Positions 1 through 64,000 of a stretch of 64,000 nt of DNA are shown here, piece by piece; within the stretch, counting starts at the first letter, position 1; each line of letters begins with the position of its first letter. The stretch lies in the IMG/VR virus record IMGVR_UViG_3300021387_001477, one strand, 5' to 3'. The notes beneath the pieces were generated by a model. That model saw only the letters and a list, made by a program, of their open reading frames with translations. It did not search any database and was not told the origin of the DNA. Source of the stretch: a virus. Taxonomy: Duplodnaviria > Heunggongvirae > Uroviricota > Caudoviricetes. The position numbers and the translations under genes were made by a program.

Positions 1-937
1 TCCTAGCTATCTTTTCAATGTCATCTATGGTTATTCCTTTAGCTCCTGGTATTCTTCCTACAAAAAGCTTAGGACCAGACTCATCCGTAATATCTTCTAT
101 ATAAACCTTTCCGTCCTCCACCAATTTTTTAAACTGTTTCAGCTTTGGAGTAAATATTGCTGTATCTCCCTCGAAAAGTATGCCTTCAGATTTTCCATCA
201 TCTGACATTTTTCTTGAGATCTTATACGAATATATAACCCTGCCTTTACCGGTAGTCCAAAGTCGTTGAAGTTCAGAATTAGCTTTATCAATGAAGATAT
301 CAATATTTGGTTCAAGTAGAGAGGGGTCATTCTTTTTATAAGCAGCAAACATAGATTTTGGTGAGAAGTTCGGGTATTCACTCATAACACCAACACCCAA
401 ACCACTTACCAAACCTCCTTTAAGATACATACATAAAGGAAGTGGAAGAGGTATGTGTATTGGTTCTATTCCACCCTGAGGAGATTCAATCATAGGAACC
501 TCTTTTACAATATCTCCTATGATTCCCCAATATAAGTCACTAAGTCTGTTTTTTGTATACCTAGTTGCTGCATGGGGATTTTCTACTCCATCAATCTGTT
601 TATTTCCAAAGAATCCATGGCCACTAAATATTCCAGAATTAACCAGATTTGCATTAAGTCCCTCACATCCAGTGGTACCATGAGGATGCCACTTAGACAA
701 AGATGCAATCAGATTCATAGTTGGAATATCCTGACCTTTCGGATATTGGAGAGCTGCCCATATTAAGCGTTTATAGGATATTTTCATTCCATCAGCTATA
801 TTTGCAATGGCCCTGAAATTATTTACATATGCTCCAAAATAAGTATAACATTCCTCTGCTATTTGTCCAATTGGTTTTGTTAATTGTTCTGGAGTAGCTT
901 GAGGTAATTCTATTTGTTTTTTCTTCCTAGGCATTAT
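1..937 (-). CDS. DNA topoisomerase II DNA-cleavage subunit (GyrA/ParC/T4 gp52-like), N-terminal part; ORF runs off window start
   Basis: Hand translation of minus strand from ATG at 937-935 gives MPRKKKQIELPQ...RAIANIADGMKISYKRLIWAALQYP...WHPHGTTGCEG (GyrA active-site region and HPHG motif); no stop before position 1, so absent from the complete-ORF track. Confidence 0.8.
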   Translation of the reverse strand, partial: MMPRKKKQIELPQATPEQLTKPIGQIAEECYTYFGAYVNNFRAIANIADGMKISYKRLIWAALQYPKGQDIPTMNLIASLSKWHPHGTTGCEGLNANLVNSGIFSGHGFFGNKQIDGVENPHAATRYTKNRLSDLYWGIIGDIVKEVPMIESPQGGIEPIHIPLPLPLCMYLKGGLVSGLGVGVMSEYPNFSPKSMFAAYKKNDPSLLEPNIDIFIDKANSELQRLWTTGKGRVIYSYKISRKMSDDGKSEGILFEGDTAIFTPKLKQFKKLVEDGKVYIEDITDESGPKLFVGRIPGAKGITIDDIEKIAR

Positions 938-939
938 TA

Positions 940-1187
940 TAAATCTTTAAAATTATATGGATTGCTAAGAATTCCTTTGTCATATAATAGTTTCTTTCTG
1001 GCGTCGATATCTTCTACTAAGTTCATAGCGAAATCAATACCGTCTGTTGTAACTTGAAATAGTCTACGTTTTGATTTATCGTAGAATGCATTATAGACGT
1101 CCTCCCTATCAAGGGAGCCTACCTTGTTGTTTATCTTAGGTCGCCTAATCCTAAGACGAGTTTCCTCCTCATAGTTTCCCATGAGAG
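940..1187 (-). CDS. topoisomerase II large subunit (GyrB/T4 gp39+gp60-like), putative exon 3 (C-terminal tail); 5' boundary approximate
   Basis: ORF 937..1182 (...RRLFQVTTDGIDFAMNLVEDIDARKK) resembles GyrB C-terminal region; preceded by group I intron 3' S-element GAAAATATAGTCT. Confidence 0.45.
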
Positions 1188-1425
1188 CAGACTATATTTT
1201 CATCTTCAGCATTACCTGGTCAGATGTCCTACCTTTCGAACAGTCATTAAGACTTACTGTCCTACTCTCTTTCGAGATAGTCGTTGTAGTTATTTCTAAC
1301 TGCGGATTGTCCCTACTACTTTGCTTGTTACTATTGACTTTATAGTACAAAGTATTTAACAGGAGTTTCCCGCTTTCAATAGGATTATACGGTATATATT
1401 TCTATATACTAGGACTCGCTATGAA
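1188..1425 (-). mobile_element. group I intron 2 of topoisomerase II large-subunit gene (ORF-less); boundaries approximate
   Basis: 5' part GTCCTAGTATATAGAAATATATACCGTATAATCCTATTGAAAGCGGGAAACTCCTG shared with intron 1; 3' part CAACGACTATCTCGAAAGAGAGTAGG ... GAAGATGAAAATATAGTCT (R/S-like P7). Confidence 0.55.
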
Positions 1426-1638
1426 TCCTTTAAATCGTCTAAAATGCTTAGCCGGATTCAGACCTACCGGGAATTGAGTTCCTGGCTGTCTTGGATCGGA
1501 AGGGTAGAAGTATTGTCCACCTTGCTCAAAAATTGGTGATTCGGCTATATAAATTAACCCGAAATCAAGCATAAATCTGGCAAACTTACTGATAGCATAT
1601 AACAACCCGTTTTGGATTGCAAGACCATCTTCATCAGC
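1426..1638 (-). CDS. topoisomerase II large subunit exon 2 (ADEDGLAI...YIAESPIF = GyrB DADVDGSHI...YIAQPPLY block); 3' end approximate
   Basis: Exon1 ends ...IIATD and this exon starts ADEDG, reconstituting the IMTDADxDG motif; exon1 last nt is U and intron last nt is G. Confidence 0.7.
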
Positions 1639-3134
1639 CAATTATGTTTACTTTAGGCCGTCTACTCCTAAAGCGAGAGTATCTCTCCACCTAGTTTCCT
1701 AGCGTGTTCAGACTATATTTTCATCTTCAGCATTACCTGGTCAGATGTCCTATCTTTCGAGTGGCCATAAGACTTGCCGCCCTACTCTCTTTCGAGATAG
1801 TCGTTGAAAGCGCAGTATTATATAAATCTAAATTCTGGTTGAAATTTACTTTTTATTCTGTAGTTTATTGCCTGTCTTTTTAGTCCATAGAATTTTGCAC
1901 ATTCTGTTATAGATCCAAAAATTTTCCCTTCAGCATATACTTGTTTTCTTAGTTTTTTCCTAGTACTTGGGTTATTCATGTTATCAACTCTAGTACATAT
2001 TCTAAGATTTGTTACGCGATTGTTTAATGGGTCAGTGTCTATGTGGTCTACCTGAAGATCGCTGCTCAGAGGCTGATTGTTATTTAGGAATACTTCAGCC
2101 ACTAGTCTATGAACTGGTAGCTTAGAGAGATATTGTCTATATCCGTTTTTCTTGCTTCCAAGAGTTATTCCTCGTTTTCCATTAATTATTCCTAATGGAT
2201 GAACTGAGAAGTTTCCGGAATAGTGTTGTACCCACAGAGAGCTGTCAATAGTCTCACCATCTAGCAGGTAATTTTCTAGTTCAACATCTACTATTTTCCA
2301 ATATCTTCCTCTATACCTCTTCCCGGCCTTAGCTTGATCACATAATGGATGTTTCATTAAATCGCTATTATATAATTCTTCTTCCGTATACGAAACATCA
2401 AACTTTGTAAGTTCTTTATCAAAATATGCTTCATATCTGTGATTTTTTACATATTTTGGTATTGATTTGTTTGAATTGTTTTCCTTAACGGTTACCCACC
2501 TTAGATTACTTAAAGAATAATCTAAAATGTTTCTATTTATATGATCGATTGACGTTTTTGTTTCTGGACAGTCCACTGGGATAAATAACTTTGCTAACAT
2601 TCTATGAATCATCACTTTTTTATCCTTAGTATAAGATCCAGTCGGAATTGAATACATAGGATAACCAGATTTATTAAATAATATGGTTTTGTATTGTGTT
2701 CCTTGTTTCCCCTGCTTTATAAATTCTCCTTTTCGATTAATTAGAAAAGCATTTACAACATTCATCTCAGGGTACAGGTACTTTTTTATATCGAACCACT
2801 CTTGATTAATATCATCATAGAAATAGTCCATCACTTCTCCACTTGTGGTGTTCCAACATAAAACTTCGTTTTTTATTTTTATAACTTGATATCCTACTTG
2901 ATCAACTCCTTCTCTGAATGGGATTGAGTTTTCAATAAGGAATTCTCTAGTTATTGTTTTCATTATGTCATGTCTTATCATAAGTATACTTATTTTAAAT
3001 ACTGCGCTTGCGGATTGTCCTTACTATATGAGTTTTTACTGTCAACCCAGTATCATATATTTAACAGGAGTTCCCCGCTTTTAATAGGATTATACGGTAT
3101 ATATTTCTATATACTAGGACAACTGTTACATTTT
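1639..3134 (-). mobile_element. group I intron 1 of topoisomerase II large-subunit gene, carrying an HNH homing-endonuclease ORF
   Basis: Interrupts IMTDADVDG motif; conserved intron 5' module repeated at 3055-3120 and 1350-1420; 3' R/S-like elements at 1700-1810; splice junction gaU|...G|gct. Confidence 0.7.
1818..2981 (-). CDS. HNH homing endonuclease (intron-encoded), paralog of 10386..11894
   Basis: HNH motif (HRLVAEVF...; DHIDTD...N) plus second HNH-like block HINRNILDYSLSNLRWVTVKEN; lies inside intron. Confidence 0.7.
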   Translation of the reverse strand: MIRHDIMKTITREFLIENSIPFREGVDQVGYQVIKIKNEVLCWNTTSGEVMDYFYDDINQEWFDIKKYLYPEMNVVNAFLINRKGEFIKQGKQGTQYKTILFNKSGYPMYSIPTGSYTKDKKVMIHRMLAKLFIPVDCPETKTSIDHINRNILDYSLSNLRWVTVKENNSNKSIPKYVKNHRYEAYFDKELTKFDVSYTEEELYNSDLMKHPLCDQAKAGKRYRGRYWKIVDVELENYLLDGETIDSSLWVQHYSGNFSVHPLGIINGKRGITLGSKKNGYRQYLSKLPVHRLVAEVFLNNNQPLSSDLQVDHIDTDPLNNRVTNLRICTRVDNMNNPSTRKKLRKQVYAEGKIFGSITECAKFYGLKRQAINYRIKSKFQPEFRFI

Positions 3135-4799
3135 ATCCGTTGCTATAATCACTTTGCCAAATCTTGAATATCGTTTAATTTTTTCATATGCCTCTTCAGG
3201 ACTACTACACCCAGTGGTTACGTTGTTTACGTCAATTCCAAGTCCGATGACTCTGAATATAGTAAACAATTCTCTATTATCCATCATAGAATCAGCTGTA
3301 TCAGAAACTACATTCTTGACACGGCCTCTTAAAGGAATGACAGCCGTATACTTCGTACTCTTTCGTGCAGCCTTTAGAGAACCACCAGGAGATAGACCTT
3401 CAACTATAAATGCCTCACAGTCCCATCTTTCTCCAGGTCCGGCAGTTGCATCACTAAGTCCCTCAATCATCTCGGTCTTAGCTTTGTATACTCCACGACC
3501 AGCCGCTTCATCCATAATCCTCTGAGCTTTATCTGCAGCTCCTAAATTTTTCATAGAGTCCGCTAGATAGTTAAGTCTATCTACATGTGCATCCCAATAA
3601 TCTGGATTCTTCTTAAATATCTTCTGGAATTCTTTTACAATTGGATCAAAGTCTGACTGTTTAACTTTGGCGAAATTCTTTAGCTTCTCTTTTGTTTGGC
3701 TATTGAATACTGTTTCTGCCGCTAAAGCTACAACACACATCTTTAGTCCATTGGTTACGTACCTGTGTTTAATTCCATAGGTTTCACGAAGAGCCCTAAT
3801 GAAACAGTCCTCTACATAATTGATATGAACACCAGAGTCTACTACGAGCGAATTTACAGATCCACAATATTCCTTCGGGCTTAACTCTTCATCGACTCCA
3901 AAAGATACAAACAAGTCAATATATTCATTCATGCTAGTATCTTCTGGAATGATTCTCTTCATAAATTCAAACCCATAGCCAACAAACCCAGACCCCAAGA
4001 GCTCCTTTCCCTCAACTTCAATTCTTGCCTTTCTCTTATAAAATTTTTCTAAGATAAGTAAGAAATATTGAAGATTTTGAATAGGAACTGCCATCTTTTT
4101 GATAACAGCTGGTTCATAGATTTCGGGATCTGGTTTAAAAAGAATTATGGTTGACATACCACTAGGAAGCTGTTTTTCAAACTTTTTACCAAATGCTGCT
4201 TTTTCAAGATCAGCTTTCTTCATGGCTCCCTCATAGTATTTATATCCTTTCTTATACCAAACTATATAAAACAGATCTTTCTTACTCCTAGGTCCTGCAT
4301 TATTCCAGAGGTCATATACTGCTTTTGTAGATTTATCCCAGTTAAGAGGAGTAATTCTAGACATTAGTATATAATCTTCAGAAACTGCATTAACAGCACT
4401 AGAGCCAACACCATTCATTCCAACGGTTGCTACTTTACTGTCTGAAAATTTGGAACCAGAGTGAAGGGTACTTATAGATAGGTCCGCTTGAATAATTGGA
4501 GCTCCATCTTCCCCAATCTCTGATGAAGGGTATATTGGAATACCGCGCCCATCATCTGCAACCATAGCATAACCGTTCATATATCTATCAATGATTATAT
4601 TTTGGGCAGAATGATAGCACTCATCAACAGAGTTATCAATTATTTCTCTCAAAAGTGTATCACAGCTGTCAGTTCCCGAAAGATACATTCCGATACGCTG
4701 ACGTATAGCCTGTGGAAACTTTAAGAGTTTAATCTCATCTGGATTTTCTAAATTATTAAATTCATCATTCATATTATTATAAATTAAATTAATATTCAA
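3135..4799 (-). CDS. topoisomerase II large subunit exon 1: GHKL ATPase + TOPRIM (GyrB/T4 gp39-like)
   Basis: MNGVGSSAVNAVS (GyrB GLHGVG region), EGLSPGGS (TOPRIM EGDSAGGS), ends ...IIATD at splice site; in-frame stop 2 codons into intron. Confidence 0.85.
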
Positions 4800-4879
4800 A
4801 AATCTGAGAGAACACTTTTAATATTCCCTCAGATATAAGAAAATAACCTTCTTGGAAGAGCAAAAAAAAAGAATAGGGA

Positions 4880-5473
4880 TTATACTCCCCATTCTTCTGA
4901 TAATTCATATAAATCTACGACACTATCCCAACTCCCTCCGATTAGGCTTGGAGAGTGTGTTGCTATAATAACTTGGCCTGGATATTTACCTTCTGCCAAT
5001 ATCTTTTGAATGATATTTTGTACTCCTATATGTACATGAGTTTCTGGAAGATCAAAAAGCAATACTCCAGGAAAACAAGATAGATAATGAAGTACAAGAA
5101 GGGCATTATATTCACCAGGAGATGGAGGAAATCCCGTCTTCTTCTCAAGTGCTCCATTCTTTTCTATCCACTTATGCTCTAGGTAATCGTCATCAAAAGC
5201 CTCAGGAAATTTATTTAAAATATCTGAGGAAATTGGAACATTTTTATATGGATCTAAGAAATCACAGTAAAAGAATTTCTCTGGCTTATTATTTTTCCAT
5301 GTAAGCTCTAATTCCATTCCCTCGTCTGGACCATATGCTAAGGACCGAAGTAGGTGAGTTTTTCCATATCCATTCGGCCCAGTTACGAATGTCACTTTTC
5401 CTGGGAGCTTTATGTTTAGCTCTTTATCACCATAAATTAATGATTTCTTTATCTTTATCTTTTCTAGTTTCAT
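4880..5473 (-). CDS. small P-loop ATPase (ABC/RecF-like, AAA_21-type)
   Basis: Walker A GPNGYGKTHLL, Walker B LLFDLPE, ATHSP. Confidence 0.55.
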   Translation of the reverse strand: MKLEKIKIKKSLIYGDKELNIKLPGKVTFVTGPNGYGKTHLLRSLAYGPDEGMELELTWKNNKPEKFFYCDFLDPYKNVPISSDILNKFPEAFDDDYLEHKWIEKNGALEKKTGFPPSPGEYNALLVLHYLSCFPGVLLFDLPETHVHIGVQNIIQKILAEGKYPGQVIIATHSPSLIGGSWDSVVDLYELSEEWGV

Positions 5474-5480
5474 ATCTCGA

Positions 5481-5650
5481 AAAATAAAGGGAGGAACTTA
5501 ATCCTCCCTAAGGGTGCGGCAAATCCACTGGCGTACATCTGGGCCTGAATAGTACCGGCGTGGCTGCGGGCGGTGGTGTATAACCAGGGCCAAGCGTCTT
5601 CGGGTGCCGGTTTTGCGCAAAGGTTGGGGTAGGGCCACAACGCCATGTCG
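5481..5650 (-). ncRNA. candidate small RNA or structured attenuator leader: GC-rich ~170-nt promoter-to-terminator unit
   Basis: Promoter core CATATATAAGG (5657-5667, minus orientation) then atypically GC-rich segment, ending in hairpin GGGAGGAACTTAATCCTCCC + T-run immediately before ATG of 4880..5473; only R/P-rich spurious ORFs. Confidence 0.4.
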
Positions 5651-5670
5651 CATCCTCATATATAAGGATT

Positions 5671-6171
5671 TCAGGGGTTTTGAATTTCCTGGCACTCTTT
5701 ATATCCATATCCTTTTCTTAGAATATTGAGTGGGATTTGCTTTAAATATCCCACAAAATATATTATAGAAAATATTTCAAATATCTGAGGAATTTCTACT
5801 AGCGGTTTCCATTTTGAACCCTCCCCAAGCTTTGCAGAAAAATCTAAAAGGCTTCGTTCTATTCGTTCACAGTTGGTCCGAGTATTGTATATATACTTAC
5901 TATCGGTTGTTATATGTGGCACACTTTCCATTTCATATTCGAGTTTTATACACCGCTCTTCTACTAGTTCTGTAACTAAATAGAATTCTCCGGCTCCATT
6001 TTTAAAGTCTTCTAAAATATCTGGGCATATTTGGAGAATAGAGGGTAAGTACAGTAGATCAATTTCTATAAGATATCCCTCAGTATACTCTACTATCCCT
6101 AGAGAGATTTTAAATGCCCACATATCTACTTTGTTAGAGATTATTCTTAATGATCTTATTTTAATCATCAC
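5671..6171 (-). CDS. hypothetical protein
   Basis: 166-aa ORF, typical AT-rich codon usage. Confidence 0.5.
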   Translation of the reverse strand: MMIKIRSLRIISNKVDMWAFKISLGIVEYTEGYLIEIDLLYLPSILQICPDILEDFKNGAGEFYLVTELVEERCIKLEYEMESVPHITTDSKYIYNTRTNCERIERSLLDFSAKLGEGSKWKPLVEIPQIFEIFSIIYFVGYLKQIPLNILRKGYGYKECQEIQNP

Positions 6172-6192
6172 TTATAAGAAAAGAAAGGGGAC

Positions 6193-6402
6193 CTATAGTC
6201 CCCTGGTTATGTCATAGGTATTCCATGGAGTTCGAATTATTCTCCATGAGTCCCTATAACTATTAATAACACCGATAACAACACTTGATCTTTCTTTTCT
6301 TGGAATTAATAATACTCCAAGAAGCCCTATTGTATATTCCAGTAAAAAACATACCGGCCACATAATTATACAATAGGCAAGTTTAAAAATATTTTTTATC
6401 AT
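6193..6402 (-). CDS. small membrane protein (start corrected to internal Met; tracked ORF start overlaps promoter motif)
   Basis: ORF 6193..6432 begins ATGCCTTATATATG which is the promoter core; hydrophobic 69-aa product from MIKNIF. Confidence 0.45.
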   Translation of the reverse strand: MIKNIFKLAYCIIMWPVCFLLEYTIGLLGVLLIPRKERSSVVIGVINSYRDSWRIIRTPWNTYDITRGL

Positions 6403-6418
6403 AGCTTTGTTGTTTATA

Positions 6419-6429
6419 CATATATAAGG
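6419..6429 (-). promoter_or_regulatory. conserved phage promoter core CCTTATATATG (minus orientation)
   Basis: Motif plus upstream TTTTTTTTCCGTCTCATA element; preceded by hairpin terminator of upstream gene. Confidence 0.55.
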
Positions 6430-6638
6430 CAATGAAAAGATATGAGACGGAAAAAAAAATAAGAGGGCTTATATAATACCCTCCTCAAACATAAATAAAG
6501 CCTTTCATAGATAAAAAAAAAGACTTCTCGCTGGATCACTCGTTTATCACAGGCACTTCTCTCTTCATCATAATCTCTCTCCTCTGTCCTGCTTCGGTTC
6601 CATTCCACACGAAGTCTTATAATATTTATATTTCTTTA

Positions 6639-6649
6639 CATATATAAGG
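6639..6649 (-). promoter_or_regulatory. conserved promoter core (minus orientation)
   Basis: ACATATATAAGGG + GACGGAAAAAAAAA + hairpin AGGGCTAACGTAGCCCT (terminator-promoter cassette). Confidence 0.5.
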
Positions 6650-6692
6650 GTTTGAAGGAATTATAGACGGAAAAAAAAAGAAAGGGCTAACG

Positions 6693-6863
6693 TAGCCCTA
6701 ATCTTTTAAGCTCTAAATATAAATTCAAGCCCACTTCTAAATCTATCACTTGATCATAGTCAGGACAGGTACAACAACCGACCATTCCTTTATAGTCTGG
6801 CATCCCATCCTCAAAAATTTTTTCTGTAGGGTTTATTCTGCTTTTGTAATATCCACAGTCCAT
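6693..6863 (-). CDS. small Cys-rich protein (56 aa, below ORF-track cutoff)
   Basis: Hand translation MDCGYYKSRINPTEKIFEDGMPDYKGMVGCCTCPDYDQVIDLEV...; follows promoter at ~6945. Confidence 0.35.
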
Positions 6864-7249
6864 ACTATTTTGGTTTTAGTGTGTGTTAAACAAAAAACGT
6901 AAGAGTCTTAACCAAATTTTTCTCTCTAGGTATTCTCTTACAATAATAAGGGTTTGGGGGATTATGAGCGGTAAAAAATCTAGCACCATATAAATAATAA
7001 AAAATAGAAAAGATCGTAGTTGTCTTCTCTATTTCTTTCTTCGTAAAAAATAACCACCGCCTATACTTTTGGCAGTGGTTTAAGTTTCTACTCCTTATGG
7101 TACACTCACTTTTTCTTACGTATAAGATATTCCAGCATGTTAACTGGGATAAGCTGCTTGGCCAATAATACAGCTTTCTTATTATAAGGTGGTTCCATCT
7201 CTCAGGAAGTAGAGTTAGTTTTGTTAAATTTTCGAAAGATTTTTTATTA

Positions 7250-7260
7250 CATATATAAGG
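7250..7260 (-). promoter_or_regulatory. conserved promoter core (minus orientation) for 6886-7240 small gene(s)
   Basis: ACATATATAAGGG + GACGGAATAAAAAAA + hairpin. Confidence 0.45.
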
Positions 7261-7298
7261 GTTTAAAGGAATTATAGACGGAATAAAAAAAGAGGACA

Positions 7299-7850
7299 TC
7301 AATCCTCTTTCCTCTCAATTTTAAGACCCCAAGGAGATTCTTTACTTGGAACTAACAGAGACGTCTTCTTTTCAGAAAATTTAAGTCCCTTACTTGCAAG
7401 CTGATTCTTAAGGAATTCGAAGGTCTTCTTTCCAATTAAATAATAACCGCAGTTAGACCAGTTATCAACGAACATTTTATATTGTTCCTCTGTTAAGCTT
7501 AATAGGTCAGATACAGTACGAATCCCAGTATCCCCTCCTCTAAGAAAGTTTAACAATCTCGCTCTGGTATTCTTATCTCCTCTAGTTACTAGAGGCAAGT
7601 TGAGAAGAAAAACATCAACTCCCCTAGTCTTCCAATACTCTTGTTCTGCTTCAGATATATTTTCCGGATTCAAGATATCATTAAACTTATCACTTTGTTT
7701 CACTCTCTCCTCTATCTCAGATATCATTACAAGTTTGGTTTGTAGTTTTCTTAAGAACTCTTCGTCCAGCTTTTTTCTCTTATCCAAGAACCTATCTTCT
7801 AGCTCTTGTCTCTTTTTTAAATAGTCTTCTAAAATCTCTTTTTCGTTCAT
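7299..7850 (-). CDS. hypothetical coiled-coil protein
   Basis: 183-aa ORF with promoter CTATATATAAGG at 7872-7882. Confidence 0.5.
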   Translation of the reverse strand: MNEKEILEDYLKKRQELEDRFLDKRKKLDEEFLRKLQTKLVMISEIEERVKQSDKFNDILNPENISEAEQEYWKTRGVDVFLLNLPLVTRGDKNTRARLLNFLRGGDTGIRTVSDLLSLTEEQYKMFVDNWSNCGYYLIGKKTFEFLKNQLASKGLKFSEKKTSLLVPSKESPWGLKIERKED

Positions 7851-8028
7851 ATCATTTTGTTTTAATTGTTTCTATATATAAGGCAATAGGTAGATCTGGG
7901 ACGGTAAAGAGAGAGAGCCCACCAATTGACTCCCCCCTAGGCGAGGAGTCTATTCCACTGCCTAATCAAATCGGTAATGTGACTCTTTAGTAAAGACTCC
8001 CGGGCTTTGTTTTTTTTTTCTTAAAATT

Positions 8029-8039
8029 CTTATATATAG
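8029..8039 (+). promoter_or_regulatory. conserved promoter core (plus orientation)
   Basis: CTTATATATAG 21 nt upstream of ATG 8060, no SD. Confidence 0.5.
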
Positions 8040-8059
8040 AAACTAAAGTTAAAATAACA

Positions 8060-8674
8060 ATGATGACGCAGAAAGAAGCTATAGATGAATTGATCCTAAA
8101 GGTTGATTATCTCTTAGACGAAATCGAACAACATGAAAAATTTGAAGACGAAGAACAAGGAGAGTTTCAAATCATGGCCTACGAAGAAAACAAAAAGAGG
8201 GTTGAAGCTTATCTTGTAACTCTAGGTGCACTGGATCCATCCTTATCTACTATTGAAGGATTGCGAGCTAGATGTAGTCAGGTTAAAGAGGAGAGATATG
8301 GTTCTTCTGATGCCTTTAAACAACCGGAACCCAATGATATAGAGAAGGAGCTGGCTGAAATTCTAACTCCATGGTATAAGGAGGAGGTTAAGAATAATGG
8401 CGGCTACGGAACACAGTTGGATTTAGAGACTGATGAAAACGCAATCCTCGCCAAAATTTATATGGAGAAAGGAGAAAAGCAGGTGGTTATTGGTAATGAA
8501 CCGGATGACGTAGACGAGCCGTGCGATTCTGATACTTTTGCATTCTATCCGTATCGAGGGAGAGTCCAGGTGATCTATAATGAATATGCTGACGGAGACT
8601 TTTATAGCTATCCGATAGAGTTCCAAGAAAAGGCGCTTGAAATTATTAAGAAAAAATTAAAAGAGGGGAAATAA
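8060..8674 (+). CDS. hypothetical acidic protein
   Basis: 204-aa ORF. Confidence 0.5.
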   Translation: MMTQKEAIDELILKVDYLLDEIEQHEKFEDEEQGEFQIMAYEENKKRVEAYLVTLGALDPSLSTIEGLRARCSQVKEERYGSSDAFKQPEPNDIEKELAEILTPWYKEEVKNNGGYGTQLDLETDENAILAKIYMEKGEKQVVIGNEPDDVDEPCDSDTFAFYPYRGRVQVIYNEYADGDFYSYPIEFQEKALEIIKKKLKEGK

Positions 8675-8742
8675 TCCTCTCTTTCTTTTGTCTTCTGGTA
8701 AAAAAAAGAAGACTGTATGATTCAATCTTCTTTGTTTCTAAT

Positions 8743-9363
8743 TTACATCCAAGAGTAAGTTCCCGTTTCTCTACGTTTATAATTGTAGAAAGTCTGAGCA
8801 CATCTATCCATATCACCAGTTCTGTAATTATTTAATCTATTCCAATCCCATGCATTAGATTGAATAAAGTACATGATGGCGGCATTTCGTTTTATACCAA
8901 TATCATTGATGTCAGTGAATCTGTCGTCATACCATCTCCTTTCTAAGTAATGATATAAAAGACCTGATACACGATGTATTCCATGACCATATAGTGCTCC
9001 CTTTATAGACATATCAAATTCAGAGATATCCCATATACTTACTTCAGGATCTACCCGAAGTGGCCAATTATGCCTCAGCATGTTGAAATATTGATTATAA
9101 TGATAATTATATAAGTTCTCAAGACGCTGCTCTTCTTTTCTCTGCTCCTCTTGAATTGCTCTTTGTCGTTCGGCTTCTATTCTTTCAGCCTCTCTTCTCT
9201 TTCTCCTTTCTTCGCGCTCTTTTTCCTTCTTTTCCATCCATGCGCAAAGTTTTGGATTCTTTTTTAGTATTGATCTTCCTGATTTTGTTGCTCCAAGAAA
9301 AACCAAAGTCCCAGATACTAAAATAGTAGTACCAAGACTAATTATTTTTGTTGACGTTTTCAT
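8743..9363 (-). CDS. hypothetical membrane-anchored/secreted coiled-coil protein
   Basis: N-terminal hydrophobic segment, EKEREERRKRREAERIEAERQR coiled coil; promoter 9381-9391. Confidence 0.5.
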   Translation of the reverse strand: MKTSTKIISLGTTILVSGTLVFLGATKSGRSILKKNPKLCAWMEKKEKEREERRKRREAERIEAERQRAIQEEQRKEEQRLENLYNYHYNQYFNMLRHNWPLRVDPEVSIWDISEFDMSIKGALYGHGIHRVSGLLYHYLERRWYDDRFTDINDIGIKRNAAIMYFIQSNAWDWNRLNNYRTGDMDRCAQTFYNYKRRETGTYSWM

Positions 9364-9428
9364 AACTTTTTTTCTTTAATCATATATAAGGCAATGGAAA
9401 GATATAAGACGGAAAAAAGAGGTGGATT

Positions 9429-10055
9429 CTAAAGTTCCACCCCATCAAAGAATTTACGAATCTTTTTAGTCTCTAAAGTTCTAGTATCGATGTAGTACAT
9501 CTCTTTAAGTACACTACCAAAATCAATAGGACAATCATAATCATAGTTATTCTTCTCTACTAATAGAATAACCTCATGAGCTGAAACATCAATGTAAACT
9601 TTATGTCCACGATAACTCTTTCCAGTAAAAGAGATTGGATATATTGCAACTGGACAATAGGAGTTATCTGATGCCCTAGTTACTATGAGATTATCAACGA
9701 TCGTAAAGTTCGCATAAATGAGACGACTAACTTTGAGGTTGCCTCTTTCGTTTTTACATATATAAAAATGATACCCGAATACTGAGTCGTGTTCAAACAC
9801 AAATACGGATTCTGGAAATCTCTTTCTCAGAATCTTAAGGTTTTCCTGAGTAATCTTACCTTCAATTTTTAGATAAACTTCCTCTCTGGCATTAAAACTA
9901 ATAAGAGTTGATGCACTAAAGATTATTGATCTTTTATTAAACGACACTCCGCAACTTCTTTCTGATTTCTTTCCTTCTCTTGTCAAGGGAACTAGTTTTA
10001 CACCACCACAGTTATCCCTCTCTTCGACAAGTTTTTCTTTTTTATAAATTTCCAT
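9429..10055 (-). CDS. hypothetical protein
   Basis: 208-aa ORF; promoter CATATATAAGG at 10125-10135. Confidence 0.5.
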   Translation of the reverse strand: MEIYKKEKLVEERDNCGGVKLVPLTREGKKSERSCGVSFNKRSIIFSASTLISFNAREEVYLKIEGKITQENLKILRKRFPESVFVFEHDSVFGYHFYICKNERGNLKVSRLIYANFTIVDNLIVTRASDNSYCPVAIYPISFTGKSYRGHKVYIDVSAHEVILLVEKNNYDYDCPIDFGSVLKEMYYIDTRTLETKKIRKFFDGVEL

Positions 10056-10385
10056 ATTTTCTAAATTTTAATTAAATAAAAATGTAAGAGTCTTAACCAA
10101 ATTTTCTCTTTAGGTATTCTCTTACATATATAAGGCAATAAAGTCTTCTGAAACGGGTAATTTGCGCTTTTGAAGGAGGGAAAGTCTTATAGGTGAAGGA
10201 GAACAACGTAGGTGAGAGTTTATTGTTGTTTCTTCTTAAATCATTTCAAATCATATTCTTGGGAGGTGGAAAGGAAGTAGCTAGCCTCGAAACCTCCCCT
10301 TAAAAGAATATTGATATGGCGAGACAATAACAACTTAGATCCGGTTTGTGTGTTCCGGGATTAAAATGAAAAACACTAAGAAAAT

Positions 10386-11894
10386 ATGGTTTGTAATGAA
10401 CTAAAAGACAAATTACCTGAAGGATGGAGAGAAAAATTTGTACATAGAGACTGTGACCAAGCTAACTATGAATTCGCTATGTTTGAGATTGATGGGAAGA
10501 ATAAGATACTAGTCCGAAACCCAGATACCGACGACATAATGGAATACTACTATGATGATTTTGATGAATGGATTGAGATAGATAAAAAAGTTATGAGATC
10601 TCTAATAAATAAAGACACAGAGTCCAAAGTTTATATTAGTCCTGATGGAAAGTATATAAAACATATTGGAAGAAAGAAAAGAGAACTATCTTCAAAATTA
10701 GTAGATAGGTGCCCGTACCCAATAATATCCATATGTAGTTGTCAAGTAAAAACCCACAGACTTATAGCTTTTATATTTATTCCAAACCCATATCCAGAAA
10801 AATATAATATAGTTAATCATAAAGATCTAAGCAGAACAAACTTTAGCAAAGAGAACTTAGAATGGTGTGATGCTAAATGGAATGCAAAAAGAGAGAATCA
10901 AAAGAAATATATTCCTGGAACAGTTTATGAAAGACTATCAGATGGGAGAAGATTTTCTTCTGCTGATTTGGCCGAAGAGTATAAGAATAAGCAATCAAGC
11001 TCGGCAGTTTTGGGAGCAATTAGCCGCGGAAAAACTTATCATGGGAGTACATGGAGAGTAATAGACCTTTCATTAGAAGATTATTTATCACGACACCCGC
11101 TGACAGATAGTTGGATCCAACACCCTACACTAAAAGATGTTTATGTAAATAGCTGTGGAGTACTTAGGATAAAAGATAAAATAGTTGTTGGAAATAAACA
11201 CGAGTGTTTATATTATTCAATAAGTATTGAAGGGAAACTATATAAGACCCACAGAATAATAATGGAAGCCATTCTTAATAGAGAGCTCCTAAACACAGAG
11301 GTAGTTGATCATATTATTCCTGTTTCTAAAGATGACATAAACAATGAAATATCTAATCTTAGAGTAGGAACGCAAAAAGATAACCTAAATAATGAACATA
11401 CACGTATTAAGTGGATTAAGAAGGGATCGCTTAAAAAATTTTCATTATTTGGTGACTTTGTAGAAGAATATAAAACTATAGATGATGCGCTTAAGGCGAA
11501 TAGTGAGATAAAAAGTAAAGTCTTGCTTATTAGGGCAACTGAGCTAGGCGCTGGAGCACTTATTTCTGCTGGAAACTTTCTCTGGTGTTTTGAAGGAGAG
11601 GAGGATAGAGTAAAAGATAGACTAGATTTTATATACTACAAAACGCCAGTAAACTCCTTAACAATAAAACCAGAATCCGCCTCAATAAATCTCAAAGATC
11701 TATCCAAAGAAATCCCAATTAATAAACTCAACAAAGTACTGAACACAGGATTTCCCTTAAATGGATACGTTTACCAGCGGGGAAAACCTAATGATATCCT
11801 CATTGATAAATCTAATACAGCATTGGAGAAGAAACGAGATAATATATCATGGAGAGAGTTTACAGGAAGAAATAAAAATAGAGAAGACAACTAA
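10386..11894 (+). CDS. free-standing HNH homing-type endonuclease (paralog of 1818..2981)
   Basis: Shared N-terminal region (YYYDDFDEW vs YFYDDINQEW) and HNH blocks (THRLIAFIF...N; THRIIMEAIL...DHIIP...N). Confidence 0.65.
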   Translation: MVCNELKDKLPEGWREKFVHRDCDQANYEFAMFEIDGKNKILVRNPDTDDIMEYYYDDFDEWIEIDKKVMRSLINKDTESKVYISPDGKYIKHIGRKKRELSSKLVDRCPYPIISICSCQVKTHRLIAFIFIPNPYPEKYNIVNHKDLSRTNFSKENLEWCDAKWNAKRENQKKYIPGTVYERLSDGRRFSSADLAEEYKNKQSSSAVLGAISRGKTYHGSTWRVIDLSLEDYLSRHPLTDSWIQHPTLKDVYVNSCGVLRIKDKIVVGNKHECLYYSISIEGKLYKTHRIIMEAILNRELLNTEVVDHIIPVSKDDINNEISNLRVGTQKDNLNNEHTRIKWIKKGSLKKFSLFGDFVEEYKTIDDALKANSEIKSKVLLIRATELGAGALISAGNFLWCFEGEEDRVKDRLDFIYYKTPVNSLTIKPESASINLKDLSKEIPINKLNKVLNTGFPLNGYVYQRGKPNDILIDKSNTALEKKRDNISWREFTGRNKNREDN

Positions 11895-11912
11895 ATCTTC
11901 TCTATTTCTTTT

Positions 11913-12323
11913 TTATCTAATTCTTCTAAACCTAACTACGTACTTGCTTTCATCTCTCCTAACTTGGGCCCCTTTTTCTCGAATGAATCTAAGAATTGGA
12001 TGGGTAATCCAGTTAGGAACTAAATCCTCTCGTTTAGTATCACACTCTACTTTAAGATCTTTGCAATTCATAATCTTATCATACATTCTTGTCATTGCAT
12101 ATGCACTCCCCTCAAATTCGATTGTATTTTCATCAATCATTTTCATAGGCATAGCACATTCATATGCATCCCCAGCTAATAGATCAAATAATAACTTAAT
12201 CTTTGGCCCATAACTCGCACAATATGACGTGTAATACTGATCATAGAACTTTCTAATCTCAAATATCTTAGAAGTTGGTACATAGTTTGTATTTGAATCC
12301 GTTATTACTTTATGTTTCCACAA
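11913..12323 (-). CDS. DNA polymerase A, terminal exon (motif C region and C-terminus)
   Basis: CASYGPKIKLLFDLLAGDAYECAMPMKMIDE ~ T7 gp5 LQSAGALICKLW...AYMAWVHDE; ECDTKREDLVPNWITHP ~ T7 DTEGKMGPNWAICH; preceded by intron S-element and G. Confidence 0.65.
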   Translation of the reverse strand: MWKHKVITDSNTNYVPTSKIFEIRKFYDQYYTSYCASYGPKIKLLFDLLAGDAYECAMPMKMIDENTIEFEGSAYAMTRMYDKIMNCKDLKVECDTKREDLVPNWITHPILRFIREKGAQVRRDESKYVVRFRRIR

Positions 12324-12640
12324 AGACTAGACTATATCATTATCCATATTTCAGGATAGATCGCGCTTCGAGAGCAGGACTTTCACCTGATCTCTACTTC
12401 CTTTCAGAATAGTCGTTACACCTTCCATTTCTGGCTTGGCTCGGGATTAGCATGCATTTCTGTTTAGCTTTCCCCGATAGCAAGATTTCTCTCACACCCT
12501 ATATTTCTAGGTTCACGATCTTTTGCACTCTAGAATTACCCCTAGAGGCCACAATTTTACTTATGGACTACAATAATTGGTTGGAGTGGTTGTTTCCAGC
12601 CCTCTTGTATTGATTCACGTATATTATTAAAGAATCCTGA
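12324..12640 (-). mobile_element. group I intron in polA (canonical core); 5' boundary approximate
   Basis: CGGGGAAAGCTAAACAGAAATGCATGCTAATCCCGAGCCAAGCC ... GTGTAACGACTATTCTGAAAGG ... AATGATATAGTCTAGTC ... G| then exon. Confidence 0.55.
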
Positions 12641-12669
12641 GGCCATGATTGAGGCAGTGCCACCTTGTC

Positions 12670-12700
12670 GTTATTACTTTATGTTTCCACAAAGACTAGA
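12670..12700 (-). repeat. duplicate of the 31-nt intron-3'-tail/exon-start sequence CTAGTCTTTGTGGAAACATAAAGTAATAACG (other copy 12298-12328)
   Basis: Exact-looking repeat directly after a second intron S-element but not followed by coding sequence. Confidence 0.5.
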
Positions 12701-12925
12701 TCATATCATTATCCACATTCATGGATAGGCTGCGCTTCGGAATACAGAATTTCACTGTAAACCTACTCCTTTCGGATGATCGTTACACTTTCTCTATCTC
12801 TAGAGCTTAGCACGGGATTGGCATATTATTACTAACTTAGCTTTCCCCGTTAGCAAGATCTCTCACACCTAAGATTTCTTAGTTCACAGCCTGTTTCATA
12901 TAGGATTACTCCTATAAGCTACAAT
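12700..12925 (-). mobile_element. group I intron in polA (canonical core); boundaries approximate
   Basis: CGGGGAAAGCTAAGTTAGTAATAATATGCCAATCCCGTGCTAAGC ... GTGTAACGATCATCCGAAAGG ... AATGATATGATCTAGTC. Confidence 0.5.
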
Positions 12926-13209
12926 TTTATTTATAGGAAGATTCACGCCTAATCTTTCACACCTCGCCTTTAGATTATTCTTCTCTCTGGAATTTGCTTT
13001 TAGCCACAGATCATATTCTTTAATTTTTAATTTATCGCCCATTATTGAATTAATATATCCATCATGGCTAAATGGATACTGTTGTTGAGAGGCCACATAC
13101 TCTCTCAATTTAGGGAAACTTGTATAAAGTCCCTGTATAATATCATCAGCTTCCTCTTCTGAGCAAAATAGTCTTTCAGCCAATGATTTCTTTCCTAGAC
13201 CATAAAGAA
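12896..13209 (-). CDS. DNA polymerase A internal exon (palm: end of motif B to QG region); true 3' splice end near 12926
   Basis: SLAERLFCSEEEADDIIQGLYTSFPKLREYV ~ Klenow [31 protein letters not shown]; ...ARCERLGVNLPIN ~ AAERAAINAPMQG; naive join to micro-exon is out of frame by one nt (see findings). Confidence 0.6.
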
Positions 13210-13464
13210 CCGTTTTGTTATCCTAGAAGTTTTTTTATCTCCTAGCTCTAGTAATTCATTTCTTACTAGTCCAGCATATATTTTCAACTCATATTTTCGA
13301 GTTGGTGGGCTCTCTTGGAAGGATTATATTTATTCACCTTCTATGCGTTACACTAGATTAAAGCCTCTCGCAATCTTTAACCTTAGCACGGGGTTTGGAT
13401 TCTCACCATTCACCGTTTTAGTCCACTTATCATCTATAATATCACTACTATAGACGGCATTTCT
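13210..13464 (-). mobile_element. family-B small group I intron (copy 2), 255 nt
   Basis: GTCTATAGTAGTGATATTATAGATGATAA...ACGGTGAATGGTGAG...GTAACGCATAGAAGGTGAATAAATATAATCCTTCC...GGATAACAAAACG; >80% identical to copies at 13485, 14242, 26113, 29352, 55218. Confidence 0.65.
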
Positions 13465-13484
13465 ACCTAAGAAGACAGTTTTGA
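13465..13484 (-). CDS. polA micro-exon (~20 nt, TCAAAACTGTCTTCTTAGGT) encoding core of polymerase motif B (KTVFLG ~ T7 AKTFIYG)
   Basis: Sits between two tandem family-B introns; with upstream exon gives RKRSF|KTVFLG; exact splice points uncertain. Confidence 0.45.
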
Positions 13485-13739
13485 CGTCTGTTATCCTATA
13501 GGCTTTTTATCCTATAGCTCTATTAGTTCATTTCCTAATAGTCCAGCATATATTTTCATCATTTCTTTTATGATGTCGAGCTCTCGTGGAAGGATTATAT
13601 TCTATTTATAGTTTCACCTTCTATGCGTTACGCTGCTATAGACTCTTTATTTCTATAGTTAGCACGGTATTAGGAATCTCACCCTTCACCGTTTTAGCTC
13701 GATTATCATCTATAGTATCACTACTATAGACGGCCCAAA
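13485..13739 (-). mobile_element. family-B small group I intron (copy 1), 255 nt
   Basis: Same conserved 5' GTCTATAGT..TATAG module, core and 3' GGATAACAGACG. Confidence 0.65.
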
Positions 13740-13740
13740 A

Positions 13741-13830
13741 TGACCTTTTTCTCCACATCTTCTTGTCTTTCTTGTCTAGTTTATCAAATTTATCGCCTAG
13801 ATAGAGCTTGGCGGTATATATATAACAATG
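13741..13830 (-). CDS. polA exon fragment (...TAKLYLGDKFDKLDKKDKKMWRKRS); 5' boundary unknown
   Basis: Open frame upstream of intron B1 ending in R-x-x-x-(F)K that completes motif B with the micro-exon. Confidence 0.35.
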
Positions 13831-13849
13831 TGTTCAGAGAGTGTCGTTA

Positions 13850-14143
13850 CTTCTCTCTGGTTCTCTTATGAACTCCTGTATATTTCTATACAGATCAGAC
13901 TATATCTTCACCTCAATACCGAGGGCTTACCGTTTCCACTACACGAACTTTGTAGTGTACTCTCTTTCGAGATAGTCGTTGGGGTTTTGATACAGAGCTA
14001 GTTAGTCATACTAGCCTTAATTTTATAAATATTTATCAAAACCTGCTGATTGGCCTTATTCTTTGATTTCTTACGGAAGTGACTAAATCTTCTCGTACCA
14101 AAGACTTAACGGGCGTTTCCAGCATTTAGTAAGTTTATTTTTC
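13850..14143 (-). mobile_element. group I intron (family C-like) in polA; boundaries approximate
   Basis: CAACGACTATCTCGAAAGAGAGTACAC ... GAAGATATAGTCTGATCTGTATAGAAATATACAGGAGTTCATAAGAGAACC tail (tail duplicated at 14530-14570). Confidence 0.45.
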
Positions 14144-14144
14144 T

Positions 14145-14241
14145 TGGGATCACTCCCAAGCGATACTTAAATCTAATATCTTCGCCTTTATTAAACTTAT
14201 CAATCAAGTCGGGATCTCCGCTTGCGAAACCTGCAGCTTTT
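14145..14241 (-). CDS. polA exon fragment between motifs A and B (KAAGFASGDPDLIDKFNKGEDIRFKYRLGV...)
   Basis: Follows G of intron B3; resembles Klenow LLTAFAEGKDIH region; ends at 20-nt hairpin repeat CTTGGGAGTGATCCCAAG. Confidence 0.4.
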
Positions 14242-14498
14242 CAGTTATGTTATCCTAAGAGCTTTTTATCTCTTAGTTCTATAGATTCTTATTTATATTC
14301 TCTATAGCTCGGCGTACATTTTTAACTATCGCTAGTTATCGGACACTCTTGGAGATACTATATTTATTCAATCTCTACGCTCTACATTACTAGAGTGCCT
14401 TTCGAAATCACTCTAGTTAACTCGGTATTTAGATTCACACTATTTACCGATTTTGCCCGATTATACTCTATAGTGTTTCCACTATAGACGGCATTTCT
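14242..14498 (-). mobile_element. family-B small group I intron (copy 3)
   Basis: GTCTATAGTGGAAACACTATAGAGTATAATCG...CGGTAAATAGTGTGAATC...GTAGAGCGTAGAGATTGAATAAATATAGTATCTCC...GGATAACATAACTG. Confidence 0.6.
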
Positions 14499-14509
14499 AC
14501 CTCTGCACT

Positions 14510-14741
<232 letters not shown>

Positions 14742-17423
14742 TTAGTTTTTCTTGGGATCACTCCCAAGTGACACCAATAATTTATTTTCAATGTCAAAAT
14801 AAGTTTCAATAAAGTCTTCATCTACTATATTCCCATTCTCGTCAATATGATATGGCGTTCGAACACAATCTTTAAAATCTGCATGACTAACCAAGACATG
14901 GAACGCACTAGACCACCTCTTTGAACTCTTTGTGTTGACCTCATAATGACAAAAGCATTTATGTACTGCTCCTGGCTCATTAGGGTCAGCTTCACGAATA
15001 GGAATATGTTTTTCGTCCTCAATTACCCACTTTCCCTCTTTCAGCATTCCATCAATATAGGTCGATAGAACCTTTGAATATTTTTTGAAGAGCAGATAAT
15101 TGATGACCATTTTTCTCATAAAATAGAATCTGTTATCAAAGTCAGATTCATTGAAGATCTTTCCATAATCTTCATATTGATCAGAAACATACTTAAAGAA
15201 CTGTTCCTGAGCGATATATCCATTAAAGTTACTCCACACCTCTTTTACCTGATCACATCCTAAGTCATTATAGAATTGATCAAACAGGACATATACTTTT
15301 TCTGGATAACTGGTTTGCCCTACTGGAGTTCCTTGATAAAGTTTTGTATAGTTCTCTCCAAAATGAGCAAATCCATCTTCAACTGTTTTTATACCGAGTT
15401 GTTCATAATATTTTTCTGCGCCTGGAAGTTGCTGCGCACTTTCAAACATTGCAGCGAGATATGCAGACTCGGTAGGATACAGTTGAGCAAATTCCAAACA
15501 GATCTCATCATTTTCAATGGGGGACTTACACTTAAAGAAGTTATCCGATACATAATCTGAATAACTAATTAAATCCCATTTTTGTCCAAATGCATAGATC
15601 TCTTGAGGAATGTTTTGTATGTCATTAAGTTGATTCTTTGAGACTTTCATTAACTCATTGAACGCTCTTTCATAATATAGATACTTCTCAAGCTCTATGT
15701 GTTTGTCATTTATCTTTATTTTATCTAGTCCGATTATAGGAATTAGTTTATCTCCCAAGACCTGTTGGATCTTCTTCTTTCCGCCAATTCCTGAATCAAT
15801 CTTAGACTTCAATACTTTCTGACCTGTTTTCTTATAGAGTTTTATCATTCCTACCTCTTCCATTGCTTCTCTTAGGACTTTCATAAAATTGGTAGCAAAG
15901 TCTGGACCATACTTCATTAATAATTGGCCCTCGTTTATACCAAGTTCATAAGCATCCATAGTATCAACATTAGAAGTCAGAAGATACTTAGCTATTTCAG
16001 CCGGATTTCCATTAAAGAAGGTATTATCATGCAGCAGTTTCTTGGCAATATCAGAATAATTATCTATATTTGCCATCTTTTTCTTGTGCTTATCCATCTT
16101 TATTTTACACCTAGCTTCACTACAAAACGTAATGCTCCACGCAATCATCTCTTTCGACTTCTTTTCATACTCCAATCTAAATGGCTCGTCAATATATAGG
16201 CCACAATTATGAAGTCTGGCGCCCAATCTTGCATTATCCATAAAGGTTCTAATACAATCTTCAGAGAATTTATCTTTCTCTACCAGATGTATCATAAGAG
16301 TATAGAAAGCGTCAAGATTACAATAATACCCTAATATTTCTGATGGAACACACATAAATGAACTCTTGTCCCAGTATTCAAGTATTAAAGCTTCAAATTC
16401 ATTTATATAACTTGGGTATCTTGCGCATATCTCAGCCCATTCCGGAGTTGTTTTAAAATCAGAGGGAGTAATTTTTAGAACTTTCTTCTTATCTTTCTTA
16501 AGTTTCCCTACTTCTTCATAAAACATGCTTTCAACAAGATCTGAGATTCTGTCAAACTCGGTATCCCAGACAGTAGCCTGAAGTATCATTTGGGCTGACC
16601 ACTTTAAGGAATATTTCTTTAAGTGATTTCCCTCAATGACATTATAAACAGACGCATCTATAAGATTATATAGGTCTACTCCAAACATTCTATGAGATAC
16701 GGCCTGTTCATATTGCATATTATAAGTTACAAGATGACTCTGCCTATGATTCAAAAAATCTCCAAATCTTTTACATATCATTCCGTATTGTTCAGGACTA
16801 CATGTATGTCTAAGATCTGTAAAACTTATAAATCCTCCGAAGTTTTTTGTACACAGTGATGCCCCAGATATATCAAACCATACATCCAAAGCCATACCAG
16901 ATGCCTCGAAGTCAAAGCCTAGGTCCTCAGTCTCTGGAAGATTACAAAGCCAGTCTAAAAATTTCATTGCTCCAGTAAAATCATGAATAACTTTACTTTG
17001 GAACCAGGAAAAATCAACGGGCTGTGTAAATCCTGGAGACATAAAATCTCTAATTATGTCTGGAGAAGGAGGATCTAGAACTACCTTAACAAAAGCTCCG
17101 CCCTCTATACTTAACCTTCGAAGTTTGGACACATCGAAGTAATTCTCTGACCTAACCCCAAAGTGATAGAACTGGTTTAGATATCGATAAGGTTCTGCCC
17201 CCACCAACATAACAGCATCACTTGGGCCTAATGTCAGAAACTCTCTTTTTGCATCATCGGACATAGATTCAATATTCTCAACCGTAAAGATCTGAGATGA
17301 ATCCAGCCCTATTCCATAATAATCCACCACGTAATTTGGTGTTTCTTTAGCTGAAATTAATACAAATCGTTTGTTCATAAATCTAAATATTAATATACCT
17401 TTGAGCCGATATCTTACATACAC
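14742..17423 (-). CDS. DNA polymerase A exon 1 (N-terminal region incl. 3'-5' exonuclease-like domain, no polymerase motifs A/B/C)
   Basis: 893-aa ORF; GFDFEASGMALDVWFD exo-like block; last codons overlap the 20-nt hairpin repeat so true 5' splice site may lie slightly upstream of the stop. Confidence 0.65.
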   Translation of the reverse strand: MYVRYRLKGILIFRFMNKRFVLISAKETPNYVVDYYGIGLDSSQIFTVENIESMSDDAKREFLTLGPSDAVMLVGAEPYRYLNQFYHFGVRSENYFDVSKLRRLSIEGGAFVKVVLDPPSPDIIRDFMSPGFTQPVDFSWFQSKVIHDFTGAMKFLDWLCNLPETEDLGFDFEASGMALDVWFDISGASLCTKNFGGFISFTDLRHTCSPEQYGMICKRFGDFLNHRQSHLVTYNMQYEQAVSHRMFGVDLYNLIDASVYNVIEGNHLKKYSLKWSAQMILQATVWDTEFDRISDLVESMFYEEVGKLKKDKKKVLKITPSDFKTTPEWAEICARYPSYINEFEALILEYWDKSSFMCVPSEILGYYCNLDAFYTLMIHLVEKDKFSEDCIRTFMDNARLGARLHNCGLYIDEPFRLEYEKKSKEMIAWSITFCSEARCKIKMDKHKKKMANIDNYSDIAKKLLHDNTFFNGNPAEIAKYLLTSNVDTMDAYELGINEGQLLMKYGPDFATNFMKVLREAMEEVGMIKLYKKTGQKVLKSKIDSGIGGKKKIQQVLGDKLIPIIGLDKIKINDKHIELEKYLYYERAFNELMKVSKNQLNDIQNIPQEIYAFGQKWDLISYSDYVSDNFFKCKSPIENDEICLEFAQLYPTESAYLAAMFESAQQLPGAEKYYEQLGIKTVEDGFAHFGENYTKLYQGTPVGQTSYPEKVYVLFDQFYNDLGCDQVKEVWSNFNGYIAQEQFFKYVSDQYEDYGKIFNESDFDNRFYFMRKMVINYLLFKKYSKVLSTYIDGMLKEGKWVIEDEKHIPIREADPNEPGAVHKCFCHYEVNTKSSKRWSSAFHVLVSHADFKDCVRTPYHIDENGNIVDEDFIETYFDIENKLLVSLGSDPKKN

Positions 17424-17472
17424 GGCTCAGATATAAGGAAAAGAGAATATTGGGGAAGCAAAATTCTTATAA

Positions 17473-17937
17473 TTGAATGATATGAAAATCAAAAGTGTAG
17501 TAGACGTAATTACAAACTCAAGTACAGAGGTTTTTATAATGAAACTTTCTGACTATAATGAAATGAAGGCTGAAATTGGAGAACTTGAGCCGAAGATTTC
17601 TAAATTTAATATATTTGAAACCATAAATGATGTTCTTGATTATTCCGAAAGATATAGCAGGCCAGATTTTGGTTTAATACCAGGGAAGTATGAATTATCG
17701 GACAGAACGAGAAAAATTTTAAAGGATTTTGGCCATTCTGAAGAAGAAATCGATAATTATATAAACAAGAAGCAGAAGGAAAAAAGAGAACTCCTAAAGG
17801 GTAATGAAAAATATAAAAATCTGGTTGGTACTGCAGCATTGGCATCTGATCATTGTGGAGGCTTAGGAAGAAACAGTCTCGTCGATAAATGGATGGAAGA
17901 ACACGGGAAAACTTATATAAGACGAGAATATGACTAA
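17473..17937 (+). CDS. hypothetical protein
   Basis: 154-aa ORF. Confidence 0.5.
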   Translation: MNDMKIKSVVDVITNSSTEVFIMKLSDYNEMKAEIGELEPKISKFNIFETINDVLDYSERYSRPDFGLIPGKYELSDRTRKILKDFGHSEEEIDNYINKKQKEKRELLKGNEKYKNLVGTAALASDHCGGLGRNSLVDKWMEEHGKTYIRREYD

Positions 17938-18355
17938 CGAAGAGCTTAAACGATATCCTAAAACTCATCAGGAAGGAGATATTGTCTATTTCGTAATTCT
18001 ACTCTATGACTCTTTCCGCCCGTACAAAAAGCCTGGAGGAATATTAGAGCTACATTATAAATCATCCGGTGATAGTGGAATGATAGTTTCTGAGGATGTA
18101 GGTTCATTGATAAAAGAAACTATCTCAGGAAATTTTATATGGTATGGCAGTAAGAACAAAATATCAAATATATCAAGTTTATTTGGGACTAAAGAAGAGG
18201 CACAGAAATATTTCGATAAACTTAAAAGACGATATAAAGGAGAAATTAAGAGGTACCGAACTAGAGCCTTAAATAAAATCAAAATGTTGGAGAAAGAAAT
18301 AGAATCATTAAAAAAGGAGATTAAAATTTGTGATGATATATTGAAATGTATATAG
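17930..18355 (+). CDS. hypothetical protein
   Basis: 141-aa ORF, overlapping start/stop with neighbours. Confidence 0.5.
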   Translation: MTNEELKRYPKTHQEGDIVYFVILLYDSFRPYKKPGGILELHYKSSGDSGMIVSEDVGSLIKETISGNFIWYGSKNKISNISSLFGTKEEAQKYFDKLKRRYKGEIKRYRTRALNKIKMLEKEIESLKKEIKICDDILKCI

Positions 18356-18834
18356 TTATTAATAATATTCCAATCAAGGACAGTAGTATTAAGGAAATTT
18401 CTAAGATACAGAAGCTTGACTCAAAACTATATAAGAATTTGGTACATAATCTTTTCAAGTATCCGAAATTTGATGTAGACAGATGGCGAGAGGGTCAAAA
18501 TTATGACTGTTATCAAAATGATGTTCTTAGGTATCTGGATAATTTGATAAAAGCTAATCCAGATTATGTTTATGGAAGCTGTACTGATGGGATACTTACA
18601 GTTCGGGGTATAGATATGACGTTACCAAATTTATACAATAGGCCAGAAACAGCATTCATAGATTCGATTCGGATTAATTGGAAAAATATGCCAGAATTAT
18701 ATTTTTATACTCTACAAACTGAATCAACCACTTTCTTATCTCAAATATATTTTTCAAAGGAAGAGGCAGAAAATAGTCAGGATAAATTATTAAATATATT
18801 AAATGATGGTGTCTTATTTAAAATTTTGCTCTAA
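18346..18834 (+). CDS. hypothetical protein
   Basis: 162-aa ORF. Confidence 0.5.
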   Translation: MYIVINNIPIKDSSIKEISKIQKLDSKLYKNLVHNLFKYPKFDVDRWREGQNYDCYQNDVLRYLDNLIKANPDYVYGSCTDGILTVRGIDMTLPNLYNRPETAFIDSIRINWKNMPELYFYTLQTESTTFLSQIYFSKEEAENSQDKLLNILNDGVLFKILL

Positions 18835-18848
18835 TTTTGACATCATTT

Positions 18849-18859
18849 CCTTATATATG
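18849..18859 (+). promoter_or_regulatory. conserved promoter core CCTTATATATG, 2 nt before ATG (leaderless-type)
   Basis: TTCCTTATATATGTTATGAAA. Confidence 0.5.
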
Positions 18860-18861
18860 TT

Positions 18862-19194
18862 ATGAAAGAAAAATATAAACCAAAAAAGCCTTGGGAGAGA
18901 TTACAGGATGGTGAAACATTCGTAAACTCTGAACCAGGGAATTCAATGACACCTATTCTAAAGAGTAGGCAGAGAGTAGTATTAGCCCCGACAACATGGG
19001 AAGACGTTGAAATAGGGGATATTGTTTATGCTAAAGTTGCTGGTAGACATTATACTCACAAAGTAACTGGCAAAAATGAGAAAAGAGGTGTCCAGATATC
19101 AAATAATCATGGACACGTAAATGGGTGGACTAAAAATGTCTACGGAAAAGTTATTAAAATCCTAGATGATGATGAAGTCTGGGAAGGGGAATAG
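18862..19194 (+). CDS. hypothetical protein
   Basis: 110-aa ORF. Confidence 0.5.
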   Translation: MKEKYKPKKPWERLQDGETFVNSEPGNSMTPILKSRQRVVLAPTTWEDVEIGDIVYAKVAGRHYTHKVTGKNEKRGVQISNNHGHVNGWTKNVYGKVIKILDDDEVWEGE

Positions 19195-19224
19195 AAACCC
19201 CATTATTTTTTAGCCCTTGAAATT

Positions 19225-19388
19225 CTTATATATGAAAAGGAAGAATTAAAATGCGCTTCGAAACATCTATTTTGGGCTAGTTGTGCTAAGACATGGCTCG
19301 AGCCCGTCCGCGCTGGCATTCTCGGGGTCCAGCAAAAATGTCGAAGTTTCTTCCTGGGAGAGGTCTATAAAGTGGCCTCTCCTTTTTT
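19225..19388 (+). ncRNA. candidate small RNA: promoter-to-terminator unit without ORF
   Basis: Promoter CTTATATATG at 19225-19234; GC-rich body GGCTCGAGCCCGTCCGCGCTGG...; terminator hairpin GGGAGAGGTCTATAAAGTGGCCTCTCC + TTTTTT; longest ORF 9 codons. Confidence 0.4.
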
Positions 19389-19409
19389 CCGTCTATAATA
19401 ATTTAAATG

Positions 19410-19420
19410 CCTTATATATA
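19410..19420 (+). promoter_or_regulatory. conserved promoter with full upstream element
   Basis: TTTTTTCCGTCTATAATAATTTAAATGCCTTATATATAG, 20 nt before ATG 19441. Confidence 0.55.
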
Positions 19421-19440
19421 GAACAATAAAACACTATTAT

Positions 19441-19740
19441 ATGAAAGTAAAAATTAATAAAAAGGACACAGAAGATGAGCTGCTTGTCATTGATAATGTA
19501 GACAATATTTATCAATCAGACAACATGCTTCACATTGAGGTCCTAAAAGAGGGAACTAATGCTGAAGTACTGAAATTTCTGGAAATGCTTCAGAGCTTCG
19601 AATGCTTAGATGATGATGCTAAAGAAGACACGCCGTGGGAATTTGTATTATCTCCGGCCAAAGAAAAGTATAATCTTAGCATTATCGAGCTCAAACTTAA
19701 CCAAGAAATTTTTGAGCTCTTCAGTGTTAAAGAAAATTAA
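19441..19740 (+). CDS. hypothetical acidic protein
   Basis: 99-aa ORF. Confidence 0.5.
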   Translation: MKVKINKKDTEDELLVIDNVDNIYQSDNMLHIEVLKEGTNAEVLKFLEMLQSFECLDDDAKEDTPWEFVLSPAKEKYNLSIIELKLNQEIFELFSVKEN

Positions 19741-19767
19741 GAGAGGTTTAATCCTCTCTTTTTTTTA
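19741..19767 (+). terminator. intrinsic terminator (hairpin GAGAGGTTTAATCCTCTC + T8)
   Basis: Perfect stem with AATT-type loop followed by T-run. Confidence 0.6.
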
Positions 19768-19805
19768 TCATAAAAAAAGAAAGTTCTGATATTTCTCAGA
19801 ACTTA

Positions 19806-19879
19806 GTAGCGGGGATCAGGATCGAACTGATGACCTCAACGGGTTATGAGCCCGGAATGCTACCACTGCACTACCCCGC
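19806..19879 (-). tRNA. tRNA-Met (CAU); some non-canonical pairs (acceptor/anticodon stem), possibly initiator-like GGG/CCC anticodon stem
   Basis: Cloverleaf on minus strand: anticodon loop CUCAUAA, T-arm ATCAG/TTCGATC/CTGAT. Confidence 0.55.
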
Positions 19880-19883
19880 GATA

Positions 19884-19958
19884 TTGGTACTCGGAAGGGG
19901 AATTGAACCCCTATTGTGGGAATGAAAATCCCAAGTACTAGCCGTTATACGATCCGAG
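19884..19958 (-). tRNA. tRNA-Glu (UUC), CCA encoded
   Basis: Acceptor GCTCGGA/TCCGAGT, anticodon stem TGGGA/TCCCA loop UUUUCAU, T-arm AGGGG/TTCAATT/CCCCT. Confidence 0.75.
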
Positions 19959-19962
19959 CATT

Positions 19963-19972
19963 ACATATATAA
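19963..19972 (-). promoter_or_regulatory. promoter core (minus orientation) upstream of minus-strand tRNA-Glu/Met pair
   Basis: TTACATATATAAGAAT. Confidence 0.45.
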
Positions 19973-20027
19973 GAATTTGGTCCTTTCTAAGTCGCAAAAA
20001 AAGAAAACCTAGATTATATTTCTAGGT

Positions 20028-20771
20028 TTAATTTTCTCTGCCAATGAAAATTTTAGCTATTTTCCAGGCCTTGTCAGAGAGTTTAAATAGATACTTGTCA
20101 TCGTTATAATTAGGATCCATGATGTCTTTTATAATCTTGGTTCCTAGGATCTCTCTCACTTCTTCACATGCGTCGTGATAAGCTTGGAGATATAAACTCG
20201 ACTCTATTACTTCTCTTGGCGCGTTCTTATAGCATTCAAGATATTTCAATTCTTTTGGTTCGTTTATATCTTCTTCACTCTCCTCCAATACTCCTTCAAT
20301 TCGCCGGTAAAGAAATCCGAGTTTACCAGAATAATCATAAGGGCTGTAGTTATCTGGCACATATTCTAATGGACTAGAAAAAGTAGGTCTTGATACTTTC
20401 CATTGATTTCCACACCCCTTACACTCATTCACTCTAAAGGATTCTAGGTCTGGTTCTTCATCGGCCGAATATGAAAAGCTATTCTTAGAGAGTTTCTGGC
20501 CAAAGACGTATTTATTTATCACATCTTCGCAACCACACTTAGGACATTTAGAGTTTTTGGCTTCACACTCTTTTATATCTTTCCCCATACTCTCTTTCCC
20601 AAGCTTTTCTCTTTCGGCCGTATGTTTTTCCAGCCAAGAGTTAATTAAATTCTTTCTATACTCTTTTCTCTTTTCAACCTCCCACTTTGCTTTTTTCAAC
20701 TCAGCCTTTTTCTTCTCTTCCTTCTTAGCTTTTCTTCTTTTAATTCCAAACCAATCTATCATAACGAACAA
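20028..20771 (-). CDS. hypothetical zinc-ribbon protein
   Basis: CPKCGCED...CKGCGNQW; Lys/Glu-rich N-terminus. Confidence 0.5.
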   Translation of the reverse strand: MFVMIDWFGIKRRKAKKEEKKKAELKKAKWEVEKRKEYRKNLINSWLEKHTAEREKLGKESMGKDIKECEAKNSKCPKCGCEDVINKYVFGQKLSKNSFSYSADEEPDLESFRVNECKGCGNQWKVSRPTFSSPLEYVPDNYSPYDYSGKLGFLYRRIEGVLEESEEDINEPKELKYLECYKNAPREVIESSLYLQAYHDACEEVREILGTKIIKDIMDPNYNDDKYLFKLSDKAWKIAKIFIGREN

Positions 20772-21451
20772 TATTTTTGAAGATCTGAATATAATTGGTT
20801 GACAATCTGAAATAGATTGTAATCAAATACCCCAATATTAAAATCCAACAGCTCTCTTAGTGCTTTCATCTGTTCCTTGCTGGGCTTCCAATGAGACTGA
20901 AGATTAAACCTTTTAGGAAGATAATCAATCCATTCTAGGCATTCTTCTACGCATCCTACTCTATTTGGATCAATTATGTTTTCATTAACAAAATCACGAA
21001 TATTCTTAAGTATGAATTCATCTTTCTCACTCCACTCTGCTGACTTAGGATTCTCTTTTGCAAGTCTTTTAAGAATTACTTTAGCCTCATTGACATTATT
21101 ATAGGCATCCTCTACACCTTTTACATATCCGCGATTGTGAATATCCTCTAGAGACTCTGTGAGTTTTTGCTCTTTCTGCTTTTCGAGGTAGTCCGACATT
21201 TCTCTATATGACGTTTCAGAAATACGTTCAGAAATGGCAGCATCTCGTAAAGTGTTCTTAATCATTTGCCTTATCCTTTCATCTTCATTCTCCTTTAGTT
21301 CGGGGAAGAGAGATTCTAGGGCACGTTTTGTTTCATCACTAGCGGTTTCGTATATAACCCTAGCTTCTTCTAATTTTTCTTTCATATCATTTATAAGAAT
21401 TTGAAAGAAAAAAAACGGTCGGAGCATCATCACCCGGACCGTTCCAAACAT
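20759..21451 (-). CDS. hypothetical protein
   Basis: 230-aa ORF; promoter CCATATATAAGG at 21479-21490. Confidence 0.5.
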   Translation of the reverse strand: MFGTVRVMMLRPFFFFQILINDMKEKLEEARVIYETASDETKRALESLFPELKENEDERIRQMIKNTLRDAAISERISETSYREMSDYLEKQKEQKLTESLEDIHNRGYVKGVEDAYNNVNEAKVILKRLAKENPKSAEWSEKDEFILKNIRDFVNENIIDPNRVGCVEECLEWIDYLPKRFNLQSHWKPSKEQMKALRELLDFNIGVFDYNLFQIVNQLYSDLQKYCSL

Positions 21452-21492
21452 AGAAAGGCAGCTCTATGCTTATTAAGACCATATATAAGGAT

Positions 21493-21870
21493 TTAAGGTT
21501 CTTCAGGAAATATTGTCTTGTAATATCGTATGATCTCCTCCAACTCAATTTTTCTTCTCCTTACAAGATCTTTATATAAATTCTCTGCATCTTCCTTAGA
21601 GGTCCTACAGATTATAAGATCACCAAACTTAAATTCATCATATCCTTCACTATTGAGACAAGAGCAAGAATAATACCTACTATATATTATCATGTTTATC
21701 CTGTGTCTCTTATTAGTTTCGAGAACTGTATATTTGAATCGTAGATAGGTGGTTTCTTGAGAGGATTTTATATTAATAACTCTCTCCTCCTGAATGGCAT
21801 ATCCTATAGCATCACCTTTCTCGTTAAATTTAGGAACGAGCACCCAAATCTTTTCTATATTATTCCACAT
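21493..21870 (-). CDS. hypothetical protein
   Basis: 125-aa ORF. Confidence 0.5.
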   Translation of the reverse strand: MWNNIEKIWVLVPKFNEKGDAIGYAIQEERVINIKSSQETTYLRFKYTVLETNKRHRINMIIYSRYYSCSCLNSEGYDEFKFGDLIICRTSKEDAENLYKDLVRRRKIELEEIIRYYKTIFPEEP

Positions 21871-21927
21871 AGCATTTATAAGGGAAATAAATCCACCTGA
21901 AATCCTTATAGTTGACAGTAAATGTCT

Positions 21928-22225
21928 GGTCCATTAATTCAGTGGTTAGAATGGCTGACTCATGATTATTACGATTGTGTGCTTAGGAAGGAAACGCCTA
22001 AGTAGATTCCCCCAAATTCGGTGAAAGCTAAGGAGAAATCTATGCTAATACCGAGCCAAGCAGGTATATATAATAAATACTGGGCGTGTGTAGAGACTAG
22101 ATGGAGGAGGCCTAAGTAGAAATATATGGTCGTGGTATAGTCCAGTTCAGCAAACATGAAATTATGGCACGAAAGTGTAGTTGAAACGAATCAGTAAGTC
22201 GCAGGTTCAAATCCTGCATGGACCA
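21928..22225 (+). tRNA. tRNA-Met/Ile (CAU) interrupted by a 225-nt group I intron (21964..22188) between positions 36 and 37
   Basis: Exon1 GGTCCAT..GCTGA-CUCAU (ends in U); exon2 AA-TCAGT-AAGTC-GCAGGTTCAAATCCTGC-ATGGACC-A; intron ends in G. Confidence 0.7.
21964..22188 (+). mobile_element. group I intron (ORF-less) in tRNA-Met
   Basis: TTCGGTGAAAGCTAAGG...GCTAATACCGAGCCAAG...TGTAGAGACTAGATGGAGG (R element)...GGTATAGTCC (S element). Confidence 0.75.
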
Positions 22226-22296
22226 CAAATAAAAAATCTAATAGTCCGATAGCTAGAGATATCGTCTCTCGGACTATTTTCGAAACAATAACAGAC

Positions 22297-22596
22297 GGCC
22301 CGATAGTTCAGAGGATAGAACGACAGCCTTGAAGCGCTAAAAATGATATTAGCATTAGGAGTGCACTGAGGGAAACTTCAGATGTAGAACTCTTCAAATT
22401 CGGGGAAAGCGTAATAGCCAATCCCGAGCCAAGCCTAGAAAATCGTTCTAGGAAGGTGTAGAGACTAGACGGAGAGGGCCTAAAAGATTATTTGATAATC
22501 TCATGGTCAAGGGATAGTCCGAGATGAGAATTATTATTAATTATTCTCATTGAGCTAAGCTGTAAGTCCTGCGTTCGAATCGCAGTCGGGCCGCCA
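22297..22596 (+). tRNA. tRNA-Arg (UCU, inferred from splice rules) interrupted by a 224-nt group I intron (22331..22554); CCA encoded
   Basis: GGCCCGA-TA-GTTC-AGAGGATA-GAAC-G-ACAGC-CUU|intron|CUAA-GCTGT-AAGTC-CTGCG-TTCGAAT-CGCAG-TCGGGCC-G-CCA; anticodon assignment depends on exact junction. Confidence 0.6.
22331..22554 (+). mobile_element. group I intron (ORF-less) in tRNA-Arg
   Basis: GAGTGCACTGAGGGAAACTTCAGATGTAGAAC...TTCGGGGAAAGCG...CCCGAGCCAAGCC...GGTGTAGAGACTAGACGGAGAGGGCCTAA...GGGATAGTCCGAG. Confidence 0.75.
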
Positions 22597-22737
22597 ATAA
22601 AAACCATTTGGAGTTAACATTCAATAAGATTCGTAAAGAGTGAGAATGTGAATAGCAGAAAACGCTAGCTCCTCAACATAAAATTAACAAATCCAGATAT
22701 AGATCTTCTGCTTATACAGAATTCTAATCTGGACAGA

Positions 22738-22808
22738 AGCAGGATTGGTGTAATGGTAGCATTTGACACCTCCAATGTCACGGTAGGATTTCGAATATCC
22801 TATCCTGC
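22738..22808 (+). tRNA. tRNA-Gly (UCC)
   Basis: Acceptor GCAGGAT/ATCCTGC perfectly paired, anticodon stem TGACA/TGTCA loop CCUCCAA, T-arm AGGAT/TTCGAAT/ATCCT. Confidence 0.75.
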
Positions 22809-22894
22809 TCGAATCCGACAAAGGATAACTTAGTCATATCTCCTTAAAGGAGATGTTTCTTTTTTATTTATCCGGGAAGCGGTAAAGTTAAGTT

Positions 22895-24136
22895 ATGACA
22901 TTAGACGAGTTTAAAAATCTAAGCGATGAAGAACTAATTGGTCTATTTAAAGATTTTGGGTATAGTGCTAAGAATATAAACAACGCTTTTGGTTTTTCCA
23001 GAAATACAACGGAAAGGCTATTCAACAAAAGAGGAATTGATCGTAATAAACTAATAGAAGGCCACGATAATGAAGCAAAAGAAGAATATGAAAAGAATCC
23101 AAAGATTTGTAAATACTGTGGTAACCCAATGCCTTGGGAAAAGCGAAGAAATATGTATTGTAATAGTTCCTGCGCTGCTTCTGAAAACAATAAAGGAGTG
23201 GTCAGAAATGTGGAAGGAAATATTGTTAATCTTAAGAAAGCAAATCCTAATATAGGAAATGCAAAATATCCTGGGGAGCTAAGCGAAGCAAGAAGAAGAC
23301 AAGTCGAGCACAATAATATTATAAAGAATCATGAAGATTTAGATATTCCTGAAATAGGCTTGGGGTGTTGCTTTATTTGTGGACAAAAAGAGTGTTCTAG
23401 TGAATTTTGTAAAGAACATAACTTTAGCCAGCTTATTGGTTTATCGTATCGTTATGGACTAGATTCAAAATTAATAGGAACTGTTAATATATTTAATGAG
23501 TTTACAAGAATCAGAGAGTTAGTATATGACCTATATTGGAATCAGGGACTCTCAGGACGAGACTTGTCAGAACGATTTGGGGTTCCAGAATCTACTATAA
23601 TATCACAAGATTTTGATGTTTTAGATATTCCAAGACGATCAGCAGAAGAGTCAGTAAGAAACTCGCTACTTCAAGGAAAACGGCTTCCACCTCTAAACTC
23701 AAAGATTGGAATACAGGAATGGCATACTACTTGGACAGGAGAACGCGTATTCCTTAGAAGCTCTTATGAGACAGACTATGCAAATTGGCTTGATGAAAAC
23801 CAAATATCATATTCAGTTGAAGAGCTTAGAATAGAATATTATGATACTCAACAAAATAAAACTAGAATAGCTATACCAGACTTTTACTTATCCAGCACTA
23901 ATGAGATAGTTGAAATCAAATCAGATTTTACACTAGACATACAAGAAATGCTAGATAAGTTTAATGCATATAAAGAGAATGGCTATATTCCAAAATTAGT
24001 TCTTGAAGGAAAAGAGGTAGATATCTATAGAATTGAGGAAGAGATTGATGAAAAAAGAATTAATAAGATAAAAACAAAAAATATTAATTCATTCAGAAAC
24101 AATGGAAACTCAGATATAGATCGAGATAAGACTTAA
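22895..24136 (+). CDS. hypothetical nuclease-like protein: N-terminal HTH-like, Cys4 zinc ribbon, C-terminal putative PD-(D/E)xK motif
   Basis: CKYCGNPMPW...CNSSC; IPDFYL...EIVEIKSD pattern. Confidence 0.4.
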   Translation: MTLDEFKNLSDEELIGLFKDFGYSAKNINNAFGFSRNTTERLFNKRGIDRNKLIEGHDNEAKEEYEKNPKICKYCGNPMPWEKRRNMYCNSSCAASENNKGVVRNVEGNIVNLKKANPNIGNAKYPGELSEARRRQVEHNNIIKNHEDLDIPEIGLGCCFICGQKECSSEFCKEHNFSQLIGLSYRYGLDSKLIGTVNIFNEFTRIRELVYDLYWNQGLSGRDLSERFGVPESTIISQDFDVLDIPRRSAEESVRNSLLQGKRLPPLNSKIGIQEWHTTWTGERVFLRSSYETDYANWLDENQISYSVEELRIEYYDTQQNKTRIAIPDFYLSSTNEIVEIKSDFTLDIQEMLDKFNAYKENGYIPKLVLEGKEVDIYRIEEEIDEKRINKIKTKNINSFRNNGNSDIDRDKT

Positions 24137-24232
24137 ACTGCTTATCTCCCTCTTTTCTTTTTTTTTGCGGAAATAAACCTCCCAAATTCTTATATTTGTT
24201 AATGAGACTAATTCTCGTTAACAAGGAATAAT

Positions 24233-24469
24233 ATGAATGAAAACAATAAGAAAACATTAATGCAATTCTTAAAGGTCCTGAGTGTATTTCTCTTAGGATT
24301 TATAGCATTGATTCCTAACGTGGAAATTTTCAATATGGCTGCAAAGCACTATACTGACGGTTTTCACGTGGTAGTCGCTATCTTAAATCTTATTGCTGAA
24401 GGTTTTGGTATTTACTTCTACCAGAAAGCAATTGGAGCATTTAGCGAGTTTAAGGGAGGCAGTAAATAA
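24233..24469 (+). CDS. small membrane protein
   Basis: 78-aa ORF with two hydrophobic helices; followed by hairpin GGCCTGG...CCAGGCC. Confidence 0.45.
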   Translation: MNENNKKTLMQFLKVLSVFLLGFIALIPNVEIFNMAAKHYTDGFHVVVAILNLIAEGFGIYFYQKAIGAFSEFKGGSK

Positions 24470-24544
24470 GACTTCCTCCCCATAAACCAAAAGGCCTGGT
24501 AATTGTTTGAACTCTCCCAGGCCGCGACACATATTATAACAAAA

Positions 24545-24617
24545 GTCCCAGTAGGCAAGTGATTAAGCCAAGAATCTGCAAAATTCTTAATCGTTGGTTT
24601 GAATCCAGCCTGGGACT
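24545..24617 (+). tRNA. tRNA-Cys (GCA)
   Basis: Acceptor GTCCCAG/CTGGGAC, anticodon stem AGAAT/ATTCT loop CUGCAAA, T-arm GTTGG/TTTGAAT/CCAGC. Confidence 0.7.
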
Positions 24618-24762
24618 CTTTCAAAATAAATGACAACAAACACATTATCGACAACATATGAAAAGAATTTATTTTTTCGGCTAGGTACTAGGTATCGAAG
24701 CCGTGTGTGTCGAGATTAGTTTTACGCCTCCATAATTTTAGATTTAGTAAACTTTCAAAATC

Positions 24763-25278
24763 ATGGAACTAATTAAATCGAAAAATAACTTTAAAATATT
24801 TGTAATTATGGAAACTAGAATAAATCTTGACTCAGCTATCAATCTCAGCATTATCAACACCAAAGATTTCGTACTTTGGTTAAAACAAGAAATCAAAAGT
24901 CTCGTAGAGGATCAAAAAATATCCAAACGAGATAGAAAAGATGTCAATCATCCTTGTCCAGAAAAGAGAAAGTATCGTTGCTACGAAGCTATGTTCAGAG
25001 TAATTAATAATAGAAGCACTTTGAGATACTACTACGCTCTATACTATGCTCTTAGACACTGCAAGGACATCGATTGGAGTAGCTTTTCTTATACAAACAA
25101 TAAGTGGAGCAGTTGGGAGGGTGGATTTGTTGCTGCTATAATGAATGCAACTAAATCCATTGATGAAAACCTTAACAACTACTACTATTCGTTTGCTAAA
25201 GAAATTGGAGATCTTGTTTATAGATATGCAGAGAAAATCGTTAGAGAAGGGACAGAGAAGGCTTTATGTAATTGTTGA
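24763..25278 (+). CDS. hypothetical protein
   Basis: 171-aa ORF; 3' end overlaps next gene in another frame. Confidence 0.45.
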   Translation: MELIKSKNNFKIFVIMETRINLDSAINLSIINTKDFVLWLKQEIKSLVEDQKISKRDRKDVNHPCPEKRKYRCYEAMFRVINNRSTLRYYYALYYALRHCKDIDWSSFSYTNNKWSSWEGGFVAAIMNATKSIDENLNNYYYSFAKEIGDLVYRYAEKIVREGTEKALCNC

Positions 25279-25537
25279 CGAAAGCCTTGACCCAATTTAT
25301 GGCTGTGTTCAAGGAGGTCATGCTTTAGCGCAATATCTACTTGACTATGGCTATGAAAATTGGGAAAACGAATATCTGATCTACTTATACGGAAATACAG
25401 AATACTGGAAAGACGTATTAACTATGAGAGGAATGAAGTTTGCAGAATTTCATGAACCTGATCTTAACGATAAACTCACGGCTCTAGCAGTCGTTAATGA
25501 TGGGGGCATGTTTAGGAAATTGAAAATAGTCTCCTAA
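25226..25537 (+). CDS. putative peptidyl-tRNA hydrolase PTH2-like protein (start inferred at internal Met)
   Basis: YVIVDESLDPIYGCVQGGHALAQYLL resembles PTH2 signature (VxVVRxDLxMGxGKxxAQxxHA); adjacent to tRNA cluster. Confidence 0.35.
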   Translation: MQRKSLEKGQRRLYVIVDESLDPIYGCVQGGHALAQYLLDYGYENWENEYLIYLYGNTEYWKDVLTMRGMKFAEFHEPDLNDKLTALAVVNDGGMFRKLKIVS

Positions 25538-25593
25538 CGCCCTGAACACCCTTTCCTTGGTTGTGGGGACCTAGAGTCAAACAACCAGGCTAT

Positions 25594-25665
25594 GATCCAT
25601 TAGTTCAACGATAGAACAACTGTCCCTAAAACAGCACGTTGTCGGTTTGAATCCGACATGGATCA
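25594..25665 (+). tRNA. tRNA with anticodon CUA (amber-suppressor-like; anticodon loop CCCUAAA with C33 and a 27-43 mismatch)
   Basis: GATCCAT-TA-GTTC-AACGATA-GAAC-A-ACTGT-CCCUAAA-ACAGC-ACGTT-GTCGG-TTTGAAT-CCGAC-ATGGATC-A; otherwise canonical 72-nt cloverleaf. Confidence 0.5.
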
Positions 25666-25702
25666 CAAAGGACCTAAAATCCTTATAAAAGAAAATAAAT
25701 AA

Positions 25703-25775
25703 GCCTCAGTAGATCAATTGGTAGATCAAATCACTTGTAATGATTAGGTTGCGGGATCATACCCTGCCTGAGGCT
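25703..25775 (+). tRNA. tRNA-Thr (UGU)
   Basis: Acceptor GCCTCAG/CTGAGGC, anticodon stem AATCA/TGATT loop CUUGUAA, T-arm GCGGG/ATCATAC/CCTGC. Confidence 0.75.
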
Positions 25776-25783
25776 CAGAAAAT

Positions 25784-25857
25784 GGGCTCGTAGTTCAATT
25801 GGTAGAATTCCTGATTTGCATTCAGGGGGTTTGGGGAATCGTGCTCCCCCGGGTCCA
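25784..25857 (+). tRNA. tRNA-Ala (UGC) with G3:U70
   Basis: Acceptor GGGCTCG/CGGGTCC (G3-U70 wobble), anticodon stem CCTGA/TCAGG loop UUUGCAU. Confidence 0.65.
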
Positions 25858-25878
25858 CAATCGAAACAAAATAACAAC

Positions 25879-25938
25879 GGAAAGTAGTGCTAACGGCGAC
25901 TTTTAATAGGGTATGTAGTTCGATGCCACTGCTTTCCG
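25879..25938 (+). pseudogene. 60-nt truncated tRNA-like element (acceptor GGAAAGT/GCTTTCC paired, too short for a cloverleaf)
   Basis: Acceptor-like pairing and TTCGATG T-loop-like block but missing arm(s); same acceptor design as following tRNA-Ser. Confidence 0.3.
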
Positions 25939-25950
25939 CAAAAACTATAT

Positions 25951-26038
25951 GGAAGGTTATTTCACCCGGCGGTGGACCTAGTCTTGAAAATTAGTGGTAC
26001 GTAAGCATTCGTATGGGGATCGACACCTCAGCCTTCCG
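25951..26038 (+). tRNA. tRNA-Ser (UGA), type II with long variable arm
   Basis: Acceptor GGAAGGT/GCCTTCC, anticodon stem CTAGT/ATTAG loop CUUGAAA, variable stem TACG/CGTA, 88 nt. Confidence 0.5.
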
Positions 26039-26057
26039 CTCAAAACAAAATAACAAT

Positions 26058-26390
26058 CGGGATGTAGCGCAGTTGGTAGCGCATGTGGTTTGGGACCACA
26101 GGGTCGCAGGTTTATTTTTACAATGGACGTCTATAGTGGAAACATTATAGAGAATAATTGGGCAAAAACGGTGAAGGCTGAGATTGCTAACGCCGTGCTA
26201 ACTAGATATATTGCGAAAGGATATCTAGCAGCGTAACGCATAGGAAGTGAATAAATATAATCTTCCCACGAGTGTCCAACAGCCACAGTAGATGTGGTTG
26301 AAAACGTATGCTGGACTAATACAAAATGAAGTATTAGAACATAGAGATAAAAAGCTTTATGGTTAACATTCGCGAGTCCTGTCATCCCGA
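26058..26390 (+). tRNA. tRNA-Pro (UGG) interrupted in the T-loop by a 260-nt family-B group I intron (26113..26372)
   Basis: Exon1 CGGGATG-TA-GCGC-AGTTGGTA-GCGC-A-TGTGG-UUUGGGA-CCACA-GGGTC-GCAGG-TT (ends U); exon2 CGAGT-CCTGT-CATCCCG-A restores T-loop TTCGAGT and acceptor; intron ends ...AACATTCG. Confidence 0.7.
26113..26372 (+). mobile_element. family-B small group I intron in tRNA-Pro T-loop
   Basis: GACGTCTATAGTGGAAACATTATAGAG...ACGGTGAAGGCTGAGATTGCTAACGCCGTGCTAACTAG...GCGTAACGCATAGGAAGTGAATAAATATAATCTTCC. Confidence 0.65.
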
Positions 26391-26411
26391 CTAAAAGAAA
26401 ATAGGTAGAAA

Positions 26412-26990
26412 TTGAATCTACCTATTATTTTCCTTATTTATGTTATGAAGAGTATAATTGAAAAACTAGAATTACCTAATCTTAATAAGAAGAGAGATTG
26501 GAAAGCTGAAGAAATCAAAGAACTTCATGAGAAAGTCGAGACCTATGTGAGAGAACTGGAGAACTATACTGACAAACTGCACGGTTTAGTAGTTAAAGTA
26601 GTTAACATTCCAAAGATGAAGGAACTCTTGGGTGAATTTTTTAACAGTCATCCAGAAATCAAGTTTATAGGGTTTGTTAATCGTGTTTGTGGAGATGACG
26701 ACTCTGGAAATTGTTCTTGGGAAGACTCTGAATGGGATCAAATCTTCATAGACAATAACGATGAAGTAGTTGAGATATCCAAAGAGCAACTTTCAGAACA
26801 TATCAGAGAGCAGGCAAGTGATCTGTTTACTGAATCTTTCCCAGGGCTTTCTTTTGATGGTGGAGACAATGCATCTTGGGATTCGAGAGCTGATCAATGG
26901 TATGGCATAACTCGTGATATGAAGCCAGCATTTTGGGCAGATTATGACGAAGATGAAGATAATGATACTCCAGTTTTTGAAATTATTTGA
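26412..26990 (+). CDS. hypothetical acidic protein
   Basis: 192-aa ORF. Confidence 0.5.
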   Translation: MNLPIIFLIYVMKSIIEKLELPNLNKKRDWKAEEIKELHEKVETYVRELENYTDKLHGLVVKVVNIPKMKELLGEFFNSHPEIKFIGFVNRVCGDDDSGNCSWEDSEWDQIFIDNNDEVVEISKEQLSEHIREQASDLFTESFPGLSFDGGDNASWDSRADQWYGITRDMKPAFWADYDEDEDNDTPVFEII

Positions 26991-27387
26991 TATGTTTTAT
27001 AAAGTAAGAGGATATCATAATAATCTTACTCCAAGTGAATTAGATTTTGATGAGGACGAGTATGGTGATGTTATTCCTAAGACTGTACTTGCAAATAGTA
27101 TAGAAGAAGCAAGAGAGAAGATACTACTAAGCGTAATTCAAAATATACAGCTTGAGTTCCCGGAATTAAACACATCACACCTTAAAAGATATGTAGACTC
27201 GGCCGGTAAGAAGGAGTGGATGCTTAATGGATATAGGTACATTTGTTTTGAAATTGTAGTGGGCCCAGATGATATAGACCCAGACGGCTTAATAGATGAA
27301 GATGTTGATAGTTATGAGGATTTCTTAGACGGGAAGTATATTCATATCCTAGTTGATGAAAACCCGATAAAACTCGACGTAAATTAA
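26944..27387 (+). CDS. hypothetical acidic protein
   Basis: 147-aa ORF (true start may be internal). Confidence 0.45.
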   Translation: MTKMKIMILQFLKLFDMFYKVRGYHNNLTPSELDFDEDEYGDVIPKTVLANSIEEAREKILLSVIQNIQLEFPELNTSHLKRYVDSAGKKEWMLNGYRYICFEIVVGPDDIDPDGLIDEDVDSYEDFLDGKYIHILVDENPIKLDVN

Positions 27388-27394
27388 AATAAAA

Positions 27395-27428
27395 AGAGTA
27401 GATTTTAATTTCTACTCTTTCTTTTTAT
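27395..27428 (+). terminator. bidirectional intrinsic terminator (AGAGTAGATTTTAATTTCTACTCT + T-run) between convergent genes
   Basis: Perfect hairpin flanked by A-run and T-run. Confidence 0.55.
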
Positions 27429-27762
27429 TCTTTCTTATATCCTTTCTTAACTCTTCCCATTCCGCTTCTCCTCCAGGCATATCCCATAATCCCATCTTTC
27501 GTCCAGCATAAGCAATAAACATAAGGTGAGGTGCATATTGTGGGTCAGCTTTCCAGAGATAATAATGAAGAGTGCAATGATCTATAAAATTTACATACAG
27601 CCAATTATTACGATCATTCTTTAGGCTCGGATCTATTTTCTTAGGTATTATATGATGAACACCTATCGACTGAGGAGACCACGAGCCAGGATCTTGATCG
27701 TTTCTTTTTGGCTGTGTTTTCATAAAAATTTTATTTTCTTGTTCGTGTTTTTCTACCTCCAA
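27412..27762 (-). CDS. small HNH nuclease domain protein
   Basis: GVHHIIPKKIDPSLKNDRNNWLYVNFIDHCTLH (H-N-H). Confidence 0.5.
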   Translation of the reverse strand: MEVEKHEQENKIFMKTQPKRNDQDPGSWSPQSIGVHHIIPKKIDPSLKNDRNNWLYVNFIDHCTLHYYLWKADPQYAPHLMFIAYAGRKMGLWDMPGGEAEWEELRKDIRKNKKKE

Positions 27763-27863
27763 AACAAGATTATTATATTTGTCTATCCAAGAATTATTTT
27801 GTGGATTTGGAAATAAATATCTATAAGAAAGTAAAACTCTTATACATGTAAAGAAAAAAAATT

Positions 27864-28784
27864 ATGTGTTTATATACTGGAAATAAAGAAGGTTTTATAG
27901 CAACCGTAGATATTAAATGCTATAAGAGATTAATTAAAGTTGAGGATAATAACTGGCGAACTCCTTGTCAAAATTGGCCAGTTAAATTGGGGACTACTCT
28001 AATTCCAGATAGCCCTCAGCCCGATATTAGTGAGTTAGGATATAAATGGAAAATAGACGGTGGGGTAATACATTGTTATTCTGGCCTGATTCTAAAAGAA
28101 GATTCTGATCTATTTGAAGCAACAATTCCGGCAGGGACTAGACTTTGGATACAGGACGATCTTAGAGAGTTTGCGGCAGAAAAACTAGTTCTCTCTGATA
28201 AAGTTGCGAAGAATATTGATATAGACATAAAATCTCTCTTCTATCTTGGGGCTGATGTTCTATTAAAGGACGGAAGTAGAAAAAGTGTATTAGATTCCTA
28301 TGACAAAAATGACGTTATCGGAATATATGCATACGACGATCAGGCTATATCAGTAGATGTAAATCTATCTGGAATTAAATTTTCCGAAGATCCTCTCACT
28401 GGATTAGAGAAAAGTAAGAAACTTTGCTATGAGGAAGAAGCTGAGAAGGATAAAGATGGAGAGAAAAATACAGAATACTTAGAGAAGAATTCTTCTAAGG
28501 CTCAATTGAATGCTATAGACTGGTGTAGACAACGAGGAGGATTTTTGCCTTCCGTTGATCAGTTAGTAAGGGCATTTAAGAACTTGATATCAATAAATCT
28601 AACACGAAGATATCTTGGCCTCGAAAAAATTCCATTTTCCTGGTTCTGGTCCTCTACTGTGAAAGATGAGAGTTCAGTGTGGTACGTTGACTCTGGCAAT
28701 TATTACAACTACTGGGGTTGGTACTCGTCTGATATTTGCTGGGATGATCTCTACGTTATTGCGTTTCTCAGTTCTCACAAATAA
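27864..28784 (+). CDS. hypothetical protein with DUF1566-like C-terminal domain
   Basis: GGFLPSVDQLVRAF...FSWFWSSTVKDESSVWYVD pattern. Confidence 0.35.
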   Translation: MCLYTGNKEGFIATVDIKCYKRLIKVEDNNWRTPCQNWPVKLGTTLIPDSPQPDISELGYKWKIDGGVIHCYSGLILKEDSDLFEATIPAGTRLWIQDDLREFAAEKLVLSDKVAKNIDIDIKSLFYLGADVLLKDGSRKSVLDSYDKNDVIGIYAYDDQAISVDVNLSGIKFSEDPLTGLEKSKKLCYEEEAEKDKDGEKNTEYLEKNSSKAQLNAIDWCRQRGGFLPSVDQLVRAFKNLISINLTRRYLGLEKIPFSWFWSSTVKDESSVWYVDSGNYYNYWGWYSSDICWDDLYVIAFLSSHK

Positions 28785-28840
28785 TAAAAGGGTAAATTTA
28801 CCCTTTTATTTTTTTTATCCGTAATTTAGGGAGACCGAAA

Positions 28841-28852
28841 TCCTTATACATG
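28841..28852 (+). promoter_or_regulatory. promoter variant TCCTTATACATG with TTTTTTTTATCCGTAAT upstream element, driving tRNA-Leu(UAA)
   Basis: 9 nt upstream of tRNA 5' end. Confidence 0.45.
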
Positions 28853-28900
28853 AAAATTGTAGACTCGGCTTGGTGGTGGAATGGTAGACACGAGGGACTT

Positions 28901-29319
28901 TAACGTTACTTAAAGGGAAATTATTTCCAACTTATTAAGTATAATTTGAGTGCACTGAAGGAAACTTTAGATGTAGAACCTCCCTAATTCGGTGAAAGCT
29001 AAGCGCAACGCTGCAAAACGCTCCCTGAAATACGGTTAGCGCCTATAGGATAAAGATGCGTATAAATTGCGTATGCTAATACCGAGCCAATGTTTAAAGA
29101 CAGTGTGTAGAGACGAGATACGGGAGGGACCTAAGTTGAAATTTATAAACGTAGTGGGTGGGAATTACCACGTTAAATCCAAAACCTGAGATAAAAGGCA
29201 TTTATAATCTTGCAAGATTTCAATATGGTTAAGATACAGTCCAGACCACAAACAGATTAAGAGCAGAACCAACCTGTATATCAAAGATTTAATCTGGTAG
29301 CGAAAGCTATAGTGGTAAG
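28901..29319 (+). mobile_element. group I intron at the classical tRNA-Leu(UAA) U34/A35 site
   Basis: GAGTGCACTGAAGGAAACTTTAGATGTAGAAC...TTCGGTGAAAGCTAAGC...ACCGAGCCAATG...GTGTAGAGACGAGATACGGGAGGGACCTAA...GATACAGTCC. Confidence 0.65.
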
Positions 29320-29351
29320 AAAATCCCTTGGGCAGAAGTGCCCGTGTGGGT

Positions 29352-29605
29352 TCTCAATCGAGCCGTCTATAGTGGAAACATTATAGATTATAACTGAGCA
29401 AAATCGGTGAAAGCTGAGATGCCAATACCGAGGTAACTATGGGAATATCGAAAGGTCCTATAGCACCGTAGAGCATAGAAGGTGAATAAATATAATCCTT
29501 CCAAGAGTGTTCAGCATCATGGAAGAAGTGATGAAGATATATGCCGAACTATTAGGAAATGAACTAATAGAGCACAGAGATAAAAAACTCTGTGGATAAC
29601 AAATT
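29352..29605 (+). mobile_element. family-B small group I intron in tRNA-Leu T-loop
   Basis: Near-identical to 26113..26372 and 55218..55455 copies; ends GGATAACAAATTG. Confidence 0.6.
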
Positions 29606-29697
29606 GTCGAATCCCATCCGAGCTACAATATAGCCCTGAAATAGTAAAAACGCTATTTTCAGGGTTTCTTTTCCTTATTAATGAAAGGATATCAATT

Positions 29698-29708
29698 CCT
29701 TATATATG
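29698..29708 (+). promoter_or_regulatory. promoter core TTCCTTATATATG for tRNA-Leu(UAG)
   Basis: 4 nt upstream of tRNA start. Confidence 0.45.
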
Positions 29709-29711
29709 TGA

Positions 29712-29795
29712 TCCCCCATTGGAGAAATCGGTATACTCGTATCATTTAGAATGATATCTGGAAACAGTTCCGCGTTCGAGCCGCGGATGGGGGAC
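29712..29795 (+). tRNA. tRNA-Leu (UAG), type II
   Basis: Acceptor TCCCCCA/TGGGGGA, anticodon stem TATCA/TGATA loop UUUAGAA, variable stem CTG/CAG, T-arm CCGCG/TTCGAGC/CGCGG. Confidence 0.55.
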
Positions 29796-29944
29796 TTTTT
29801 AAATTTAACAAAAAAACTATTCAAAAACAACTAGCGCCAGGCCGAGTACGTACAACACTAACCTGGAAGTGCGGTTGTTTTTTTTTTCTTTACCCCTTTA
29901 AGGCCTTATTAATGTAATGAAAACAATAAATAATTTTAGACAAT

Positions 29945-30466
29945 ATGGATATTAATACTTTTTGGGGTTGGTTGTTTATAATCACTGCAGCATTGGTGTT
30001 GATTCAGTTGATTATGAGTATTATTAACGGGACGGACTTGGACATTGATCTAGACGGCGATGGTTTTGGAGACTTTGATCTTGGTACTATTGTCTCTCCG
30101 AAGGGTATTTTACATTTTATCTTCGGTGGGTCTGGATATCTTACTCTAATTGGTCCTGAAAAATGGAATGTCTGGGGTTATCTGATCGCAGTCTTGGTTG
30201 GTATCTTGGTGGCTGGTATCTTATTCTTAGTATATTGGGGGATGAGCAAGCTGGCGGACGAGAAGAAACAAGAGCCAGTGGAAAGTTTGGTTGGTAGATC
30301 TGGAAGCGTCTATCTTCCTATTTCCGGTGATAAGTATGAAATAACTATCACTAGGAATGGAAGACAGCAAAACATCACGGCGGTATCTAAATCAGGGAAG
30401 ACATATTCTACTGGCGATATTGTTACGGTGATTGAGGTTTCTGGAACAATTATTTATATTGACTAA
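29945..30466 (+). CDS. NfeD-like membrane protein (YqiJ-like): TM helices + C-terminal OB-fold
   Basis: Hydrophobic N-terminal half; C-terminal VGRSGSVYLPISGDKYEITITRNGRQQNITAVS; immediately upstream of SPFH gene. Confidence 0.5.
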   Translation: MDINTFWGWLFIITAALVLIQLIMSIINGTDLDIDLDGDGFGDFDLGTIVSPKGILHFIFGGSGYLTLIGPEKWNVWGYLIAVLVGILVAGILFLVYWGMSKLADEKKQEPVESLVGRSGSVYLPISGDKYEITITRNGRQQNITAVSKSGKTYSTGDIVTVIEVSGTIIYID

Positions 30467-30468
30467 AG

Positions 30469-31020
30469 ATGAAACAGTCACAATTTATAGGTTGGGTTAA
30501 AAAAGCATACCCAGATATAACAATTCAGAGACGAGATAATGGTGATTTCTGGCTTTCGGATTCTAGATATCTTCAGGTAATTGCAAGAACTGATAATATA
30601 ATTGAGTTCAGGAAGAATAAAAATAATAAACTTCCTGAACCTATGCTTGTTGAAGATGATGTCGAGATAGTAAATAATATTAGAGGTTTGTGGGGAGATC
30701 CTGGCGTTGCTTTCTCTCTTCCTCAACCACATAAAGCAGAAGTTGAGAAGAGAGAAGAGAGTAAATCAGAGCCGAGACATAAACAGCCTGAAAATAAAGA
30801 GGCACAAGATAGAGATTCGATTATACAGCTTCTTAAGGATACATTTCCAGGGCCGATCGAAGTAATTAAAGTGCCAGGAGGAAAGGCTGTGAAAGTTGGC
30901 GGCTCTAAATTAACTCTTTATGATTATGGCATTTCTTCAAAACCTAGTGAGTTTATTCCTTGGGCCAGAACAGAAGAGGTGAAACAATGTGTAACCAAAT
31001 TTATCTCCTTAAATAAATAA
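30469..31020 (+). CDS. hypothetical protein in NfeD-SPFH operon
   Basis: 183-aa ORF, 2-nt gaps to both neighbours. Confidence 0.45.
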   Translation: MKQSQFIGWVKKAYPDITIQRRDNGDFWLSDSRYLQVIARTDNIIEFRKNKNNKLPEPMLVEDDVEIVNNIRGLWGDPGVAFSLPQPHKAEVEKREESKSEPRHKQPENKEAQDRDSIIQLLKDTFPGPIEVIKVPGGKAVKVGGSKLTLYDYGISSKPSEFIPWARTEEVKQCVTKFISLNK

Positions 31021-31024
31021 CATT

Positions 31025-32992
31025 ATGAACAGTTTAACTACTATGCTGATCATTATTGCAGCAATTGTTGTAATGGTGATTCTGACTGTCTGGGGAATTC
31101 TCAGTCGGTACAAAAAGGTGAAGTCTGATGAGATCCTTGTGGTCTACGGTAAGACGAAAGGCAATTCTTCGGCAAAGTGCCTGCACGGAGGTAGTTCCTT
31201 CATATGGCCTATTATCCAGGGGGCTACCGTGATGTCAACTAAGCCAGTGACGATTCAGTGCAATCTTCAGGGAGCAATTTCTAGCCAAAAGATTAAGGTA
31301 AATGTTAACACAACAATTACCGCGGCGATATCTACTGTTCCTGAGATTATGCAGAATGCGGCTGTTCGTCTTTTAACGATGTCGCCGTCTGAGATTGAAG
31401 GACAAATTAAGGATGTTGCGTATGGACAGCTTCGTCTTATCATCGCTACACTAACTATTGAAGAGTTAGTGAATGACAGGGAAAAGTTCCTTCAGGCATG
31501 TAAGACTGGTATTGACGAAGAGCTGAAGAAATTTGGTCTGACTGTGCTCAATGTAAACTTGTCTGAGGTTTCCGACGAAGGGAACTATCTGGAGAATCTC
31601 TCTAGAGACGAGATCGCAAAAGCTGCCGCAGTAGCTGAGGCAAGTATTGCTGCCCGCGAAAAAGAGGGCGCCACAAGGACGGCAGATCAGAAAAAGCAGA
31701 AGGAGGTACAGCTCGCTCAGATTGAGAAGGACAAGCAGATTCAGGTTGCTGAAAACCAGTCTGAGCAGGCTACGCGCACTGCTGAGATCTCCAAAGAGAA
31801 GAATACTAAGGTCTCTGAGCAAAAGAAAGAGGAGACCGTAAGAATCCGTGAGATCCAGAAGGAGCAGAGCGTTGAGACTGCTAATCAGGAGCAGGAAGAG
31901 GCAATTAAGCTGGCCGAAATCGAGAAGATCAGAGAGGTTGAGATCGCAACCAAAGAGTCTGAACAAAAACAGGCAGTTGCAGAGCAGAACCGTCTTCGCG
32001 ATACTGTTATTGCTGAAAAGAAGGCTGCTACTGTATCTAGCGTAGCAAAAGCAGAAAATGATGCAGAAGCTACGAAGGCAGAAGCTGAAAAGGCTAAAGA
32101 GGCTCGTATTGTCGCTGCCGGACACCTGGCTGAACAGAATAAGAAGAAGGCAGAACAGGAGAGAGAAGCCGCTGAGTCTGAGTTTGAAAGTTCTCGTCGT
32201 CAAAGAGCGGCTGATGCTGAAAAGCAGGCAAAGATCAGCGAGAATAAAGCAGGTATTGAAGTAGCTAAGTCTGATGCTGTTCTTGGTAAGGAGAAAGCTG
32301 AGGCAGAGAAGGTCATTGGTGAATCTGAAGCCGCTGCTGAGAAGGCTATTGGTATCGCCAAGGCTCAGAAAGACAAAGAAGTTGCTCTTGCCCGCGCTGA
32401 AGCTAAGAGAGCAGAACTCGAAGCTGATCTGATCTCTGGCGCTGAGAAGGAAGCCGAGAGAAAGAAAGTGGAGGCTGAGGGTATCAAGAACAAGATCACG
32501 ATCGAGGCTGAGGCTGAGGCTGAGAAGATCCTGGCCATCGCAAAAGCAGAAGCAGAGAAGATTCGTCTCACTAAACTTGCTGAGGCTGAGGGTGAACTGA
32601 GAATGGCCGAAGTTAAGAAGGCTCTCGGTCAGGCAGAAACTGAGAATATCGCCAACATGGTCCGCGCCGGGCTTGGCGAAGCTGCTGCCATCTCCTTCAT
32701 TCTCAGAGATAAGTATGAGGGAATCATCGGTGCAGAGCAGGCCAAGTTCGAGCACATCAATCTCGGCGAAGTTAAGGTTGTCGGTGATGCTTCACAAGCC
32801 TCCAGTTTCCTTACCAAGATCGTCGACGGTGTTCAGAAGTCTAGTGTTCTTGGAGACCTGATTCCCGGACTTACTGGTCTTCTTGCTGCTGGTACAAAAT
32901 TCGACCAAAAGCAGTTGAACGGCACAAAGCCCGAAGATCCAAAACCGGACGATAAAGGCCCGAAAAACAACCCTAATTCTGAAGAAGAATAA
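31025..32992 (+). CDS. SPFH/band-7 flotillin-like protein (YqiK-like) with long Ala/Glu/Lys coiled coil
   Basis: N-terminal TM, SPFH block VVYGKTKGNS...IWPIIQGATVM...IKVNVNTTIT, then ~400 aa AEAEAEKI-type coiled coil. Confidence 0.7.
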   Translation: MNSLTTMLIIIAAIVVMVILTVWGILSRYKKVKSDEILVVYGKTKGNSSAKCLHGGSSFIWPIIQGATVMSTKPVTIQCNLQGAISSQKIKVNVNTTITAAISTVPEIMQNAAVRLLTMSPSEIEGQIKDVAYGQLRLIIATLTIEELVNDREKFLQACKTGIDEELKKFGLTVLNVNLSEVSDEGNYLENLSRDEIAKAAAVAEASIAAREKEGATRTADQKKQKEVQLAQIEKDKQIQVAENQSEQATRTAEISKEKNTKVSEQKKEETVRIREIQKEQSVETANQEQEEAIKLAEIEKIREVEIATKESEQKQAVAEQNRLRDTVIAEKKAATVSSVAKAENDAEATKAEAEKAKEARIVAAGHLAEQNKKKAEQEREAAESEFESSRRQRAADAEKQAKISENKAGIEVAKSDAVLGKEKAEAEKVIGESEAAAEKAIGIAKAQKDKEVALARAEAKRAELEADLISGAEKEAERKKVEAEGIKNKITIEAEAEAEKILAIAKAEAEKIRLTKLAEAEGELRMAEVKKALGQAETENIANMVRAGLGEAAAISFILRDKYEGIIGAEQAKFEHINLGEVKVVGDASQASSFLTKIVDGVQKSSVLGDLIPGLTGLLAAGTKFDQKQLNGTKPEDPKPDDKGPKNNPNSEEE

Positions 32993-33004
32993 AAAAAACA
33001 CGAT

Positions 33005-33035
33005 AAACAGAGGAGATTTACCTCTGTTTATTTTT
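33005..33035 (+). terminator. intrinsic terminator (AAACAGAGGAGATTTACCTCTGTTT + T-run)
   Basis: Hairpin plus TTTTT immediately after SPFH stop; next promoter follows. Confidence 0.6.
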
Positions 33036-33053
33036 CCGCCTATAAAGATTTTA

Positions 33054-33239
33054 TTGCCTTATATATGTAATAAAATAAACGAAACAATGAAAGAGAAATT
33101 TAAATTTATTGGTAGTATTATTAGTGATACTGCTGCCCTTGCTCTTATTGTAGCTGGGATTACCTTAGGAGTTCGACTTGGTGTTAAGCTCGGGAATACA
33201 ATTTCGGATACAATTGATAAGATCGGGAAGAAGCAGTAA
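33054..33239 (+). CDS. small membrane protein
   Basis: 61-aa ORF with one TM segment; promoter GCCTTATATATG 6 nt upstream region. Confidence 0.4.
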   Translation: MPYICNKINETMKEKFKFIGSIISDTAALALIVAGITLGVRLGVKLGNTISDTIDKIGKKQ

Positions 33240-33322
33240 ATCTATCTACCAGAACTAGAGAGAATATTCACTTTACGTGTGGGTATTCTCTTATTTTTCG
33301 AAACTATTAAAATAACAAAATC

Positions 33323-33841
33323 ATGGAAGAAAACAAAACAGCAACAATCATTATACTATCTATGGTGGTAATAATGATGATTTTGGGTATTAGAAATGAG
33401 CCCAAAGCGGAAATAGACCCAGATGCAAAATTCTGGATGGAAAACGAAATAGCGCTAAGAGATATGCGCACCTATATGGAAGAACATCCTGAAGAATTTA
33501 TGGATGAAGAAAACGTTACTTCCTATACGGTTACGGCAACAGTATACAATCCGGTGTCTAAACAGTGTGACTCTACTCCTCTTATTACGGCAGACTCAAG
33601 TAAAATTGACCTTACCAAATTAGAAAATGGTGAGATTAGGTGGATTGCAGTATCAAGAGACCTACTTGAGCACTTTAGTTATGGGGAGAAAGTCATGATA
33701 TCCGGACATGATGATATTTCAGGAATATATGAAATACACGACACAATGAATAGGCGGTACAGCAAATGTATAGATATTCTTATGCCTAGTTCAAAAACAA
33801 CCGGAAAATGGAAAAATGTAACGATTGAAAAAATAAATTAA
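33323..33841 (+). CDS. 3D-domain protein (MltA/RlpA-like cell-wall binding/hydrolase fold) with N-terminal TM anchor
   Basis: TATVYNPVSKQCDSTPLITADSS...IAVSRDLL...SGIYEIHDTMNRRYSKCIDILM (three conserved Asp pattern). Confidence 0.55.
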   Translation: MEENKTATIIILSMVVIMMILGIRNEPKAEIDPDAKFWMENEIALRDMRTYMEEHPEEFMDEENVTSYTVTATVYNPVSKQCDSTPLITADSSKIDLTKLENGEIRWIAVSRDLLEHFSYGEKVMISGHDDISGIYEIHDTMNRRYSKCIDILMPSSKTTGKWKNVTIEKIN

Positions 33842-33858
33842 AGGGGAGATTATCCTCT

Positions 33859-34320
33859 TTAATTTTTCTTCCATTCCTCTATATCTATTCCGTTTTCTCT
33901 AAAATATCTAAGAAGCTCTATTCTTTCACTACATGGATTGTCAGGAACCTCATACACCATCAATATTATCTCTGGCTCCTCTTGAAATCCCTCCGTCTGT
34001 TGTATAAAATCTGCCACCTTCTGTAAATAATCCATTATGTCAGAAAATTTCCAAGACCTAAGTCCCTTTGCATATGATCTCAGAAACCAACATTCTTCAG
34101 GATTTTTTACTTTACATGGACATCCTCCGGCATTACATCCTTCTGGGTTAAGTGCCTCAAACCTTATTCCATTCCATACATTATTTTGATCTTTCCACAC
34201 ATGATCTTTCCCTTTTCCGTCGTGAAACCACTTAGGATCCCACACGGCAGTTGATACAGGAATTTGCCAAGGCTTAAAGAAACGTATATTATAAAAATAG
34301 GAAGTATATATTTTCATCAA
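33859..34320 (-). CDS. hypothetical Cys/Trp-rich protein
   Basis: 153-aa ORF. Confidence 0.45.
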   Translation of the reverse strand: MMKIYTSYFYNIRFFKPWQIPVSTAVWDPKWFHDGKGKDHVWKDQNNVWNGIRFEALNPEGCNAGGCPCKVKNPEECWFLRSYAKGLRSWKFSDIMDYLQKVADFIQQTEGFQEEPEIILMVYEVPDNPCSERIELLRYFRENGIDIEEWKKN

Positions 34321-34349
34321 TTATTAGAGTCTTAGGCCCTTATTTATGT

Positions 34350-34769
34350 ATGATAGAACTATATTGTCTTAGTATAGAAAATTGGATAAAGTATAAAGAA
34401 GAAATTATAAAAGTAAACTCCATTTCTGGTCCAGGAGTAATAAATGGAGATATAAAACCTGAAGATGTAGAGGGAATTCCAATATCAATCGGGTTTGTAA
34501 ATACTCTTCTTAACCTTGGATTTGAGAAAGACATGGATATTGAGTCCTATTATGATGAAGAGCATTATAGAGATAAGAGCCACAGGATTACTCTAACGAA
34601 AACAGAGTATATGGTAAATCGTGGTGGTAGTCTTCCGGCCTGGAGAATTCACGTAGACAATAACTGTTTTGATACCATTGGCTCTGGTGATGTAGTTTTT
34701 ATACATGAGATTCAAAACTTTATACATTCAGTAGGAGTATGCTTGAAAGAATTATTAGTGAAGGAATAG
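34350..34769 (+). CDS. hypothetical protein
   Basis: 139-aa ORF. Confidence 0.45.
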   Translation: MIELYCLSIENWIKYKEEIIKVNSISGPGVINGDIKPEDVEGIPISIGFVNTLLNLGFEKDMDIESYYDEEHYRDKSHRITLTKTEYMVNRGGSLPAWRIHVDNNCFDTIGSGDVVFIHEIQNFIHSVGVCLKELLVKE

Positions 34770-34948
34770 AAACCATACGAGAAGATCAACCGGGAGTATA
34801 TACAGTAATAACAAAGAAATCTTGGGAAAAGCTTAAAGAAAATAGTTATTATTTTGGTTGGCCTGAGTGGATAAAAGAAATTAATCGAAAGCACGTAGAT
34901 GAAATTAGGAAATATAATCCAAACATCGACAAAATGATAAAAGAGTAG
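34739..34948 (+). CDS. hypothetical protein
   Basis: 69-aa ORF. Confidence 0.35.
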   Translation: MLERIISEGIETIREDQPGVYTVITKKSWEKLKENSYYFGWPEWIKEINRKHVDEIRKYNPNIDKMIKE

Positions 34949-34965
34949 AAATTTAATCTACTCTT

Positions 34966-35316
34966 TTAATTTTTCTCAAATAGAAGAAAATCATTGTCAT
35001 AATCATACCCCACCAAATAACAACCAGACTTACATATTCTCCTAACCATACTATAAAGCCCGGTTGTTCTAAAGTTCACGGCTAATTTTGAATATCCCTT
35101 ATCTAGCATAAAAGCCAGAGTATTTTTTACAAACTTTTCTTCTAAGAAATATTTTGGAACATATAAGACATCATCTGGCAATTCTCTATTGTCTTTATCC
35201 CAAGGGTGGTAGAAGCACAGATAATAACATATATACTCTTCGATATTTGATGTTCCCGGCTCTTTTTCTGGTCTACCATCCGGATAATACTCTTTTCTTA
35301 ATTTATTGTTTAGCAT
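34966..35316 (-). CDS. hypothetical protein
   Basis: 116-aa ORF. Confidence 0.45.
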   Translation of the reverse strand: MLNNKLRKEYYPDGRPEKEPGTSNIEEYICYYLCFYHPWDKDNRELPDDVLYVPKYFLEEKFVKNTLAFMLDKGYSKLAVNFRTTGLYSMVRRICKSGCYLVGYDYDNDFLLFEKN

Positions 35317-36268
35317 CTTCGTCTAATTTGCCTATAGCTCCTTCTCCCAGGATCTCTACAATCTTATCAAGGGTCATGTCACAGTATTCATCAACCCAGG
35401 AGTCAATATAGTATAATTTATCTGAACCACATATTACACCAAAAAGAATCGGATCTCTTCTTCTCTCTTCCTCCTTCTTTTTCTGCGTCTCTGTCTTTTC
35501 TGTGGCTTTATTTTCTGGATCATAATGAAGAATAACGTAATTATCAAATACTCCTAATTGATCTGCCCTATCTTTTTTATCGGCAACAGAATCAGGAATT
35601 ATATGCACATAATTTTCTATATAATCCAAACTAAGGTCTCTAGAACATTTAGATTGAAGAGACTTTAAAGTACCAAGTGCTATATATCTGTTATAACCAC
35701 TAACACTAAGAATACTTTCGTATATATGAACTACAAGCCTCTTAAGTAACGACTCCTCATTGGCCTTCTGATGTAATCTTTGACTCTTTCTGATAAGGGA
35801 TAGGTATTCTTTTACCCTATTAATAAATTCTTGTTCTTTTCCAACCAGAACCTTTATCGTAGAGAAGACATCAGTGACATCAAGAATATAATTTTTTCTA
35901 AGCTTTCTTTCAGAAAAATATGATTTTATTTTTGAAATTACAGTCTTTATTCTTGACCTTTCTCTTCTTCCTCCTGAGTCAGAAATTAAAGGCTCTTCTC
36001 CCCACCAGTTATTATCTTTAGATAGTTTCCTTAGATAGTTGGAAATCACAACGTTAAATGTCCCAGCATCCTCACTTCTTACATAACTGTCGAAATCAAT
36101 TGTAGTAAGGTCTGGGAAATCAACTTTACCTACTGTATTTTCATATACAAGATCATCAGGATAACTATTTTCAGCAGGGGCACTTTTCTTTAAACTAAGT
36201 CTTTTGTATTTAAGCAGTTCTTTATCAGTCACCCACCTAAGCTCTTCATTTATATTTCTTACTTTCAT
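35303..36268 (-). CDS. hypothetical protein
   Basis: 321-aa ORF; promoter CATATATAAG at 36271-36280. Confidence 0.5.
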   Translation of the reverse strand: MKVRNINEELRWVTDKELLKYKRLSLKKSAPAENSYPDDLVYENTVGKVDFPDLTTIDFDSYVRSEDAGTFNVVISNYLRKLSKDNNWWGEEPLISDSGGRRERSRIKTVISKIKSYFSERKLRKNYILDVTDVFSTIKVLVGKEQEFINRVKEYLSLIRKSQRLHQKANEESLLKRLVVHIYESILSVSGYNRYIALGTLKSLQSKCSRDLSLDYIENYVHIIPDSVADKKDRADQLGVFDNYVILHYDPENKATEKTETQKKKEEERRRDPILFGVICGSDKLYYIDSWVDEYCDMTLDKIVEILGEGAIGKLDEDAKQ

Positions 36269-36336
36269 AACATATATAAGAAATTGCGCTTCAGGAGTTT
36301 CTATTTCTTTATTTATGAATTAAATTAAAACAAACA

Positions 36337-37887
36337 ATGCTAAAAGAAAAAGTATTATATTCATTGCGGGATATTTCTATAATTCCCGCAGTATCGACTA
36401 GTATTAGATCAAGAAAAGAATGTGACCCCTATAGAAAAAGTATAGAGGGAGAACCCGGATGGTACCCTTTGATTGCCTCTCCTATGGACTCTGTTATGGA
36501 TGATACGAATTGGAAATATTACTGGGATAATAAAATATCCTGTGTTATTCCAAGATCTATCCCACAGAGTTACCAAGAAAAAGGGTATGAGGATGGAGGA
36601 TATGAGGCTTGGTTTGAAGAAAGGAGAAAATTATGCTCTAAGGTATTTTGTGCATTTAGTTTGAAGGAAGCTAAGTGGTTCCTGGATAACTCTTATGACT
36701 ATAGTGATAAAAGCTTTAGTGATGGCCTGAGGATTTATGTCTTAATTGATATAGCCAATGGTAGTATGCAAGAGGAGATAGACCTTGGAAAAGAACTAAA
36801 GAGGAAGTATGGAGAAGGAATAATATTAATGGGAGGAAATATTGGAAATCCCCAGACGTACCTTCTTTATGATCAAGCCGGGTTTGATTTTCTTAGAGTG
36901 GGAATCGGAAGCGGACAGGGGTGTTTAGCCGGAAATACTAAAATTCCCATGTCTGATGGAACTACAAAGAATATAAAGGACTTAGTTGTTGGCGATCATA
37001 TTAAGACTATTACAGGAGACCAAAGAGTCAATGAGATTATACAAAATACCTCTGATCAGTTAGTAACAATAAATAAAGAACTGACATGTACACCAAATCA
37101 TAAATTATTTGTAATTGACAAAGACAACGGGGATCTAGTGACTAAAGAAAATATAATTTCCTTAGGACATTATGTAGAGGCTGGAGACCTAGATAAGGGG
37201 AAACATTTATTAGTCAAATTAAAGACGGAAAATTTAAAGGAAAAACTTAATAACAATATAGGATTTAATAACCCCTATAAAGCAATGGATTTTAGGCTTG
37301 AAGAAATAACCTCAATAGAAAAGATTGAAAAAGCCGTATCTACGTTTGATATAGTAGTTTCCGGAGAAGAGCACTCATTTATTACAGAGGATGGATATAT
37401 CGTTCACAACTGCCTAACTTCCACCTCAACGGCAATCCACTATCCTTACGCATCTCTGATAAGTGAAATATCTGAAATGAAGGATAGATATCATAGTCAC
37501 TGTAAAATTATAGCCGATGGAGGAATGGCATGGTATAGCGATATAATTAAGTCTCTTGCCCTTGGTGCTGATTATGTTATGTGTGGAAAAATATTCTCAC
37601 AGGCAGCAAAGACACCAGAAGAAGTAGGCCAGACATTGGTATATCGAGGAATGTCTACTAAAGCTGCTCAGGCTGGGATGGGGAATACAGGAACTCTTAA
37701 GACCGCCGAAGGAAAGAGTATGGAAGTCGTGAAGGAATATACTCTCTCGGGGTGGACGGAAAACTTTGATTCTTATCTCAGAAGTGCTATGTCCTATTGT
37801 GACTCTAGATCATTGAAAGAATTTAGGGAAAAGGCCATATGTCAGGTTATCTCTCCGAACGCCTCTTCACAAATAAATAATAAATAA
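36337..37887 (+). CDS. GMP reductase/IMP dehydrogenase-family (GuaC-like) protein interrupted by a mini-intein
   Basis: VGIGSGQG-C[intein]-LTSTSTAIHYPYASLISEI and IIADGGMAWYSDIIKSLALGADYVMCG match IMPDH/GuaC active-site loop and ADGG/ALGA motifs; extein ~353 aa. Confidence 0.6.
   Translation: MLKEKVLYSLRDISIIPAVSTSIRSRKECDPYRKSIEGEPGWYPLIASPMDSVMDDTNWKYYWDNKISCVIPRSIPQSYQEKGYEDGGYEAWFEERRKLCSKVFCAFSLKEAKWFLDNSYDYSDKSFSDGLRIYVLIDIANGSMQEEIDLGKELKRKYGEGIILMGGNIGNPQTYLLYDQAGFDFLRVGIGSGQGCLAGNTKIPMSDGTTKNIKDLVVGDHIKTITGDQRVNEIIQNTSDQLVTINKELTCTPNHKLFVIDKDNGDLVTKENIISLGHYVEAGDLDKGKHLLVKLKTENLKEKLNNNIGFNNPYKAMDFRLEEITSIEKIEKAVSTFDIVVSGEEHSFITEDGYIVHNCLTSTSTAIHYPYASLISEISEMKDRYHSHCKIIADGGMAWYSDIIKSLALGADYVMCGKIFSQAAKTPEEVGQTLVYRGMSTKAAQAGMGNTGTLKTAEGKSMEVVKEYTLSGWTENFDSYLRSAMSYCDSRSLKEFREKAICQVISPNASSQINNK
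36922..37410 (+). mobile_element. mini-intein (163 aa, no homing-endonuclease domain) in the catalytic Cys loop of GuaC-like protein
   Basis: Begins CLAGNTKIPMSDGTTKNIKDLVVGDHI (Hint block A), ends ...FITEDGYIVHN followed by extein Cys. Confidence 0.6.
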
Positions 37888-38177
37888 TGGAAATAACGCC
37901 AGAATTACTAAAACTCTTTCCAAAATATATGAGATGGAAAGATGAGATCACACTAAAAGAATCTGGATTTCATTTCTTTGATCCAGAGACATTAGTTATA
38001 CTTAGAATTAATGTAGAGAAAGATGGCAGAATAAGAGTATGCCTTGTTCCTGGGAGCGATAACACAATACGATATGCTACTCCTGAAGAAAAAGAAAAAT
38101 TTTATAGCCAGTCTAATGTTGTATATCTAGATAAAGACGAAATATCTGATTTTTATAGACATGAACACGCTAACTGA
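37887..38177 (+). CDS. hypothetical protein
   Basis: 96-aa ORF. Confidence 0.45.
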   Translation: MEITPELLKLFPKYMRWKDEITLKESGFHFFDPETLVILRINVEKDGRIRVCLVPGSDNTIRYATPEEKEKFYSQSNVVYLDKDEISDFYRHEHAN

Positions 38178-38646
38178 TTTACTTAGAGAATTATCAAAAA
38201 TATCAAAAGTAGAGGGATTACGACTAAGGTCTTGGGCACATGGTGAAGTTTTTCTATCTTCGTACACCAAAGATAAAATTGTATGTAAGAATTTGGGAGG
38301 GGAAGTTTTTGAATATGATGAAAATGGAAAAATACACCCCGCCGGAATGACAGTACTATATCCTTGGGAAGGAGATTGGCAGAAATTCCTTAAGAAAGCC
38401 TATGAAGACTGGGACATGCAAAATCTAAAAGATGGAGAAATATGTTTGGTTAAGAGAGAATATTTAGCTCCGTGGATTTTGGCAGTCTATTCATATCGAC
38501 TTGATGGAAAGATTTATGCCAAGACGGGAAAAGAAAATGAAACTTTTGAGTGGTGTATATCTTGGTTAGGAAATAAAGACTACCTTGGAAGAGAAAGTTT
38601 CCCGGATTGGATAGATCCTGGAGTTGAAGAAATGAAGGAGAGTTAA
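38161..38646 (+). CDS. hypothetical protein
   Basis: 161-aa ORF. Confidence 0.45.
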   Translation: MNTLTDLLRELSKISKVEGLRLRSWAHGEVFLSSYTKDKIVCKNLGGEVFEYDENGKIHPAGMTVLYPWEGDWQKFLKKAYEDWDMQNLKDGEICLVKREYLAPWILAVYSYRLDGKIYAKTGKENETFEWCISWLGNKDYLGRESFPDWIDPGVEEMKES

Positions 38647-38736
38647 TTTCTCCTTCTTTTTTTTATCGTCGAAAAAAAAAATAAAGAGCCTGAGACTTTT
38701 AAAATCCCAGACTCAAACACATAATAATAAACAACG

Positions 38737-39468
38737 TTATTCTACAACTCTAGCACCGTGATACTCGACAGCCTCCTTGAAAATCTTAAGACTTTCTGCA
38801 GATTCGTCTATAGTAGCCATGCAAGAATCGAGGAAAACAAGTTTATTTTCATACATCGAAGAGAATACCATATCTCTTACGGTTCTAGCCACGCAAACAT
38901 CCTTAGCTACCCCAGCCACATAGATTTCATCATACTCATTGAAGAGATTTACAGGATAATCGTTTGTGAACATTGAGAAGCATTCAACATATGGATTCAA
39001 ACCTTTCTGGAGAATTCCATAAGATTTCTGAAGTCCATAATCAATCTGACGGTCATTCAGTGCTTTAATCAAGGAGTCGGGGAATGCCCAACCCCAAGAA
39101 CCGAGGATACAGTGTTCTGGCCAAATTGTAATTCCACCATTAGATTTTGCCTGATTGATGAGAAGCTCAGTGCGGCCTGAATCGGAATTGTTTCCAAAAC
39201 AGGGAACACAACGTCCTTTTTCAATGTCCTCAGCCATAATCTTCTGGAACTCCTGTAGTTTGTCTTCGGTTTTCCAAAAACAGGCATGGCCAAGGTTATA
39301 TCTATAGTGAGAATCCTGTGTGAGAATAATATCAATATCTTCTTTTATATTCTTAACGAAGCTAATGATATTCTCAACAGCCTTATCCCCTCCGTTTACA
39401 TAGAGACTTCCTTTAGGGTCTACGAAATCGTTTTGGGGATCTACGATGAGAAGCAGTTTCTTAGGCAT
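38737..39468 (-). CDS. pncA: isochorismatase-family hydrolase, nicotinamidase (PncA)-like
   Basis: LLLIVDPQNDF...; catalytic Cys context VAGVAKDVCVARTVRD; adjacent to pncB-like gene. Confidence 0.5.
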   Translation of the reverse strand: MPKKLLLIVDPQNDFVDPKGSLYVNGGDKAVENIISFVKNIKEDIDIILTQDSHYRYNLGHACFWKTEDKLQEFQKIMAEDIEKGRCVPCFGNNSDSGRTELLINQAKSNGGITIWPEHCILGSWGWAFPDSLIKALNDRQIDYGLQKSYGILQKGLNPYVECFSMFTNDYPVNLFNEYDEIYVAGVAKDVCVARTVRDMVFSSMYENKLVFLDSCMATIDESAESLKIFKEAVEYHGARVVE

Positions 39469-39859
39469 TCTTAAGAACCTTCTTGCGATATTCGCTGTTT
39501 CTCTTTCTCACCCCGGCTGTCTTATCCTCCATAAATTTGGAGAGATTTTCGAGGATCTCGCTGAAGTGTTCAGCCTTCTCCTTTACCGTGTTGTAGAAAC
39601 AGGTATAGGCTGCGTCCTTGGCCCGGGATCTTGCCAGCTTTTTACCAACCTTAACGTCGTAGGTATCATTGGGGTCACACACAGCAACTCCAACTGCCCG
39701 GCGATACTTCGAGGACAGACCGATTCCCTTTACGAAATCAACTCCACCGGCGCATTCAATTCCTTTCGGTCGGTAAACTAGAATACACGTAACTTTTTTC
39801 AGACCATCTTCGGTCGTTTCTTCCTGATAAACAGGCTCTCTAAATGATAATTTGAACAT
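39461..39859 (-). CDS. hypothetical protein in NAD-salvage operon
   Basis: 132-aa ORF between pncA- and pncB-like genes. Confidence 0.4.
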   Translation of the reverse strand: MFKLSFREPVYQEETTEDGLKKVTCILVYRPKGIECAGGVDFVKGIGLSSKYRRAVGVAVCDPNDTYDVKVGKKLARSRAKDAAYTCFYNTVKEKAEHFSEILENLSKFMEDKTAGVRKRNSEYRKKVLKNA

Positions 39860-39881
39860 AATTTATAAACGTTTATAAAGG

Positions 39882-41111
39882 TTATAGAGATATTCCAAGT
39901 TCAGTAGCTGCTCTCTGGAGTTCCGCTTCGTCTCCCATATGTTTCCCCAGATCGTCGGAGAGCTTTATACATTTTCTCCAATCCTCTCTTTCGCTAATTC
40001 TAACACTATCAAGTTTCATGACAATATTAGACGGCTTGAATTGTTCAATATTTCCGCAAAGATTTGTTCCAATACCAAACGAACACCTAATTCCCTTTCC
40101 GTCACAATATTGTTTTACTGTAACTGCTTTAGGAAAATCTAGTGCATTAGAGAATACTATAGTCTTTGTTCTGGGATCTATTCCAAGCTCACGATATCTT
40201 GCTATAGCTTTATCTACGAACTCAAATTCGTCTCCACTATCCTGTCGTATGGAATTGAAGAGGTTTGCATGTTTCTTTGAGAAATTCTTGAAGAATATAT
40301 CACTTCCAAATGTATCAGTGAGCATACACCCTAAATCACCATGATATACATCTGACCAACCCTCCATAACGATATAATTGGCCATTCGATATCCAAAGAA
40401 AGATGCAACTGCCATAACGACCTCATGTGCTAATGTTCCGATGGGCTTGAGACCATATTTCATAGCAAGATAGCAATTACTAGTTCCAGTACAATTATTT
40501 TTCCCTGAACCAGTTGCTAAAGTCTTCATAACATAATCCTGAACCTTAAAGCTTGATCTTCTCCTAGTTGAGAAATCTGCAACCTTAAGCTCATTGTCAT
40601 TCATTATAGTAATCTTCCGATCTAAGTTTTTCTTTACAATATCTAAATCATCAGACTCCCCTTGAACTTCATGATAAAGCTCTGAGACTAAAGCTAGGAT
40701 TGGTACCTCATAGAATGTCACCTTATATAGAAGATCACATACTGTAATATTAAGGTGTCCAGAATCATCCAGTTTTGCGCTAACCTTCTTTGGATCAAAT
40801 CTAAATCCTTTAAGCCACTCCCAATAGAATTGAGGAATATACTTAATAGTTTTCTTAGCCCACTCAAATTCTTCATCCTTCAGGGCCAGTTTTTCTAGAT
40901 TCTGTATCTCTTCGTTTAAACGCTCGATAAACTCTTCACTGTATACTCTATTATCTCTATCTTTAAATTTGAAAACACCTTCCGCCTCCGGATAGGTCTT
41001 CATATAAAAATAGCTCATAGAGAACTTATATAAATCATTATCTAAAATAGATACTATAAATTTATATTCTTTCATCTTATTTATAAGGATTTTAGTATGC
41101 TTCAAACTCAA
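39882..41111 (-). CDS. pncB: nicotinate phosphoribosyltransferase (PncB)-like
   Basis: N-terminal LDNDLYKFSMSYFYMKTYPEA ~ NAPRTase TDLYKxTM motif; ~400 aa as expected. Confidence 0.55.
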   Translation of the reverse strand: MSLKHTKILINKMKEYKFIVSILDNDLYKFSMSYFYMKTYPEAEGVFKFKDRDNRVYSEEFIERLNEEIQNLEKLALKDEEFEWAKKTIKYIPQFYWEWLKGFRFDPKKVSAKLDDSGHLNITVCDLLYKVTFYEVPILALVSELYHEVQGESDDLDIVKKNLDRKITIMNDNELKVADFSTRRRSSFKVQDYVMKTLATGSGKNNCTGTSNCYLAMKYGLKPIGTLAHEVVMAVASFFGYRMANYIVMEGWSDVYHGDLGCMLTDTFGSDIFFKNFSKKHANLFNSIRQDSGDEFEFVDKAIARYRELGIDPRTKTIVFSNALDFPKAVTVKQYCDGKGIRCSFGIGTNLCGNIEQFKPSNIVMKLDSVRISEREDWRKCIKLSDDLGKHMGDEAELQRAATELGISL

Positions 41112-41583
41112 GTCCGATTTCCCTCATCCGCTTTTCTATAAGATTGCACAAAACCGAATCTTTTCCTATATCCTGAAAGAAATAAACTACAGAGATCCCG
41201 TCTATAATTTTATCTTTGTCCAAGATAGGATAAATTTCCATAGTTCCAATATGATTTTCCCCATATATATTACTTGCTTGAGCCCTATGACTAACCACTG
41301 TTGTTTCACGCTTAATTGTTGGGGTATCGAAGGCATTTCCATCCATTTTTCTTGGCTCCTTAAAAGAGATTTTTCTTCGTTTATAGTAACTATTCTGTGT
41401 AGAGAGATAATAAAATGGAAGGCTAGAGTCATCAGGAACAATAATTCCAAACTTATATTTTTCAACCCCAGAAGGATATCCATGAATAAAGTAAAACCTC
41501 ATATTCTTCTCCTTAGCCATATCTACAAATTCATTTTTCATGGCCTTATCGACCTTCATCCAATCTGTTTCTATTAATTTCAT
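41092..41583 (-). CDS. hypothetical protein, first gene of NAD-salvage operon
   Basis: 163-aa ORF overlapping pncB start. Confidence 0.4.
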   Translation of the reverse strand: MKLIETDWMKVDKAMKNEFVDMAKEKNMRFYFIHGYPSGVEKYKFGIIVPDDSSLPFYYLSTQNSYYKRRKISFKEPRKMDGNAFDTPTIKRETTVVSHRAQASNIYGENHIGTMEIYPILDKDKIIDGISVVYFFQDIGKDSVLCNLIEKRMREIGLEFEAY

Positions 41584-41792
41584 TACATAAATAAGAAAAA
41601 GGCGGCGTGGATAGAGAAAATTCCTTATATCTGTGAAAAAGAAAAAGAAGAAAAAGTATGATCCTGTAAAATTAGCAGCAGGAGTACGACGAGAATTAGA
41701 AATAAAGGAACACGGAAAACAAATATCCTTTAGATCTGGTTCCGTATTTAAGTCAAAGAAAAATTATAAAAGATTAAAGAAGGTTGACCTAA

Positions 41793-42440
41793 ATGAAGCT
41801 GAAGAATAAGATCATAGATTCTGGGAATGTATACTTTATGTCTGATCTTCACTATAACCATGAAAATGTTTTAAAGATGAATAATAGAAATTTTAGTGGG
41901 ATTAGTGAGATGAATGAATATATTGTAGATACTCTCAAGAATACGATAAAGCCTGGAGATGTTATATTTGAACTTGGGGATCTCTTCTGGAGAACAGATA
42001 CAAAAGAATGTCAAAGCGTTCTTGAGTCTATTCCAACAAAAGAAATATATAAAATCATTGGCAATCACGATAAAATAAAGCTCTATGATAATGGAGAAAA
42101 TGAAGCTCCATTAAAGAAATATTTTAAAGTGATAACCGATATGCTTGATATTACCATTGAAAGCGGCGGGAAAAGTTATATGGTAACCCTAATGCATTAT
42201 CCGAGTATAGATTGGAATGGAATGTATCATGGCTCTCTTCATATTCACGGACATACTCACGGGCACTTGGATGAATTTGAAAAGAATCAGCCAAGACTTA
42301 TGGTTGATGTTGGTTTTGACGCTCAGATATGTAAGAATTATGGAAATTTTTTAATTCCATTTTCTGAAATCCTACGATATATGAACGAAAAGACCGGCGG
42401 AAAGGACTTTTATAAATGGGCAAAAGAAAATTATGGTTAA
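41793..42440 (+). CDS. calcineurin-like metallophosphoesterase
   Basis: DLHYNHEN, GDLFWR, GNHD, GHTHGH motifs. Confidence 0.6.
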   Translation: MKLKNKIIDSGNVYFMSDLHYNHENVLKMNNRNFSGISEMNEYIVDTLKNTIKPGDVIFELGDLFWRTDTKECQSVLESIPTKEIYKIIGNHDKIKLYDNGENEAPLKKYFKVITDMLDITIESGGKSYMVTLMHYPSIDWNGMYHGSLHIHGHTHGHLDEFEKNQPRLMVDVGFDAQICKNYGNFLIPFSEILRYMNEKTGGKDFYKWAKENYG

Positions 42441-42783
42441 CAAGAAAGAAGACTTAGTTCCAGGTAAAACATATTACTACTACTTAATTGTGCTTAATGA
42501 ACCCTATGTAAACCTGGAATACCCAAATCGAAATGCTAAAATTACTAACGTAATGGATATTTTTAGTAGTTTTGTACCTCCATGTCCAGTTGTATATAGT
42601 AGATCATACTATTTTACAAAAGAGGATGGTAATGATGTCTGGTGTAGCAATCTTTCCAGGATATATGAAAATTTGGAAGACTGCATAAAAGACTATAATG
42701 ACAGAATAGACCTTGTATTAGATTACGTTAGGGGATTTAAAGAAGAGATCGTTAAAATATCAAAAGCTGAAGTATTATTATGA
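42433..42783 (+). CDS. hypothetical protein
   Basis: 116-aa ORF. Confidence 0.45.
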   Translation: MVNKKEDLVPGKTYYYYLIVLNEPYVNLEYPNRNAKITNVMDIFSSFVPPCPVVYSRSYYFTKEDGNDVWCSNLSRIYENLEDCIKDYNDRIDLVLDYVRGFKEEIVKISKAEVLL

Positions 42784-43115
42784 TAGATAGTTCACAATTA
42801 CGTAAACTTTTAGAGTCTGGCGAAGCAAAGAATAAAGTTCTTTACTATGCTAAGGTAACTTTCTCATGGTCTCGGTCGGAATTTAAATCAATATCCATTA
42901 GAAAAGTGAGTATTAATGAAACATCACTTTGGTGGGGAAAGCCGAGAATGAAAAATCTAGACACCGGCACAATATTTAAGGCCAACTACAGTGAATTGTT
43001 CTTTACGATAGAAGAAGCCATAGAAAAAATAAAAGAACATCTTGGGCTTTTAAGGAATATGCTATCTGAATATTCTAATCTGTTGCCAGAGATAGAGGCC
43101 CTTAAGATAAAATAA
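42780..43115 (+). CDS. hypothetical protein
   Basis: 111-aa ORF. Confidence 0.45.
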   Translation: MIDSSQLRKLLESGEAKNKVLYYAKVTFSWSRSEFKSISIRKVSINETSLWWGKPRMKNLDTGTIFKANYSELFFTIEEAIEKIKEHLGLLRNMLSEYSNLLPEIEALKIK

Positions 43116-43150
43116 AGAGAGGATTAAATTTCCTCTCTTATCTTTTTTAT
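43116..43150 (+). terminator. bidirectional intrinsic terminator (AGAGAGGATTAAATTTCCTCTCT + T-run)
   Basis: Hairpin between convergent genes. Confidence 0.55.
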
Positions 43151-43873
43151 TGTAGTTTCTTTATCTAATTTCTCTCCATCTTTATTATATTCCATTGAGA
43201 ATACAATAGAGTCACCAATTTTTATAAATTGATTATATGTCCACTCATCTGTAGACAAGGCTAGGAGTAAAAATCCTTTTAAACTATCACAAACAATTCC
43301 TTTTTCTTCTTTGGAAAACTCTATGGCATTAGCTTCTCTAGACAATACAATATATCCACTATTATCCTTTGAATTATACCACGGCCTTACATCTAGTTCT
43401 CCAAATATATTCCGTATCTCATGAACTATGGCTATTCCTTTCTCTCTATTATCAAATTTTATAGATACTTGATTAAATAGGTAGTTATGTGGCACTTTAA
43501 ATCTCTCTTTAATTTCATAAAGCGTAATGACATGATCAGACCCGTCCTGAACCTGCCCAAAAGGAACGCTAACATATTTTCCTTCTCTAAGATCTCTGTT
43601 CTTAACTTTTGTCTGAAAAGAACTGCCAATCTTAGCTAATTCCAAGAAGTACTCTATATTCTTTACCGATAGAATGTAATTATCCAATTCTCCACCTAAT
43701 CTAAGAATATTATATTCTCGATCGGTGTAACATGAATAAGTTCCACTCTCTCCATTTGTTATTATAAAATTTCCAGTCGTATCTCCAACTTTCTGATATC
43801 CAATACATTCAAGGGTATTTCTAACCTCTTCTGTATTAATACCTGCCAAAATACAATTATAATTAAATTTCAT
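43124..43873 (-). CDS. hypothetical protein
   Basis: 249-aa ORF. Confidence 0.5.
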   Translation of the reverse strand: MKFNYNCILAGINTEEVRNTLECIGYQKVGDTTGNFIITNGESGTYSCYTDREYNILRLGGELDNYILSVKNIEYFLELAKIGSSFQTKVKNRDLREGKYVSVPFGQVQDGSDHVITLYEIKERFKVPHNYLFNQVSIKFDNREKGIAIVHEIRNIFGELDVRPWYNSKDNSGYIVLSREANAIEFSKEEKGIVCDSLKGFLLLALSTDEWTYNQFIKIGDSIVFSMEYNKDGEKLDKETTIKKIREEI

Positions 43874-44234
43874 ATCGTCTAAGAATGTTTTGTGCTGTTC
43901 CTGATGTCCACTTTCCTTTAGTTATAAATGCAATATCGAAATCACTATTCATGGTCATGGCCGAATCCCTCTCTATATCACTTTTATATCCTCCTGAGAG
44001 ATTAAAGTCCTGGCTGTATAAATGTCTAGGAGAATCAAACATATGATATACAGTTACTTTGGAATGATCATAGTTATTTCCGAGATATTCCTGTGCCATA
44101 TAATCGACGCCCTCGTAATCTCCTATAACAAAAGATGCGCCCTCAGACATAGCCTCATTTATTTTCGGAACATAATATTTGTCAAAGTCCTCTTTACTTA
44201 GATTTCTATGACCTGATATAAAATAAACTTTCAT
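43863..44234 (-). CDS. hypothetical Rossmann-like (SLOG/DprA-like?) protein
   Basis: MKVYFISGHRNL...SFVIGDYEGVDYMAQEYL. Confidence 0.35.
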   Translation of the reverse strand: MKVYFISGHRNLSKEDFDKYYVPKINEAMSEGASFVIGDYEGVDYMAQEYLGNNYDHSKVTVYHMFDSPRHLYSQDFNLSGGYKSDIERDSAMTMNSDFDIAFITKGKWTSGTAQNILRRYEI

Positions 44235-44236
44235 TC

Positions 44237-44270
44237 TATATATAAGAAAATCGAATTCCTTATATATAGA
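44237..44270 (+). promoter_or_regulatory. divergent back-to-back promoter pair (CTATATATAAG minus-oriented, TTCCTTATATATAG plus-oriented)
   Basis: Two opposed copies of the promoter core 10 nt apart. Confidence 0.5.
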
Positions 44271-44290
44271 TAAAACAAACTAATAACAAA

Positions 44291-44410
44291 ATGAACAACA
44301 GCAGTGATTATGTACGGTTTGATGCCGTAGAAGACGAACTTAAAGTAGAAAAAGAGGAGAAAAAGGCGGATACTTCCCTTATTAATGAGGAGGTTATCCA
44401 CTTTGGTTAA
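44291..44410 (+). CDS. small acidic ORF (39 aa) downstream of plus promoter
   Basis: Hand translation MNNSSDYVRFDAVEDELKVEKEEKKADTSLINEEVIHFG. Confidence 0.3.
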   Translation: MNNSSDYVRFDAVEDELKVEKEEKKADTSLINEEVIHFG

Positions 44411-44461
44411 ATTAAGAGTGGAGACTAATTCCACTCTTTTAATTTTTTAAAATATATTATT

Positions 44462-45031
44462 ATGGAGATTAAACCGTATATAGATTACTTACTTAATTCT
44501 AAAATTCAAAAGGATAAAGGTTTGGAGTTACTGAGAGGGGACGATAAACTTTCGGCTGATGAGAAAAACCTAATCTATGCATATTGTTATCCCCGTCAAT
44601 TATTGGATCGAGAGCTGCCGCAAAGATTTAAAGACTATAGATCTAAACATGATACAGCTCTTTCTATAATTGACTCCGGAGAAACAACCTTAATTGTAGA
44701 GGCTGGAAGAACACAACAGTATGGAAGATTCATTAAACACCTTATGCATGCTTTCGGAGATCCTAGAAAGATATTTCCAATCGAAGGAGTAGAAACTGAT
44801 GAATGCTCTATCTGTGGAAATATTCTTATGGAAAAAGACTTATGGACTGACAGAAAAGGGAGCGAATTAGAATTAGCCTATGGAAGTACAGAGTCTGGGA
44901 TTATACTATGTAAAAAATGTCTGCTAAATCTAATGAAGGCTAAGGAAATATTTGACTCCATAGATCCAGGATTCTTAGATTGGACAAAACGAGGGGCATG
45001 GGATAAATTAAACCCATTAAAACGCGCTTAA
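44462..45031 (+). CDS. hypothetical protein with CxxC...CxxC
   Basis: 189-aa ORF, CSICGN...CKKC. Confidence 0.45.
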   Translation: MEIKPYIDYLLNSKIQKDKGLELLRGDDKLSADEKNLIYAYCYPRQLLDRELPQRFKDYRSKHDTALSIIDSGETTLIVEAGRTQQYGRFIKHLMHAFGDPRKIFPIEGVETDECSICGNILMEKDLWTDRKGSELELAYGSTESGIILCKKCLLNLMKAKEIFDSIDPGFLDWTKRGAWDKLNPLKRA

Positions 45032-45135
45032 GAGGGGCTAAAAACATTATATGTAGAGAGGAGAGAAGATGAGAAATTAAATTTTACCATTTTCTCTCTT
45101 GATTTTAATTTTAACTAAATTTTACGTAAAGTTTT

Positions 45136-45798
45136 ATGCCTAATGATGTTATTTTAAATTCCAACGGTGTTGTAGTTGAAAACATCGGTTGGAACAAAAG
45201 ATCTGCAGATTTCTTAATTCAGAAGTTTATTAATGTGATCGATCAAGATCCTGAGTATAAACTTTCTGACGAGGAAATTGCATCAAATCCTGCTACCGCT
45301 ATTAGCAATGCAACTCCCGAGGTACTTTTTGTCGGAGAGTGGGGTAAACTGGCTGTTAAAGTTGTGCCATTTATCGCTGGAACTCCGAACCTTGTCTGGG
45401 AAAGTTCTAACCCTGCCGTCTTAGTTATTACTTCTGATGGTCATTTCAGAGCTCTTGCTACCGGAACTGCTACCATCACTGCCACGGATATTAATAATCC
45501 TGAAGTAACTATGGAAGCCAGTATCGAAGTTATTGCTGCTCTGACTAAGGCCACCGTAACTCTCGACAAAGAAGAGGCTAGTGTTGTAGTTGAAGCAACT
45601 GCACAACTTACCGCCGAGACTAACTCTACCGCCACTATTATTTTTGAATCTAGTGATGAAGAGGTAGCTACTGTAAGTGAGGAGGGTCTGATTACTGGTG
45701 TTGCTGCTGGTACTGCTGTTATCACTGCCAAGGTAGAGGCTGAAGGTAAATATACTTCTGCCGAAGCAACTTGTGCTGTGACCGTAACTGCAGAGTAG
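45136..45798 (+). CDS. Big_2 (bacterial Ig-like) domain protein, probable virion surface/structural protein
   Basis: Two repeats of ...VITSDGHFRALATGTATITATD / ...EGLITGVAAGTAVITAKV type. Confidence 0.55.
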   Translation: MPNDVILNSNGVVVENIGWNKRSADFLIQKFINVIDQDPEYKLSDEEIASNPATAISNATPEVLFVGEWGKLAVKVVPFIAGTPNLVWESSNPAVLVITSDGHFRALATGTATITATDINNPEVTMEASIEVIAALTKATVTLDKEEASVVVEATAQLTAETNSTATIIFESSDEEVATVSEEGLITGVAAGTAVITAKVEAEGKYTSAEATCAVTVTAE

Positions 45799-45849
45799 TT
45801 TTAAGTGGAGGAGGAAACCTAAACCTTCTTCCTCCACATCTATTTTATT

Positions 45850-46410
45850 ATGGAAGAAGAAAAATACTTAGAAACATTTACATTTCCAGATATACCTTGG
45901 CAGAAATATCCAGTCTTTAGCGTTTCTGATAAAGGGAATACATATAATCTTAAAAGTATCATATTCCCCTCTCCAAAATCAGCTAAAAAATTCACACGAA
46001 GGAAACAACTTGTATATAGATCACTACAAGCTAAAATATTTGATTCAATAATAAATATTGGATATTTTGATCCACTTCTTGTTGTACCAGAATTTCCAAT
46101 TATAATCCAGAATCACCTTCGTCTACCTGGTCTTAAGGGAGGATATTTCTTAATTGACTATTATTTTCCAACTCTTCGATTGGCGGTAGAACTTGATTCA
46201 GACCTTCATTCTGAGATAAAGGATGAGATCAGAGACGACTATTTGAAACAATTGGGAATAAATGTCTTTAGAATAAAGGATTTACAAAAACCGACTGTAC
46301 AAAAAACAAAATTTAAAGATTTAACAAAACTTATGAGGTCAATTAATCCTATTGAAAATCCGACGCCATTTTCTTTTACGGATAACGTACGATTGAAATA
46401 TAAGATATAG
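45850..46410 (+). CDS. DUF559-like PD-(D/E)xK endonuclease domain protein
   Basis: YFLIDYYFPTLRLAVELDSDLHSE...RDDYLKQLGINVFRI. Confidence 0.45.
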   Translation: MEEEKYLETFTFPDIPWQKYPVFSVSDKGNTYNLKSIIFPSPKSAKKFTRRKQLVYRSLQAKIFDSIINIGYFDPLLVVPEFPIIIQNHLRLPGLKGGYFLIDYYFPTLRLAVELDSDLHSEIKDEIRDDYLKQLGINVFRIKDLQKPTVQKTKFKDLTKLMRSINPIENPTPFSFTDNVRLKYKI

Positions 46411-46453
46411 GATAGACCTACAATTCCTTATACTTGAAAATACTAAATAAACG

Positions 46454-47038
46454 ATGAATATAACACCTAATTATAATCCGGTAGAAAGTAGAATGGAGTT
46501 TACTTTTACATGTAATCTCCTAAAAAAATATTTTTCTAATTTCTATGGCCTAGTAACAAAATATCCAGGTGTCCCAGAAGGCACTAATGTTACTCCCGGT
46601 CAAAATTCATCGCAAGCTGTTATAAGCTTCCCCGTAGATCAATCAATGGTAAAAGAAGACCCAAATAGAGATGGTGTTGGGGTATCTATAAGAAGAGATG
46701 AAATCGAGAAATTGAATGCAGCCATTAATGTATTTATAAATGGCGCACTAAAGAAAGAACTTAAAACAACAGAGTTCATTCCGCTCAAAGGATACGACAT
46801 TTCACTCTTGCAGGTTGATATAAAAGCAGCCATTGAAAACAAACGATCATACTGTATTATAAAGGATTTTGATGAATATCTCGAGTCCGGAAAAACTAGA
46901 ACCTATAACTTTAATCAGGTAATGGTTGAATATGGTACTCCGGAATGGGCAGATATATCAATTCTTATAGAAGAGGGAAATCTGGCAGCTTTAAAGAAAA
47001 AATATACTCCAAAACTTCAGTTTGTGGAGTGGGTTTAA
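46454..47038 (+). CDS. hypothetical protein
   Basis: 194-aa ORF. Confidence 0.5.
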   Translation: MNITPNYNPVESRMEFTFTCNLLKKYFSNFYGLVTKYPGVPEGTNVTPGQNSSQAVISFPVDQSMVKEDPNRDGVGVSIRRDEIEKLNAAINVFINGALKKELKTTEFIPLKGYDISLLQVDIKAAIENKRSYCIIKDFDEYLESGKTRTYNFNQVMVEYGTPEWADISILIEEGNLAALKKKYTPKLQFVEWV

Positions 47039-47091
47039 TGAGTAAAGATAGGAATTAAGTTTCCTGTCTTTTTTAATTTTAATATTTATTT

Positions 47092-47661
47092 ATGCTACAA
47101 ATAAATGAAAGAATTCTAGTATTATCCCCAGGTGATCAAATTCCCCAAGTTTCTGGAGATTCTATTAAATTATACTTAGCCGGAACTACAGATTTTGGCT
47201 CTGCCGAGAATGATTGGCAAGGTAAGTTTATAGACGGTCTTGTAAAACTGTCTGATCCACTGAAAGGATTACTTCTCATAAAGAACGTAAATTGGATTAT
47301 CTTCAACCCTAAGGCTCTTCCTACTAATGATATGGGTCCTTCTCTTGAAAATCCAGAGTTTGTAAATAATATCAGGTGGAGATTAATGGCACAAGATCAG
47401 GCAGATATGATTTTCTTGAATATCTTGAAAAAGTCTGTATCACCAATTCCAGTCTTAGAGTTTGGTTCTATGGTAACTTCCGGAAAGCTAGTTGTTCGGT
47501 GCAGTGAAGAGTATCAAATCTATCCACAAATTAGACTATATTGTGAAAAATTCCAGGTACCTCTTCTCACAGGAAAGACTAGTGTAAAGGATGTTATCTT
47601 AAGTGGAGGAAACTATATACAAAAATTCAGAGATCTTCAACAATATAATCTTCCTGAGTAA
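47092..47661 (+). CDS. hypothetical protein
   Basis: 189-aa ORF. Confidence 0.5.
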   Translation: MLQINERILVLSPGDQIPQVSGDSIKLYLAGTTDFGSAENDWQGKFIDGLVKLSDPLKGLLLIKNVNWIIFNPKALPTNDMGPSLENPEFVNNIRWRLMAQDQADMIFLNILKKSVSPIPVLEFGSMVTSGKLVVRCSEEYQIYPQIRLYCEKFQVPLLTGKTSVKDVILSGGNYIQKFRDLQQYNLPE

Positions 47662-48878
47662 TGAGGTCGATTATAATTCTGAAAGGTCTCGTGAAGGAAG
47701 ATAAAAAGAGGTGGGTCAGAGAAGAAAGACTAGAGAATTATTTTCTTGATATGGAAGTAGTTCGAAAGCTTTACTCCATGCCAGATCTTGTATCGCCGGA
47801 ACGTGGAGAAATATTATCAAGAGCTTTCGGAGATACTGTATATTCTAGGTTCATGGAAATCATAGTCTATAAGATGTCAAAGGGCTGTCTCTTGGTGGTA
47901 GATATGGATACAGAGCCAACAGAGGTCATAGAAAACTTGGCCATAATATTTGGATATACAGTGTTCTATGTGGTTCAAACAATTCCACAGGACTATCTCT
48001 CCTCCCCCAAAAAATATACCTTAAGCTATCAACTAACGAAGAAGAGGTCAGAACTGGAGAAAAATGTACAATGGTTTCTAAATATTCAATTTCAAGATAA
48101 GAAAAAGATATCAACTTTTCAGGATATTCTTGATTATTGGAAGAAAGAAGTTAAGCCATTATATATCGACGAAGATACAAAGATTCTTAATGTATCAGAT
48201 CTTCATTCAAACTGTGATCTCTATAAAAAACTTCCTAAAGATGGGTTTGATTATACCATATTTTACGGAGATTACATAGATGGGCCGGTACAAGGAGGAT
48301 CAAGAAGACTTACAGATCTTATTCTTAAAAATAAAGATCAAAATACAATCTTCTTAGAGGGAAATCATGAGATAAGATTAAGAAAATATCTTGGTTGGTT
48401 ATGGCTTAGTGGTGTAGGAAAGAAAGAATTACCAGACATCCTATATTCAACACTCCCCGATGATTTCTTAGCTACAACCTCTAAGGAATATAAAAATCTA
48501 AGTCCACAGGAGGCTAGAGATTATCTTCTAGGCCTTAATGAAAAGCTAAGGATGTTTCAAAGGATAGAGGATAAGGATGGAAATATTTTTATATCTACAC
48601 ATGCCGGATTTAAATATCTGGAACAACTAGACCCAAGATATATAGGTGGAGTTGTGTATGGAAATAGAGATATGAATAGATATGATAGAGAATTTTCAGA
48701 ATCCGGGAAAAAGCTTGGATTATGGTCTGTTCATGCTCATTGTAAATATCCTGATTCATGGGAAGTATTAAGATATGAAAACGTTGTAAATCTAGATCCT
48801 CCTTCCGAATCTTCTATCGTATATGGAATAATGAAAAATAAAAATTGGGATATATGTCTATTAGAAAAGCAACAATAA
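47661..48878 (+). CDS. two-domain protein with C-terminal calcineurin-like metallophosphoesterase
   Basis: LNVSDLHSN, FYGDYIDGP, LEGNHE, HAGF motifs in C-terminal half. Confidence 0.5.
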   Translation: MRSIIILKGLVKEDKKRWVREERLENYFLDMEVVRKLYSMPDLVSPERGEILSRAFGDTVYSRFMEIIVYKMSKGCLLVVDMDTEPTEVIENLAIIFGYTVFYVVQTIPQDYLSSPKKYTLSYQLTKKRSELEKNVQWFLNIQFQDKKKISTFQDILDYWKKEVKPLYIDEDTKILNVSDLHSNCDLYKKLPKDGFDYTIFYGDYIDGPVQGGSRRLTDLILKNKDQNTIFLEGNHEIRLRKYLGWLWLSGVGKKELPDILYSTLPDDFLATTSKEYKNLSPQEARDYLLGLNEKLRMFQRIEDKDGNIFISTHAGFKYLEQLDPRYIGGVVYGNRDMNRYDREFSESGKKLGLWSVHAHCKYPDSWEVLRYENVVNLDPPSESSIVYGIMKNKNWDICLLEKQQ

Positions 48879-49330
48879 AAAACGTAAATTCAATACTTGA
48901 GGCTGGAAAGATCATTGACTCTCTGAAATCTGCCGAATTTGAGTCTTTGGTGGGGAATGAATTATCTTTATCCTTTGAAGACACTGAGGATAATATGAAG
49001 TTCCTAGAGAATTATGACGTAACCATGGAAGACTCAGATCCATTTCGCATCTTATCTTTTGACAATTTATCTACTTATATTTATGTTATGTGGCAAGGAT
49101 CTAGGAATAACTTAGATATCCCCGATCTTATTTCAATGTATGTAGAAAAATCAGAAGAAACTCCAGATATAAACAAGACATTACTTAGAATGATTCTTCG
49201 AGCCTATTATTCTGAAGATCTTGACGCTGCTATTGAAGATGTAAAAAGAAAAATAAAGAAATATCATGACGAAATAGGAAAGCTGGAAACCCTTACTAGT
49301 GTATCTGATTATTTATTTAGGAGGATATGA
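48845..49330 (+). CDS. hypothetical protein
   Basis: 161-aa ORF. Confidence 0.45.
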   Translation: MGYMSIRKATIKNVNSILEAGKIIDSLKSAEFESLVGNELSLSFEDTEDNMKFLENYDVTMEDSDPFRILSFDNLSTYIYVMWQGSRNNLDIPDLISMYVEKSEETPDINKTLLRMILRAYYSEDLDAAIEDVKRKIKKYHDEIGKLETLTSVSDYLFRRI

Positions 49331-49790
49331 TATGGATGATTTTAGTATACCAAAAGAAGCATCAAGATATGCAAGTGATGGAGGAGATGGCAGTGGTGGA
49401 AAACTTACAAAAGAGATTAGAAAGAAATTACATTCCGGAAGAAGAATCTTGAATAGTTCCCTTGGCCTATTTCAATCTGGCGACCTGGTTTATGTAAAGA
49501 ATAGAAAAGAACATGGAATTATTCTTGGTCAGATGCCAGGAAGTGATGAGGAAAAGTATTTAGTCCTTACAGTATGGAGAGAGGATCAAAAAGATGAAAA
49601 CCCTCTTGAATATAGGATTAGATATTGTTATCCAAAACAAATAGATCTCATTGAATCCTCCGGAGAAAATAGGGAACCGCTGTATAATGTATTGGAATAT
49701 TGTGAAAATCAATGTATATTCCATCCAAACTGTGATGAATCTTGCGTTTTAAAAAAGATATATGAAAAATTAAAGAGAGAAAAGGGGTAG
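49299..49790 (+). CDS. hypothetical protein
   Basis: 163-aa ORF. Confidence 0.45.
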   Translation: MYLIIYLGGYDMDDFSIPKEASRYASDGGDGSGGKLTKEIRKKLHSGRRILNSSLGLFQSGDLVYVKNRKEHGIILGQMPGSDEEKYLVLTVWREDQKDENPLEYRIRYCYPKQIDLIESSGENREPLYNVLEYCENQCIFHPNCDESCVLKKIYEKLKREKG

Positions 49791-49819
49791 AAATACTCCT
49801 TTCTTTTCTTATAGATGAT

Positions 49820-50473
49820 ATGAAAAGTACAGTATATGTAGAAAATCAGCCAAAGAAGTCGCTGATGTCTATAATAATAATTAATAAAAATATAATTTCA
49901 CAGGAAGAACACGACTCTATTTCAAAACTAGGAGAAATATCAGATCTATTCTTCATATTTGGGAAAAACTCTAAAGGCATTAATCCGGAAAAATTTACAT
50001 CTCTTTGTGAGGGTTGTGCATGGATTAAAGAAAATAATTTAGTGTCTGGATTCCTAACAGCCCACTCCTATTCCTCAAATATATTTCAATGTCATCTTGG
50101 GTATCTTCTTTCTGATATAAATGATCTGGGAAGAGATATAAATACTGATGAGATATTAAGAATTCACGCCTTAGGTAATACTCTTCCTATAGTGAGGATA
50201 GAAAGAAAAACGGCTGAAGAACTTAGGGAGATATATGAGGAGAAAAAGAGTCTGTGGAAAAGAGATACAAAAATTGGAAAATACTCAACCTATAAGACAG
50301 ATTCATGGACAATATTTTTCAGAAAACTCCCAGAATCTTGCTTAGATAAAGAGTGGGTTTCTACATTTTCTCCGGAAGACCCTAAATCATTCTATATCAA
50401 TTCCCTAAGAAGAAGCGGAATTGGAAATATAAACGAAACTTGTGATGAAAGCAAAGCAAAGGGGGAAGAATAA
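49820..50473 (+). CDS. hypothetical protein
   Basis: 217-aa ORF. Confidence 0.45.
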   Translation: MKSTVYVENQPKKSLMSIIIINKNIISQEEHDSISKLGEISDLFFIFGKNSKGINPEKFTSLCEGCAWIKENNLVSGFLTAHSYSSNIFQCHLGYLLSDINDLGRDINTDEILRIHALGNTLPIVRIERKTAEELREIYEEKKSLWKRDTKIGKYSTYKTDSWTIFFRKLPESCLDKEWVSTFSPEDPKSFYINSLRRSGIGNINETCDESKAKGEE

Positions 50474-50744
50474 TAAGTTCCCATATATAATCGAGGTTTG
50501 GAAAAAGGGAGATCCAGTTCCAGAATGGCTTTCCGACAGAGCAAAGGTAAGCAGTATAGATAATTCCGGGCAACCAAATATTCAAACCAATAATATCGTA
50601 GGCGGTAGTGGTTATGAAATTATTGGGTCTGATGGAAAAAGCCTCATAATAACCAAGAATATTGATGATTATGTATGTCTTGGAGATAAGGGAATATTTG
50701 CATTAACTAAAATTCAATTTGACTTAATGTATGATAGTATTTAA
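50442..50744 (+). CDS. hypothetical protein
   Basis: 100-aa ORF. Confidence 0.4.
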   Translation: MMKAKQRGKNNKFPYIIEVWKKGDPVPEWLSDRAKVSSIDNSGQPNIQTNNIVGGSGYEIIGSDGKSLIITKNIDDYVCLGDKGIFALTKIQFDLMYDSI

Positions 50745-50988
50745 GACAAAATTCATAATAGAAGAAATTTTACCACACCGGCCAAAAGTAGGAAAATGGA
50801 GTGAAATAAAGGAGGGAAGTCTGGTAAAATTACAGACAGTACTAGGAGATAGGGGATGGAACGGAATTAGGCCAGCAATGATTCTAGTGGAAATTACAGA
50901 CCCCGATGGAAATATTATGGGATTCGAAATATCTCAATCATTTCTTAGTAGATTTGAGAAATATTTTAAAATTAAGGGAGAGGATTAA
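50731..50988 (+). CDS. hypothetical protein
   Basis: 85-aa ORF. Confidence 0.4.
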   Translation: MIVFKTKFIIEEILPHRPKVGKWSEIKEGSLVKLQTVLGDRGWNGIRPAMILVEITDPDGNIMGFEISQSFLSRFEKYFKIKGED

Positions 50989-51750
50989 ATGTGCCTCTCC
51001 TTTTTTTTGCGGGCCCGATCTTACTAAAACCAAAGAGTAGAACAATAGAGAATTTATCTGGAACGAAACCGGGCTGAGCGTAAGCGAAGGCCTGGTTGAG
51101 TGGAGGAATAGAATAAAAGAAAATAGAAGAAAATAATAATCAATATTCTTTCTGGGAAAACGCGAAGCGTTTTTTAGTTGATGTGACCTGGAGTGAATTC
51201 AACGAACTGAATGAGGAGACGTAGTCGACGAATGAAGGAGTTGAAGAGAGGGAGGTTTGGGGTCACATCTTTATTTAATTAAAAGAAAAGAACTTCGCTT
51301 TCACTAACGTTCAAGCGAAGTCCCAAATAAAAAGAAAAAATTGAATAAAATATATTAAAGTAAATAAAGAAGAATTCTTTATTCGGAGCCGGCCGAAACG
51401 TTAGTGTAGGCCGGGTTCTGTTGTTTTTTTTTGTTTATGGTAAAATGTTTTATGAGGCTTTGTAGGATACAAAGCCTCCAGTTAAAATAATTATTTGGTA
51501 AAATTATTTTCTATAAATGTAGGATATTGACGAGCCCGGAAACGGAGCGATAGCGGAGTGGAGGGCGAGGAAATTTAACATTTTTTCCAGAATTATATAT
51601 ATTATAAGTCAGTCATTGATTTTCTTAATAAATGTTAACTTTTTGCGTTTATTTTAAACTGAAATTCTTATCTATGAACAAACGAGGGCTACGCTTTTCC
51701 AACTTATTTTTAGCCCTCGTGAAAATGTAAACTATAAAAAATATTATATT
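50989..51750. other. 760-bp noncoding, locally GC-richer region with long inverted repeats and repeated GAGCG..GAGTGGAGG blocks (candidate replication origin or structured ncRNA)
   Basis: No ORF on either strand; GATGTGACC...GGTCACATC long-range inverted repeat, hairpins GAGGCTTTGTAGGATACAAAGCCTC and GAGGGCTACGC..TAGCCCTCG. Confidence 0.4.
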
Positions 51751-53832
51751 ATGGAAGTTAATAAATTAGAGGAACTGATTGGGTTAAAAGATACCCAACA
51801 GAAAATGAATGTTATAGAAATTCCAGTTCCGAGAGATGTAAACTTTATCTCGGAGTGGAAGGACTATTCATATCCACAAGGCCATTGTATAGTAGATAAA
51901 ACTATATGTGGCTGTGGATATACAGAATTTTGCTTAAGAAATGACATACCTACGATTCTTCTCTCCCCTAGAAAAGCACTTCTTGAGAATAAAGAGAGAC
52001 AACATAATCGGCCTGATGAGAATGGCCAAATTCTTTATCCTGTCTATTATTTCAGGAATGAGAAAGAGGCCCTGGTAGATTTTGATAATTCTCTTGTTCC
52101 AGATAAAGGCGAAGAGAAAAACGTTACCTCTCTTAGTTTCACGGTTATAGATAAAAACGCTATGGCCATAAGTCAAGAAGAGAAGGCACAGTATCTCATG
52201 AATCTTAAGATGCAACTTTCAAACTATCTACAAACAACCCAAACAACACCAAAAATCCTAGTTACTTATGATTCTCTCCCACATGTCCTTGATGTAATTG
52301 GTGATAAGGTTGGAATGTTTTCTGTGGTTGTAGACGAGTTCCAGAGCCTGTTTTCAGATTCTGTATTTAAGCCTGATGTAGAAATGACAACCATAGATTA
52401 CCTTAAGGATCTTCCAAATGTTCTTTATCTCTCTGCTACTCCCATGATGGATAGATATCTTGGAATGATAGATTATTTCAAGTCTCTTCCAATGTATAAA
52501 TTGATCTGGGATAATTCTAGAACTGAGAATATACGAATTGATCGGAGGGTTGTTAAATCTATTATAACGGAATGCACAGATATAATTCAATCCTATAAAA
52601 ATGGTATATTTCCTGAGAAAGTAGTTAAGGGAAAGATATATAAATCTAAAGAGGCAGTATTCTTTGTCAATTCGGTAAAGACTATATGTGATCTTATTAG
52701 GAAAAATAAACTTAACCCTTCTGAGGTTAATATTCTTTGCTCTCACTCTCCGAAGAATTTACAACGAATAAAGAAGCTTGGAAAAGGATTCGATTATGGA
52801 ACAATACCGCTAAAGGGAGAATATCATAAAATGTTTACCTTTTGTACTAGGACAACTTATCTTGGTGCAGATTTTTATTCTACTAATGCTATAACAATTA
52901 TCTGTTCTGACATAAATATAGATACACTTAACCTTGATATTGCTTTAGATCTTCCTCAAATTGTAGGTAGACAAAGACTTCCTGAGAATGTGTTTAGAAA
53001 CGAGATCATTTATATCTTCAGAGGAGCTAATAAAGGAGCTCTTGTGATAACCAAAGATCAATTTTTAGACCATATGAAGGAGAAGATGGACAGAACCTCA
53101 GATCTATTATATATTTATGATACTTCAGAGGGTCGAGTTAGAGATAGTTATGTTTATACGATTCGAGAAAACACAGAAACACATAAATATAAAAGTAATT
53201 TCGTCGGAATTCAGGGAGGAAATGGGTTGACAGAGAATTACCTTGTTATCCTTTCTGAGTGTAGGGCATATGAAATATCTAGGCCGGAATATCAGGACAA
53301 AGTTATAATTAAGAAGGAGCTTGATGCTAATGATGGTTTTATATACTCCGATTCAAAGAGTGTTGCCCAGGAAATAAATGATCTTGAGGCAGAGTTTAGA
53401 AAGGATAATAATTTTGAGAGAAGAATGAGGCTACTATGTGATTTTATAGATCATCGGCCAGAAACATATAAACAATATTCTGGTTATATGTCTTCGTTTA
53501 TTCCAATTGAGTATCAGAATTATCTCGAACTTTTAAGTACTTCTGAAATCAGGGCTGTTTCTTACCGTGAAGTTAATCTTAAGGAAAAGGTGGAAACTTT
53601 AAAAACACAAGACAACAGAAAATTAATCATTGTAGATAAATTTCCTATTGGGTCTAGGTGGCTACTCTCAACTATAAAAAATATATTAAGAGACGTGTAC
53701 GCTAGTCTTAATATATCTAAGTCGCCAAAGGCTAGTGATATTACTGAGTATCTGGAGGTGAAGGATGTAATTATGAATGACCCTTCTACTAATAAGAAGG
53801 CTCGAGGTTATGAAATTTTAAAGGTAAAGTAA
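51751..53832 (+). CDS. SF2 helicase-like protein with C-terminal ~150-aa module duplicated in next gene
   Basis: VVDEFQSL (DExx), LYLSATPM (SAT); C-terminus NNFERRMRLLCDFID...SEIRAVSYREVNLK...GYEILKVK. Confidence 0.5.
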   Translation: MEVNKLEELIGLKDTQQKMNVIEIPVPRDVNFISEWKDYSYPQGHCIVDKTICGCGYTEFCLRNDIPTILLSPRKALLENKERQHNRPDENGQILYPVYYFRNEKEALVDFDNSLVPDKGEEKNVTSLSFTVIDKNAMAISQEEKAQYLMNLKMQLSNYLQTTQTTPKILVTYDSLPHVLDVIGDKVGMFSVVVDEFQSLFSDSVFKPDVEMTTIDYLKDLPNVLYLSATPMMDRYLGMIDYFKSLPMYKLIWDNSRTENIRIDRRVVKSIITECTDIIQSYKNGIFPEKVVKGKIYKSKEAVFFVNSVKTICDLIRKNKLNPSEVNILCSHSPKNLQRIKKLGKGFDYGTIPLKGEYHKMFTFCTRTTYLGADFYSTNAITIICSDINIDTLNLDIALDLPQIVGRQRLPENVFRNEIIYIFRGANKGALVITKDQFLDHMKEKMDRTSDLLYIYDTSEGRVRDSYVYTIRENTETHKYKSNFVGIQGGNGLTENYLVILSECRAYEISRPEYQDKVIIKKELDANDGFIYSDSKSVAQEINDLEAEFRKDNNFERRMRLLCDFIDHRPETYKQYSGYMSSFIPIEYQNYLELLSTSEIRAVSYREVNLKEKVETLKTQDNRKLIIVDKFPIGSRWLLSTIKNILRDVYASLNISKSPKASDITEYLEVKDVIMNDPSTNKKARGYEILKVK

Positions 53833-53835
53833 ATT

Positions 53836-54807
53836 ATGCTGTATCTATTAAGATCTTTTGGAAGGAAGAAATCTATATTAAAGGTCGGATATGCCAGTGA
53901 TATAGATAGGAGAGTGAATACTTATTTTACGTATGCTCCCTATACAGAACTTATTAATACAAAAGAAGGGGATTTTACGGATGAGACTATGCTACATATT
54001 TATCTTCATTATCTTGGTTTTGGAAAATTGGGTAATGAATGGTATGAAGATTGTCAAGAGGTTATAGACGTATTTAATTCAGACCTTAATGATGTTTTAA
54101 AGGAGGTCTGGGATAAAAGGGATTCTATATTTTCCTTGATAGATTTAGACCAAGTATGTAAAGCAGAGGTATATAGAAGAGCACTGGAAAGATATAAACC
54201 GGCGGATTTTATTCCGGTAGATAGATTTTCATACGATGCAGATTCAGACAAGATACTTCGAATAAATAAGACAGGAGAAGCTATTGATGAAGCCTATCAG
54301 TTGAGATTGGATCAAGAAACTCTATTAAATAACCAAAACTTAAATCAAGAGGTTTCGAGCCTATATTCAGAATATTCGATAGACAGTAATTTTGAGAGAA
54401 GGATGAGATTATTGTGTGATTTTATAGACAATAATTCTGAATTCTATAAAAGTAATATCGATACCATTTCTGTATTAATGTATAGGCAGGTTCAATTTGC
54501 TGAATCATTAAGTACTTCTGAAATTAGAGCAGTTTCTTATCGAGAGGTTAATCTTAAGAAGATAATAGAAGTGCAGAAGACACAGGATAACAGAAAATCA
54601 ATCATCGTAGGTAAATTTTCTGTTGGGTCTAGGTATTCTCTTTCGTCAATTAAAGATACCCTAAGGGAGTCATATGCGCAACTCGGAATACTTAAGTCGC
54701 CGAAGGCTAGTGATATCTTAGAATTTCTTGAAGTAAAGAAAGTAAAAATCATTGACCCTAGTACAAAGGAGAAGATAAATGGTTATGAAATTTTAAAAGT
54801 GAAGTAA
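53836..54807 (+). CDS. putative GIY-YIG/T5orf172-like N-terminal domain protein sharing C-terminal module with upstream helicase
   Basis: KSILKVGYASDIDRRVNTYF...; C-terminus SNFERRMRLLCDFID...SEIRAVSYREVNLK...GYEILKVK. Confidence 0.4.
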   Translation: MLYLLRSFGRKKSILKVGYASDIDRRVNTYFTYAPYTELINTKEGDFTDETMLHIYLHYLGFGKLGNEWYEDCQEVIDVFNSDLNDVLKEVWDKRDSIFSLIDLDQVCKAEVYRRALERYKPADFIPVDRFSYDADSDKILRINKTGEAIDEAYQLRLDQETLLNNQNLNQEVSSLYSEYSIDSNFERRMRLLCDFIDNNSEFYKSNIDTISVLMYRQVQFAESLSTSEIRAVSYREVNLKKIIEVQKTQDNRKSIIVGKFSVGSRYSLSSIKDTLRESYAQLGILKSPKASDILEFLEVKKVKIIDPSTKEKINGYEILKVK

Positions 54808-55217
54808 TGTTAAATATTTACGTAGATAAGAATATAGGGAAAATAGTTCTAAAGACAGATGATTCTTCTGCTAGGTACCTTCTTGAAAAAACAGAGAAGG
54901 AAACTAAATTTATACCAAGGCTTAGGAAGTATGGAACTATAACCAGAACAACTAAGATTTATGATAATACAAGAGTGAGGCCGGATAAGGATGGTGTATG
55001 GACGTTTTATCTTGGTCTTGGTTGGGCTGGATATCTTGCAAGTGTGTTTTTTAAGTTTATGACAAAGGCAGAATATGACCAACTTCTTCTTGATGCCGTC
55101 TATTCTGATAACGTAAGAACAGTACCATTTCCAAATTTGCGAGATTACCAAAATTCCGATGCTCTCCACCTTTTAAAATATAAAATTGGTCTATTCAGTT
55201 GTTATACAAGTTACGGT
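54807..55217 (+). CDS. SF2 DNA helicase exon 1 (Q-motif LRDYQ and first part of Walker A ...GLFSCYTSYG)
   Basis: Exon ends TACGGT (U); tracked ORF terminates 2 codons later at TGA inside intron. Confidence 0.65.
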
Positions 55218-55455
55218 AAATGATTTGCCGCATTATATAATGATACTTCGGGTAAAAACGGTGAAGGGTGAGATTCCTAATACCGTGCTAACTACTGTAA
55301 TTACGAAAGGTATAGTAGTAGTGTAGAGCATAGAGGTTGAATAAATATAATACCTCCAAGAGTATCCGACATAGAGATATGAAAATATATGCCGAACTAA
55401 TACGAAATGAAGTATTAGAACTATAGGATAAAAAGCTTATAGGATAACAAAATTG
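55218..55455 (+). mobile_element. family-B small group I intron splitting the helicase Walker A motif; begins AAATGA (in-frame stop)
   Basis: ACGGTGAAGGGTGAGATTCCTAATACCGTGCTAACTAC...GTGTAGAGCATAGAGGTTGAATAAATATAATACCTCC...GGATAACAAAATTG; join gives TSYG|KTELIA = GxxxxGKT. Confidence 0.65.
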
Positions 55456-56550
55456 AAAACTGAATTAATAGCAACATTAGCCAATTATTTTTATGGTATT
55501 GGTAAGAAGGTTTTAATTGTTACACCAGGCCAAAAACCGAGACAAGAGGTGGAGAAAAGAATAAAAGAAAGATTTGGTATAGACGTCAAAAATTCTGGTG
55601 GTAGGATTATGTCTATTATAACATCTGGTCTTTTAAAGAGAAATGATATAAAAGACCCTGATCAATTAAAGAAGTTTGAAAATGAGCTTGCTTCCGTTGA
55701 CTGTCTCTTGGTTGATGAGGTTGAGTATACTATAAATGATTCGGGGATGTTTATATATGATAGGGTTATTCATGCAGATCATTTCTATGGATTTTCAGGA
55801 ACTGCCGATAAGAAAAAAGGCGAAATGATATCCTTTGTTAATGGTCTGGATGATTCAATTATACGAAATAAAGACCTTATAAAATACTTCGGCCCGTCTC
55901 TCGTATATAGAATGCCACTTGATCTTAAGGTCGATTATATCCGGGTTAAGACAAGTACATTGAATAGAGTTAAATTTTTACCGGAAGATTTTGCAGATAA
56001 TACTAATGTTTATAATAATGTGATATGCAGAATTTTCACGGATCCAGATGTATGTCGACTTGTTGTGAAGATAGCAAAGAGATATCCAAAAATCTATCTT
56101 CCAATGTATAACTTAACCTCCGTGATTAGTGAGTGGCTTAGCTATTTCTCTGCCGCTAAATTAAGGGTACTTCTCATATGTGGTGAGGGATTTCTTTATT
56201 ATGACGAGAATGGAGTGAAGACTAAACTCAAAGATCTAGCCGAAGCCTGTGAATATGTTAAAAATAATAGGGTAGATGTAATTCCTTCAACGTCAGCCGG
56301 TTTTCGTGCCCTTGATCTCCCTGGACTTGAAACTACACTCCTAACTATTGGAAAGATGGCAGGTGTTGTACTTCAGAGTGTGGGAAGAACGGCAAGAGGA
56401 AGCCATATGAACTTGATTACTCTTGAGCCCTTCCCTAAAAAGAAAATTCCAGTATATACAAGTGGAATGAAGGAAAGGGATGAGATGATTTTGCAATATT
56501 ATAAGTATTGTGATATAGTAGAAAGTGAAATTTTTGATAAGAACTTATGA
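55456..56550 (+). CDS. SF2 DNA helicase exon 2 (motifs Ia, II DEVE, III, VI QSVGRTARG)
   Basis: LLVDEVEY, FSGTA, VLQSVGRTARG; no in-window ATG start, begins right after intron G. Confidence 0.65.
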   Translation, partial: KTELIATLANYFYGIGKKVLIVTPGQKPRQEVEKRIKERFGIDVKNSGGRIMSIITSGLLKRNDIKDPDQLKKFENELASVDCLLVDEVEYTINDSGMFIYDRVIHADHFYGFSGTADKKKGEMISFVNGLDDSIIRNKDLIKYFGPSLVYRMPLDLKVDYIRVKTSTLNRVKFLPEDFADNTNVYNNVICRIFTDPDVCRLVVKIAKRYPKIYLPMYNLTSVISEWLSYFSAAKLRVLLICGEGFLYYDENGVKTKLKDLAEACEYVKNNRVDVIPSTSAGFRALDLPGLETTLLTIGKMAGVVLQSVGRTARGSHMNLITLEPFPKKKIPVYTSGMKERDEMILQYYKYCDIVESEIFDKNL

Positions 56551-56870
56551 AATACAAGAAAGGAGATGTAGTTTATATAGCTCAATTAATACCTGGAAAA
56601 ACATTGAGCAGATTAAATACAAAGATTTTACCAAAGAAGGTAGTTGTACAAGGGCCTTATGATACTGACTGTTATATGCTTTCTTATATTCCAGAGGGAG
56701 AAAAATATACATCCCGTGCATATAATTATGAAGGAAGTCTAATTGTCTCTTCTTCTATAGAGGAATGTATAGAAAAATTTAATGATCAGGTAGATAAGAT
56801 CATTAAGGAAAAGGAAGAGGCATTGGAGAAATGGAAGGAGAAAATGAAAAAATTAAAAATATTACTATGA
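56547..56870 (+). CDS. hypothetical protein
   Basis: 107-aa ORF. Confidence 0.45.
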   Translation: MKYKKGDVVYIAQLIPGKTLSRLNTKILPKKVVVQGPYDTDCYMLSYIPEGEKYTSRAYNYEGSLIVSSSIEECIEKFNDQVDKIIKEKEEALEKWKEKMKKLKILL

Positions 56871-57172
56871 AAAAGAAAGTTTGGATCACGACTCTTGAAT
56901 TAAATAAGGCTGGGAATAGAGTTTTACATAATATTCCACCGACCCTGGCAGAATGCGAAGGGGATAGGTATTGTCGATATACTCCTCTTGAAGGAAAGTA
57001 TAAAGGAAAGACGCTGTCCGAATATTCTTATGTTATAGATAGTTTTGATACTGTCGAAGAGGCGATAGATAATTACAATAATCTTATAAATGATTGTCTG
57101 GAGGAAATTCAGGACAGGAAGGAGGCATTAGAAGAAGCATATAAAAAATTGGAGAGTTTACGAATAAAATAA
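56831..57172 (+). CDS. hypothetical protein
   Basis: 113-aa ORF. Confidence 0.45.
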   Translation: MEGENEKIKNITMKKKVWITTLELNKAGNRVLHNIPPTLAECEGDRYCRYTPLEGKYKGKTLSEYSYVIDSFDTVEEAIDNYNNLINDCLEEIQDRKEALEEAYKKLESLRIK

Positions 57173-57173
57173 A

Positions 57174-57206
57174 AGAGGGATTTAATTTCCCTCTTTCTTC
57201 TTTTTA
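57174..57206 (+). terminator. bidirectional intrinsic terminator (AGAGGGATTTAATTTCCCTCT + T-run)
   Basis: Hairpin between convergent genes. Confidence 0.55.
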
Positions 57207-58615
57207 GTCTCTATTACAAATTTTTTCCAGGTTTTTAAGAAATTATTTGTTTTTATGTCTGTTATTATTTGGTTTCCCTTAAGATATGCTTGTTGAATTC
57301 TTATATCATATGTGAGTTCTACTGTTACATAAGATTTTTCCGGATTAGATTTTCTCCTCATAAAGAATATCATAGTTTCCCCTCTTGATACTCTACTCCA
57401 GTATGAAGCTACACAATTATGTTGCTGCAATGCCTCATCCGTGATATCATTCCGGTTCTCTACAGATCTTATAAAGAACTCATCATCTTCAAAGTTATAT
57501 TTTTTACACTCACTTATGATCTTTAGTGCGTCCAGGTCTTCTCTTTTTCTCCTTTCTTCCTCTAACTTAATTTGATTTTCACGATATAATTCAGCCACCA
57601 TATCATGATTTTGAATAAGATATTCTGGAGACTTATCAAATTTTATACCAAGCTCATCACACATTCTTTTATAATCCATGATCGTGTGAATGCTTATAAA
57701 TATATTACTGCCAAAAGTCTTTTTTAGATATTCTATGCACTTAGTGAACCAGATATATGGAGTTTTTAAATCATTTCCAAAATGCATTATTAGATAATGA
57801 TCTTTACTAAATGCGTCTCCTTTAATATTGAAATATCCTAAGTCTTTTCTCGTAAGTCCAGATTCAGCATACCACTTATATTCCTTCTCTGATATATTGT
57901 GAAGTTGAGAGATAAGACGAAGAAAATGACACCGCTCCAAGTCTGCGTCTTTGAGGTCTGGGAGAGCATAATTGGGAACCTTTAGAATAGACCTTGGATT
58001 TGTTCCCTTCATATTGCACAACCCTCTGATAGTTTTTATATTAAAGTCTTTCCCAGAGTCAATTATATCTTTTGCTAGCTTATATCCAGCTTTATAGAGA
58101 ATTTCTATCTTAGGAAAGCATATTCCAAGGAGCATATTCTGTTTATGCTCTTTAAGAAATTTATAAAGATATGGTTCATGTTCCTTAACCAAGTCCTCCA
58201 AGTCCTTCTTATCTTGGATAAAATCACTTTTTAGTAAGAATTTTTTATAACTCCCAGAAAAACTCGTGGGGGATTTATAACACCATACCTCATAGTCCGA
58301 CCAGCCATCGGGATTGCGGTAATGTTTTGCTATATTAATGCACGTTTCGTTCAGACAAAAGCTTGATTTAGCCTTGTCCCATGATATAGAGAAGCCCCTT
58401 AGCCATAGATTAGTATTGCATTCAAAGTTCTCGGAATATGGATTAATATATAAATTATCGTCGCTGATATAAAACTCCCCCACTCTTGGGGTTTTCCCCT
58501 TTCCTCTTGTATACTTCTGGAGACTATAGTTGTCTTTAAAGACCCTAATTTTTGATAAATCTATGTCCTCAGATACACTTGCTGTAACATCAAGTTTATA
58601 TTTTCTCACGCTCAT
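57182..58615 (-). CDS. hypothetical protein, paralog A (C-terminal domain possibly PcfJ-like)
   Basis: C-terminus HNCVASYWSRVSRGETMIFFMRRKSNPEKSYVTVE shared with next gene. Confidence 0.45.
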   Translation of the reverse strand: MSVRKYKLDVTASVSEDIDLSKIRVFKDNYSLQKYTRGKGKTPRVGEFYISDDNLYINPYSENFECNTNLWLRGFSISWDKAKSSFCLNETCINIAKHYRNPDGWSDYEVWCYKSPTSFSGSYKKFLLKSDFIQDKKDLEDLVKEHEPYLYKFLKEHKQNMLLGICFPKIEILYKAGYKLAKDIIDSGKDFNIKTIRGLCNMKGTNPRSILKVPNYALPDLKDADLERCHFLRLISQLHNISEKEYKWYAESGLTRKDLGYFNIKGDAFSKDHYLIMHFGNDLKTPYIWFTKCIEYLKKTFGSNIFISIHTIMDYKRMCDELGIKFDKSPEYLIQNHDMVAELYRENQIKLEEERRKREDLDALKIISECKKYNFEDDEFFIRSVENRNDITDEALQQHNCVASYWSRVSRGETMIFFMRRKSNPEKSYVTVELTYDIRIQQAYLKGNQIITDIKTNNFLKTWKKFVIETKKKKEGN

Positions 58616-60038
58616 ATCTCTCTATCTTTCTTTCAATTTTATCCCGATAGTTTATATAGCATTTCCACTCTTTAAGGAAATCTTGCGCAGGTTTGTTGTC
58701 TATTGATCTATTCCCGTGCATTAAGGCCTGGCGGATAGAGCCGGACTGATATTCTATGGTTATATATGATTTCTCAGGGGCAGTTATTTTTCGCATAAAG
58801 AAAATCATAGTCTCTCCCCTTGATACTCTATTCCAATATGAAGCTACACAGTTACTTTGTTGCTGCCCTTCATCTATGATATCCGGCTGACTTCTTACAC
58901 AACGGATGAAGAAATCACAGCCATCATACTCATACCTCTTCATGGCATCAATCCTGGCCTTAGCCTTCCTGTCCTCTTCGATCTTCATGTTATTTCTCTT
59001 TATTTCTGACACTCTTGTATGCTCTTCCCAGAAATATTTCGGATTTTCACCAACTTTGACATTGAGGTTATCACAGTCCTTGAGATAGTCTGCCAGTTGT
59101 CTATGCATTGTTGAGAGGTTATCTATACCGTGTGATTTAAAATCAATCTTAGAGAAGTACTTAAAATACCATAGATAAGGAGTTTTAGTTACTCTTCTCA
59201 TAGCGGTATAGAAATTTTGAGATTCATTTTGGTTATCTCCTCCATCGGGATTCCAGAATTCCTGTATCACCGGAGTAACTTTTAGTCCCAAGTCCCATAT
59301 ATAATTTACCTCAGCCTCTTGGATTCGATAATATCTAGTTAATGTTCGATATTTATATACTTCCTCCAATGGTAAAGATTTTATTTTCTTTAGTGCATAG
59401 TATGGAAGATCTATTATGGTTCTGGGGCTAGTTCCTTTTCCTTTAGATCCACTACATAATCCCCTCACTTCTTTTATTCTGAAATCATCACCTTCCACTA
59501 TTCTTTCGGCAAATTTATATCCTGCCTTATAAAGAATCTCCACCTTAGAAAATAGAAGTGCTTTTCTGAGATCAAAATTATTATCTACACAGAATTGATA
59601 GAGATATGGACTAATACTCTTAACCATATCACCAAGGACCTCATTACTTTGAAGACACGTAAAAGGTTCAAGCTCAGACCATAAGAAATTTCCGTTTCCA
59701 AAGGATAAGTATGTCGGAGCTTTCATTATATCAACGGAGTAATAATATTCTGTTCCTTCCTTGTGTTTAGATATCTTATAGAATAGCCTATTAATACTTC
59801 CGTCTTTGGATATAAGATACTGTCTCGGCGCTTGTTCTAAATCTGACAACGAGTCGTAAAATTCCTTCTCATCCTTCACTGAAATACAGCCATCTTTTAT
59901 TTTTCCTGGCTTATATTTACCACCCGAATAGATCACTAAGATGTCTTCTAGAAGTAAGTCTAAGGAAATATCTTTAGCACCTGGAATTTTTTCTAGAGCT
60001 TTATTAGTAAAATTTAATTTTATTTTTGCATCTATCAT
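58596..60038 (-). CDS. hypothetical protein, paralog B (C-terminal domain possibly PcfJ-like)
   Basis: C-terminus SNCVASYWNRVSRGETMIFFMRKITAPEKSYITIE; also shared internal KAGYK.A..I blocks. Confidence 0.45.
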   Translation of the reverse strand: MIDAKIKLNFTNKALEKIPGAKDISLDLLLEDILVIYSGGKYKPGKIKDGCISVKDEKEFYDSLSDLEQAPRQYLISKDGSINRLFYKISKHKEGTEYYYSVDIMKAPTYLSFGNGNFLWSELEPFTCLQSNEVLGDMVKSISPYLYQFCVDNNFDLRKALLFSKVEILYKAGYKFAERIVEGDDFRIKEVRGLCSGSKGKGTSPRTIIDLPYYALKKIKSLPLEEVYKYRTLTRYYRIQEAEVNYIWDLGLKVTPVIQEFWNPDGGDNQNESQNFYTAMRRVTKTPYLWYFKYFSKIDFKSHGIDNLSTMHRQLADYLKDCDNLNVKVGENPKYFWEEHTRVSEIKRNNMKIEEDRKAKARIDAMKRYEYDGCDFFIRCVRSQPDIIDEGQQQSNCVASYWNRVSRGETMIFFMRKITAPEKSYITIEYQSGSIRQALMHGNRSIDNKPAQDFLKEWKCYINYRDKIERKIERYEREKI

Positions 60039-60058
60039 ATCAAGTATAAGGAAAATAA

Positions 60059-60090
60059 AGAGGGAAATTAAATCCCTCTTAATATTTTTT
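60059..60090 (+). terminator. intrinsic terminator hairpin AAGAGGGAAATTAAATCCCTCTT + T-run
   Basis: Perfect hairpin between 60038 and 60068 gene ends. Confidence 0.5.
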
Positions 60091-62212
60091 CAGAATTTTT
60101 GAGAACATCAAGCTCTCCTCTACGTTCTTCCAAGTACGAAGATTTGAAATCCCCAAACTTATCTAAGTAGTCTTTGAACATCTCTTTTTCCATTTCTCCA
60201 TGTTCTCCAATCCATAAAGCACACTCGGCAATGAGTTTTTTATTCTTTTCTAGAACTTTAACTACCTCTTTACCTAAGTCATCGAGTTCTTTCTTTATGA
60301 GATTCTGGAGTTCTTTGTCCTCTAGGCCATCAGGAACACCACGTCCTGCTTGGATTTGATAGTTACTGTAAAGGCTTGGTGCGAAATATCCCGAATAATA
60401 GGCTACATCACTAAAGCTGTACCATACTCCCTCTAAGTCAGACCCAGAACCAAGGAGATTTAATCTAGGTGTATCGCCGAACATAACTTTTTCAGCATAA
60501 TACCCACCAAGACCTATCATAATATCATTTCTAATGTCTTCCTTGGTGGGTATTTCTCCAGTCCGATCTGAATCATAAGTAATACAGAATCCACCACCCT
60601 CTGCAGCTACACCAACAATTTTATCTGGTAATTTTCCAGTACACCAGGCCATCATAATTGCGTGCCCAGTTTCATGAACCCCATTTATAAATCTCGTCTT
60701 TATCCGTTTTGGAGATCGTAATTCACCAAGTTCAAGATGTATATTCTTCTCAATACACTCCTCTTTCTCATCTCCCTTTATTAGAAGAGTCGCATCAGGA
60801 ACTTTATATGTACTCCCTTCTGGTGACTTTACATCAATTATAATATCTTTACTATTCTTAAAGTGAAGTAAGATATCTGAGAATATAGGAGATAAGATGG
60901 TACCTATTGTTGTAAAAACTGGTCTAACACCTTGAACTGGAAATACAGACTCAAAATAGAGAAGATCATACATTCTATCACTCAGACTTACCTTTTTCTC
61001 AGAAATAGTCTCAAAACTGGTGCATAATCTCTCTACCTCTTTCCTAATTATTTTCTGGAAATGTTCTTTCTTGAGAGTAGGATATTTTATGAGGGAATTT
61101 CCAAATCTAGCTATTTGTTCTGCTCTAAATCTCTTCTTTAGTGCATTTTTGATATCTGATATGGTAACCTTTGACGTCTCATCATAAAATATATCTGCAT
61201 CTACGTCAGGATTTAAATCTCCCTCAACCTTAAAGGCTTCATCAAGATTTCCGACGATGAATACTAAAGCCTTCGAGCAATCAAGATATCTCGGTGCCAT
61301 AATCATAGTCTCATATTCCTGGAGTTTGTCAGAAAATTCTCTGGTAGTTGTACAGGAGTTTAGTTCGGCTACAATTTGTGATGCCTTATGGTCGGGAGAT
61401 ATCATTCCTAGTCTTCTGATAATGAATCGAAGTACATAGTCCTCAAGAATACTCAGAGGGCTTAATCTCTCTTCCTCAGTCATTTCTGCCTCATCAGATA
61501 CTCCAATGTATTTATTTCTTGGTTTCATTACATCTGGAACACCGCGATTATAATAGAAATATCCTAGAACACTGAGAGTCTTCTTTACGTCTTCAGGATC
61601 TTCTATTACCATGTTGTTTATCTTGATCTCAGGATATGTCTTAGCTAGTCCTGCAAAATCTTCAATAAAGTTTGTAGTTGAGGAAAGCTCATAGGTATTG
61701 TCGTTTATATCAAGGATTCCATTATCTATCATACTCCAGATTGGGCGAAGATTTGGTTTATCTACTTCACACCCTCCCTCATCTAAAGTTCTGGCGTATT
61801 GGAATTCATCAAGAATAAAGACAAGATCCTGAGAAAATTTATCTACGTTCTTCTCCGCTTCTTCTGTGCTAAGAAGATCACAAATTTTTCTGGATATTCC
61901 ACTAGAGGCTGCCGAATTATTTTCTAATCCACAGTCATAAAATAGACTTTTCCCAGACAGTCCAAGTTGTTCTACCAGTTCCCTAATTACGCTGGATTTC
62001 CCTGTTCCTGTCATTCCCCATAAAGAGATAACAACAGGTCTTTCGATAATTTCGGGGGTTACATACCAAGGAGTTATAGAAGAAATGATTTGATCGATGA
62101 TATTATCAAGGCCGACAAATTTTTCCTTTAGCCCGGCCCTGATTGTCTCAAGTCTTTGTATTCTTTCCTCCCTGTTTTTAGGTTTGTTATATTTATCTAC
62201 CATATTAAACAA
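60068..62212 (-). CDS. FtsH-like ATP-dependent zinc metalloprotease homolog without membrane anchor (divergent P-loop NTPase + M41-like peptidase)
   Basis: Walker A GMTGTGKSS; Walker B-like FILDEFQ; VHETGHAIM zinc motif followed by GGYYAEKVMFG...GSGSDLEGV resembling FtsH HEAGHA...GGRAAEE...GASND. Confidence 0.55.
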   Translation of the reverse strand: MFNMVDKYNKPKNREERIQRLETIRAGLKEKFVGLDNIIDQIISSITPWYVTPEIIERPVVISLWGMTGTGKSSVIRELVEQLGLSGKSLFYDCGLENNSAASSGISRKICDLLSTEEAEKNVDKFSQDLVFILDEFQYARTLDEGGCEVDKPNLRPIWSMIDNGILDINDNTYELSSTTNFIEDFAGLAKTYPEIKINNMVIEDPEDVKKTLSVLGYFYYNRGVPDVMKPRNKYIGVSDEAEMTEEERLSPLSILEDYVLRFIIRRLGMISPDHKASQIVAELNSCTTTREFSDKLQEYETMIMAPRYLDCSKALVFIVGNLDEAFKVEGDLNPDVDADIFYDETSKVTISDIKNALKKRFRAEQIARFGNSLIKYPTLKKEHFQKIIRKEVERLCTSFETISEKKVSLSDRMYDLLYFESVFPVQGVRPVFTTIGTILSPIFSDILLHFKNSKDIIIDVKSPEGSTYKVPDATLLIKGDEKEECIEKNIHLELGELRSPKRIKTRFINGVHETGHAIMMAWCTGKLPDKIVGVAAEGGGFCITYDSDRTGEIPTKEDIRNDIMIGLGGYYAEKVMFGDTPRLNLLGSGSDLEGVWYSFSDVAYYSGYFAPSLYSNYQIQAGRGVPDGLEDKELQNLIKKELDDLGKEVVKVLEKNKKLIAECALWIGEHGEMEKEMFKDYLDKFGDFKSSYLEERRGELDVLKNSEKILRGI

Positions 62213-62625
62213 GTATTGATGTACTCAAATGTTAATTCTTTTGCTTTATCTGGTCCGAAAGTTCCTAAGAAAAATGTTGCAACTCTTAACAGTTCTTCTA
62301 TTACAGAGTTTTCAATTTTCTTTTGATAAGCCAGAATGAGTGTGGTATCTGAATATTTTATAGGTTTCATAATATCCTCCGCGGCTGATTTTACAACTTC
62401 GAAGATTTCCCATAATAGATTATATCCAAGAGCATTATCAGTTGTATACGAAATTATTGTAAATTCCTTATCACCATATACTCTTTTTGTAAATACCATC
62501 CCCTTTTCTGCTTCAAACTCTTCCGGACTTCCAATTAAATTTAATGGATCTAGTTTTCCAAGTATTTCCCCAGAAGAATATTTATCCATCTCGGGTTTAA
62601 CTTTTAATATTATTCCTTTAACCAT
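62197..62625 (-). CDS. hypothetical protein (start may be internal: tracked start overlaps promoter core)
   Basis: 142-aa ORF; CATATATAAG at 62623-62632. Confidence 0.45.
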   Translation of the reverse strand: MVKGIILKVKPEMDKYSSGEILGKLDPLNLIGSPEEFEAEKGMVFTKRVYGDKEFTIISYTTDNALGYNLLWEIFEVVKSAAEDIMKPIKYSDTTLILAYQKKIENSVIEELLRVATFFLGTFGPDKAKELTFEYINTCLIW

Positions 62626-62641
62626 AAATCATATATAAGAA

Positions 62642-62653
62642 CTTAAAACCTTT
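62642..62653 (+). promoter_or_regulatory. promoter variant CCTTTATATGTG (plus) paired divergently with minus promoter at 62623-62632
   Basis: 8 nt upstream of ATG 62661. Confidence 0.4.
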
Positions 62654-62660
62654 ATATGTG

Positions 62661-64000
62661 ATGAAAAATGTACAAAAAATAGCGATAAAGAGAGGAAAAG
62701 TGTTTGTATCATTAAAAATCCCAGAGAAATTATCCGGAAAGCGACTTGATCTATATAAAAGGCTTCCAAAGAATACATGGGATTTTTGTGAATACTTAAG
62801 TTTGGAAGACCTTGAGGACCTTTTGCAGAATCCCCCTAAAGGACCTATAGATGGAACTATCCGGGAGGAAGATCTTAAGTATATTTTTGAAGATCTTTTA
62901 CGATTCTCAAGGTGTAATATGTCTGATGAAGAGGATATTATCTGGTTTCTTGAGAATTATCCTGATATTGAGATTAGGGAAAATATAATATCCTCACATA
63001 GGGTAAGATCATTAATATTCAAATATAGACCATCCCTGAAGATAGAAAATATAACAGATCTTCTCAGGTTTGGGATATATATGATAGGAGGAAATCCTGA
63101 CTTGCCTCACATAGAAAAGACGGTAATGGTAACAAGTGCATATGGAGAGACTGAAGAAATAGACAACCCTGAATATAAGTCCTTTCATAGTATATCAAGA
63201 GATTCTAGAAGAGATGTACTTTCCAGGATTGAGTCTTGGGGCGATAAATTATTTAGTCAATCTGTTTTATCTGAGATTAAAGAGTATCATCCAGCATGGA
63301 GGATATTTGTTAATAGATATCATCCTCGGGACTTTAAATCTCAGTTTCCACATGTATATAAACTATCTACTATCATTCTCAAAAAGAAATTTGATTCCGT
63401 AGAGACTTGGAGTTCTACATTAAATAATATTCAACGGGCCTGCGGAAAAGGGATAGAGTATGCAAAATTTATGTCATCAAGGCCGAAGGAGTTTCTTAAA
63501 AATTTAAAAGATTTATTAAGGTCTGATCTTGATGTCTTTGTAAAAACTGATATCGTAGATCTTATTTGGAACCTCAGAGGGGTAGATAATGTCAGTCTAT
63601 TTGAGTGTATGAATGACTTTGATAGGCTCTCCGCTGATGTCTTCATGAAGAATAAGACAGTAATAGATCCGGAGATTCTACAAATGGTACGTGATGCTCT
63701 GGGAGTTAAATTAAGAAATAATATTCGAGAAACCGTGGCTGGAGATAGATTTAAGAATAAGAAGGTATTTATTCCAGAAATACTCAGGAAAATGCCCATT
63801 GAAAAGACAGTATATTCCCCACGACCGACTATTAGGGTTGATGGTATAGAGAAAAGTACAGCCTTTGAAATAACCGGGAGCGATAATATAATTATAGATG
63901 GGGTTATGGGTGAATTACATCCTCATCAAATACTTGGAAAACATTTTTATGGAAATTTTATTAATACTTCGAAAGAGCTTGATAAAATATTCATTAGGTC
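62661..64000 (+). CDS. hypothetical large protein, 5' part; ORF runs off window end
   Basis: Hand translation MKNVQKIAIKRGKVFVSLKIPEKLSGKRLDLYKRLPKNTWDFCEYLS... with no in-frame stop to position 64000. Confidence 0.5.
   Translation, partial: MKNVQKIAIKRGKVFVSLKIPEKLSGKRLDLYKRLPKNTWDFCEYLSLEDLEDLLQNPPKGPIDGTIREEDLKYIFEDLLRFSRCNMSDEEDIIWFLENYPDIEIRENIISSHRVRSLIFKYRPSLKIENITDLLRFGIYMIGGNPDLPHIEKTVMVTSAYGETEEIDNPEYKSFHSISRDSRRDVLSRIESWGDKLFSQSVLSEIKEYHPAWRIFVNRYHPRDFKSQFPHVYKLSTIILKKKFDSVETWSSTLNNIQRACGKGIEYAKFMSSRPKEFLKNLKDLLRSDLDVFVKTDIVDLIWNLRGVDNVSLFECMNDFDRLSADVFMKNKTVIDPEILQMVRDALGVKLRNNIRETVAGDRFKNKKVFIPEILRKMPIEKTVYSPRPTIRVDGIEKSTAFEITGSDNIIIDGVMGELHPHQILGKHFYGNFINTSKELDKIFIR

Follow-up and report, generated by a model that had tools for sequence, protein, structure and literature searches.

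The window, i.e. the whole 64,000-nt stretch of the Caudoviricetes record IMGVR_UViG_3300021387_001477 analyzed here, contains a gene for a 516-aa precursor that is composed of a 195-aa N-extein, a 163-aa insert and a 158-aa C-extein (Table 1). The precursor matches the Pfam IMPDH model (E 1e-25) and encodes an enzyme of the GMPR/IMPDH family with an intein. GC content is 32% in the intein versus 38-41% in the exteins. Computed masses are 57.9 kDa for the precursor, 18.2 kDa for the intein and 39.7 kDa for the spliced product, the latter in agreement with the ~39 kDa expected in an earlier note on this DNA. The junction peptide predicted for the ligated product is VGIGSGQGCLTSTSTAIHYPYASLISEISEMK. 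Since the identical 516-aa precursor occurs on three independent public contigs, one of them 317,399 nt in length, it is not an assembly artefact. Recoding of TAG in the precursor gene was considered and rejected, as ORF statistics agree with the standard code and the reading frame runs without an internal stop to a TAA.

Table 1. Positions in the window of the precursor gene and of its parts and splicing motifs
Feature	Position	Strand	Remarks
Precursor gene	36337..37887	+	ATG start, TAA stop, 516 codons; from ORF list and sequence
N-extein	36337..36921	+	aa 1-195, ends ...LRVGIGSGQG; 569 of 585 nt identical to the intein-free L001 allele
Mini-intein	36922..37410	+	aa 196-358, 163 aa, 18.2 kDa; exact 489-nt in-frame indel relative to L001
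Cys1, predicted block A nucleophile for the N-S acyl shift	36922..36924	+	aa 196; C1 invariant in intein alignment A4
Block B T-P-N-H (TxxH motif)	37090..37101	+	aa 252-255; T57 and H60 invariant in A4
20-aa linker TENLKEKLNNNIGFNNPYKA	37225..37284	+	aa 297-316; only large gap relative to IMPDH-1 and the cis inteins P0011 and P0022
Met317 codon	37285..37287	+	equivalent to the C-intein/C-extein gene start in split relatives (MDFRLEEI...)
Block F FDIVVSGEEHSFI	37345..37383	+	aa 337-349; Asp338, His346; D143 and H151 nearly invariant in A4
Block G YIVHN	37396..37410	+	aa 354-358; penultimate His357, terminal Asn358; V161, H162 and N163 invariant in A4
C-extein	37411..37884	+	aa 359-516, starts CLTSTSTAIHYPY; 460 of 477 nt identical to L001 (474-nt C-extein plus stop codon)
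Cys+1, predicted splice-junction nucleophile and catalytic Cys of the enzyme	37411..37413	+	aa 359; aligned with IMPDH 1vrd and human GMPR1 2ble

No INPHARED phage gave a blastn match to positions 36000-38200 of the window, and the protein-level relatives in this collection were only distant (31-40% identity), comprising Lak phages, the LR75xxxx huge phages and the crAss-like cr108_1. The Jug (jumbo gut) phages, which infect Bacteroides/Phocaeicola (PMC12880540), have several features in common with the window and with the homologue contigs (317-408 kb): an abundance of short group I introns, use of the standard genetic code, free-standing homing endonucleases and 'Intein_splicing' proteins. 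An IMPDH/GMPR intein is not mentioned in the main text of the Jug phage paper. Rfam identified four group I introns elsewhere in the window. Thus, the general remark in the earlier note that accessory nucleotide-metabolism genes are also targets of selfish elements stands. The window further contains an amber-suppressor-like tRNA with the anticodon CTA at positions 25594-25666, which had prompted the examination of TAG recoding.

Insertion site, empty and occupied alleles

A natural intein-free allele of the host gene was found in the locus L001, which is syntenic with the window. It encodes a protein (P0001) of exactly 353 aa, with 98% identity at the protein level and 97% identity of the extein DNA. 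At the insertion site the two loci differ by an exact in-frame indel of 489 nt: GGACAGGGC/TGCCTAACT in L001 corresponds to GGACAGGGG/489 nt/TGCCTAACT in the window, and the empty site of L001 reads ...GGAAGCGGACAGGGCTGCCTAACTTCTACC... The sequence strings quoted in the earlier note were all recovered, from ...RVGIGSGQG before the insert through CLAGNTKI...VGDHI...EDGYIVHN within it to CLTSTSTAIHYPY behind it, and the insert length of 163 aa given there is exact. In the comparison with L001 there was no signal of a co-conversion tract at the junction, with mismatches of ~4 per 100 nt nearby versus 3.1% overall.

In silico removal of the insert merged two IMPDH-domain stretches (E 1e-25, 90.9 bits) into a single one (E 3.4e-31, 109 bits with a cut-off of 25.6), whose residues 135-345 are colinear with profile positions 120-337. 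Alignment of the extein halves with GuaC/IMPDH had been proposed as a check, and the halves proved to be colinear with both IMPDH and GMPR. Insertion at the loop of the catalytic cysteine was also borne out. The Cys following His-Asn (Cys+1) falls on the catalytic Cys of GxGPGSxCTTR and is aligned with the Cys of GVGPGSVCTTR in human GMPR1 (2ble) and with the loop of IMPDH 1vrd. This residue (as C196) is invariant over 31 family members, and in the extein model residues 193-203 represent the flexible catalytic loop. The C-extein carries the motifs IIADGG, YRGMST and TAEGK, aligned to GMPR.

Insertion sites of homologues were sorted by a BLAST-anchored classification. The same site is also filled in P0011, P0022, P0030, P0122, P0142, P0183 and P0268, and 115 of the 120 best homologues are intein-free.

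The insert and its intein relatives

At the level of sequence, the insert is confirmed as an intein with every class-1 splicing motif, far more than chance would produce. C196, T252-P-N-H255, D338, H346, H357-N358 and C359 are all present, in columns that are invariant or nearly so among 11 relatives. The isolated insert scored above the cut-offs of Pfam Intein_splicing PF14890 (36.0 bits, cut-off 35.8, E 7.6e-9), Vint PF14623 (30.5 bits, cut-off 27) and TIGR01445 intein_Nterm (25.6 bits, cut-off 24.5). The score for TIGR01443 intein_Cterm was 13.2 bits, under the cut-off of 15.6, and PF14890 reached 31.6 bits, under its cut-off of 35.8, when scored inside the full precursor.

An AF2 model of the intein (pLDDT 88.9, pTM 0.82) comprises a HINT core and a disordered 20-aa linker. 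The only segment of the model with pLDDT below 50, intein residues 107-120, is located inside this linker, and the 10-residue blocks over intein residues 101-120 have mean pLDDT values of 56 and 45. Foldseek comparison of the model with the PDB resulted in 57 matches with E<=1e-3. All 50 of the 50 matches listed are HINT-fold domains, mostly inteins with Prp8, TvoVMA, gp41-1 and DnaB as top intein matches, besides BIL and hedgehog domains. Pfam, NCBIfam and PHROGs revealed no nuclease family in the insert, neither LAGLIDADG nor HNH nor any other. The Hint/intein profile matches and the HINT-fold model uphold the identification as a mini-intein in the earlier note, and the absence of an endonuclease domain claimed there is in line with the length of 163 aa, the lack of LAGLIDADG/HNH matches and a model consisting of HINT core and disordered linker.

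When the intein alone was used as query, a word-indexed search returned only P0121; the family was seen by an exhaustive HMMER search. Searching the literature on inteins in IMPDH or GMP reductase, we found only the lineage of the IMPDH-1 split intein. This naturally split intein comes from the 'fractured genes' of the GOS metagenome (Dassa et al. 2009, PMC2677866) and was experimentally characterized as fast-splicing (Carvajal-Vallejos 2012; Pinto 2020, PMC7090010). With the IMPDH-1 sequence from the Pinto 2020 supplement, BLASTP aligned the window intein end to end (residues 1-163; E 2e-20, 32% identity). By this homology the window intein is a contiguous relative of the split IMPDH-1 intein, a kinship that is new here and was missed by the earlier note, as were the offset of the insertion site described below and the empty and 'fractured' orthologous loci. 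As IMPDH-1 was already known, the presence of an intein in an IMPDH-type host is not new.

Both inteins reside in the same active-site loop of hosts from the IMPDH/GMPR superfamily, and both have an extension of the form NH.(F/Y)VIDK...V..(E/D)N......(W/Y)(V/I).A..LD..KHLL. IMPDH-1 is naturally split at the position where the window intein has its linker. In contrast to IMPDH-1, the window intein is encoded in cis by one uninterrupted ORF, without an adjoining endonuclease. The hosts are of different subfamilies: that of the window intein is a member of a more divergent GMPR-like one from gut jumbo phages, whereas IMPDH-1 originates from aquatic samples. The sites also differ: the window has GIGSGQG/C, with the catalytic Cys as Cys+1, and IMPDH-1 has GGG/SIC with Ser+1. 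The aligned loops are equal in length, and the window site is two residues downstream of the IMPDH-1 site. Judged from these alignments, one intein family occupies two points that are two codons apart in the catalytic loop, G/SIC (Ser+1) and xx/C (Cys+1). This would point to an ectopic hop over a short distance in which the nucleophile changed.

Canonical mini-inteins such as gp41-1, Ssp DnaB mini and Mtu RecA mini, which have no homing endonuclease, share with the window intein the HINT fold (TM 0.6-0.8) and the class-1 residues; they are likewise about 130-170 aa long and inserted at a catalytic motif, with a functional residue as +1 nucleophile. Identity to these inteins is only 13-22%, and the window intein differs from them in an extra family-specific extension of ~35 aa after block B and in the disordered 20-aa linker.

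Host enzyme and predicted splicing

The host is predicted to be a GMP-reductase-like TIM-barrel enzyme. GMP reduction is its probable reaction, and the substrate could differ, because the scores are far under the NCBIfam equivalog cut-offs (PRK05458 91 versus 344, TIGR01306 86.8 versus 465.65, TIGR01305 78.9 versus 492.15). Hence, 'GuaC-like', the term used in the earlier note, is a fair label, but by these cut-offs the protein is not a GuaC equivalog. The spliced form matches PHROG 9582 'dehydrogenase' (E 4.7e-47), and Foldseek gave TM values of about 0.75 to IMPDH and GMPR structures. A profile of the host family aligned over the full length with GMPRs and IMPDHs that lack CBS domains (3r2g 1e-30, 1ypf 9e-30, human GMPR2 2e-29).

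With GuaC/GMPR1-2 (TIGR01305/TIGR01306) and the IMP dehydrogenase GuaB, the host shares the TIM barrel, the catalytic Cys loop, the ribose-binding Asp of IIADGG, the YxGMS purine motif and the Glu of 'EGK'. Like GMPR, it lacks a CBS domain and has only a short flap. Further features of the GMPR type are the mature length of 353 aa, the lack of the Arg-Tyr dyad/flap and the retained Glu of 'EGK'. YRGMST...TAEGK aligns with FYGMSS...ASEGK of human GMPR1 with a single one-residue gap, whereas IMPDH needs insertions there, and K292, T293, E295 and G296 are invariant in the host family. In contrast to GuaC/GMPR and GuaB, to which identity is about 20-30% only, the host has the loop CLTS instead of the canonical CTTR and a family-specific insertion at residues 77-130; the activity predicted for it is NADPH-dependent formation of IMP and NH3 from GMP.

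We consider it very likely that the gene encodes the 57.9-kDa precursor of a phage GMP-reductase-like enzyme with a contiguous class-1 mini-intein of the 'IMPDH-1' family between Gly195 and the catalytic Cys, which splices in the canonical way and persists without a nuclease of its own. Cys196 would start with an N-S acyl shift at the Gly195-Cys196 bond, aided by Thr252 and His255 of block B. The thiol of Cys359, the future catalytic Cys, would then attack the thioester to form a branched intermediate. Cyclization of Asn358, aided by His357 and by Asp338 and His346 of block F, would release the 18.2-kDa intein, and an S-N shift would finally restore the native Gly-Cys bond, resulting in the 353-aa, 39.7-kDa enzyme with the loop GIGSGQG-CLTST intact. 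With the HINT domain placed in the mobile active-site loop, the precursor should have no activity before splicing, which enzyme function would therefore require.

Evolutionary rates point in the same direction. Intein dN/dS relative to the split intein of L002 is ~0.07 (pN 0.175, pS 0.73), a value that is only approximate because dS is saturated, and extein dN/dS relative to L001 is 0.09. Such purifying selection on intein and exteins is expected if splicing is required. Together with the intact residues and the homology to IMPDH-1, these ratios of ~0.07-0.09 suggest autocatalytic excision of the intein and ligation of the exteins. A decayed, non-splicing intein or a BIL-type autoprocessing domain, which would turn the gene into a pseudogene or a source of cleaved fragments only, could account for the score of the C-terminal splicing-region model TIGR01443 under its cut-off and for the BIL and hedgehog domains among the fold matches. 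We regard this as most improbable, since all class-1 catalytic residues including Cys+1 are intact, selection on intein and exteins is strongly purifying, and the insert is homologous to a proven splicer. Furthermore, a conserved catalytic motif as insertion site and the existence of empty alleles are typical of true inteins, not of BILs.

Some archaeal and bacterial inteins are known to splice under the control of a disulfide. Splicing of the window intein might likewise be gated by redox or another cue, e.g. by a Cys1/Cys+1 or Cys1/Cys250 disulfide, and thereby time the GMP-reductase-like activity in infection. Insertion at the catalytic Cys, by which the precursor must be inactive, would suit such a conditional switch, and Cys1, Cys+1 and a Cys close to block B (LTCTPNH) are all present. 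Nevertheless, a switch seems very unlikely. The sequence has no feature specific to regulation, and IMPDH-1 and similar relatives splice rapidly and constitutively. Similarity to Jug phages suggests gut Bacteroides/Phocaeicola as the likely hosts, whose surroundings are reducing, and the dominance of intein-free alleles among the best homologues implies that any regulation is dispensable.

Under the preferred explanation, canonical splicing, the nuclease-less intein probably persists because it is inherited vertically and passes between co-infecting phages by recombination. It may also destroy the target of a Vsr-like free-standing endonuclease, which relatives carry inside the same intein. 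A trans-acting endonuclease encoded in the window was considered and rejected: tblastn with the endonuclease ORF of L002 detected no significant homologue in the window (best E 0.61), and no nuclease domain was found in the ORFs flanking the precursor gene.

Split orthologues and the direction of evolution

Most relatives of the window intein are split. In the orthologous locus L002 a 357-aa Vsr/DUF559-like endonuclease ORF (L002 908-1981) is located between the halves, an architecture that L002 shares with IMPDH-1, and DNA block alignment places the ORF exactly at the position of the linker in the window. This fractured state was found in the orthologue L002 and in 45-51 N-half clusters. P0121, L002:1957 and L003:646 all begin with MDFRLEEI, with a start codon that corresponds to Met317 of the window.

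It is quite possible, at somewhat less than an even chance, that the window intein is a re-fused split intein. A 'fractured' ancestor consisting of N-half, Vsr-like endonuclease and C-half, as in L002, would have lost the endonuclease ORF, and the halves would have been joined in frame with the linker as a scar. This reading adds a direction of evolution to the explanation given above and is a refinement, not a replacement. It is supported by the nearest intein relatives, all of which are split (P0098/L002 with 70-76% aa identity, P0119 with 67%, the C-half P0121 with 84%), and by the linker, which lies exactly where L002 has the 357-aa ORF and is missing from the cis inteins P0011 and P0022. 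In the last 24 nt before the ATG of Met317, 15 positions are identical (binomial P about 3e-4), and the ATG and 8 of the 9 nt preceding it match the start region of the L003 C-half. Here the endonuclease frame reads LITPIKQWILGLKK followed by a stop in the window versus LLTKIKQWISDLKK followed by a stop in L003, with two synonymous differences. Moreover, KEKLNNNIGF of the linker resembles KEKFAKNKGF of the endonuclease, and the local DNA alignment of the linker to L002 was equalled by only 8 of 500 shuffles.

Other observations weaken this reading. The similarity of linker and endonuclease is not significant with L003 or L004, where 358-368 of 500 shuffles reach it, and the upstream match drops to P about 0.08 once the 9 nt next to the ATG are removed. 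Unrelated linkers are also present in the cis relatives P0122, P0213 and P0268. Furthermore, the reverse order would look identical, as the endonuclease could have invaded a contiguous mini-intein with a linker at a later time. A mini-intein that is subsequently invaded by an endonuclease corresponds to the transition from step I to step II in the model of Dassa 2009 (PMC2677866). Only tentatively, and as the less probable outcome, do we propose the whole scheme, in which the window, L001 and L002 represent the contiguous, the empty and the split state with a free-standing Vsr-like endonuclease of one site in syntenic loci of related jumbo phages, the 20-aa linker is the scar of a deleted endonuclease gene, and the window intein is a natural re-fusion that reversed the 'fracture'.

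The bare finding is ordinary, because an intein at a catalytic residue of a nucleotide-metabolism enzyme is no surprise and IMPDH-type hosts were already described in 2009. What makes it valuable is the comparison. Among the split inteins applied in protein engineering, IMPDH-1 ranks with the fastest, and the window provides a natural single-chain relative whose +1 residue is Cys and whose split point tolerates a 20-aa linker. Genomic neighborhoods almost identical to that of the window hold an empty allele and an allele with the split intein plus endonuclease. This trio constitutes a natural test bed for how split inteins arise from contiguous ones, as in the 'gene-breaking' model of Dassa 2009, or revert to them, and for whether a nuclease-less intein survives by making the host gene immune to a free-standing homing endonuclease. 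For annotation, genes of this host family in gut jumbo phages will be misread as fragments or as over-long 'dehydrogenases' unless the intein states are recognized.

A mini-intein in the catalytic loop of a GMP-reductase-like enzyme

The earlier note had described an open reading frame with a 163-aa insert that starts with Cys and block A and ends with HN followed by Cys, and the gene proved to be exactly so built (junctions ...LRVGIGSGQG / CLAGNTKIPMSDG...VGDHI...EDGYIVHN / CLTSTSTAIHYPY...). Pfam matched the IMPDH/GMPR domain to the precursor in two stretches (E 1e-25). As the note had expected of the extein halves (the host protein parts), in silico removal of the insert left one colinear stretch (residues 135-345 to profile positions 120-337, E 3.4e-31, 109 bits). 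The intein motif scan it had proposed placed the isolated insert above the cut-offs of Intein_splicing (36.0 versus 35.8), Vint (30.5 versus 27) and TIGR01445 intein_Nterm (25.6 versus 24.5). Furthermore, three public contigs, independent of each other and including one of 317,399 nt, encode the identical 516-aa precursor. Chance and faulty assembly can therefore both be dismissed as its origin.

The complete set of class-1 splicing residues is present in the insert. Its AlphaFold2 model (pLDDT 88.9, pTM 0.82) was confident except for residues 101-122. A Foldseek search of the PDB with this model gave 57 matches at E <= 1e-3; all 50 of those listed were HINT-fold domains, including the inteins Prp8, TvoVMA, gp41-1, DnaB and RecA as well as BIL and hedgehog domains. 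The claimed absence of an endonuclease domain also held, since no nuclease was found in the insert by Pfam, NCBIfam, PHROGs or the model and 163 aa leave no room for one. Judged by its sequence and modelled fold, the insert is a mini-intein.

The proposed insertion at the catalytic-Cys loop of a GuaC/IMPDH-like enzyme was borne out by alignment of the extein loop VGIGSGQG-C-LTSTSTAIHYP with that of T. maritima IMPDH (1vrd) and with VGVGPGSV-C-TTRTKTGVGYP of human GMPR1 (2ble). Therefore, the +1 nucleophile (the first C-extein residue) is the catalytic cysteine itself, which is invariant in 31 of 31 family members. When the intein-free protein was modelled (pLDDT 85.6), the mobile catalytic loop, residues 193-203, was the only internal segment of low confidence. 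With a HINT domain within this loop the precursor would necessarily be inactive, so that enzyme function would require splicing. The low dN/dS of the extein (0.09, window versus the intein-free allele L001) and of the intein (about 0.07 versus the closest sequenced relative, an approximate value as dS is saturated; pN 0.175, pS 0.73) is consistent with such a need. The note was right in both its observation and its interpretation: the element is a genuine class-1 mini-intein, probably active, sited at the catalytic Cys of a phage GMPR-like enzyme.

We call the host GMP-reductase-like because its family profile matched CBS-less GMPR-type chains over the full length (3r2g, 1e-30; B. anthracis GMPR 1ypf, 9e-30; human GMPR2, 2e-29) and its IIADGG, YRGMST and TAEGK motifs align to GMPR with just one one-residue gap, the Glu of TAEGK being the counterpart of that in GMPR 'ASEGK'. 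Over this region the IMPDH alignment requires insertions. Yet the host scored only 79-91 bits with the GMPR/IMPDH equivalog models, far below their cut-offs (344-492), and its chemistry is presumed from these matches. The host model can be superposed on GMPR and on the catalytic domains of IMPDH (TM about 0.75), no Arg-Tyr dyad was found in the phage protein by alignment to IMPDH/GMPR, and the PHROGs label of the family is 'dehydrogenase' only.

The phage and its gene neighbourhood

The window (35% GC, four group I introns, eight tRNAs, standard genetic code) has relatives on contigs of 317-408 kb; at the protein level, remote relatives occur in Lak phages and further huge phages. By analogy, its features match the Jug (jumbo gut) phages of Bacteroides/Phocaeicola. 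The recent description of the Jug phages records that group I introns are common in them and that they have stand-alone endonucleases and 26 'Intein_splicing' proteins; its main text makes no mention of an IMPDH/GMPR intein gene (PMC12880540).

The nicotinamidase-like and nicotinate phosphoribosyltransferase genes just downstream of the intein gene form an NAD-salvage pair, which is kept in L001 and in a further comparison locus, L005. The 'transposase' ORF directly upstream also lies beside the intein-free allele, so it is not linked to intein presence.

The group I introns line up between exon-like ORFs of short length (11913-12323, 12896-13183) and an ORF of 893 aa (14742-17423) without a Pfam match. 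This region looks like one large gene in at least five exons, whose peptides hint at a possible polymerase, and the HNH_3 ORF adjoins it. Despite the CTA tRNA, ORF statistics of the window fit the standard code (TAG stop in 13 of 90 long ORFs) and gave no evidence of amber recoding. A local rise in GC (0.42 versus about 0.35 elsewhere in the window) was observed at 30001-34000.

Features of the window and of the fractured orthologue L002. The splicing residues (precursor numbering) are invariant or nearly so in an alignment with 11 relatives.
Feature	Location	Strand	Remarks
HNH_3 ORF, candidate free-standing homing endonuclease	10386-11891	+	502 aa, motif E 9e-7
Group I introns (four, Rfam)	12308-12572, 12677-12942, 13876-14185, 14564-14800	-	53.6-78.9 bits, gathering score 50
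tRNA, anticodon CTA (amber-reading)	25594-25666	+	ARAGORN label 'Pyl'; within tRNA cluster
SPFH/Band_7 protein gene	31025-32992		655 aa; inside GC-rise region
ORF directly upstream of intein gene	35303-36268	-	PHROG 10081 'transposase', E 7.9e-12
Intein-bearing GMPR-like gene	36337-37887	+	516 aa, start ATG, stop TAA
Insert (mini-intein)	36922-37410 (aa 196-358)	+	163 aa
Cys1	Cys196	+	
Block B	T252-P-N-H255	+	
Block F	Asp338, His346	+	
Intein C-terminal end	His357-Asn358	+	
+1 residue	Cys359	+	
Isochorismatase-family (nicotinamidase-like) gene	38737-39468	-	E 2.6e-12
Nicotinate phosphoribosyltransferase gene	39882-41111	-	E 7.9e-51
Tandem paralogous ORFs	57182-58615, 58596-60038	-	~480 aa each; C-terminal PcfJ-like domain, E 1.7e-23, 1.9e-20
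L002 N-half	19-918	+	299 aa, ends HLLVKLENDN, stop
L002 middle ORF	908-1981	+	357 aa, free-standing; overlaps both halves, splits gene inside intein
L002 C-half	1957-2556	+	199 aa, starts at counterpart of window Met317

Empty, contiguous and fractured alleles

Nearly all of the 1898 homologues of the in silico spliced extein have 325-360 aa and no insert. The top match, P0001 (98% identity), has exactly the predicted spliced length of 353 aa and is encoded on the 96.6-kb contig L001, where the surrounding gene order is as in the window. The extein DNA of both is 97% identical, and the two alleles are set apart by a single clean 489-nt indel that keeps the reading frame. The empty junction reads ...GGACAGGGC / TGCCTAACT... 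and the occupied one ...GGACAGGGG / [TGTTTAGCC...GTTCACAAC] / TGCCTAACT... (insert in square brackets). The insert is AT-richer than the exteins (32% versus 38-41% GC).

That IMPDH can host inteins has been known since 2009, when Dassa et al. reported 'fractured genes' in metagenomes from oceans and lakes; the fractured IMPDH consists of two genes with split-intein halves, separated by a Vsr-like homing endonuclease that is free-standing (PMC2677866). The IMPDH-1 intein is now a standard fast split intein (PMC7090010). With its sequence as printed in the Pinto 2020 supplement, the window intein aligns end to end (32% identity, E 2e-20), except for a single large gap of 20 residues exactly at the natural split point (IMPDH-1 ...KHLLIELE / MKFKLKEITSIE... 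versus window ...KHLLVKLK-TENLKEKLNNNIGFNNPYKA-MDFRLEEITSIE...). In the intein model, this 20-residue linker corresponds to the disordered segment. In contrast to IMPDH-1, inserted at GGG/SIC with Ser+1, the window intein is located two residues downstream and has the catalytic Cys as +1. It is therefore related to the IMPDH-1 split intein but is contiguous, uses Cys+1 and has a shifted insertion site.

When the intein was used as query in an exhaustive HMMER search, 334 proteins matched, and junctions were BLAST-anchored for members hosted by IMPDH/GMPR-like proteins. Counting as split those N-halves whose end lies no more than 12 residues from ...HLL(I/V)K.., and leaving out 6 N-halves without an assignable site and one C-half, we found 28 split N-halves and 7 contiguous alleles at the window's site (GxGxGxx/C...HN/C; among them window 36922-37413, P0122, P0142, P0183 and P0268), and 17 and 3 at the IMPDH-1 site (GxGxG/C...HN/SIC, Ser+1; P0213, P0225, P0238). 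Thus, the contiguous form is the minority state (split to contiguous about 4-6 to 1 at each site), and members of a single intein family are inserted at two neighbouring positions of the catalytic loop, only two residues from each other. The nearest relatives of the window intein are split, namely the N-halves P0098 and P0119 (67-70% identity) and the C-half P0121, which starts MDFRLEEITSIE (84% identity).

On L002, the contig of P0098, an orthologue with exteins 90% identical to those of the window has the fractured arrangement in full. The beginning of its C-intein gene is shared, in a different frame, with the last 8 codons of the middle ORF. At the C-terminus of the middle ORF, weak matches to DUF559 (20.1 bits, cut-off 20.6) and REase_MTES_1575 (E 4.5e-4) are consistent with a Vsr/PD-(D/E)xK-like protein, a candidate member of the Dassa endonuclease family. 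Homologous ORFs lie 5' of the C-halves in the loci L003 and L004; none was found within the window. Read in another frame, the window linker DNA (37225-37284) gives ...PIKQW, compared with ...KIKQW from the L002/L003 endonuclease gene.

Direction of evolution

In the model of Dassa et al. a nuclease-less contiguous intein came first and was then invaded by a free-standing endonuclease (PMC2677866), and the window intein could represent this ancestral contiguous state. Alternatively, the window intein may have arisen from split halves that rejoined once the endonuclease had been lost, a possibility that we place somewhat short of an even chance. Re-fusion is favoured by the split state of all nearest relatives and by the next-closest cis inteins, P0011 and P0022, having no linker. 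Moreover, the 24 nt 5' of Met317 agree at 15 positions with the 3' end of the endonuclease gene of L003 (P about 3e-4), although conservation of bases adjoining the ATG may have other causes. Translated in the frame of the endonuclease, this stretch yields LITPIKQWILGLKK and a stop in the window versus LLTKIKQWISDLKK and a stop in L003, the differences being synonymous. The linker sequence KEKLNNNIGF resembles KEKFAKNKGF of the endonuclease, and the local DNA alignment of the linker to L002 was equalled by 8 of 500 shuffles, but the shuffle comparison was not significant for L003 or L004. At both DNA and peptide level the likeness of the linker to the endonuclease gene of L002/L003, in its 3' portion, is weak and of borderline significance.

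The interest of this intein rests mainly on the coexistence of empty, contiguous and fractured alleles at one orthologous locus.

Follow-up and report, generated by a model that had tools for sequence, protein, structure and literature searches.

A jumbo phage operon pairing a divergent nicotinamidase with a nicotinate phosphoribosyltransferase, the probable entry half of deamidating nicotinamide salvage

Four genes on the minus strand of a 64,000-nucleotide stretch of phage DNA (the window, roughly positions 229149-293148 on the reverse strand of a 317-kb metagenomic jumbo-phage contig, ENA ERZ12302816, NODE_16_length_317399) form one tight operon. The operon is probably the entry half of deamidating nicotinamide salvage, in which a nicotinamidase is combined with the first Preiss-Handler enzyme, in a ~317-kb gut jumbo phage. 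This reading is based on the families to which the enzymes belong, their conserved active-site residues, the layout of the operon, purifying selection on its genes, and the recurrence of the module in phages and bacteria; from these we infer the enzymatic activities, a dependence on the NadD and NadE of the host, and a benefit to the phage. During infection, the 243-aa protein, a predicted metal-dependent cysteine amidase, would turn nicotinamide, the pyridine fragment freed when NAD+ is cleaved, into nicotinate. PncB would then combine nicotinate with PRPP in an ATP-driven reaction to yield NaMN, which NadD and NadE, supplied by the host or encoded in another part of the phage genome, would carry on to NAD+. 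As a net result, an NAD+ breakdown product would be routed back to NAD+, and the pool would stay up during phage replication.

The operon runs from 41583 to 38737 and comprises the following features.

41092..41583, minus strand: ORF163 (163 aa), first operon gene, a lineage-specific orphan
39882..41075, minus strand: PncB, nicotinate phosphoribosyltransferase (397 aa), from profiles, homologue alignments and a public gene call
39461..39859, minus strand: ORF132 (132 aa), a small protein in which a long helix comes after a beta-sheet
38737..39468, minus strand: PncA-like nicotinamidase (243 aa) of the long-insert subfamily, last operon gene
38686..38714, minus strand: intrinsic-terminator-like hairpin and T-run that closes the operon
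41584..41792, no strand assigned: intergenic region shared with a divergent metallophosphoesterase gene, presumed promoter region from gene arrangement only

The overlap, the short gaps and the terminator are the signals that mark these genes as one unit. ORF163 and PncB are separated by 16 nt, PncB and ORF132 by 22 nt, and ORF132 overlaps the PncA gene by 8 nt (ATGCCTAA). The terminator-like hairpin has a 13-bp stem with 5 GC pairs, followed by TTTATTTTTT, and lies 23 nt past the PncA stop codon. The operon promoter is presumably located in the intergenic region; a sigma-70 pattern scan returned 12 sites versus 10.8 expected from shuffled sequence, and since this is no enrichment, no promoter is claimed. 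The four-gene block is retained in a 355-kb relative (L017), with reading frames intact at a dS between the two phages of ~0.15-0.2 and dN/dS values of 0.06 for PncB, 0.06 for ORF132, 0.08 for PncA and 0.42 for ORF163. The four ORFs are genuine genes, not chance ORFs, and the four-gene operon described in the initial annotation is thus borne out by spacing, terminator and conservation in the relative. The operon genes contain no in-frame stops. A CTA-anticodon tRNA raised the option of TAG recoding, which was rejected as TAG readthrough lifts ORF coverage no more than TGA readthrough, and the standard code was kept. No match was found when the region was compared by megablast with 50,697 phage records, and PADLOC defence models returned nothing meaningful in the operon or its neighbors. 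The neighboring metallophosphoesterase was considered as an aRES-countering phosphatase and ruled out, since the phosphatase with that role, Adpp, is a Macro-domain protein.

PncB is a bona fide nicotinate phosphoribosyltransferase by family, and is predicted to form NaMN. The mechanically called ORF spans 39882-41111 (409 aa) and opens with a TTG; the start supported by the public gene call and by alignment of homologues is the ATG at 41075, for a product of 397 aa. The protein scores 387.6 bits against NCBIfam TIGR01514 (curated cutoff 269.55) and 420 bits against NF003704 (cutoff 379). Both the N-terminal and the catalytic Pfam domains are present, PF17767 at residues 23-143 and PF04095 at 176-404. 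Among solved structures it is closest to the NAPRTase 2im5 (E 1.4e-105), with which it aligns end to end over residues 7-395. In the homologue alignment, the sequence GTLAHE, an instance of the G-T-x-A-H-E motif, is invariant. We take this motif to be the phosphohistidine site.

The 243-aa protein is best described as a putative divergent nicotinamidase of a long-insert subfamily. It matches PF00857 (E 2.6e-12; 47.6 versus a cutoff of 27), scores 47.9 bits against the NCBIfam PncA equivalog NF008623, far under the cutoff of 174, and carries an insertion of ~55 residues; because of this low equivalog score and the insertion, nicotinamide is assigned as its probable substrate. The catalytic triad D10, K155 and C192 (Asp/Lys/Cys) is invariant over 25 aligned sequences, and aligns with D8, K96 and C138 of M. 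tuberculosis PncA. Equally invariant over the 25 sequences is the metal site D52, H54 and H119 (Asp-x-His...His, with H119 in a WPEHC motif), which aligns to D51, H53 and H94 of yeast Pnc1 (PDB 2h0r). Such a metal-binding Asp-x-His...His site sets nicotinamidases apart from isochorismatases proper, and with all nicotinamidase catalytic and metal-binding residues present, the latter identity is ruled out. The best seven of eight PDB matches are nicotinamidase-type chains, including 3r2j, whose title reads only alpha/beta-hydrolase-like protein, and the weakest is an isochorismatase hydrolase. The genomic context of bacterial homologues was surveyed in 80 loci: pncB lies within 5 kb in 29, and nadE is found there too in 14. 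In the long-form bacterial loci, pncB is located ~50-200 nt downstream of the homologue and shares its strand, and nadE often comes next. The two enzyme names in the initial annotation therefore stand, and the conversion of nicotinamide to NaMN that it proposed for the pair fits both family assignments and would be expected of it.

The two small genes do not complete the pathway. The initial annotation had suggested looking for NadD/NadE-like folds in them, and neither bears this out. For ORF132, a confident structure model with a dsRBD-like sheet and a long helix, resembling Rv2632c, Rv1738 and possibly Acb4, rules out a NadD/NadE-like protein and places ORF132 outside the NAD pathway. ORF132 belongs to an uncharacterised phage family that is remotely related to Rv2632c/Rv1738 (PF08962) and to the Acb4 sponge. 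ORF132 itself does not match PF13876, the Acb4 family; among 42 family members, PF13876 is matched by only one (E 0.0049) and PF08962 by seven, as compared to 1.5e-8 for SPO1 Acb4 against PF13876. An hhalign comparison of ORF132 with Acb4 is weak, at a probability of 19% over 33 columns. ORF132 further differs from the Acb4 anti-CBASS sponge (PF13876; PDB 9e4w; PMC11722364) by its long C-terminal helix. The small Acb4-like protein family of ORF132 also occurs in crAss-like phages. ORF163 is a fast-evolving, lineage-specific orphan: its matches amount to only four protein clusters in 5.8 billion sequences, all at 86-100% identity, and none were found in Pfam, NCBIfam, PHROG, PADLOC or the PDB. 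Its AF2 model (pLDDT 38) is unusable and yields no confident fold; a NadD/NadE-like identity was rejected, as no family match was found. We read both small genes as passengers or accessories particular to the lineage, with no enzymatic part in the pathway.

Neither NadD nor NadE turned up within the 64-kb window or in the 6 kb adjoining it on the ~317-kb contig, whether by tblastn with the NadE of relatives, by an HMM made from 60 phage NadD sequences, by a signature regex or by Pfam scans. No adenylyltransferase signature or profile match was present in the window, and a NadE profile search with 7,936 matches placed none of the best 120 listed on contigs of 317, 319 or 355 kb. From the complete Preiss-Handler set (pncB, nadD, nadE), pncB alone was found in the window and the 6 kb beyond. 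The visible genes thus end at NaMN, and NadD and NadE would therefore be provided by the host or by parts of the phage genome outside the window. Relatives carry an MFS transporter that the window lacks. Its identity as a NiaP-type niacin transporter is not supported; its likeness, below cutoff, is to SfMCT-like monocarboxylate and oxalate/formate transporters.

The initial annotation had further raised the possibility of a route not previously described. This claim is weakened, because Li et al. (Microbiome 2024; PMC11662467) catalogued Preiss-Handler clusters (pncB-nadD-nadE, with pncA mentioned) in gut jumbo phages, the 'NAD-jumbo phages', and because complete clusters are common in IMG/VR, where PncA-PncB-NadE-NadD lie on one strand in ~60 of the best 80 PncB-bearing loci, with NadD confirmed by TIGR00482. 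One example of a complete operon is in IMGVR_UViG_3300008154_000013 (L104). Other phage-like contigs vary in arrangement: PncB adjoins PncA in one (L008), another (L012) has the order PncB-NadE-x-PncA, and NadE adjoins PncA in three (L011, L013 and L014). The window operon is a reduced, rearranged version of these catalogued phage NAD+ clusters. It shares with them the setting in large gut-type phages, a same-family PncB (46-55% identity) clustered with a nicotinamidase, and the inferred purpose of making NAD+ by the deamidated route, but NadE and NadD are missing from the window. Compared to the IMG/VR clusters, it also has PncB before PncA instead of PncA before PncB, a nicotinamidase of a different, long-insert subfamily, and two unrelated small genes inserted. 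In its nicotinamidase it resembles bacterial pncA-pncB(-nadE) operons (P. aeruginosa pncA-pncB1-nadE, PMC7318152; Burkholderiales loci L027-L052), which have the same long-insert nicotinamidase subfamily at 25-32% identity with pncB on the same strand. These operons serve cellular housekeeping salvage, however, and have pncA before pncB, usually with nadE next.

The phage NAD+ reconstitution pathways proven to overcome immunity differ in chemistry. NARP2 (Nampt and Nmnat), for which counter-defence against NAD+ depletion is proven (10.1101/2024.02.11.579819), likewise starts from nicotinamide and PRPP with a phosphoribosyltransferase of the same superfamily, but follows a self-sufficient, amidated two-step route via NMN. 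The window operon would deamidate first, end at NaMN, and require NadD and NadE. Its PncB matches the phage Nampt PHROG weakly (5.4e-7) and the NAPRTase equivalog instead, and the Nampt and NMN adenylyltransferase pair that defines NARP2 is not found in the window. NARP1 (Adps and Namat) and NARP3 (PnuC and NadR) are also NAD+-rebuilding phage operons, but NARP1 recycles ADP-ribose through ADPR-PP and NARP3 imports nicotinamide riboside (PMC13464706). No Pfam, NCBIfam or PHROG match to their families (PRPS-like ADPR pyrophosphokinase, Namat, PnuC, NadR) was present in the operon or its neighbors.

What the salvage would do for the phage can be read in several ways. One is general metabolic support, in which auxiliary metabolic genes of a very large phage, with its many NAD+-using enzymes and long infection cycle, raise the NAD+ supply independent of defence. 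Li et al. 2024 (PMC11662467) take this view, and we give it somewhat less than an even chance. It agrees with the up-regulation of the host pncA-pncB1-nadE operon by jumbo phage PA5oct in a host for which no NADase defence is stated (PMC7318152), and with a nucleotide-metabolism neighborhood of IMPDH/GMP-reductase-like and nucleoside deoxyribosyltransferase-like genes. Nevertheless, no NAD+-consuming enzyme was recognised in the 64 kb, and metabolic support leaves unexplained why this lineage conserves a nicotinamidase partner instead of a nicotinate importer. Such support is also compatible with a dedicated, NARP-like counter-defence, in which the nicotinamide freed by the SIR2, TIR or SEFIR NADase effectors of Thoeris, DSR, SIR2-HerA and similar systems would be built back into NAD+ and the phage would escape abortive infection. 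Such a role is plausible, and it refines the salvage explanation without contradicting it; as the dedicated function of the operon we hold it tentatively, as possible but rather doubtful. The precedent is that the phage NAD+ salvage genes of NARP1 and NARP2 defeat NAD+-depleting defences (10.1101/2024.02.11.579819), as does PnuC-NadR, which has taken the name NARP3 (PMC13464706). The nicotinamidase would make the NADase product nicotinamide, not environmental nicotinate, the entry substrate; ORF132, inside the operon, remotely resembles the Acb4 immune-signal sponge in sequence and fold; and the fast evolution of ORF163 is common for host-interaction genes. On the other hand, a search of the literature library gave no report of a counter-defence test for the deamidating PncA/PncB route, the link to Acb4 is weak by hhalign and the Pfam profile, and each NAD+ would need four enzymes, two of them not seen here, PRPP and ~3 ATP. 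Removal of nicotinamide could in principle even speed NAD+ cleavage; in the yeast Pnc1-Sir2 pair, it lifts product inhibition of Sir2.

A narrower proposal joins these elements into a composite counter-defence unit, in which PncA and PncB, with host NadD and NadE, would rebuild NAD+ after SIR2/TIR-type attack while ORF132 sequesters a nucleotide immune signal, possibly one derived from NAD+; this we consider unlikely. Far less probable still is a decaying remnant, in which NadE and NadD were lost from a once-complete four-gene module and the two that are left, PncB and PncA, are being lost or have no function. Most phage versions are indeed complete, and unrelated small ORFs here occupy the places where relatives have NadE, between PncB and PncA or adjoining PncA. 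Decay is made improbable by the dN/dS of 0.06-0.08 with frames intact in two phages that have diverged at synonymous sites, and by PncA catalytic residues that are all intact. NadD and NadE are near-universal host enzymes, and a two-gene version can therefore still work.

In the contest between phages and bacterial immunity, NAD+ is a central battlefield. Experiments have proven three pathways by which phages reconstitute NAD+, none of them via deamidated PncA/PncB. Many large phages have the deamidated route, most often in the form of a complete PncA-PncB-NadE-NadD operon, and one jumbo-phage lineage keeps a two-enzyme version on which purifying selection is strong. The minimal and complete operons thus form a construct pair for asking whether deamidating salvage beats Thoeris, DSR and SIR2-HerA-type defences, and whether host NadD and NadE suffice, and the Acb4-like ORF132 family is a candidate for binding assays. 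If the operon gives metabolic support only, the finding is ordinary. The composite unit, if true, would add a deamidating pathway to the three known for NAD+ reconstitution, with the widespread PncA-PncB-NadE-NadD phage operons as its complete form.

The four minus-strand reading frames proposed in the initial annotation are present where it placed them, except that PncB begins at an ATG at 41075 (397 aa) and not at a TTG at 41111, as judged from homologues and the public gene call. The features, in order of transcription, are:

41583-41092, minus: ORF163
from 41075, minus: PncB
39859-39461, minus: ORF132
39468-38737, minus: the 243-aa nicotinamidase-like (PncA-like) gene
38714-38686, minus: hairpin with a 13-bp stem and a T-run, 3' of the PncA-like stop codon on the same strand

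Gaps of 16 nt (ORF163 stop to PncB start) and 22 nt (PncB to ORF132) and an 8-nt overlap of ORF132 with the PncA-like gene (ATGCCTAA) constitute an operon-like spacing. A scan for sigma-70 patterns performed no better than on shuffled sequence, and consequently no promoter is claimed. The same four-gene block is retained in a 355-kb relative (L017), against which dN/dS is 0.06 for both PncB and ORF132, 0.08 for the nicotinamidase-like gene and 0.42 for ORF163. The four are real genes, three of them strongly constrained. The window corresponds, in reverse complement, to part of a 317,399-bp contig from a metagenome (ENA ERZ12302816 NODE_16). It encodes a topoisomerase II large subunit, several HNH endonucleases, eight tRNAs and PcfJ-like proteins, and none of 50,697 deposited phage genomes is closely related to it. 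The source is therefore a jumbo phage, so far known only from metagenomes.

The two enzyme assignments, initially no more than likenesses, are borne out. The 397-aa protein is unambiguously predicted to be PncB, of the nicotinate phosphoribosyltransferase family: it exceeds the NCBIfam equivalog cutoffs (TIGR01514, 387.6 vs 269.55; NF003704, 420 vs 379), contains both NAPRTase Pfam domains and aligns end to end with the NAPRTase of solved structure 2im5 (E 1.4e-105). The 243-aa protein passes PF00857 but falls far under the NCBIfam PncA equivalog cutoff (47.9 vs 174). The best seven of its eight PDB matches are nicotinamidase-type chains, one of which, 3r2j, carries only the title alpha/beta-hydrolase-like protein; the weakest is an isochorismatase hydrolase. 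In a 25-sequence alignment, the Asp-Lys-Cys triad (D10, K155, C192) and the Asp-x-His...His metal site (D52, H54, H119) are invariant, and it is this metal site that distinguishes nicotinamidases from isochorismatases proper, the subfamily whose detection was to have overturned the assignment. In bacterial genomes, pncB comes immediately after the genes of its long-insert homologues, often with nadE as well, and lies within 5 kb in 29 of 80 loci. Given these PDB matches, invariant residues and bacterial coupling to pncB, the protein is classed by sequence as a divergent nicotinamidase of a long-insert subfamily, and not as an isochorismatase proper.

The predicted pairing of PncB with a nicotinamidase recurs widely. 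Among related phage-like contigs, 4 nt separate PncB and PncA in the 357-kb L008, L012 has the order PncB-NadE-x-PncA, and NadE adjoins PncA in L011, L013 and L014; all five carry the long-insert nicotinamidase, and TIGR00552 confirms NadE in the relatives. A PncB profile scan of IMG/VR found 152 contigs, their classification as viral being accepted at face value. In the best 80 PncB loci (13 PncB clusters at 80% identity), PncA-PncB-NadE-NadD lie on a single strand in 59-60, with PncA-PncB-NadE in 4, PncA-PncB in 7 and PncB alone in 9; NCBIfam confirms NadD, which in L107 exceeds the TIGR00482 cutoff. The 50,697 deposited phage records hold PncB in only 13 cases, the long-insert subfamily in only 5 and both in three.

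In the 64-kb window and the 6 kb that follow it (~253 kb of the contig lies outside the window), HMMs, a signature regular expression, Pfam scans and precomputed Pfam labels revealed neither NadE nor NadD, and tblastn with the relatives' NadE found none; a NadE profile search returned nothing pointing to this phage among the matches listed. On this coverage, the genes would carry nicotinamide no further than NaMN.

The suggestion that the small genes might have NadD- or NadE-like folds does not hold, as neither resembles these enzymes. ORF163 is an orphan: a search of 5.8 billion sequences yielded only four matching protein clusters (each at 86-100% identity), protein families and the PDB gave no match, and its structure model (pLDDT 38) is unusable. 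ORF132 is a member of a small protein family (110-190 residues) with the motif GxAxCxPxDxFDxxxGKKIAxAKAE, and is confidently predicted to form a sheet of four strands and then a long helix (pLDDT 93.9). Independently of this prediction, a search of 177,635 PDB sequences with the family profile places Rv2632c, Rv1738 and the anti-CBASS sponge Acb4 in the first three ranks, all aligning on one shared motif. The apparent relationship to Acb4 is weak: hhalign assigns it a probability of 19% over 33 columns, and PF13876 is matched by 1 of 42 family members and not by ORF132. Among predicted viral structures, those closest to ORF132 belong to uncharacterised proteins from crAss-like Bacteroides phages. 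Most relatives' PncB-PncA clusters are without ORF132; another contig has a copy (63% identity), again directly upstream of a PncA-like gene, and remoter members are surrounded by small unannotated phage genes. ORF132 is classed here as an accessory gene, and a sponge-like role is speculative. Six of the 80 IMG/VR loci with PncB, among L104-L108 and L173-L174, have a family member up to 4 kb upstream of PncA-PncB-NadE-NadD, on either strand and with weak matches (E 4e-6 to 6e-8).

A calcineurin-like metallophosphoesterase (215 aa, 41793-42440 plus) diverges from the operon; the same arrangement occurs beside PncB in L012 (41% identity), and L003 has a copy (50%) 5 kb from the PncA-like gene. 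Its candidacy as the ADPR-1P phosphatase of extended NARP1 was rejected, as that phosphatase is a Macro-domain protein. An IMPDH/GMP-reductase-like gene (36337-37887 plus), also syntenic with PncB-PncA in L008, contains an intein (Hint/Intein_splicing matches at residues ~194-358 of 516); its L017 orthologue is intein-free (353 aa), and NCBIfam is undecided between GMP reductase and IMP dehydrogenase. L012 (2150-3898) and L008 (1045-2223) encode, a few kb from PncB, an MFS transporter resembling, below cutoff, SfMCT-like monocarboxylate and oxalate/formate transporters; since nicotinate is a monocarboxylate, a role in its uptake is conceivable. In L012 it adjoins a nucleoside 2-deoxyribosyltransferase-like gene, which the window retains (47092-47661) without the MFS gene.

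Elsewhere in the window, four minus-strand group I introns score above the Rfam gathering threshold (12308-12572, 12677-12942, 13876-14185, 14564-14800). Together spanning 12308-14800, they lie in a 2.4-kb stretch downstream of an 893-aa ORF (14742-17423), with HNH endonuclease genes nearby and no gene in the ORF list or public gene call, which suggests a single large gene interrupted by several introns. One of the eight tRNAs (25594-25666 plus; anticodon CTA, ARAGORN call tRNA-Pyl) is an amber suppressor; TAG readthrough lengthened ORFs in the window no more than TGA readthrough; any recoding would have to take place in another part of the genome. Two tandem PcfJ-like paralogues (477 and 480 aa, 57182-60038 minus) adjoin an AAA/FtsH-like protease-related gene (714 aa, 60068-62212), and GC rises to 42% at 30000-34000, against about 35% elsewhere, coinciding with a 655-aa SPFH/Band 7 protein (31025-32992).

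Most likely, the operon would increase the conversion of nicotinamide, by way of nicotinate, to NaMN, which would then be completed to NAD+ by NadD and NadE, enzymes that are near-universal in bacteria. PncB is ATP-driven and PRPP-dependent. Because its conserved partner is a nicotinamidase, the intended substrate is probably the NAD+ breakdown product and not imported nicotinate. That the operon is a decaying remnant on its way out is unlikely, given the low dN/dS values and intact active sites. Its benefit may lie in resisting NADase effectors, for which NARP1-3 are precedents (10.1101/2024.02.11.579819; PMC13464706), or it may feed a large, NAD+-hungry phage, consistent with Li et al. (PMC11662467) and with the up-regulation of host pncA-pncB1-nadE by phage PA5oct (PMC7318152).

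The proposal of a new, third reconstitution route has been overtaken: a bioinformatic study of 2024 had reported Preiss-Handler clusters from gut jumbo phages (PMC11662467), and the name NARP3 now denotes PnuC-NadR (PMC13464706). In the part of the literature searched, no report was found of PncA/PncB tested as counter-defence. Unlike the complete phage PncA-PncB-NadE-NadD clusters, the window has a reduced two-enzyme form, with gene order reversed, a nicotinamidase of a distinct subfamily and two small genes inserted. The main value of the operon is as a clean experimental handle.

Follow-up and report, generated by a model that had tools for sequence, protein, structure and literature searches.

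The closest described relative of the intron reported here lies in the terL gene of the Lactobacillus delbrueckii phage JCL1032, a phage with proven self-splicing group I introns according to the citation in PMC6669764 (Riipinen & Alatossava 2004, Arch Virol 149:2013). Its terL coding sequence is annotated as joined, and the intron, of 226 nt, splits the terminase Walker A motif after Gly (GGU) and before Lys (AAA) (GRKNG^KT; ^ marks a splice junction). Group I introns are very dense in the essential genes of the Jug jumbo gut phages and of the Zeta/Delta crAss-like phages (PMC12880540; PMC7886860), in which short ORF-less introns of ~206 nt stand beside copies with a homing endonuclease. The Jug phages, with genomes of 360-402 kb, carry ~18.5 group I introns per genome, and splicing is backed by metatranscriptome reads for 37 of 76 introns (PMC12880540).

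Here we analyse a helicase gene in the window (the whole 64-kb stretch of phage DNA under study), which contains at least 12 group I introns. The gene very probably holds an ORF-less, IA-like, self-splicing group I intron of 238 nt, which separates the Gly codon from the Lys codon in the Walker A motif of a UvsW-like helicase in a large, intron-rich phage. The phage recalls the Jug gut phages: introns are likewise dense in essential genes, short ORF-less copies again occur alongside endonuclease-bearing ones, and homologues of the helicase are found on contigs of 317-404 kb, a Jug-like size. A point of difference is a tRNA in the window whose anticodon is CUA; Jug phages are described as not recoding.

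The JCL1032 terL intron and the helicase intron belong to the same subfamily (72.8% identity over 180 nt; 185 bits for the terL copy on our family model, R1), fall in the same size class and share the insertion point. The guide logic is alike (UUUUGCCGUU against AACGGU^AAAA), as is the 3' tail (GAUAACA...AUG). The host gene, however, is a terminase and not a helicase, the phage is a Bacillota siphovirus, and the P5 region differs. Self-splicing is reported for the JCL1032 phage introns in the citing source, whereas for the helicase copy we infer that splicing takes place in vivo.

The helicase gene and the intron boundaries

The locus appears as two open reading frames, 54807..55223 (138 aa, with the C-terminus ...FSCYTSYGK) and 55453..56550 (365 aa, starting (TTG)KTELIA). 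Judged from protein comparison, these are the two exons of one predicted UvsW-like SF2 helicase, arranged as follows.

54807..55217, + strand: helicase exon 1, 137 codons, ending ...TSYG; over all 137 residues colinear with the N-terminus of uninterrupted homologues
55218..55455, + strand: group I intron, 238 nt, no ORF; 223 bits on family model R1
55221..55223, + strand: in-frame UGA, the second intron codon, within the P1 loop
55443..55455, + strand: 3' tail GAUAACAAAAUUG, ending in omega-G (55455); common to the orthologues and JCL1032
55456..56550, + strand: helicase exon 2, 364 codons plus stop, starting KTELIA; contains motifs II, III and VI

Joining 54807..55217 to 55456..56550 gives a protein of 501 aa that can be aligned over its full length with many uninterrupted homologues of ~500 aa (identity 47-68%, coverage 100%, E as low as 1e-233). 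There is no gap at the exon junction (...CYTSYG^KTELIA...), where the uninterrupted homologue P0002 reads GLFSCYTSYGKTELIATLANYFY. Both exons are conserved and free of stops and frameshifts. The motifs that mark an SF2 helicase with two RecA-like domains, I (GK[TS]), II (DExx), III and VI (QxxGRxxR), are readable in the joined protein and kept in the homologue alignment; the last three take the form LLVDEVEY, FSGTAD and LQSVGRTARG. The first-pass annotation had described an SF2 helicase that is split in its Walker A motif by an intron, with a P-loop that exists only after exon joining (GGU, intron, AAA) and with motifs II, III and VI on exon 2, and all of this holds.

That annotation had also proposed a helicase profile search of the joined protein, which succeeded in part. 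PHROG_16 'DNA helicase' matches across the exon junction (E 1.9e-12), and ResIII, DEAD and Helicase_C match homologues of the joined helicase. With the single joined 501-aa protein as the query, by contrast, nothing was above threshold in Pfam and nothing was significant in the PDB; the domain matches needed profiles and homologues as queries. A helicase-family profile searched against the PDB found T4 UvsW (1rif) at E 0.0028, with the N-terminal domain and then motif I aligned. Like UvsW, a phage replication/recombination helicase, the joined protein has motifs I, II, III and VI, and a DnaB-like gene adjoins the helicase gene in its relatives; the sequence relationship between the two proteins is nevertheless weak. 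T4 uvsW is not known to carry an intron.

At the 5' splice site, positions 55209-55229 read ...AGT TAC GGT^AAA TGA TTT GCC..., and at the 3' splice site, positions 55447-55467 read ...ACAAAATTG^AAA ACT GAA TTA ATA.... Walker A is thus interrupted after its Gly codon (GGU) and before its Lys codon (AAA). Because the intron and exon 2 both start with AAA, protein colinearity alone would permit a slide of 3 nt; only the pair 55217^55218 and 55455^55456 fits the group I rule of a U at -1 and a G at the intron end. G55455 is set as omega-G by colinearity and the U(-1) rule together, and the corresponding G is found likewise in three orthologues (L086, L124 and L127), in JCL1032 and in a tRNA-Pro copy. 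The predicted ligated-exon junction, as a 30-mer, is ...GTTGTTATACAAGTTACGGT^AAAACTGAATTAATAGC....

The intron opens with AAATGA, and the earlier reading that unspliced mRNA terminates immediately was correct: because the UGA at 55221-55223 comes one codon into the intron, unspliced RNA gives only a 138-residue fragment. An alternative code was considered as a rescue and rejected. Past this UGA the unspliced frame meets a further UGA and a UAA within the next 20 in-frame codons, and therefore recoding cannot rescue it. The 238 nt contain no ORF of 60 aa or more, and so none for a homing endonuclease.

Structure of the intron RNA

The core of 55218-55455, with helices P3 to P9.1, a P3/P7 pseudoknot and a candidate guanosine site at a P7 G-C pair, is that of a group I intron. 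Its elements, all on the + strand, are the following.

55224..55230, +: guide UUUGCCG, internal to the intron; its GCCG forms P1 with exon CGGU (G.U at the splice site), and its UUU can pair with exon 2 AAA (P10)
55231..55242, +: P2 hairpin (CAUU AUAU AAUG); missing in orthologue L127, different in paralogues
55248..55253, +: P3 5' strand, UCGGGU; 6/6 pairs change on both sides in alignment A4
55258..55286, +: P4 (ACGGUG/UACCGU) enclosing P5 (GGG/UCC); equals P4/P5 of RF00028 in bridge sequence L209
55292..55318, +: P6 hairpin, 8 bp, with a conserved AUUNCGAAAGG loop; 8/8 pairs covary
55326..55332, +: P7 5' strand, G-A(bulge)-GCAUA; the candidate guanosine-binding pair is G55328-C55392
55333..55356, +: P7.1 hairpin (GAGGU...ACCUC), conserved loop UGAAUAAAUAUAAU
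55364..55369, +: P3 3' strand, AUCCGA
55370..55381, +: P8 hairpin, variable in length across the family
55382..55393, +: J8/7 (AAAAUA) and P7 3' strand UAUGCC; aligns to AAGAUAUAGUC of RF00028
55397..55442, +: P9 hairpin (55397-55418) and P9.1 hairpin (55421-55442)

The helices are carried by covariation. In alignment A3, which was built without fitting to any structure, 94.5% of cells pair, against 29-41% when the partners are slid, and two-sided changes are seen in 36 of 51 pairs; in A4 (118 relatives) the values are 96.5% and 47 of 51. The P7 pseudoknot helix was left out of the model used for aligning. In A4 it is nonetheless 99.5% paired, its closing pair covaries (AU 53, GC 44, CG 4), and the G-C pair beside the bulge is present in 101/101 sequences (columns 194-386; bulge column 193). 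The extra 5-bp P7.1 hairpin between P7 and P3' (5/5 pairs change on both sides, 99.6% of cells pair in A4) suggests an IA-like group I intron. An energy-based fold of this single copy recovered P1, P2-P6, P7.1, P8, P9 and P9.1 (z = -3.25). Two pairings drawn by hand were discarded: P7 as tail GGAUAAC with GUGUCC is broken by the copies at 13485-13742 and 13211-13464, and the GUGUCC region is P3'; P3 as CGGGC with GCCGA is broken by the copy at 29352-29606.

The last 4 nt of exon 1, CGGU, are the exon strand of P1, in which U55217 forms a wobble pair with G55227. P1 shows compensatory change, with exon UGGU and guide GCCA in orthologue L086 against CGGU and GCCG here, and GUU/GAC in the tRNA-Pro paralogue. 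It is short, with 4 bp to the exon and 3 A-U pairs that are also possible with the intron's own AAA. The candidate P10 amounts to only 3 A-U pairs (UUU/AAA), and the intron's first AAA competes for the same guide; P10 is longer elsewhere (UUUU/AAAA in JCL1032, UCGA/UCGA in a tRNA-Leu copy).

In the mechanism that we propose, the guide 5'-UUUGCCG-3' (55224-55230) would form P1 with the exon end CGGU, leaving a U.G wobble at the splice site, and a free guanosine held at the P7 G-C pair would attack after U55217. The guide UUU would then hold the first AAA of exon 2, G55455 would move into the G site, and the exons would be ligated to ...UACGGU-AAAACUGAA..., a step predicted to restore both the reading frame and the P-loop TSYGKT.

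Distribution of the subfamily and its relation to the Rfam model

The first-pass annotation had assigned the intron to a 'family B'. The family is real, with five further copies in the window at 75-76% identity, but the annotation had missed that it is a subfamily of group I introns. The five copies are located as follows.

13211-13464, 13485-13742 and 14242-14498 (approximate), - strand: three introns within the gene for DNA polymerase; splice sites placed solely by the GGU^...G rule
26113..26372, + strand: intron in the T-loop of tRNA-Pro(UGG)
29352..29606, + strand: intron in the T-loop of tRNA-Leu(UAA)

Excising 26113-26372 in silico leaves a perfect tRNA-Pro. The helicase site itself is polymorphic for presence of the intron. 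Orthologue L124 has, at the same site, an intron in which a 274-aa endonuclease-like ORF, faintly matching LAGLIDADG_3, lies downstream of the 5' splice site and ahead of the guide; L127 has an intron without P2; and the L130 helicase allele has no intron and reads TAT GGG AAA ACG. Together, an intron bearing an endonuclease ORF, one lacking any ORF, one lacking P2 and the empty site form a clean allele set for studying a gain/loss cycle.

The classical model Intron_gpI (RF00028) describes a phage IA-type core, and four such introns lie at 12308-14800 in the window. It gave no match on 55100-55600 even at E <= 10, found 0 of the 6 window copies of our family at its gathering score, and misses the JCL1032 intron as well as 20 of the 21 strong copies from bacteria. 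A bridge sequence, L209 5708-6013, reaches 65.1 bits with RF00028, for which the cut-off is 50, and 143.6 bits with the family model, and in it the alignments to both models agree on P3, P4/P5, P6, P7, P3', P8, J8/7 and P9. The two cores share the helix order and the J8/7 motif (AAAAUAUAUGCC against AAGAUAUAGUC); they differ in P7, which is GCAUA/UAUGC in the helicase-intron family instead of GACUA/UAGUC, and in the extra P9.1 and tail that the family has after P9. A sub-threshold match of pemK RNA to P2-P5 (22.6 bits versus 34.8) was taken as chance or shared short motifs.

The subfamily is found on over 120 viral contigs and on over 120 from bacteria, both counts being lower bounds. tmRNA genes are known sites of T-loop introns (PMC11915505); none was found by Rfam in the 18 bacterial loci with copies that we searched (0/18), which leaves no link to tmRNA and no subgroup name to borrow. 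The helicase intron is real, yet ordinary for intron-rich gut phages and of an already-known group I kind. It reveals no new mechanism; what it contributes is a further essential replication gene among the intron-bearing genes of such phages. The cost is in annotation: gene callers give two orphan ORFs (138 and 365 aa) in place of one helicase, and since the standard Rfam model misses a large, widespread subfamily, gut phages will have their helicases, terminases, polymerases and tRNAs mis-annotated without a dedicated model.

Alternative readings and the choice of insertion site

The first-pass annotation had also raised the idea that splicing acts as an on/off switch, with the phage tuning the helicase through intron excision and the early stop serving as a clean 'off'. 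A functional P-loop does require splicing and unspliced RNA does stop after one codon. Conditional group I splicing is also known from the c-di-GMP-controlled intron of Clostridioides difficile and from the translation-coupled splicing of T4 td. We consider regulation of this kind improbable, however, and nothing supports it at this locus. Phage and bacterial group I introns in general have an early in-frame stop, and many of them begin with TAA, TAG or TGA, the others having stops within 27 nt (PMC2504315). No riboswitch or other known sensor was found beside the ribozyme by Rfam in 55100-55600, where only sub-threshold hits to pemK and two snoRNA models appeared. The same intron type also occurs in tRNAs, in the DNA polymerase gene and in other, unrelated ATPases, with Walker A as a recurrent target, and close relatives of the helicase lack any intron, so that the intron is dispensable for helicase regulation.

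That the intron is a decayed, non-splicing relic and the helicase a pseudogene in this phage is less probable still. The lack of a homing endonuclease ORF would fit such decay; against it, the copy has the second-best score in the window on R1 (223 bits), all helices are intact, the invariant P7 G-C pair included, the exons are conserved without stops or frameshifts, and the guide still matches the exon. Expression as two polypeptides, or ribosomal bypassing of the 238 nt, is the least credible reading: an ORF finder can begin exon 2 at TTG 55453, but with this TTG ends the conserved intron tail AAAAUUG, common to copies in other host genes, the break falls within the P-loop (G^KT) and would leave both halves unable to bind ATP, the insert has the fold of a conserved ribozyme, and the known bypass of T4 gene 60 spans 50 nt, not 238.

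On the group I intron reading that we prefer, the Walker A location would reflect a target preference of the intron family and not helicase-specific regulation. The guide complements GGU^AAA, and relatives are inserted at this G^K[TS] boundary in genes for terminase, an AAA+ ATPase and other P-loop proteins. P-loop hosts so far are the SF2 helicase of the window, TerL (JCL1032 and IMG/VR contigs) and an AAA+ ATPase (crAss-like cr6_1), together with several other genes whose second exon begins K[TS]. The lineage may specialise in P-loop codons, its guide UUUGCC[G/A] reading the near-universal Walker A sequence GGU^AAA(AC) and permitting moves between unrelated ATPase genes, a proposal that we put forward tentatively and regard as possible but doubtful. 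If true, it would account for a helicase cut 'exactly' in its P-loop, and if spread was by reverse splicing and not endonuclease homing, it would be a natural case of RNA-guided ectopic intron spread. The tRNA T-loop sequence GGUUCGA would be a second target of the lineage.

A helicase gene split within Walker A

The helicase gene occupies two open reading frames (ORFs):

54807..55223, + strand, first half of the helicase ORF, C-terminus ...GLFSCYTSYGK*
55453..56550, + strand, second half of the helicase ORF, N-terminus (TTG)KTELIATLANY...

The 5′ junction reads ...AGT TAC GGT AAA TGA TTT GCC... (55209-55229) and the 3′ junction ...ACAAAATTG AAA ACT GAA TTA... (55447-55467). Joining 54807..55217 to 55456..56550 yields a 501-amino-acid protein, and searching a large protein collection with it gave 295 relatives. 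The majority are uninterrupted, about 500 amino acids long and 47-68% identical, with 100% coverage of the joined query, and the alignment is gap-free at the junction, which lies inside a near-invariant T-x-Y-G-K-T block (the uninterrupted relative P0002 reads GLFSCYTSYGKTELIATLANYFY across it). Among the 120 relatives listed, seven are only 365-369 amino acids long and start M-KTELIA; they are therefore split at the same place. The first-pass annotation had described a helicase split inside Walker A, with motifs II, III and VI in exon 2. Motifs II (DEVE), III (SGTA) and VI (QSVGRTARG) are indeed there. The gap-free junction with uninterrupted homologues, together with the relatives split alike, confirms the split as real and far beyond chance.

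PHROG_16 ('DNA helicase') matched residues 66-280 of the joined protein, spanning the junction at 137/138 (E 1.9e-12), and a profile of the helicase family found T4 UvsW (1rif; E 0.0028) in an alignment that extends from the N-terminal domain into motif I. Pfam gave nothing above threshold for the window helicase alone; its homologues matched ResIII, DEAD and Helicase_C. The gene after the helicase in relatives is DnaB-like. 'UvsW-like SF2 helicase' is a fair name. The two + strand ORFs immediately upstream (51751-53832 and 53836-54807) have a closely similar C-terminal stretch of about 150 residues in common (NFERRMRLLCDFID...STSEIRAVSYREVNLK...GYEILKVK), a hint of partial duplication in tandem or of a domain present in both.

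Fold, splice sites and alleles of the helicase intron

The 238-nt insert at 55218-55455 is a group I intron of the subfamily termed family B here, and the first-pass annotation was right to read it as an intron. The family-B fold was derived by hand from seven sequences and tested afterwards. In a MAFFT alignment of 15 copies, which was not fitted to structure, 94.5% of cells pair, versus only 29-41% in controls with the 3′ partners slid by 1-3 columns; both sides change in 36 of 51 pairs, and the covariation score is 0.68 (about 0.1 in the slid controls). R1, our covariance model of the nested helices only (P7 excluded), matched 118 copies from the window and IMG/VR loci, in which the paired fraction of cells rises to 96.5% and all but four of the 51 pairs (47) change on both sides. 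Because P7 lies outside R1, this alignment is unfitted to the P7 pseudoknot, which is nevertheless 99.5% paired, with an invariant G-C pair (101/101) immediately beside the bulged base and a variable closing pair (A-U 53, G-C 44, C-G 4). This P7 arrangement is that of the group I guanosine-binding site. Helices are ordered P1-P2-P3-P4-P5-P4'-P6-P7-P7.1-P3'-P8-P7'-P9-P9.1-tail-G, an IA-like layout, and an energy-based fold of the helicase copy alone recovered every nested helix, P1 included (z = -3.25).

Group I boundaries follow a rule by which U at -1 pairs with a guide G and the intron ends in G (PMC11915505). The helicase intron obeys it: GCCG at 55227-55230 is the partner of exon CGGU, and the final nucleotide is G55455. 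The guide also contains UUU (55224-55226), able to pair with the first three nucleotides of exon 2, AAA. Covariation extends to P1, with exon UAUGGU and guide GCCA in the helicase orthologues L086 and L027 against UACGGU and GCCG in the window, and with GUU and GAC in a tRNA-Pro paralogue against GGU and GCC in other copies.

The Rfam group I model, RF00028, does not match the helicase intron even at E <= 10, nor the terL intron of Lactobacillus phage JCL1032; it misses all six window family-B copies at gathering score and 20 of 21 strong R1 copies (18 bacterial loci, L136-L209). A Streptococcus parasanguinis copy (L209, 5708-6013) clears RF00028 (65.1 bits) as well as R1 (143.6 bits), thereby linking family B to the curated family through an intermediate. 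On it both models assign P3, P4/P5, P6, J6/7-P7, P3', P8, J8/7-P7' and P9 to identical nucleotides, so the helix names do not come from our own reading alone. Covariation, the P7 pseudoknot, the splice-site rule and this bridge make the helicase intron a further member of a known intron type. Of modest extra interest is an abundant subfamily almost entirely unseen by RF00028; published intron counts resting on that model may be too low. A sub-threshold pemK motif match (RF02913, 55237-55282, +; 22.6 bits, cut-off 34.8) overlies P2-P5 of the helicase intron and may reflect chance or sequence common to the motif and family B.

At the same helicase site, the 398-kb contig L124 has identical splice sites and guide (UUUGCCGCA), and its intron carries a 274-amino-acid ORF (504-1328; faint LAGLIDADG_3/HTH_8 match) in the P1 loop, after the 5′ splice site and ahead of the guide. 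An endonuclease ORF is located likewise in the crAss-like phage cr6_1 (L002), and many IMG/VR copies have coding-like sequence (...YLERKY...) immediately 5′ of the guide. The L127 intron is 224 nt long and lacks P2. In L130 the helicase (protein 68% identical) is uninterrupted and the site reads TAT GGG AAA ACG, hence G, not U, at -1. Judged from these loci, the series shows what is usual for a mobile, optional group I intron whose endonuclease is gained and lost.

The intron's in-frame UGA, its second codon, lies in the P1 loop and had prompted the suggestion that splicing switches the helicase on and off. Among group I introns of phages and bacteria, many open with a stop codon and all the others have one in the first 27 nt, before the core begins (PMC2504315), so the stop is a generic feature. 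Rfam found no known sensor RNA beside the intron (55100-55600), the same ribozyme also sits in tRNAs and the polymerase gene, and helicase relatives exist without it. A dedicated regulatory switch is thus unsupported; splicing efficiency may still be modulated.

Recurrent targets and spread of family B

The JCL1032 terL coding sequence is annotated as two joined pieces, and its frames fit exons 1993-2445 and 2672-4027 (locus L001), leaving a 226-nt intron with guide UUUUGCCGUU. Its junction, GGA CGT AAG AAC GGT | intron | AAA ACT ACG (G-R-K-N-G|K-T), falls at the Gly|Lys boundary of Walker A, as in the window helicase, in a different host gene. The cr6_1 element follows an 'intron-encoded endonuclease' and divides an AAA+-type Walker A (...AGTKGTG | KTVMAKILA...), the ATPase halves being annotated as separate proteins. 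In an IMG/VR sample, exon 2 starts K-[TS] in 19 of 110 distinct copies; a few of these are chance occurrences, but the majority, drawn from five or more protein families, make plausible P-loops. The Walker A interior is therefore a recurrent family-B target. Gly|Lys copies in unrelated ATPases (TerL, the cr6_1 AAA+ protein, helicase) include L001, L002, L005, L060, L063, L086 and others, and the guide is complementary to GGU|AAA in the ORF-less copies examined (JCL1032, L005, L086, L124). This targeting of P-loop codons and tRNA T-loops is of modest extra interest.

BLASTN of 54000-57000 against 50,697 phage records matched the insert alone, in 42 records from diverse phages (crAss-like, Clostridioides, Bacillus, Staphylococcus, Leptolyngbya, Lactobacillus), and a 25-nt degenerate family-B pattern occurs in at least 120 IMG/VR contigs and at least 120 contigs of GTDB genomes. 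The helicase intron has five paralogues in the window (75-76% identity), two on the + strand at about 26.1 kb and 29.4 kb and three in the DNA polymerase gene (11913-17423, -), where they are interleaved with four classical RF00028 introns (12308-14800), giving seven group I introns in one gene. With the polymerase family-B splice sites inferred from the GGU|...G rule alone, two of these family-B introns would lie just 20 nt apart, on either side of a micro-exon (13465-13484, TCAAAACTGTCTTCTTAGGT).

tRNA introns and the intron-rich context

At least 12 group I introns lie in the window: four RF00028 introns (polymerase), six of family B and two in tRNA anticodon loops. Two tRNA genes carry family-B introns:

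26059-26392, + strand, tRNA-Pro(UGG) gene, split in the T-loop (U55/C56) by a family-B intron at 26113-26372
~28868-29625, + strand, class II tRNA-Leu(UAA) gene, two apparent group I introns

With 26113-26372 removed, ARAGORN finds a perfect 74-nt tRNA-Pro. T-loop group I introns have been published for tmRNA genes (PMC11915505); we found none published in ordinary tRNAs. Of the two group I introns that the tRNA-Leu(UAA) appears to bear, the first (28901-29319; RF00028 41.6 bits, below cut-off) interrupts the anticodon loop at U34|A35, the classical site, and the second (29352-29606) is a family-B intron in the T-loop; ARAGORN calls the 85-nt tRNA only with both inserts removed.

A 317-kb ENA contig encodes an identical exon-2 protein, and the contigs of relatives reach 404 kb. 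The Jug gut phages (360-402 kb) carry 18.5 group I introns per genome (mean about 206 nt), which break up terL, nrdD and polymerase genes, 37 of 76 having metatranscriptome junction-read support (PMC12880540); Zeta and Delta crAss-like phages are described likewise (PMC7886860). The many group I introns of the window and the large contigs of its relatives recall the Jug phages, of which the window may be part.

Another tRNA-like gene (22298-22600, +; GGCCCGATAGTTCAGAGG..., with ...GTCCTGCGTTCGAATCGCAGTCGGGCCGCCA as its 3′ end) seems to be interrupted close to the anticodon loop by an insert of about 220 nt, the 5′ part of which resembles the tRNA-Leu anticodon-loop intron; R1 gives only 29 bits on 22385-22626. 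A tRNA cluster holds an amber-suppressor-like tRNA with anticodon CUA (25594-25666, +), labelled tRNA-Pyl by ARAGORN.
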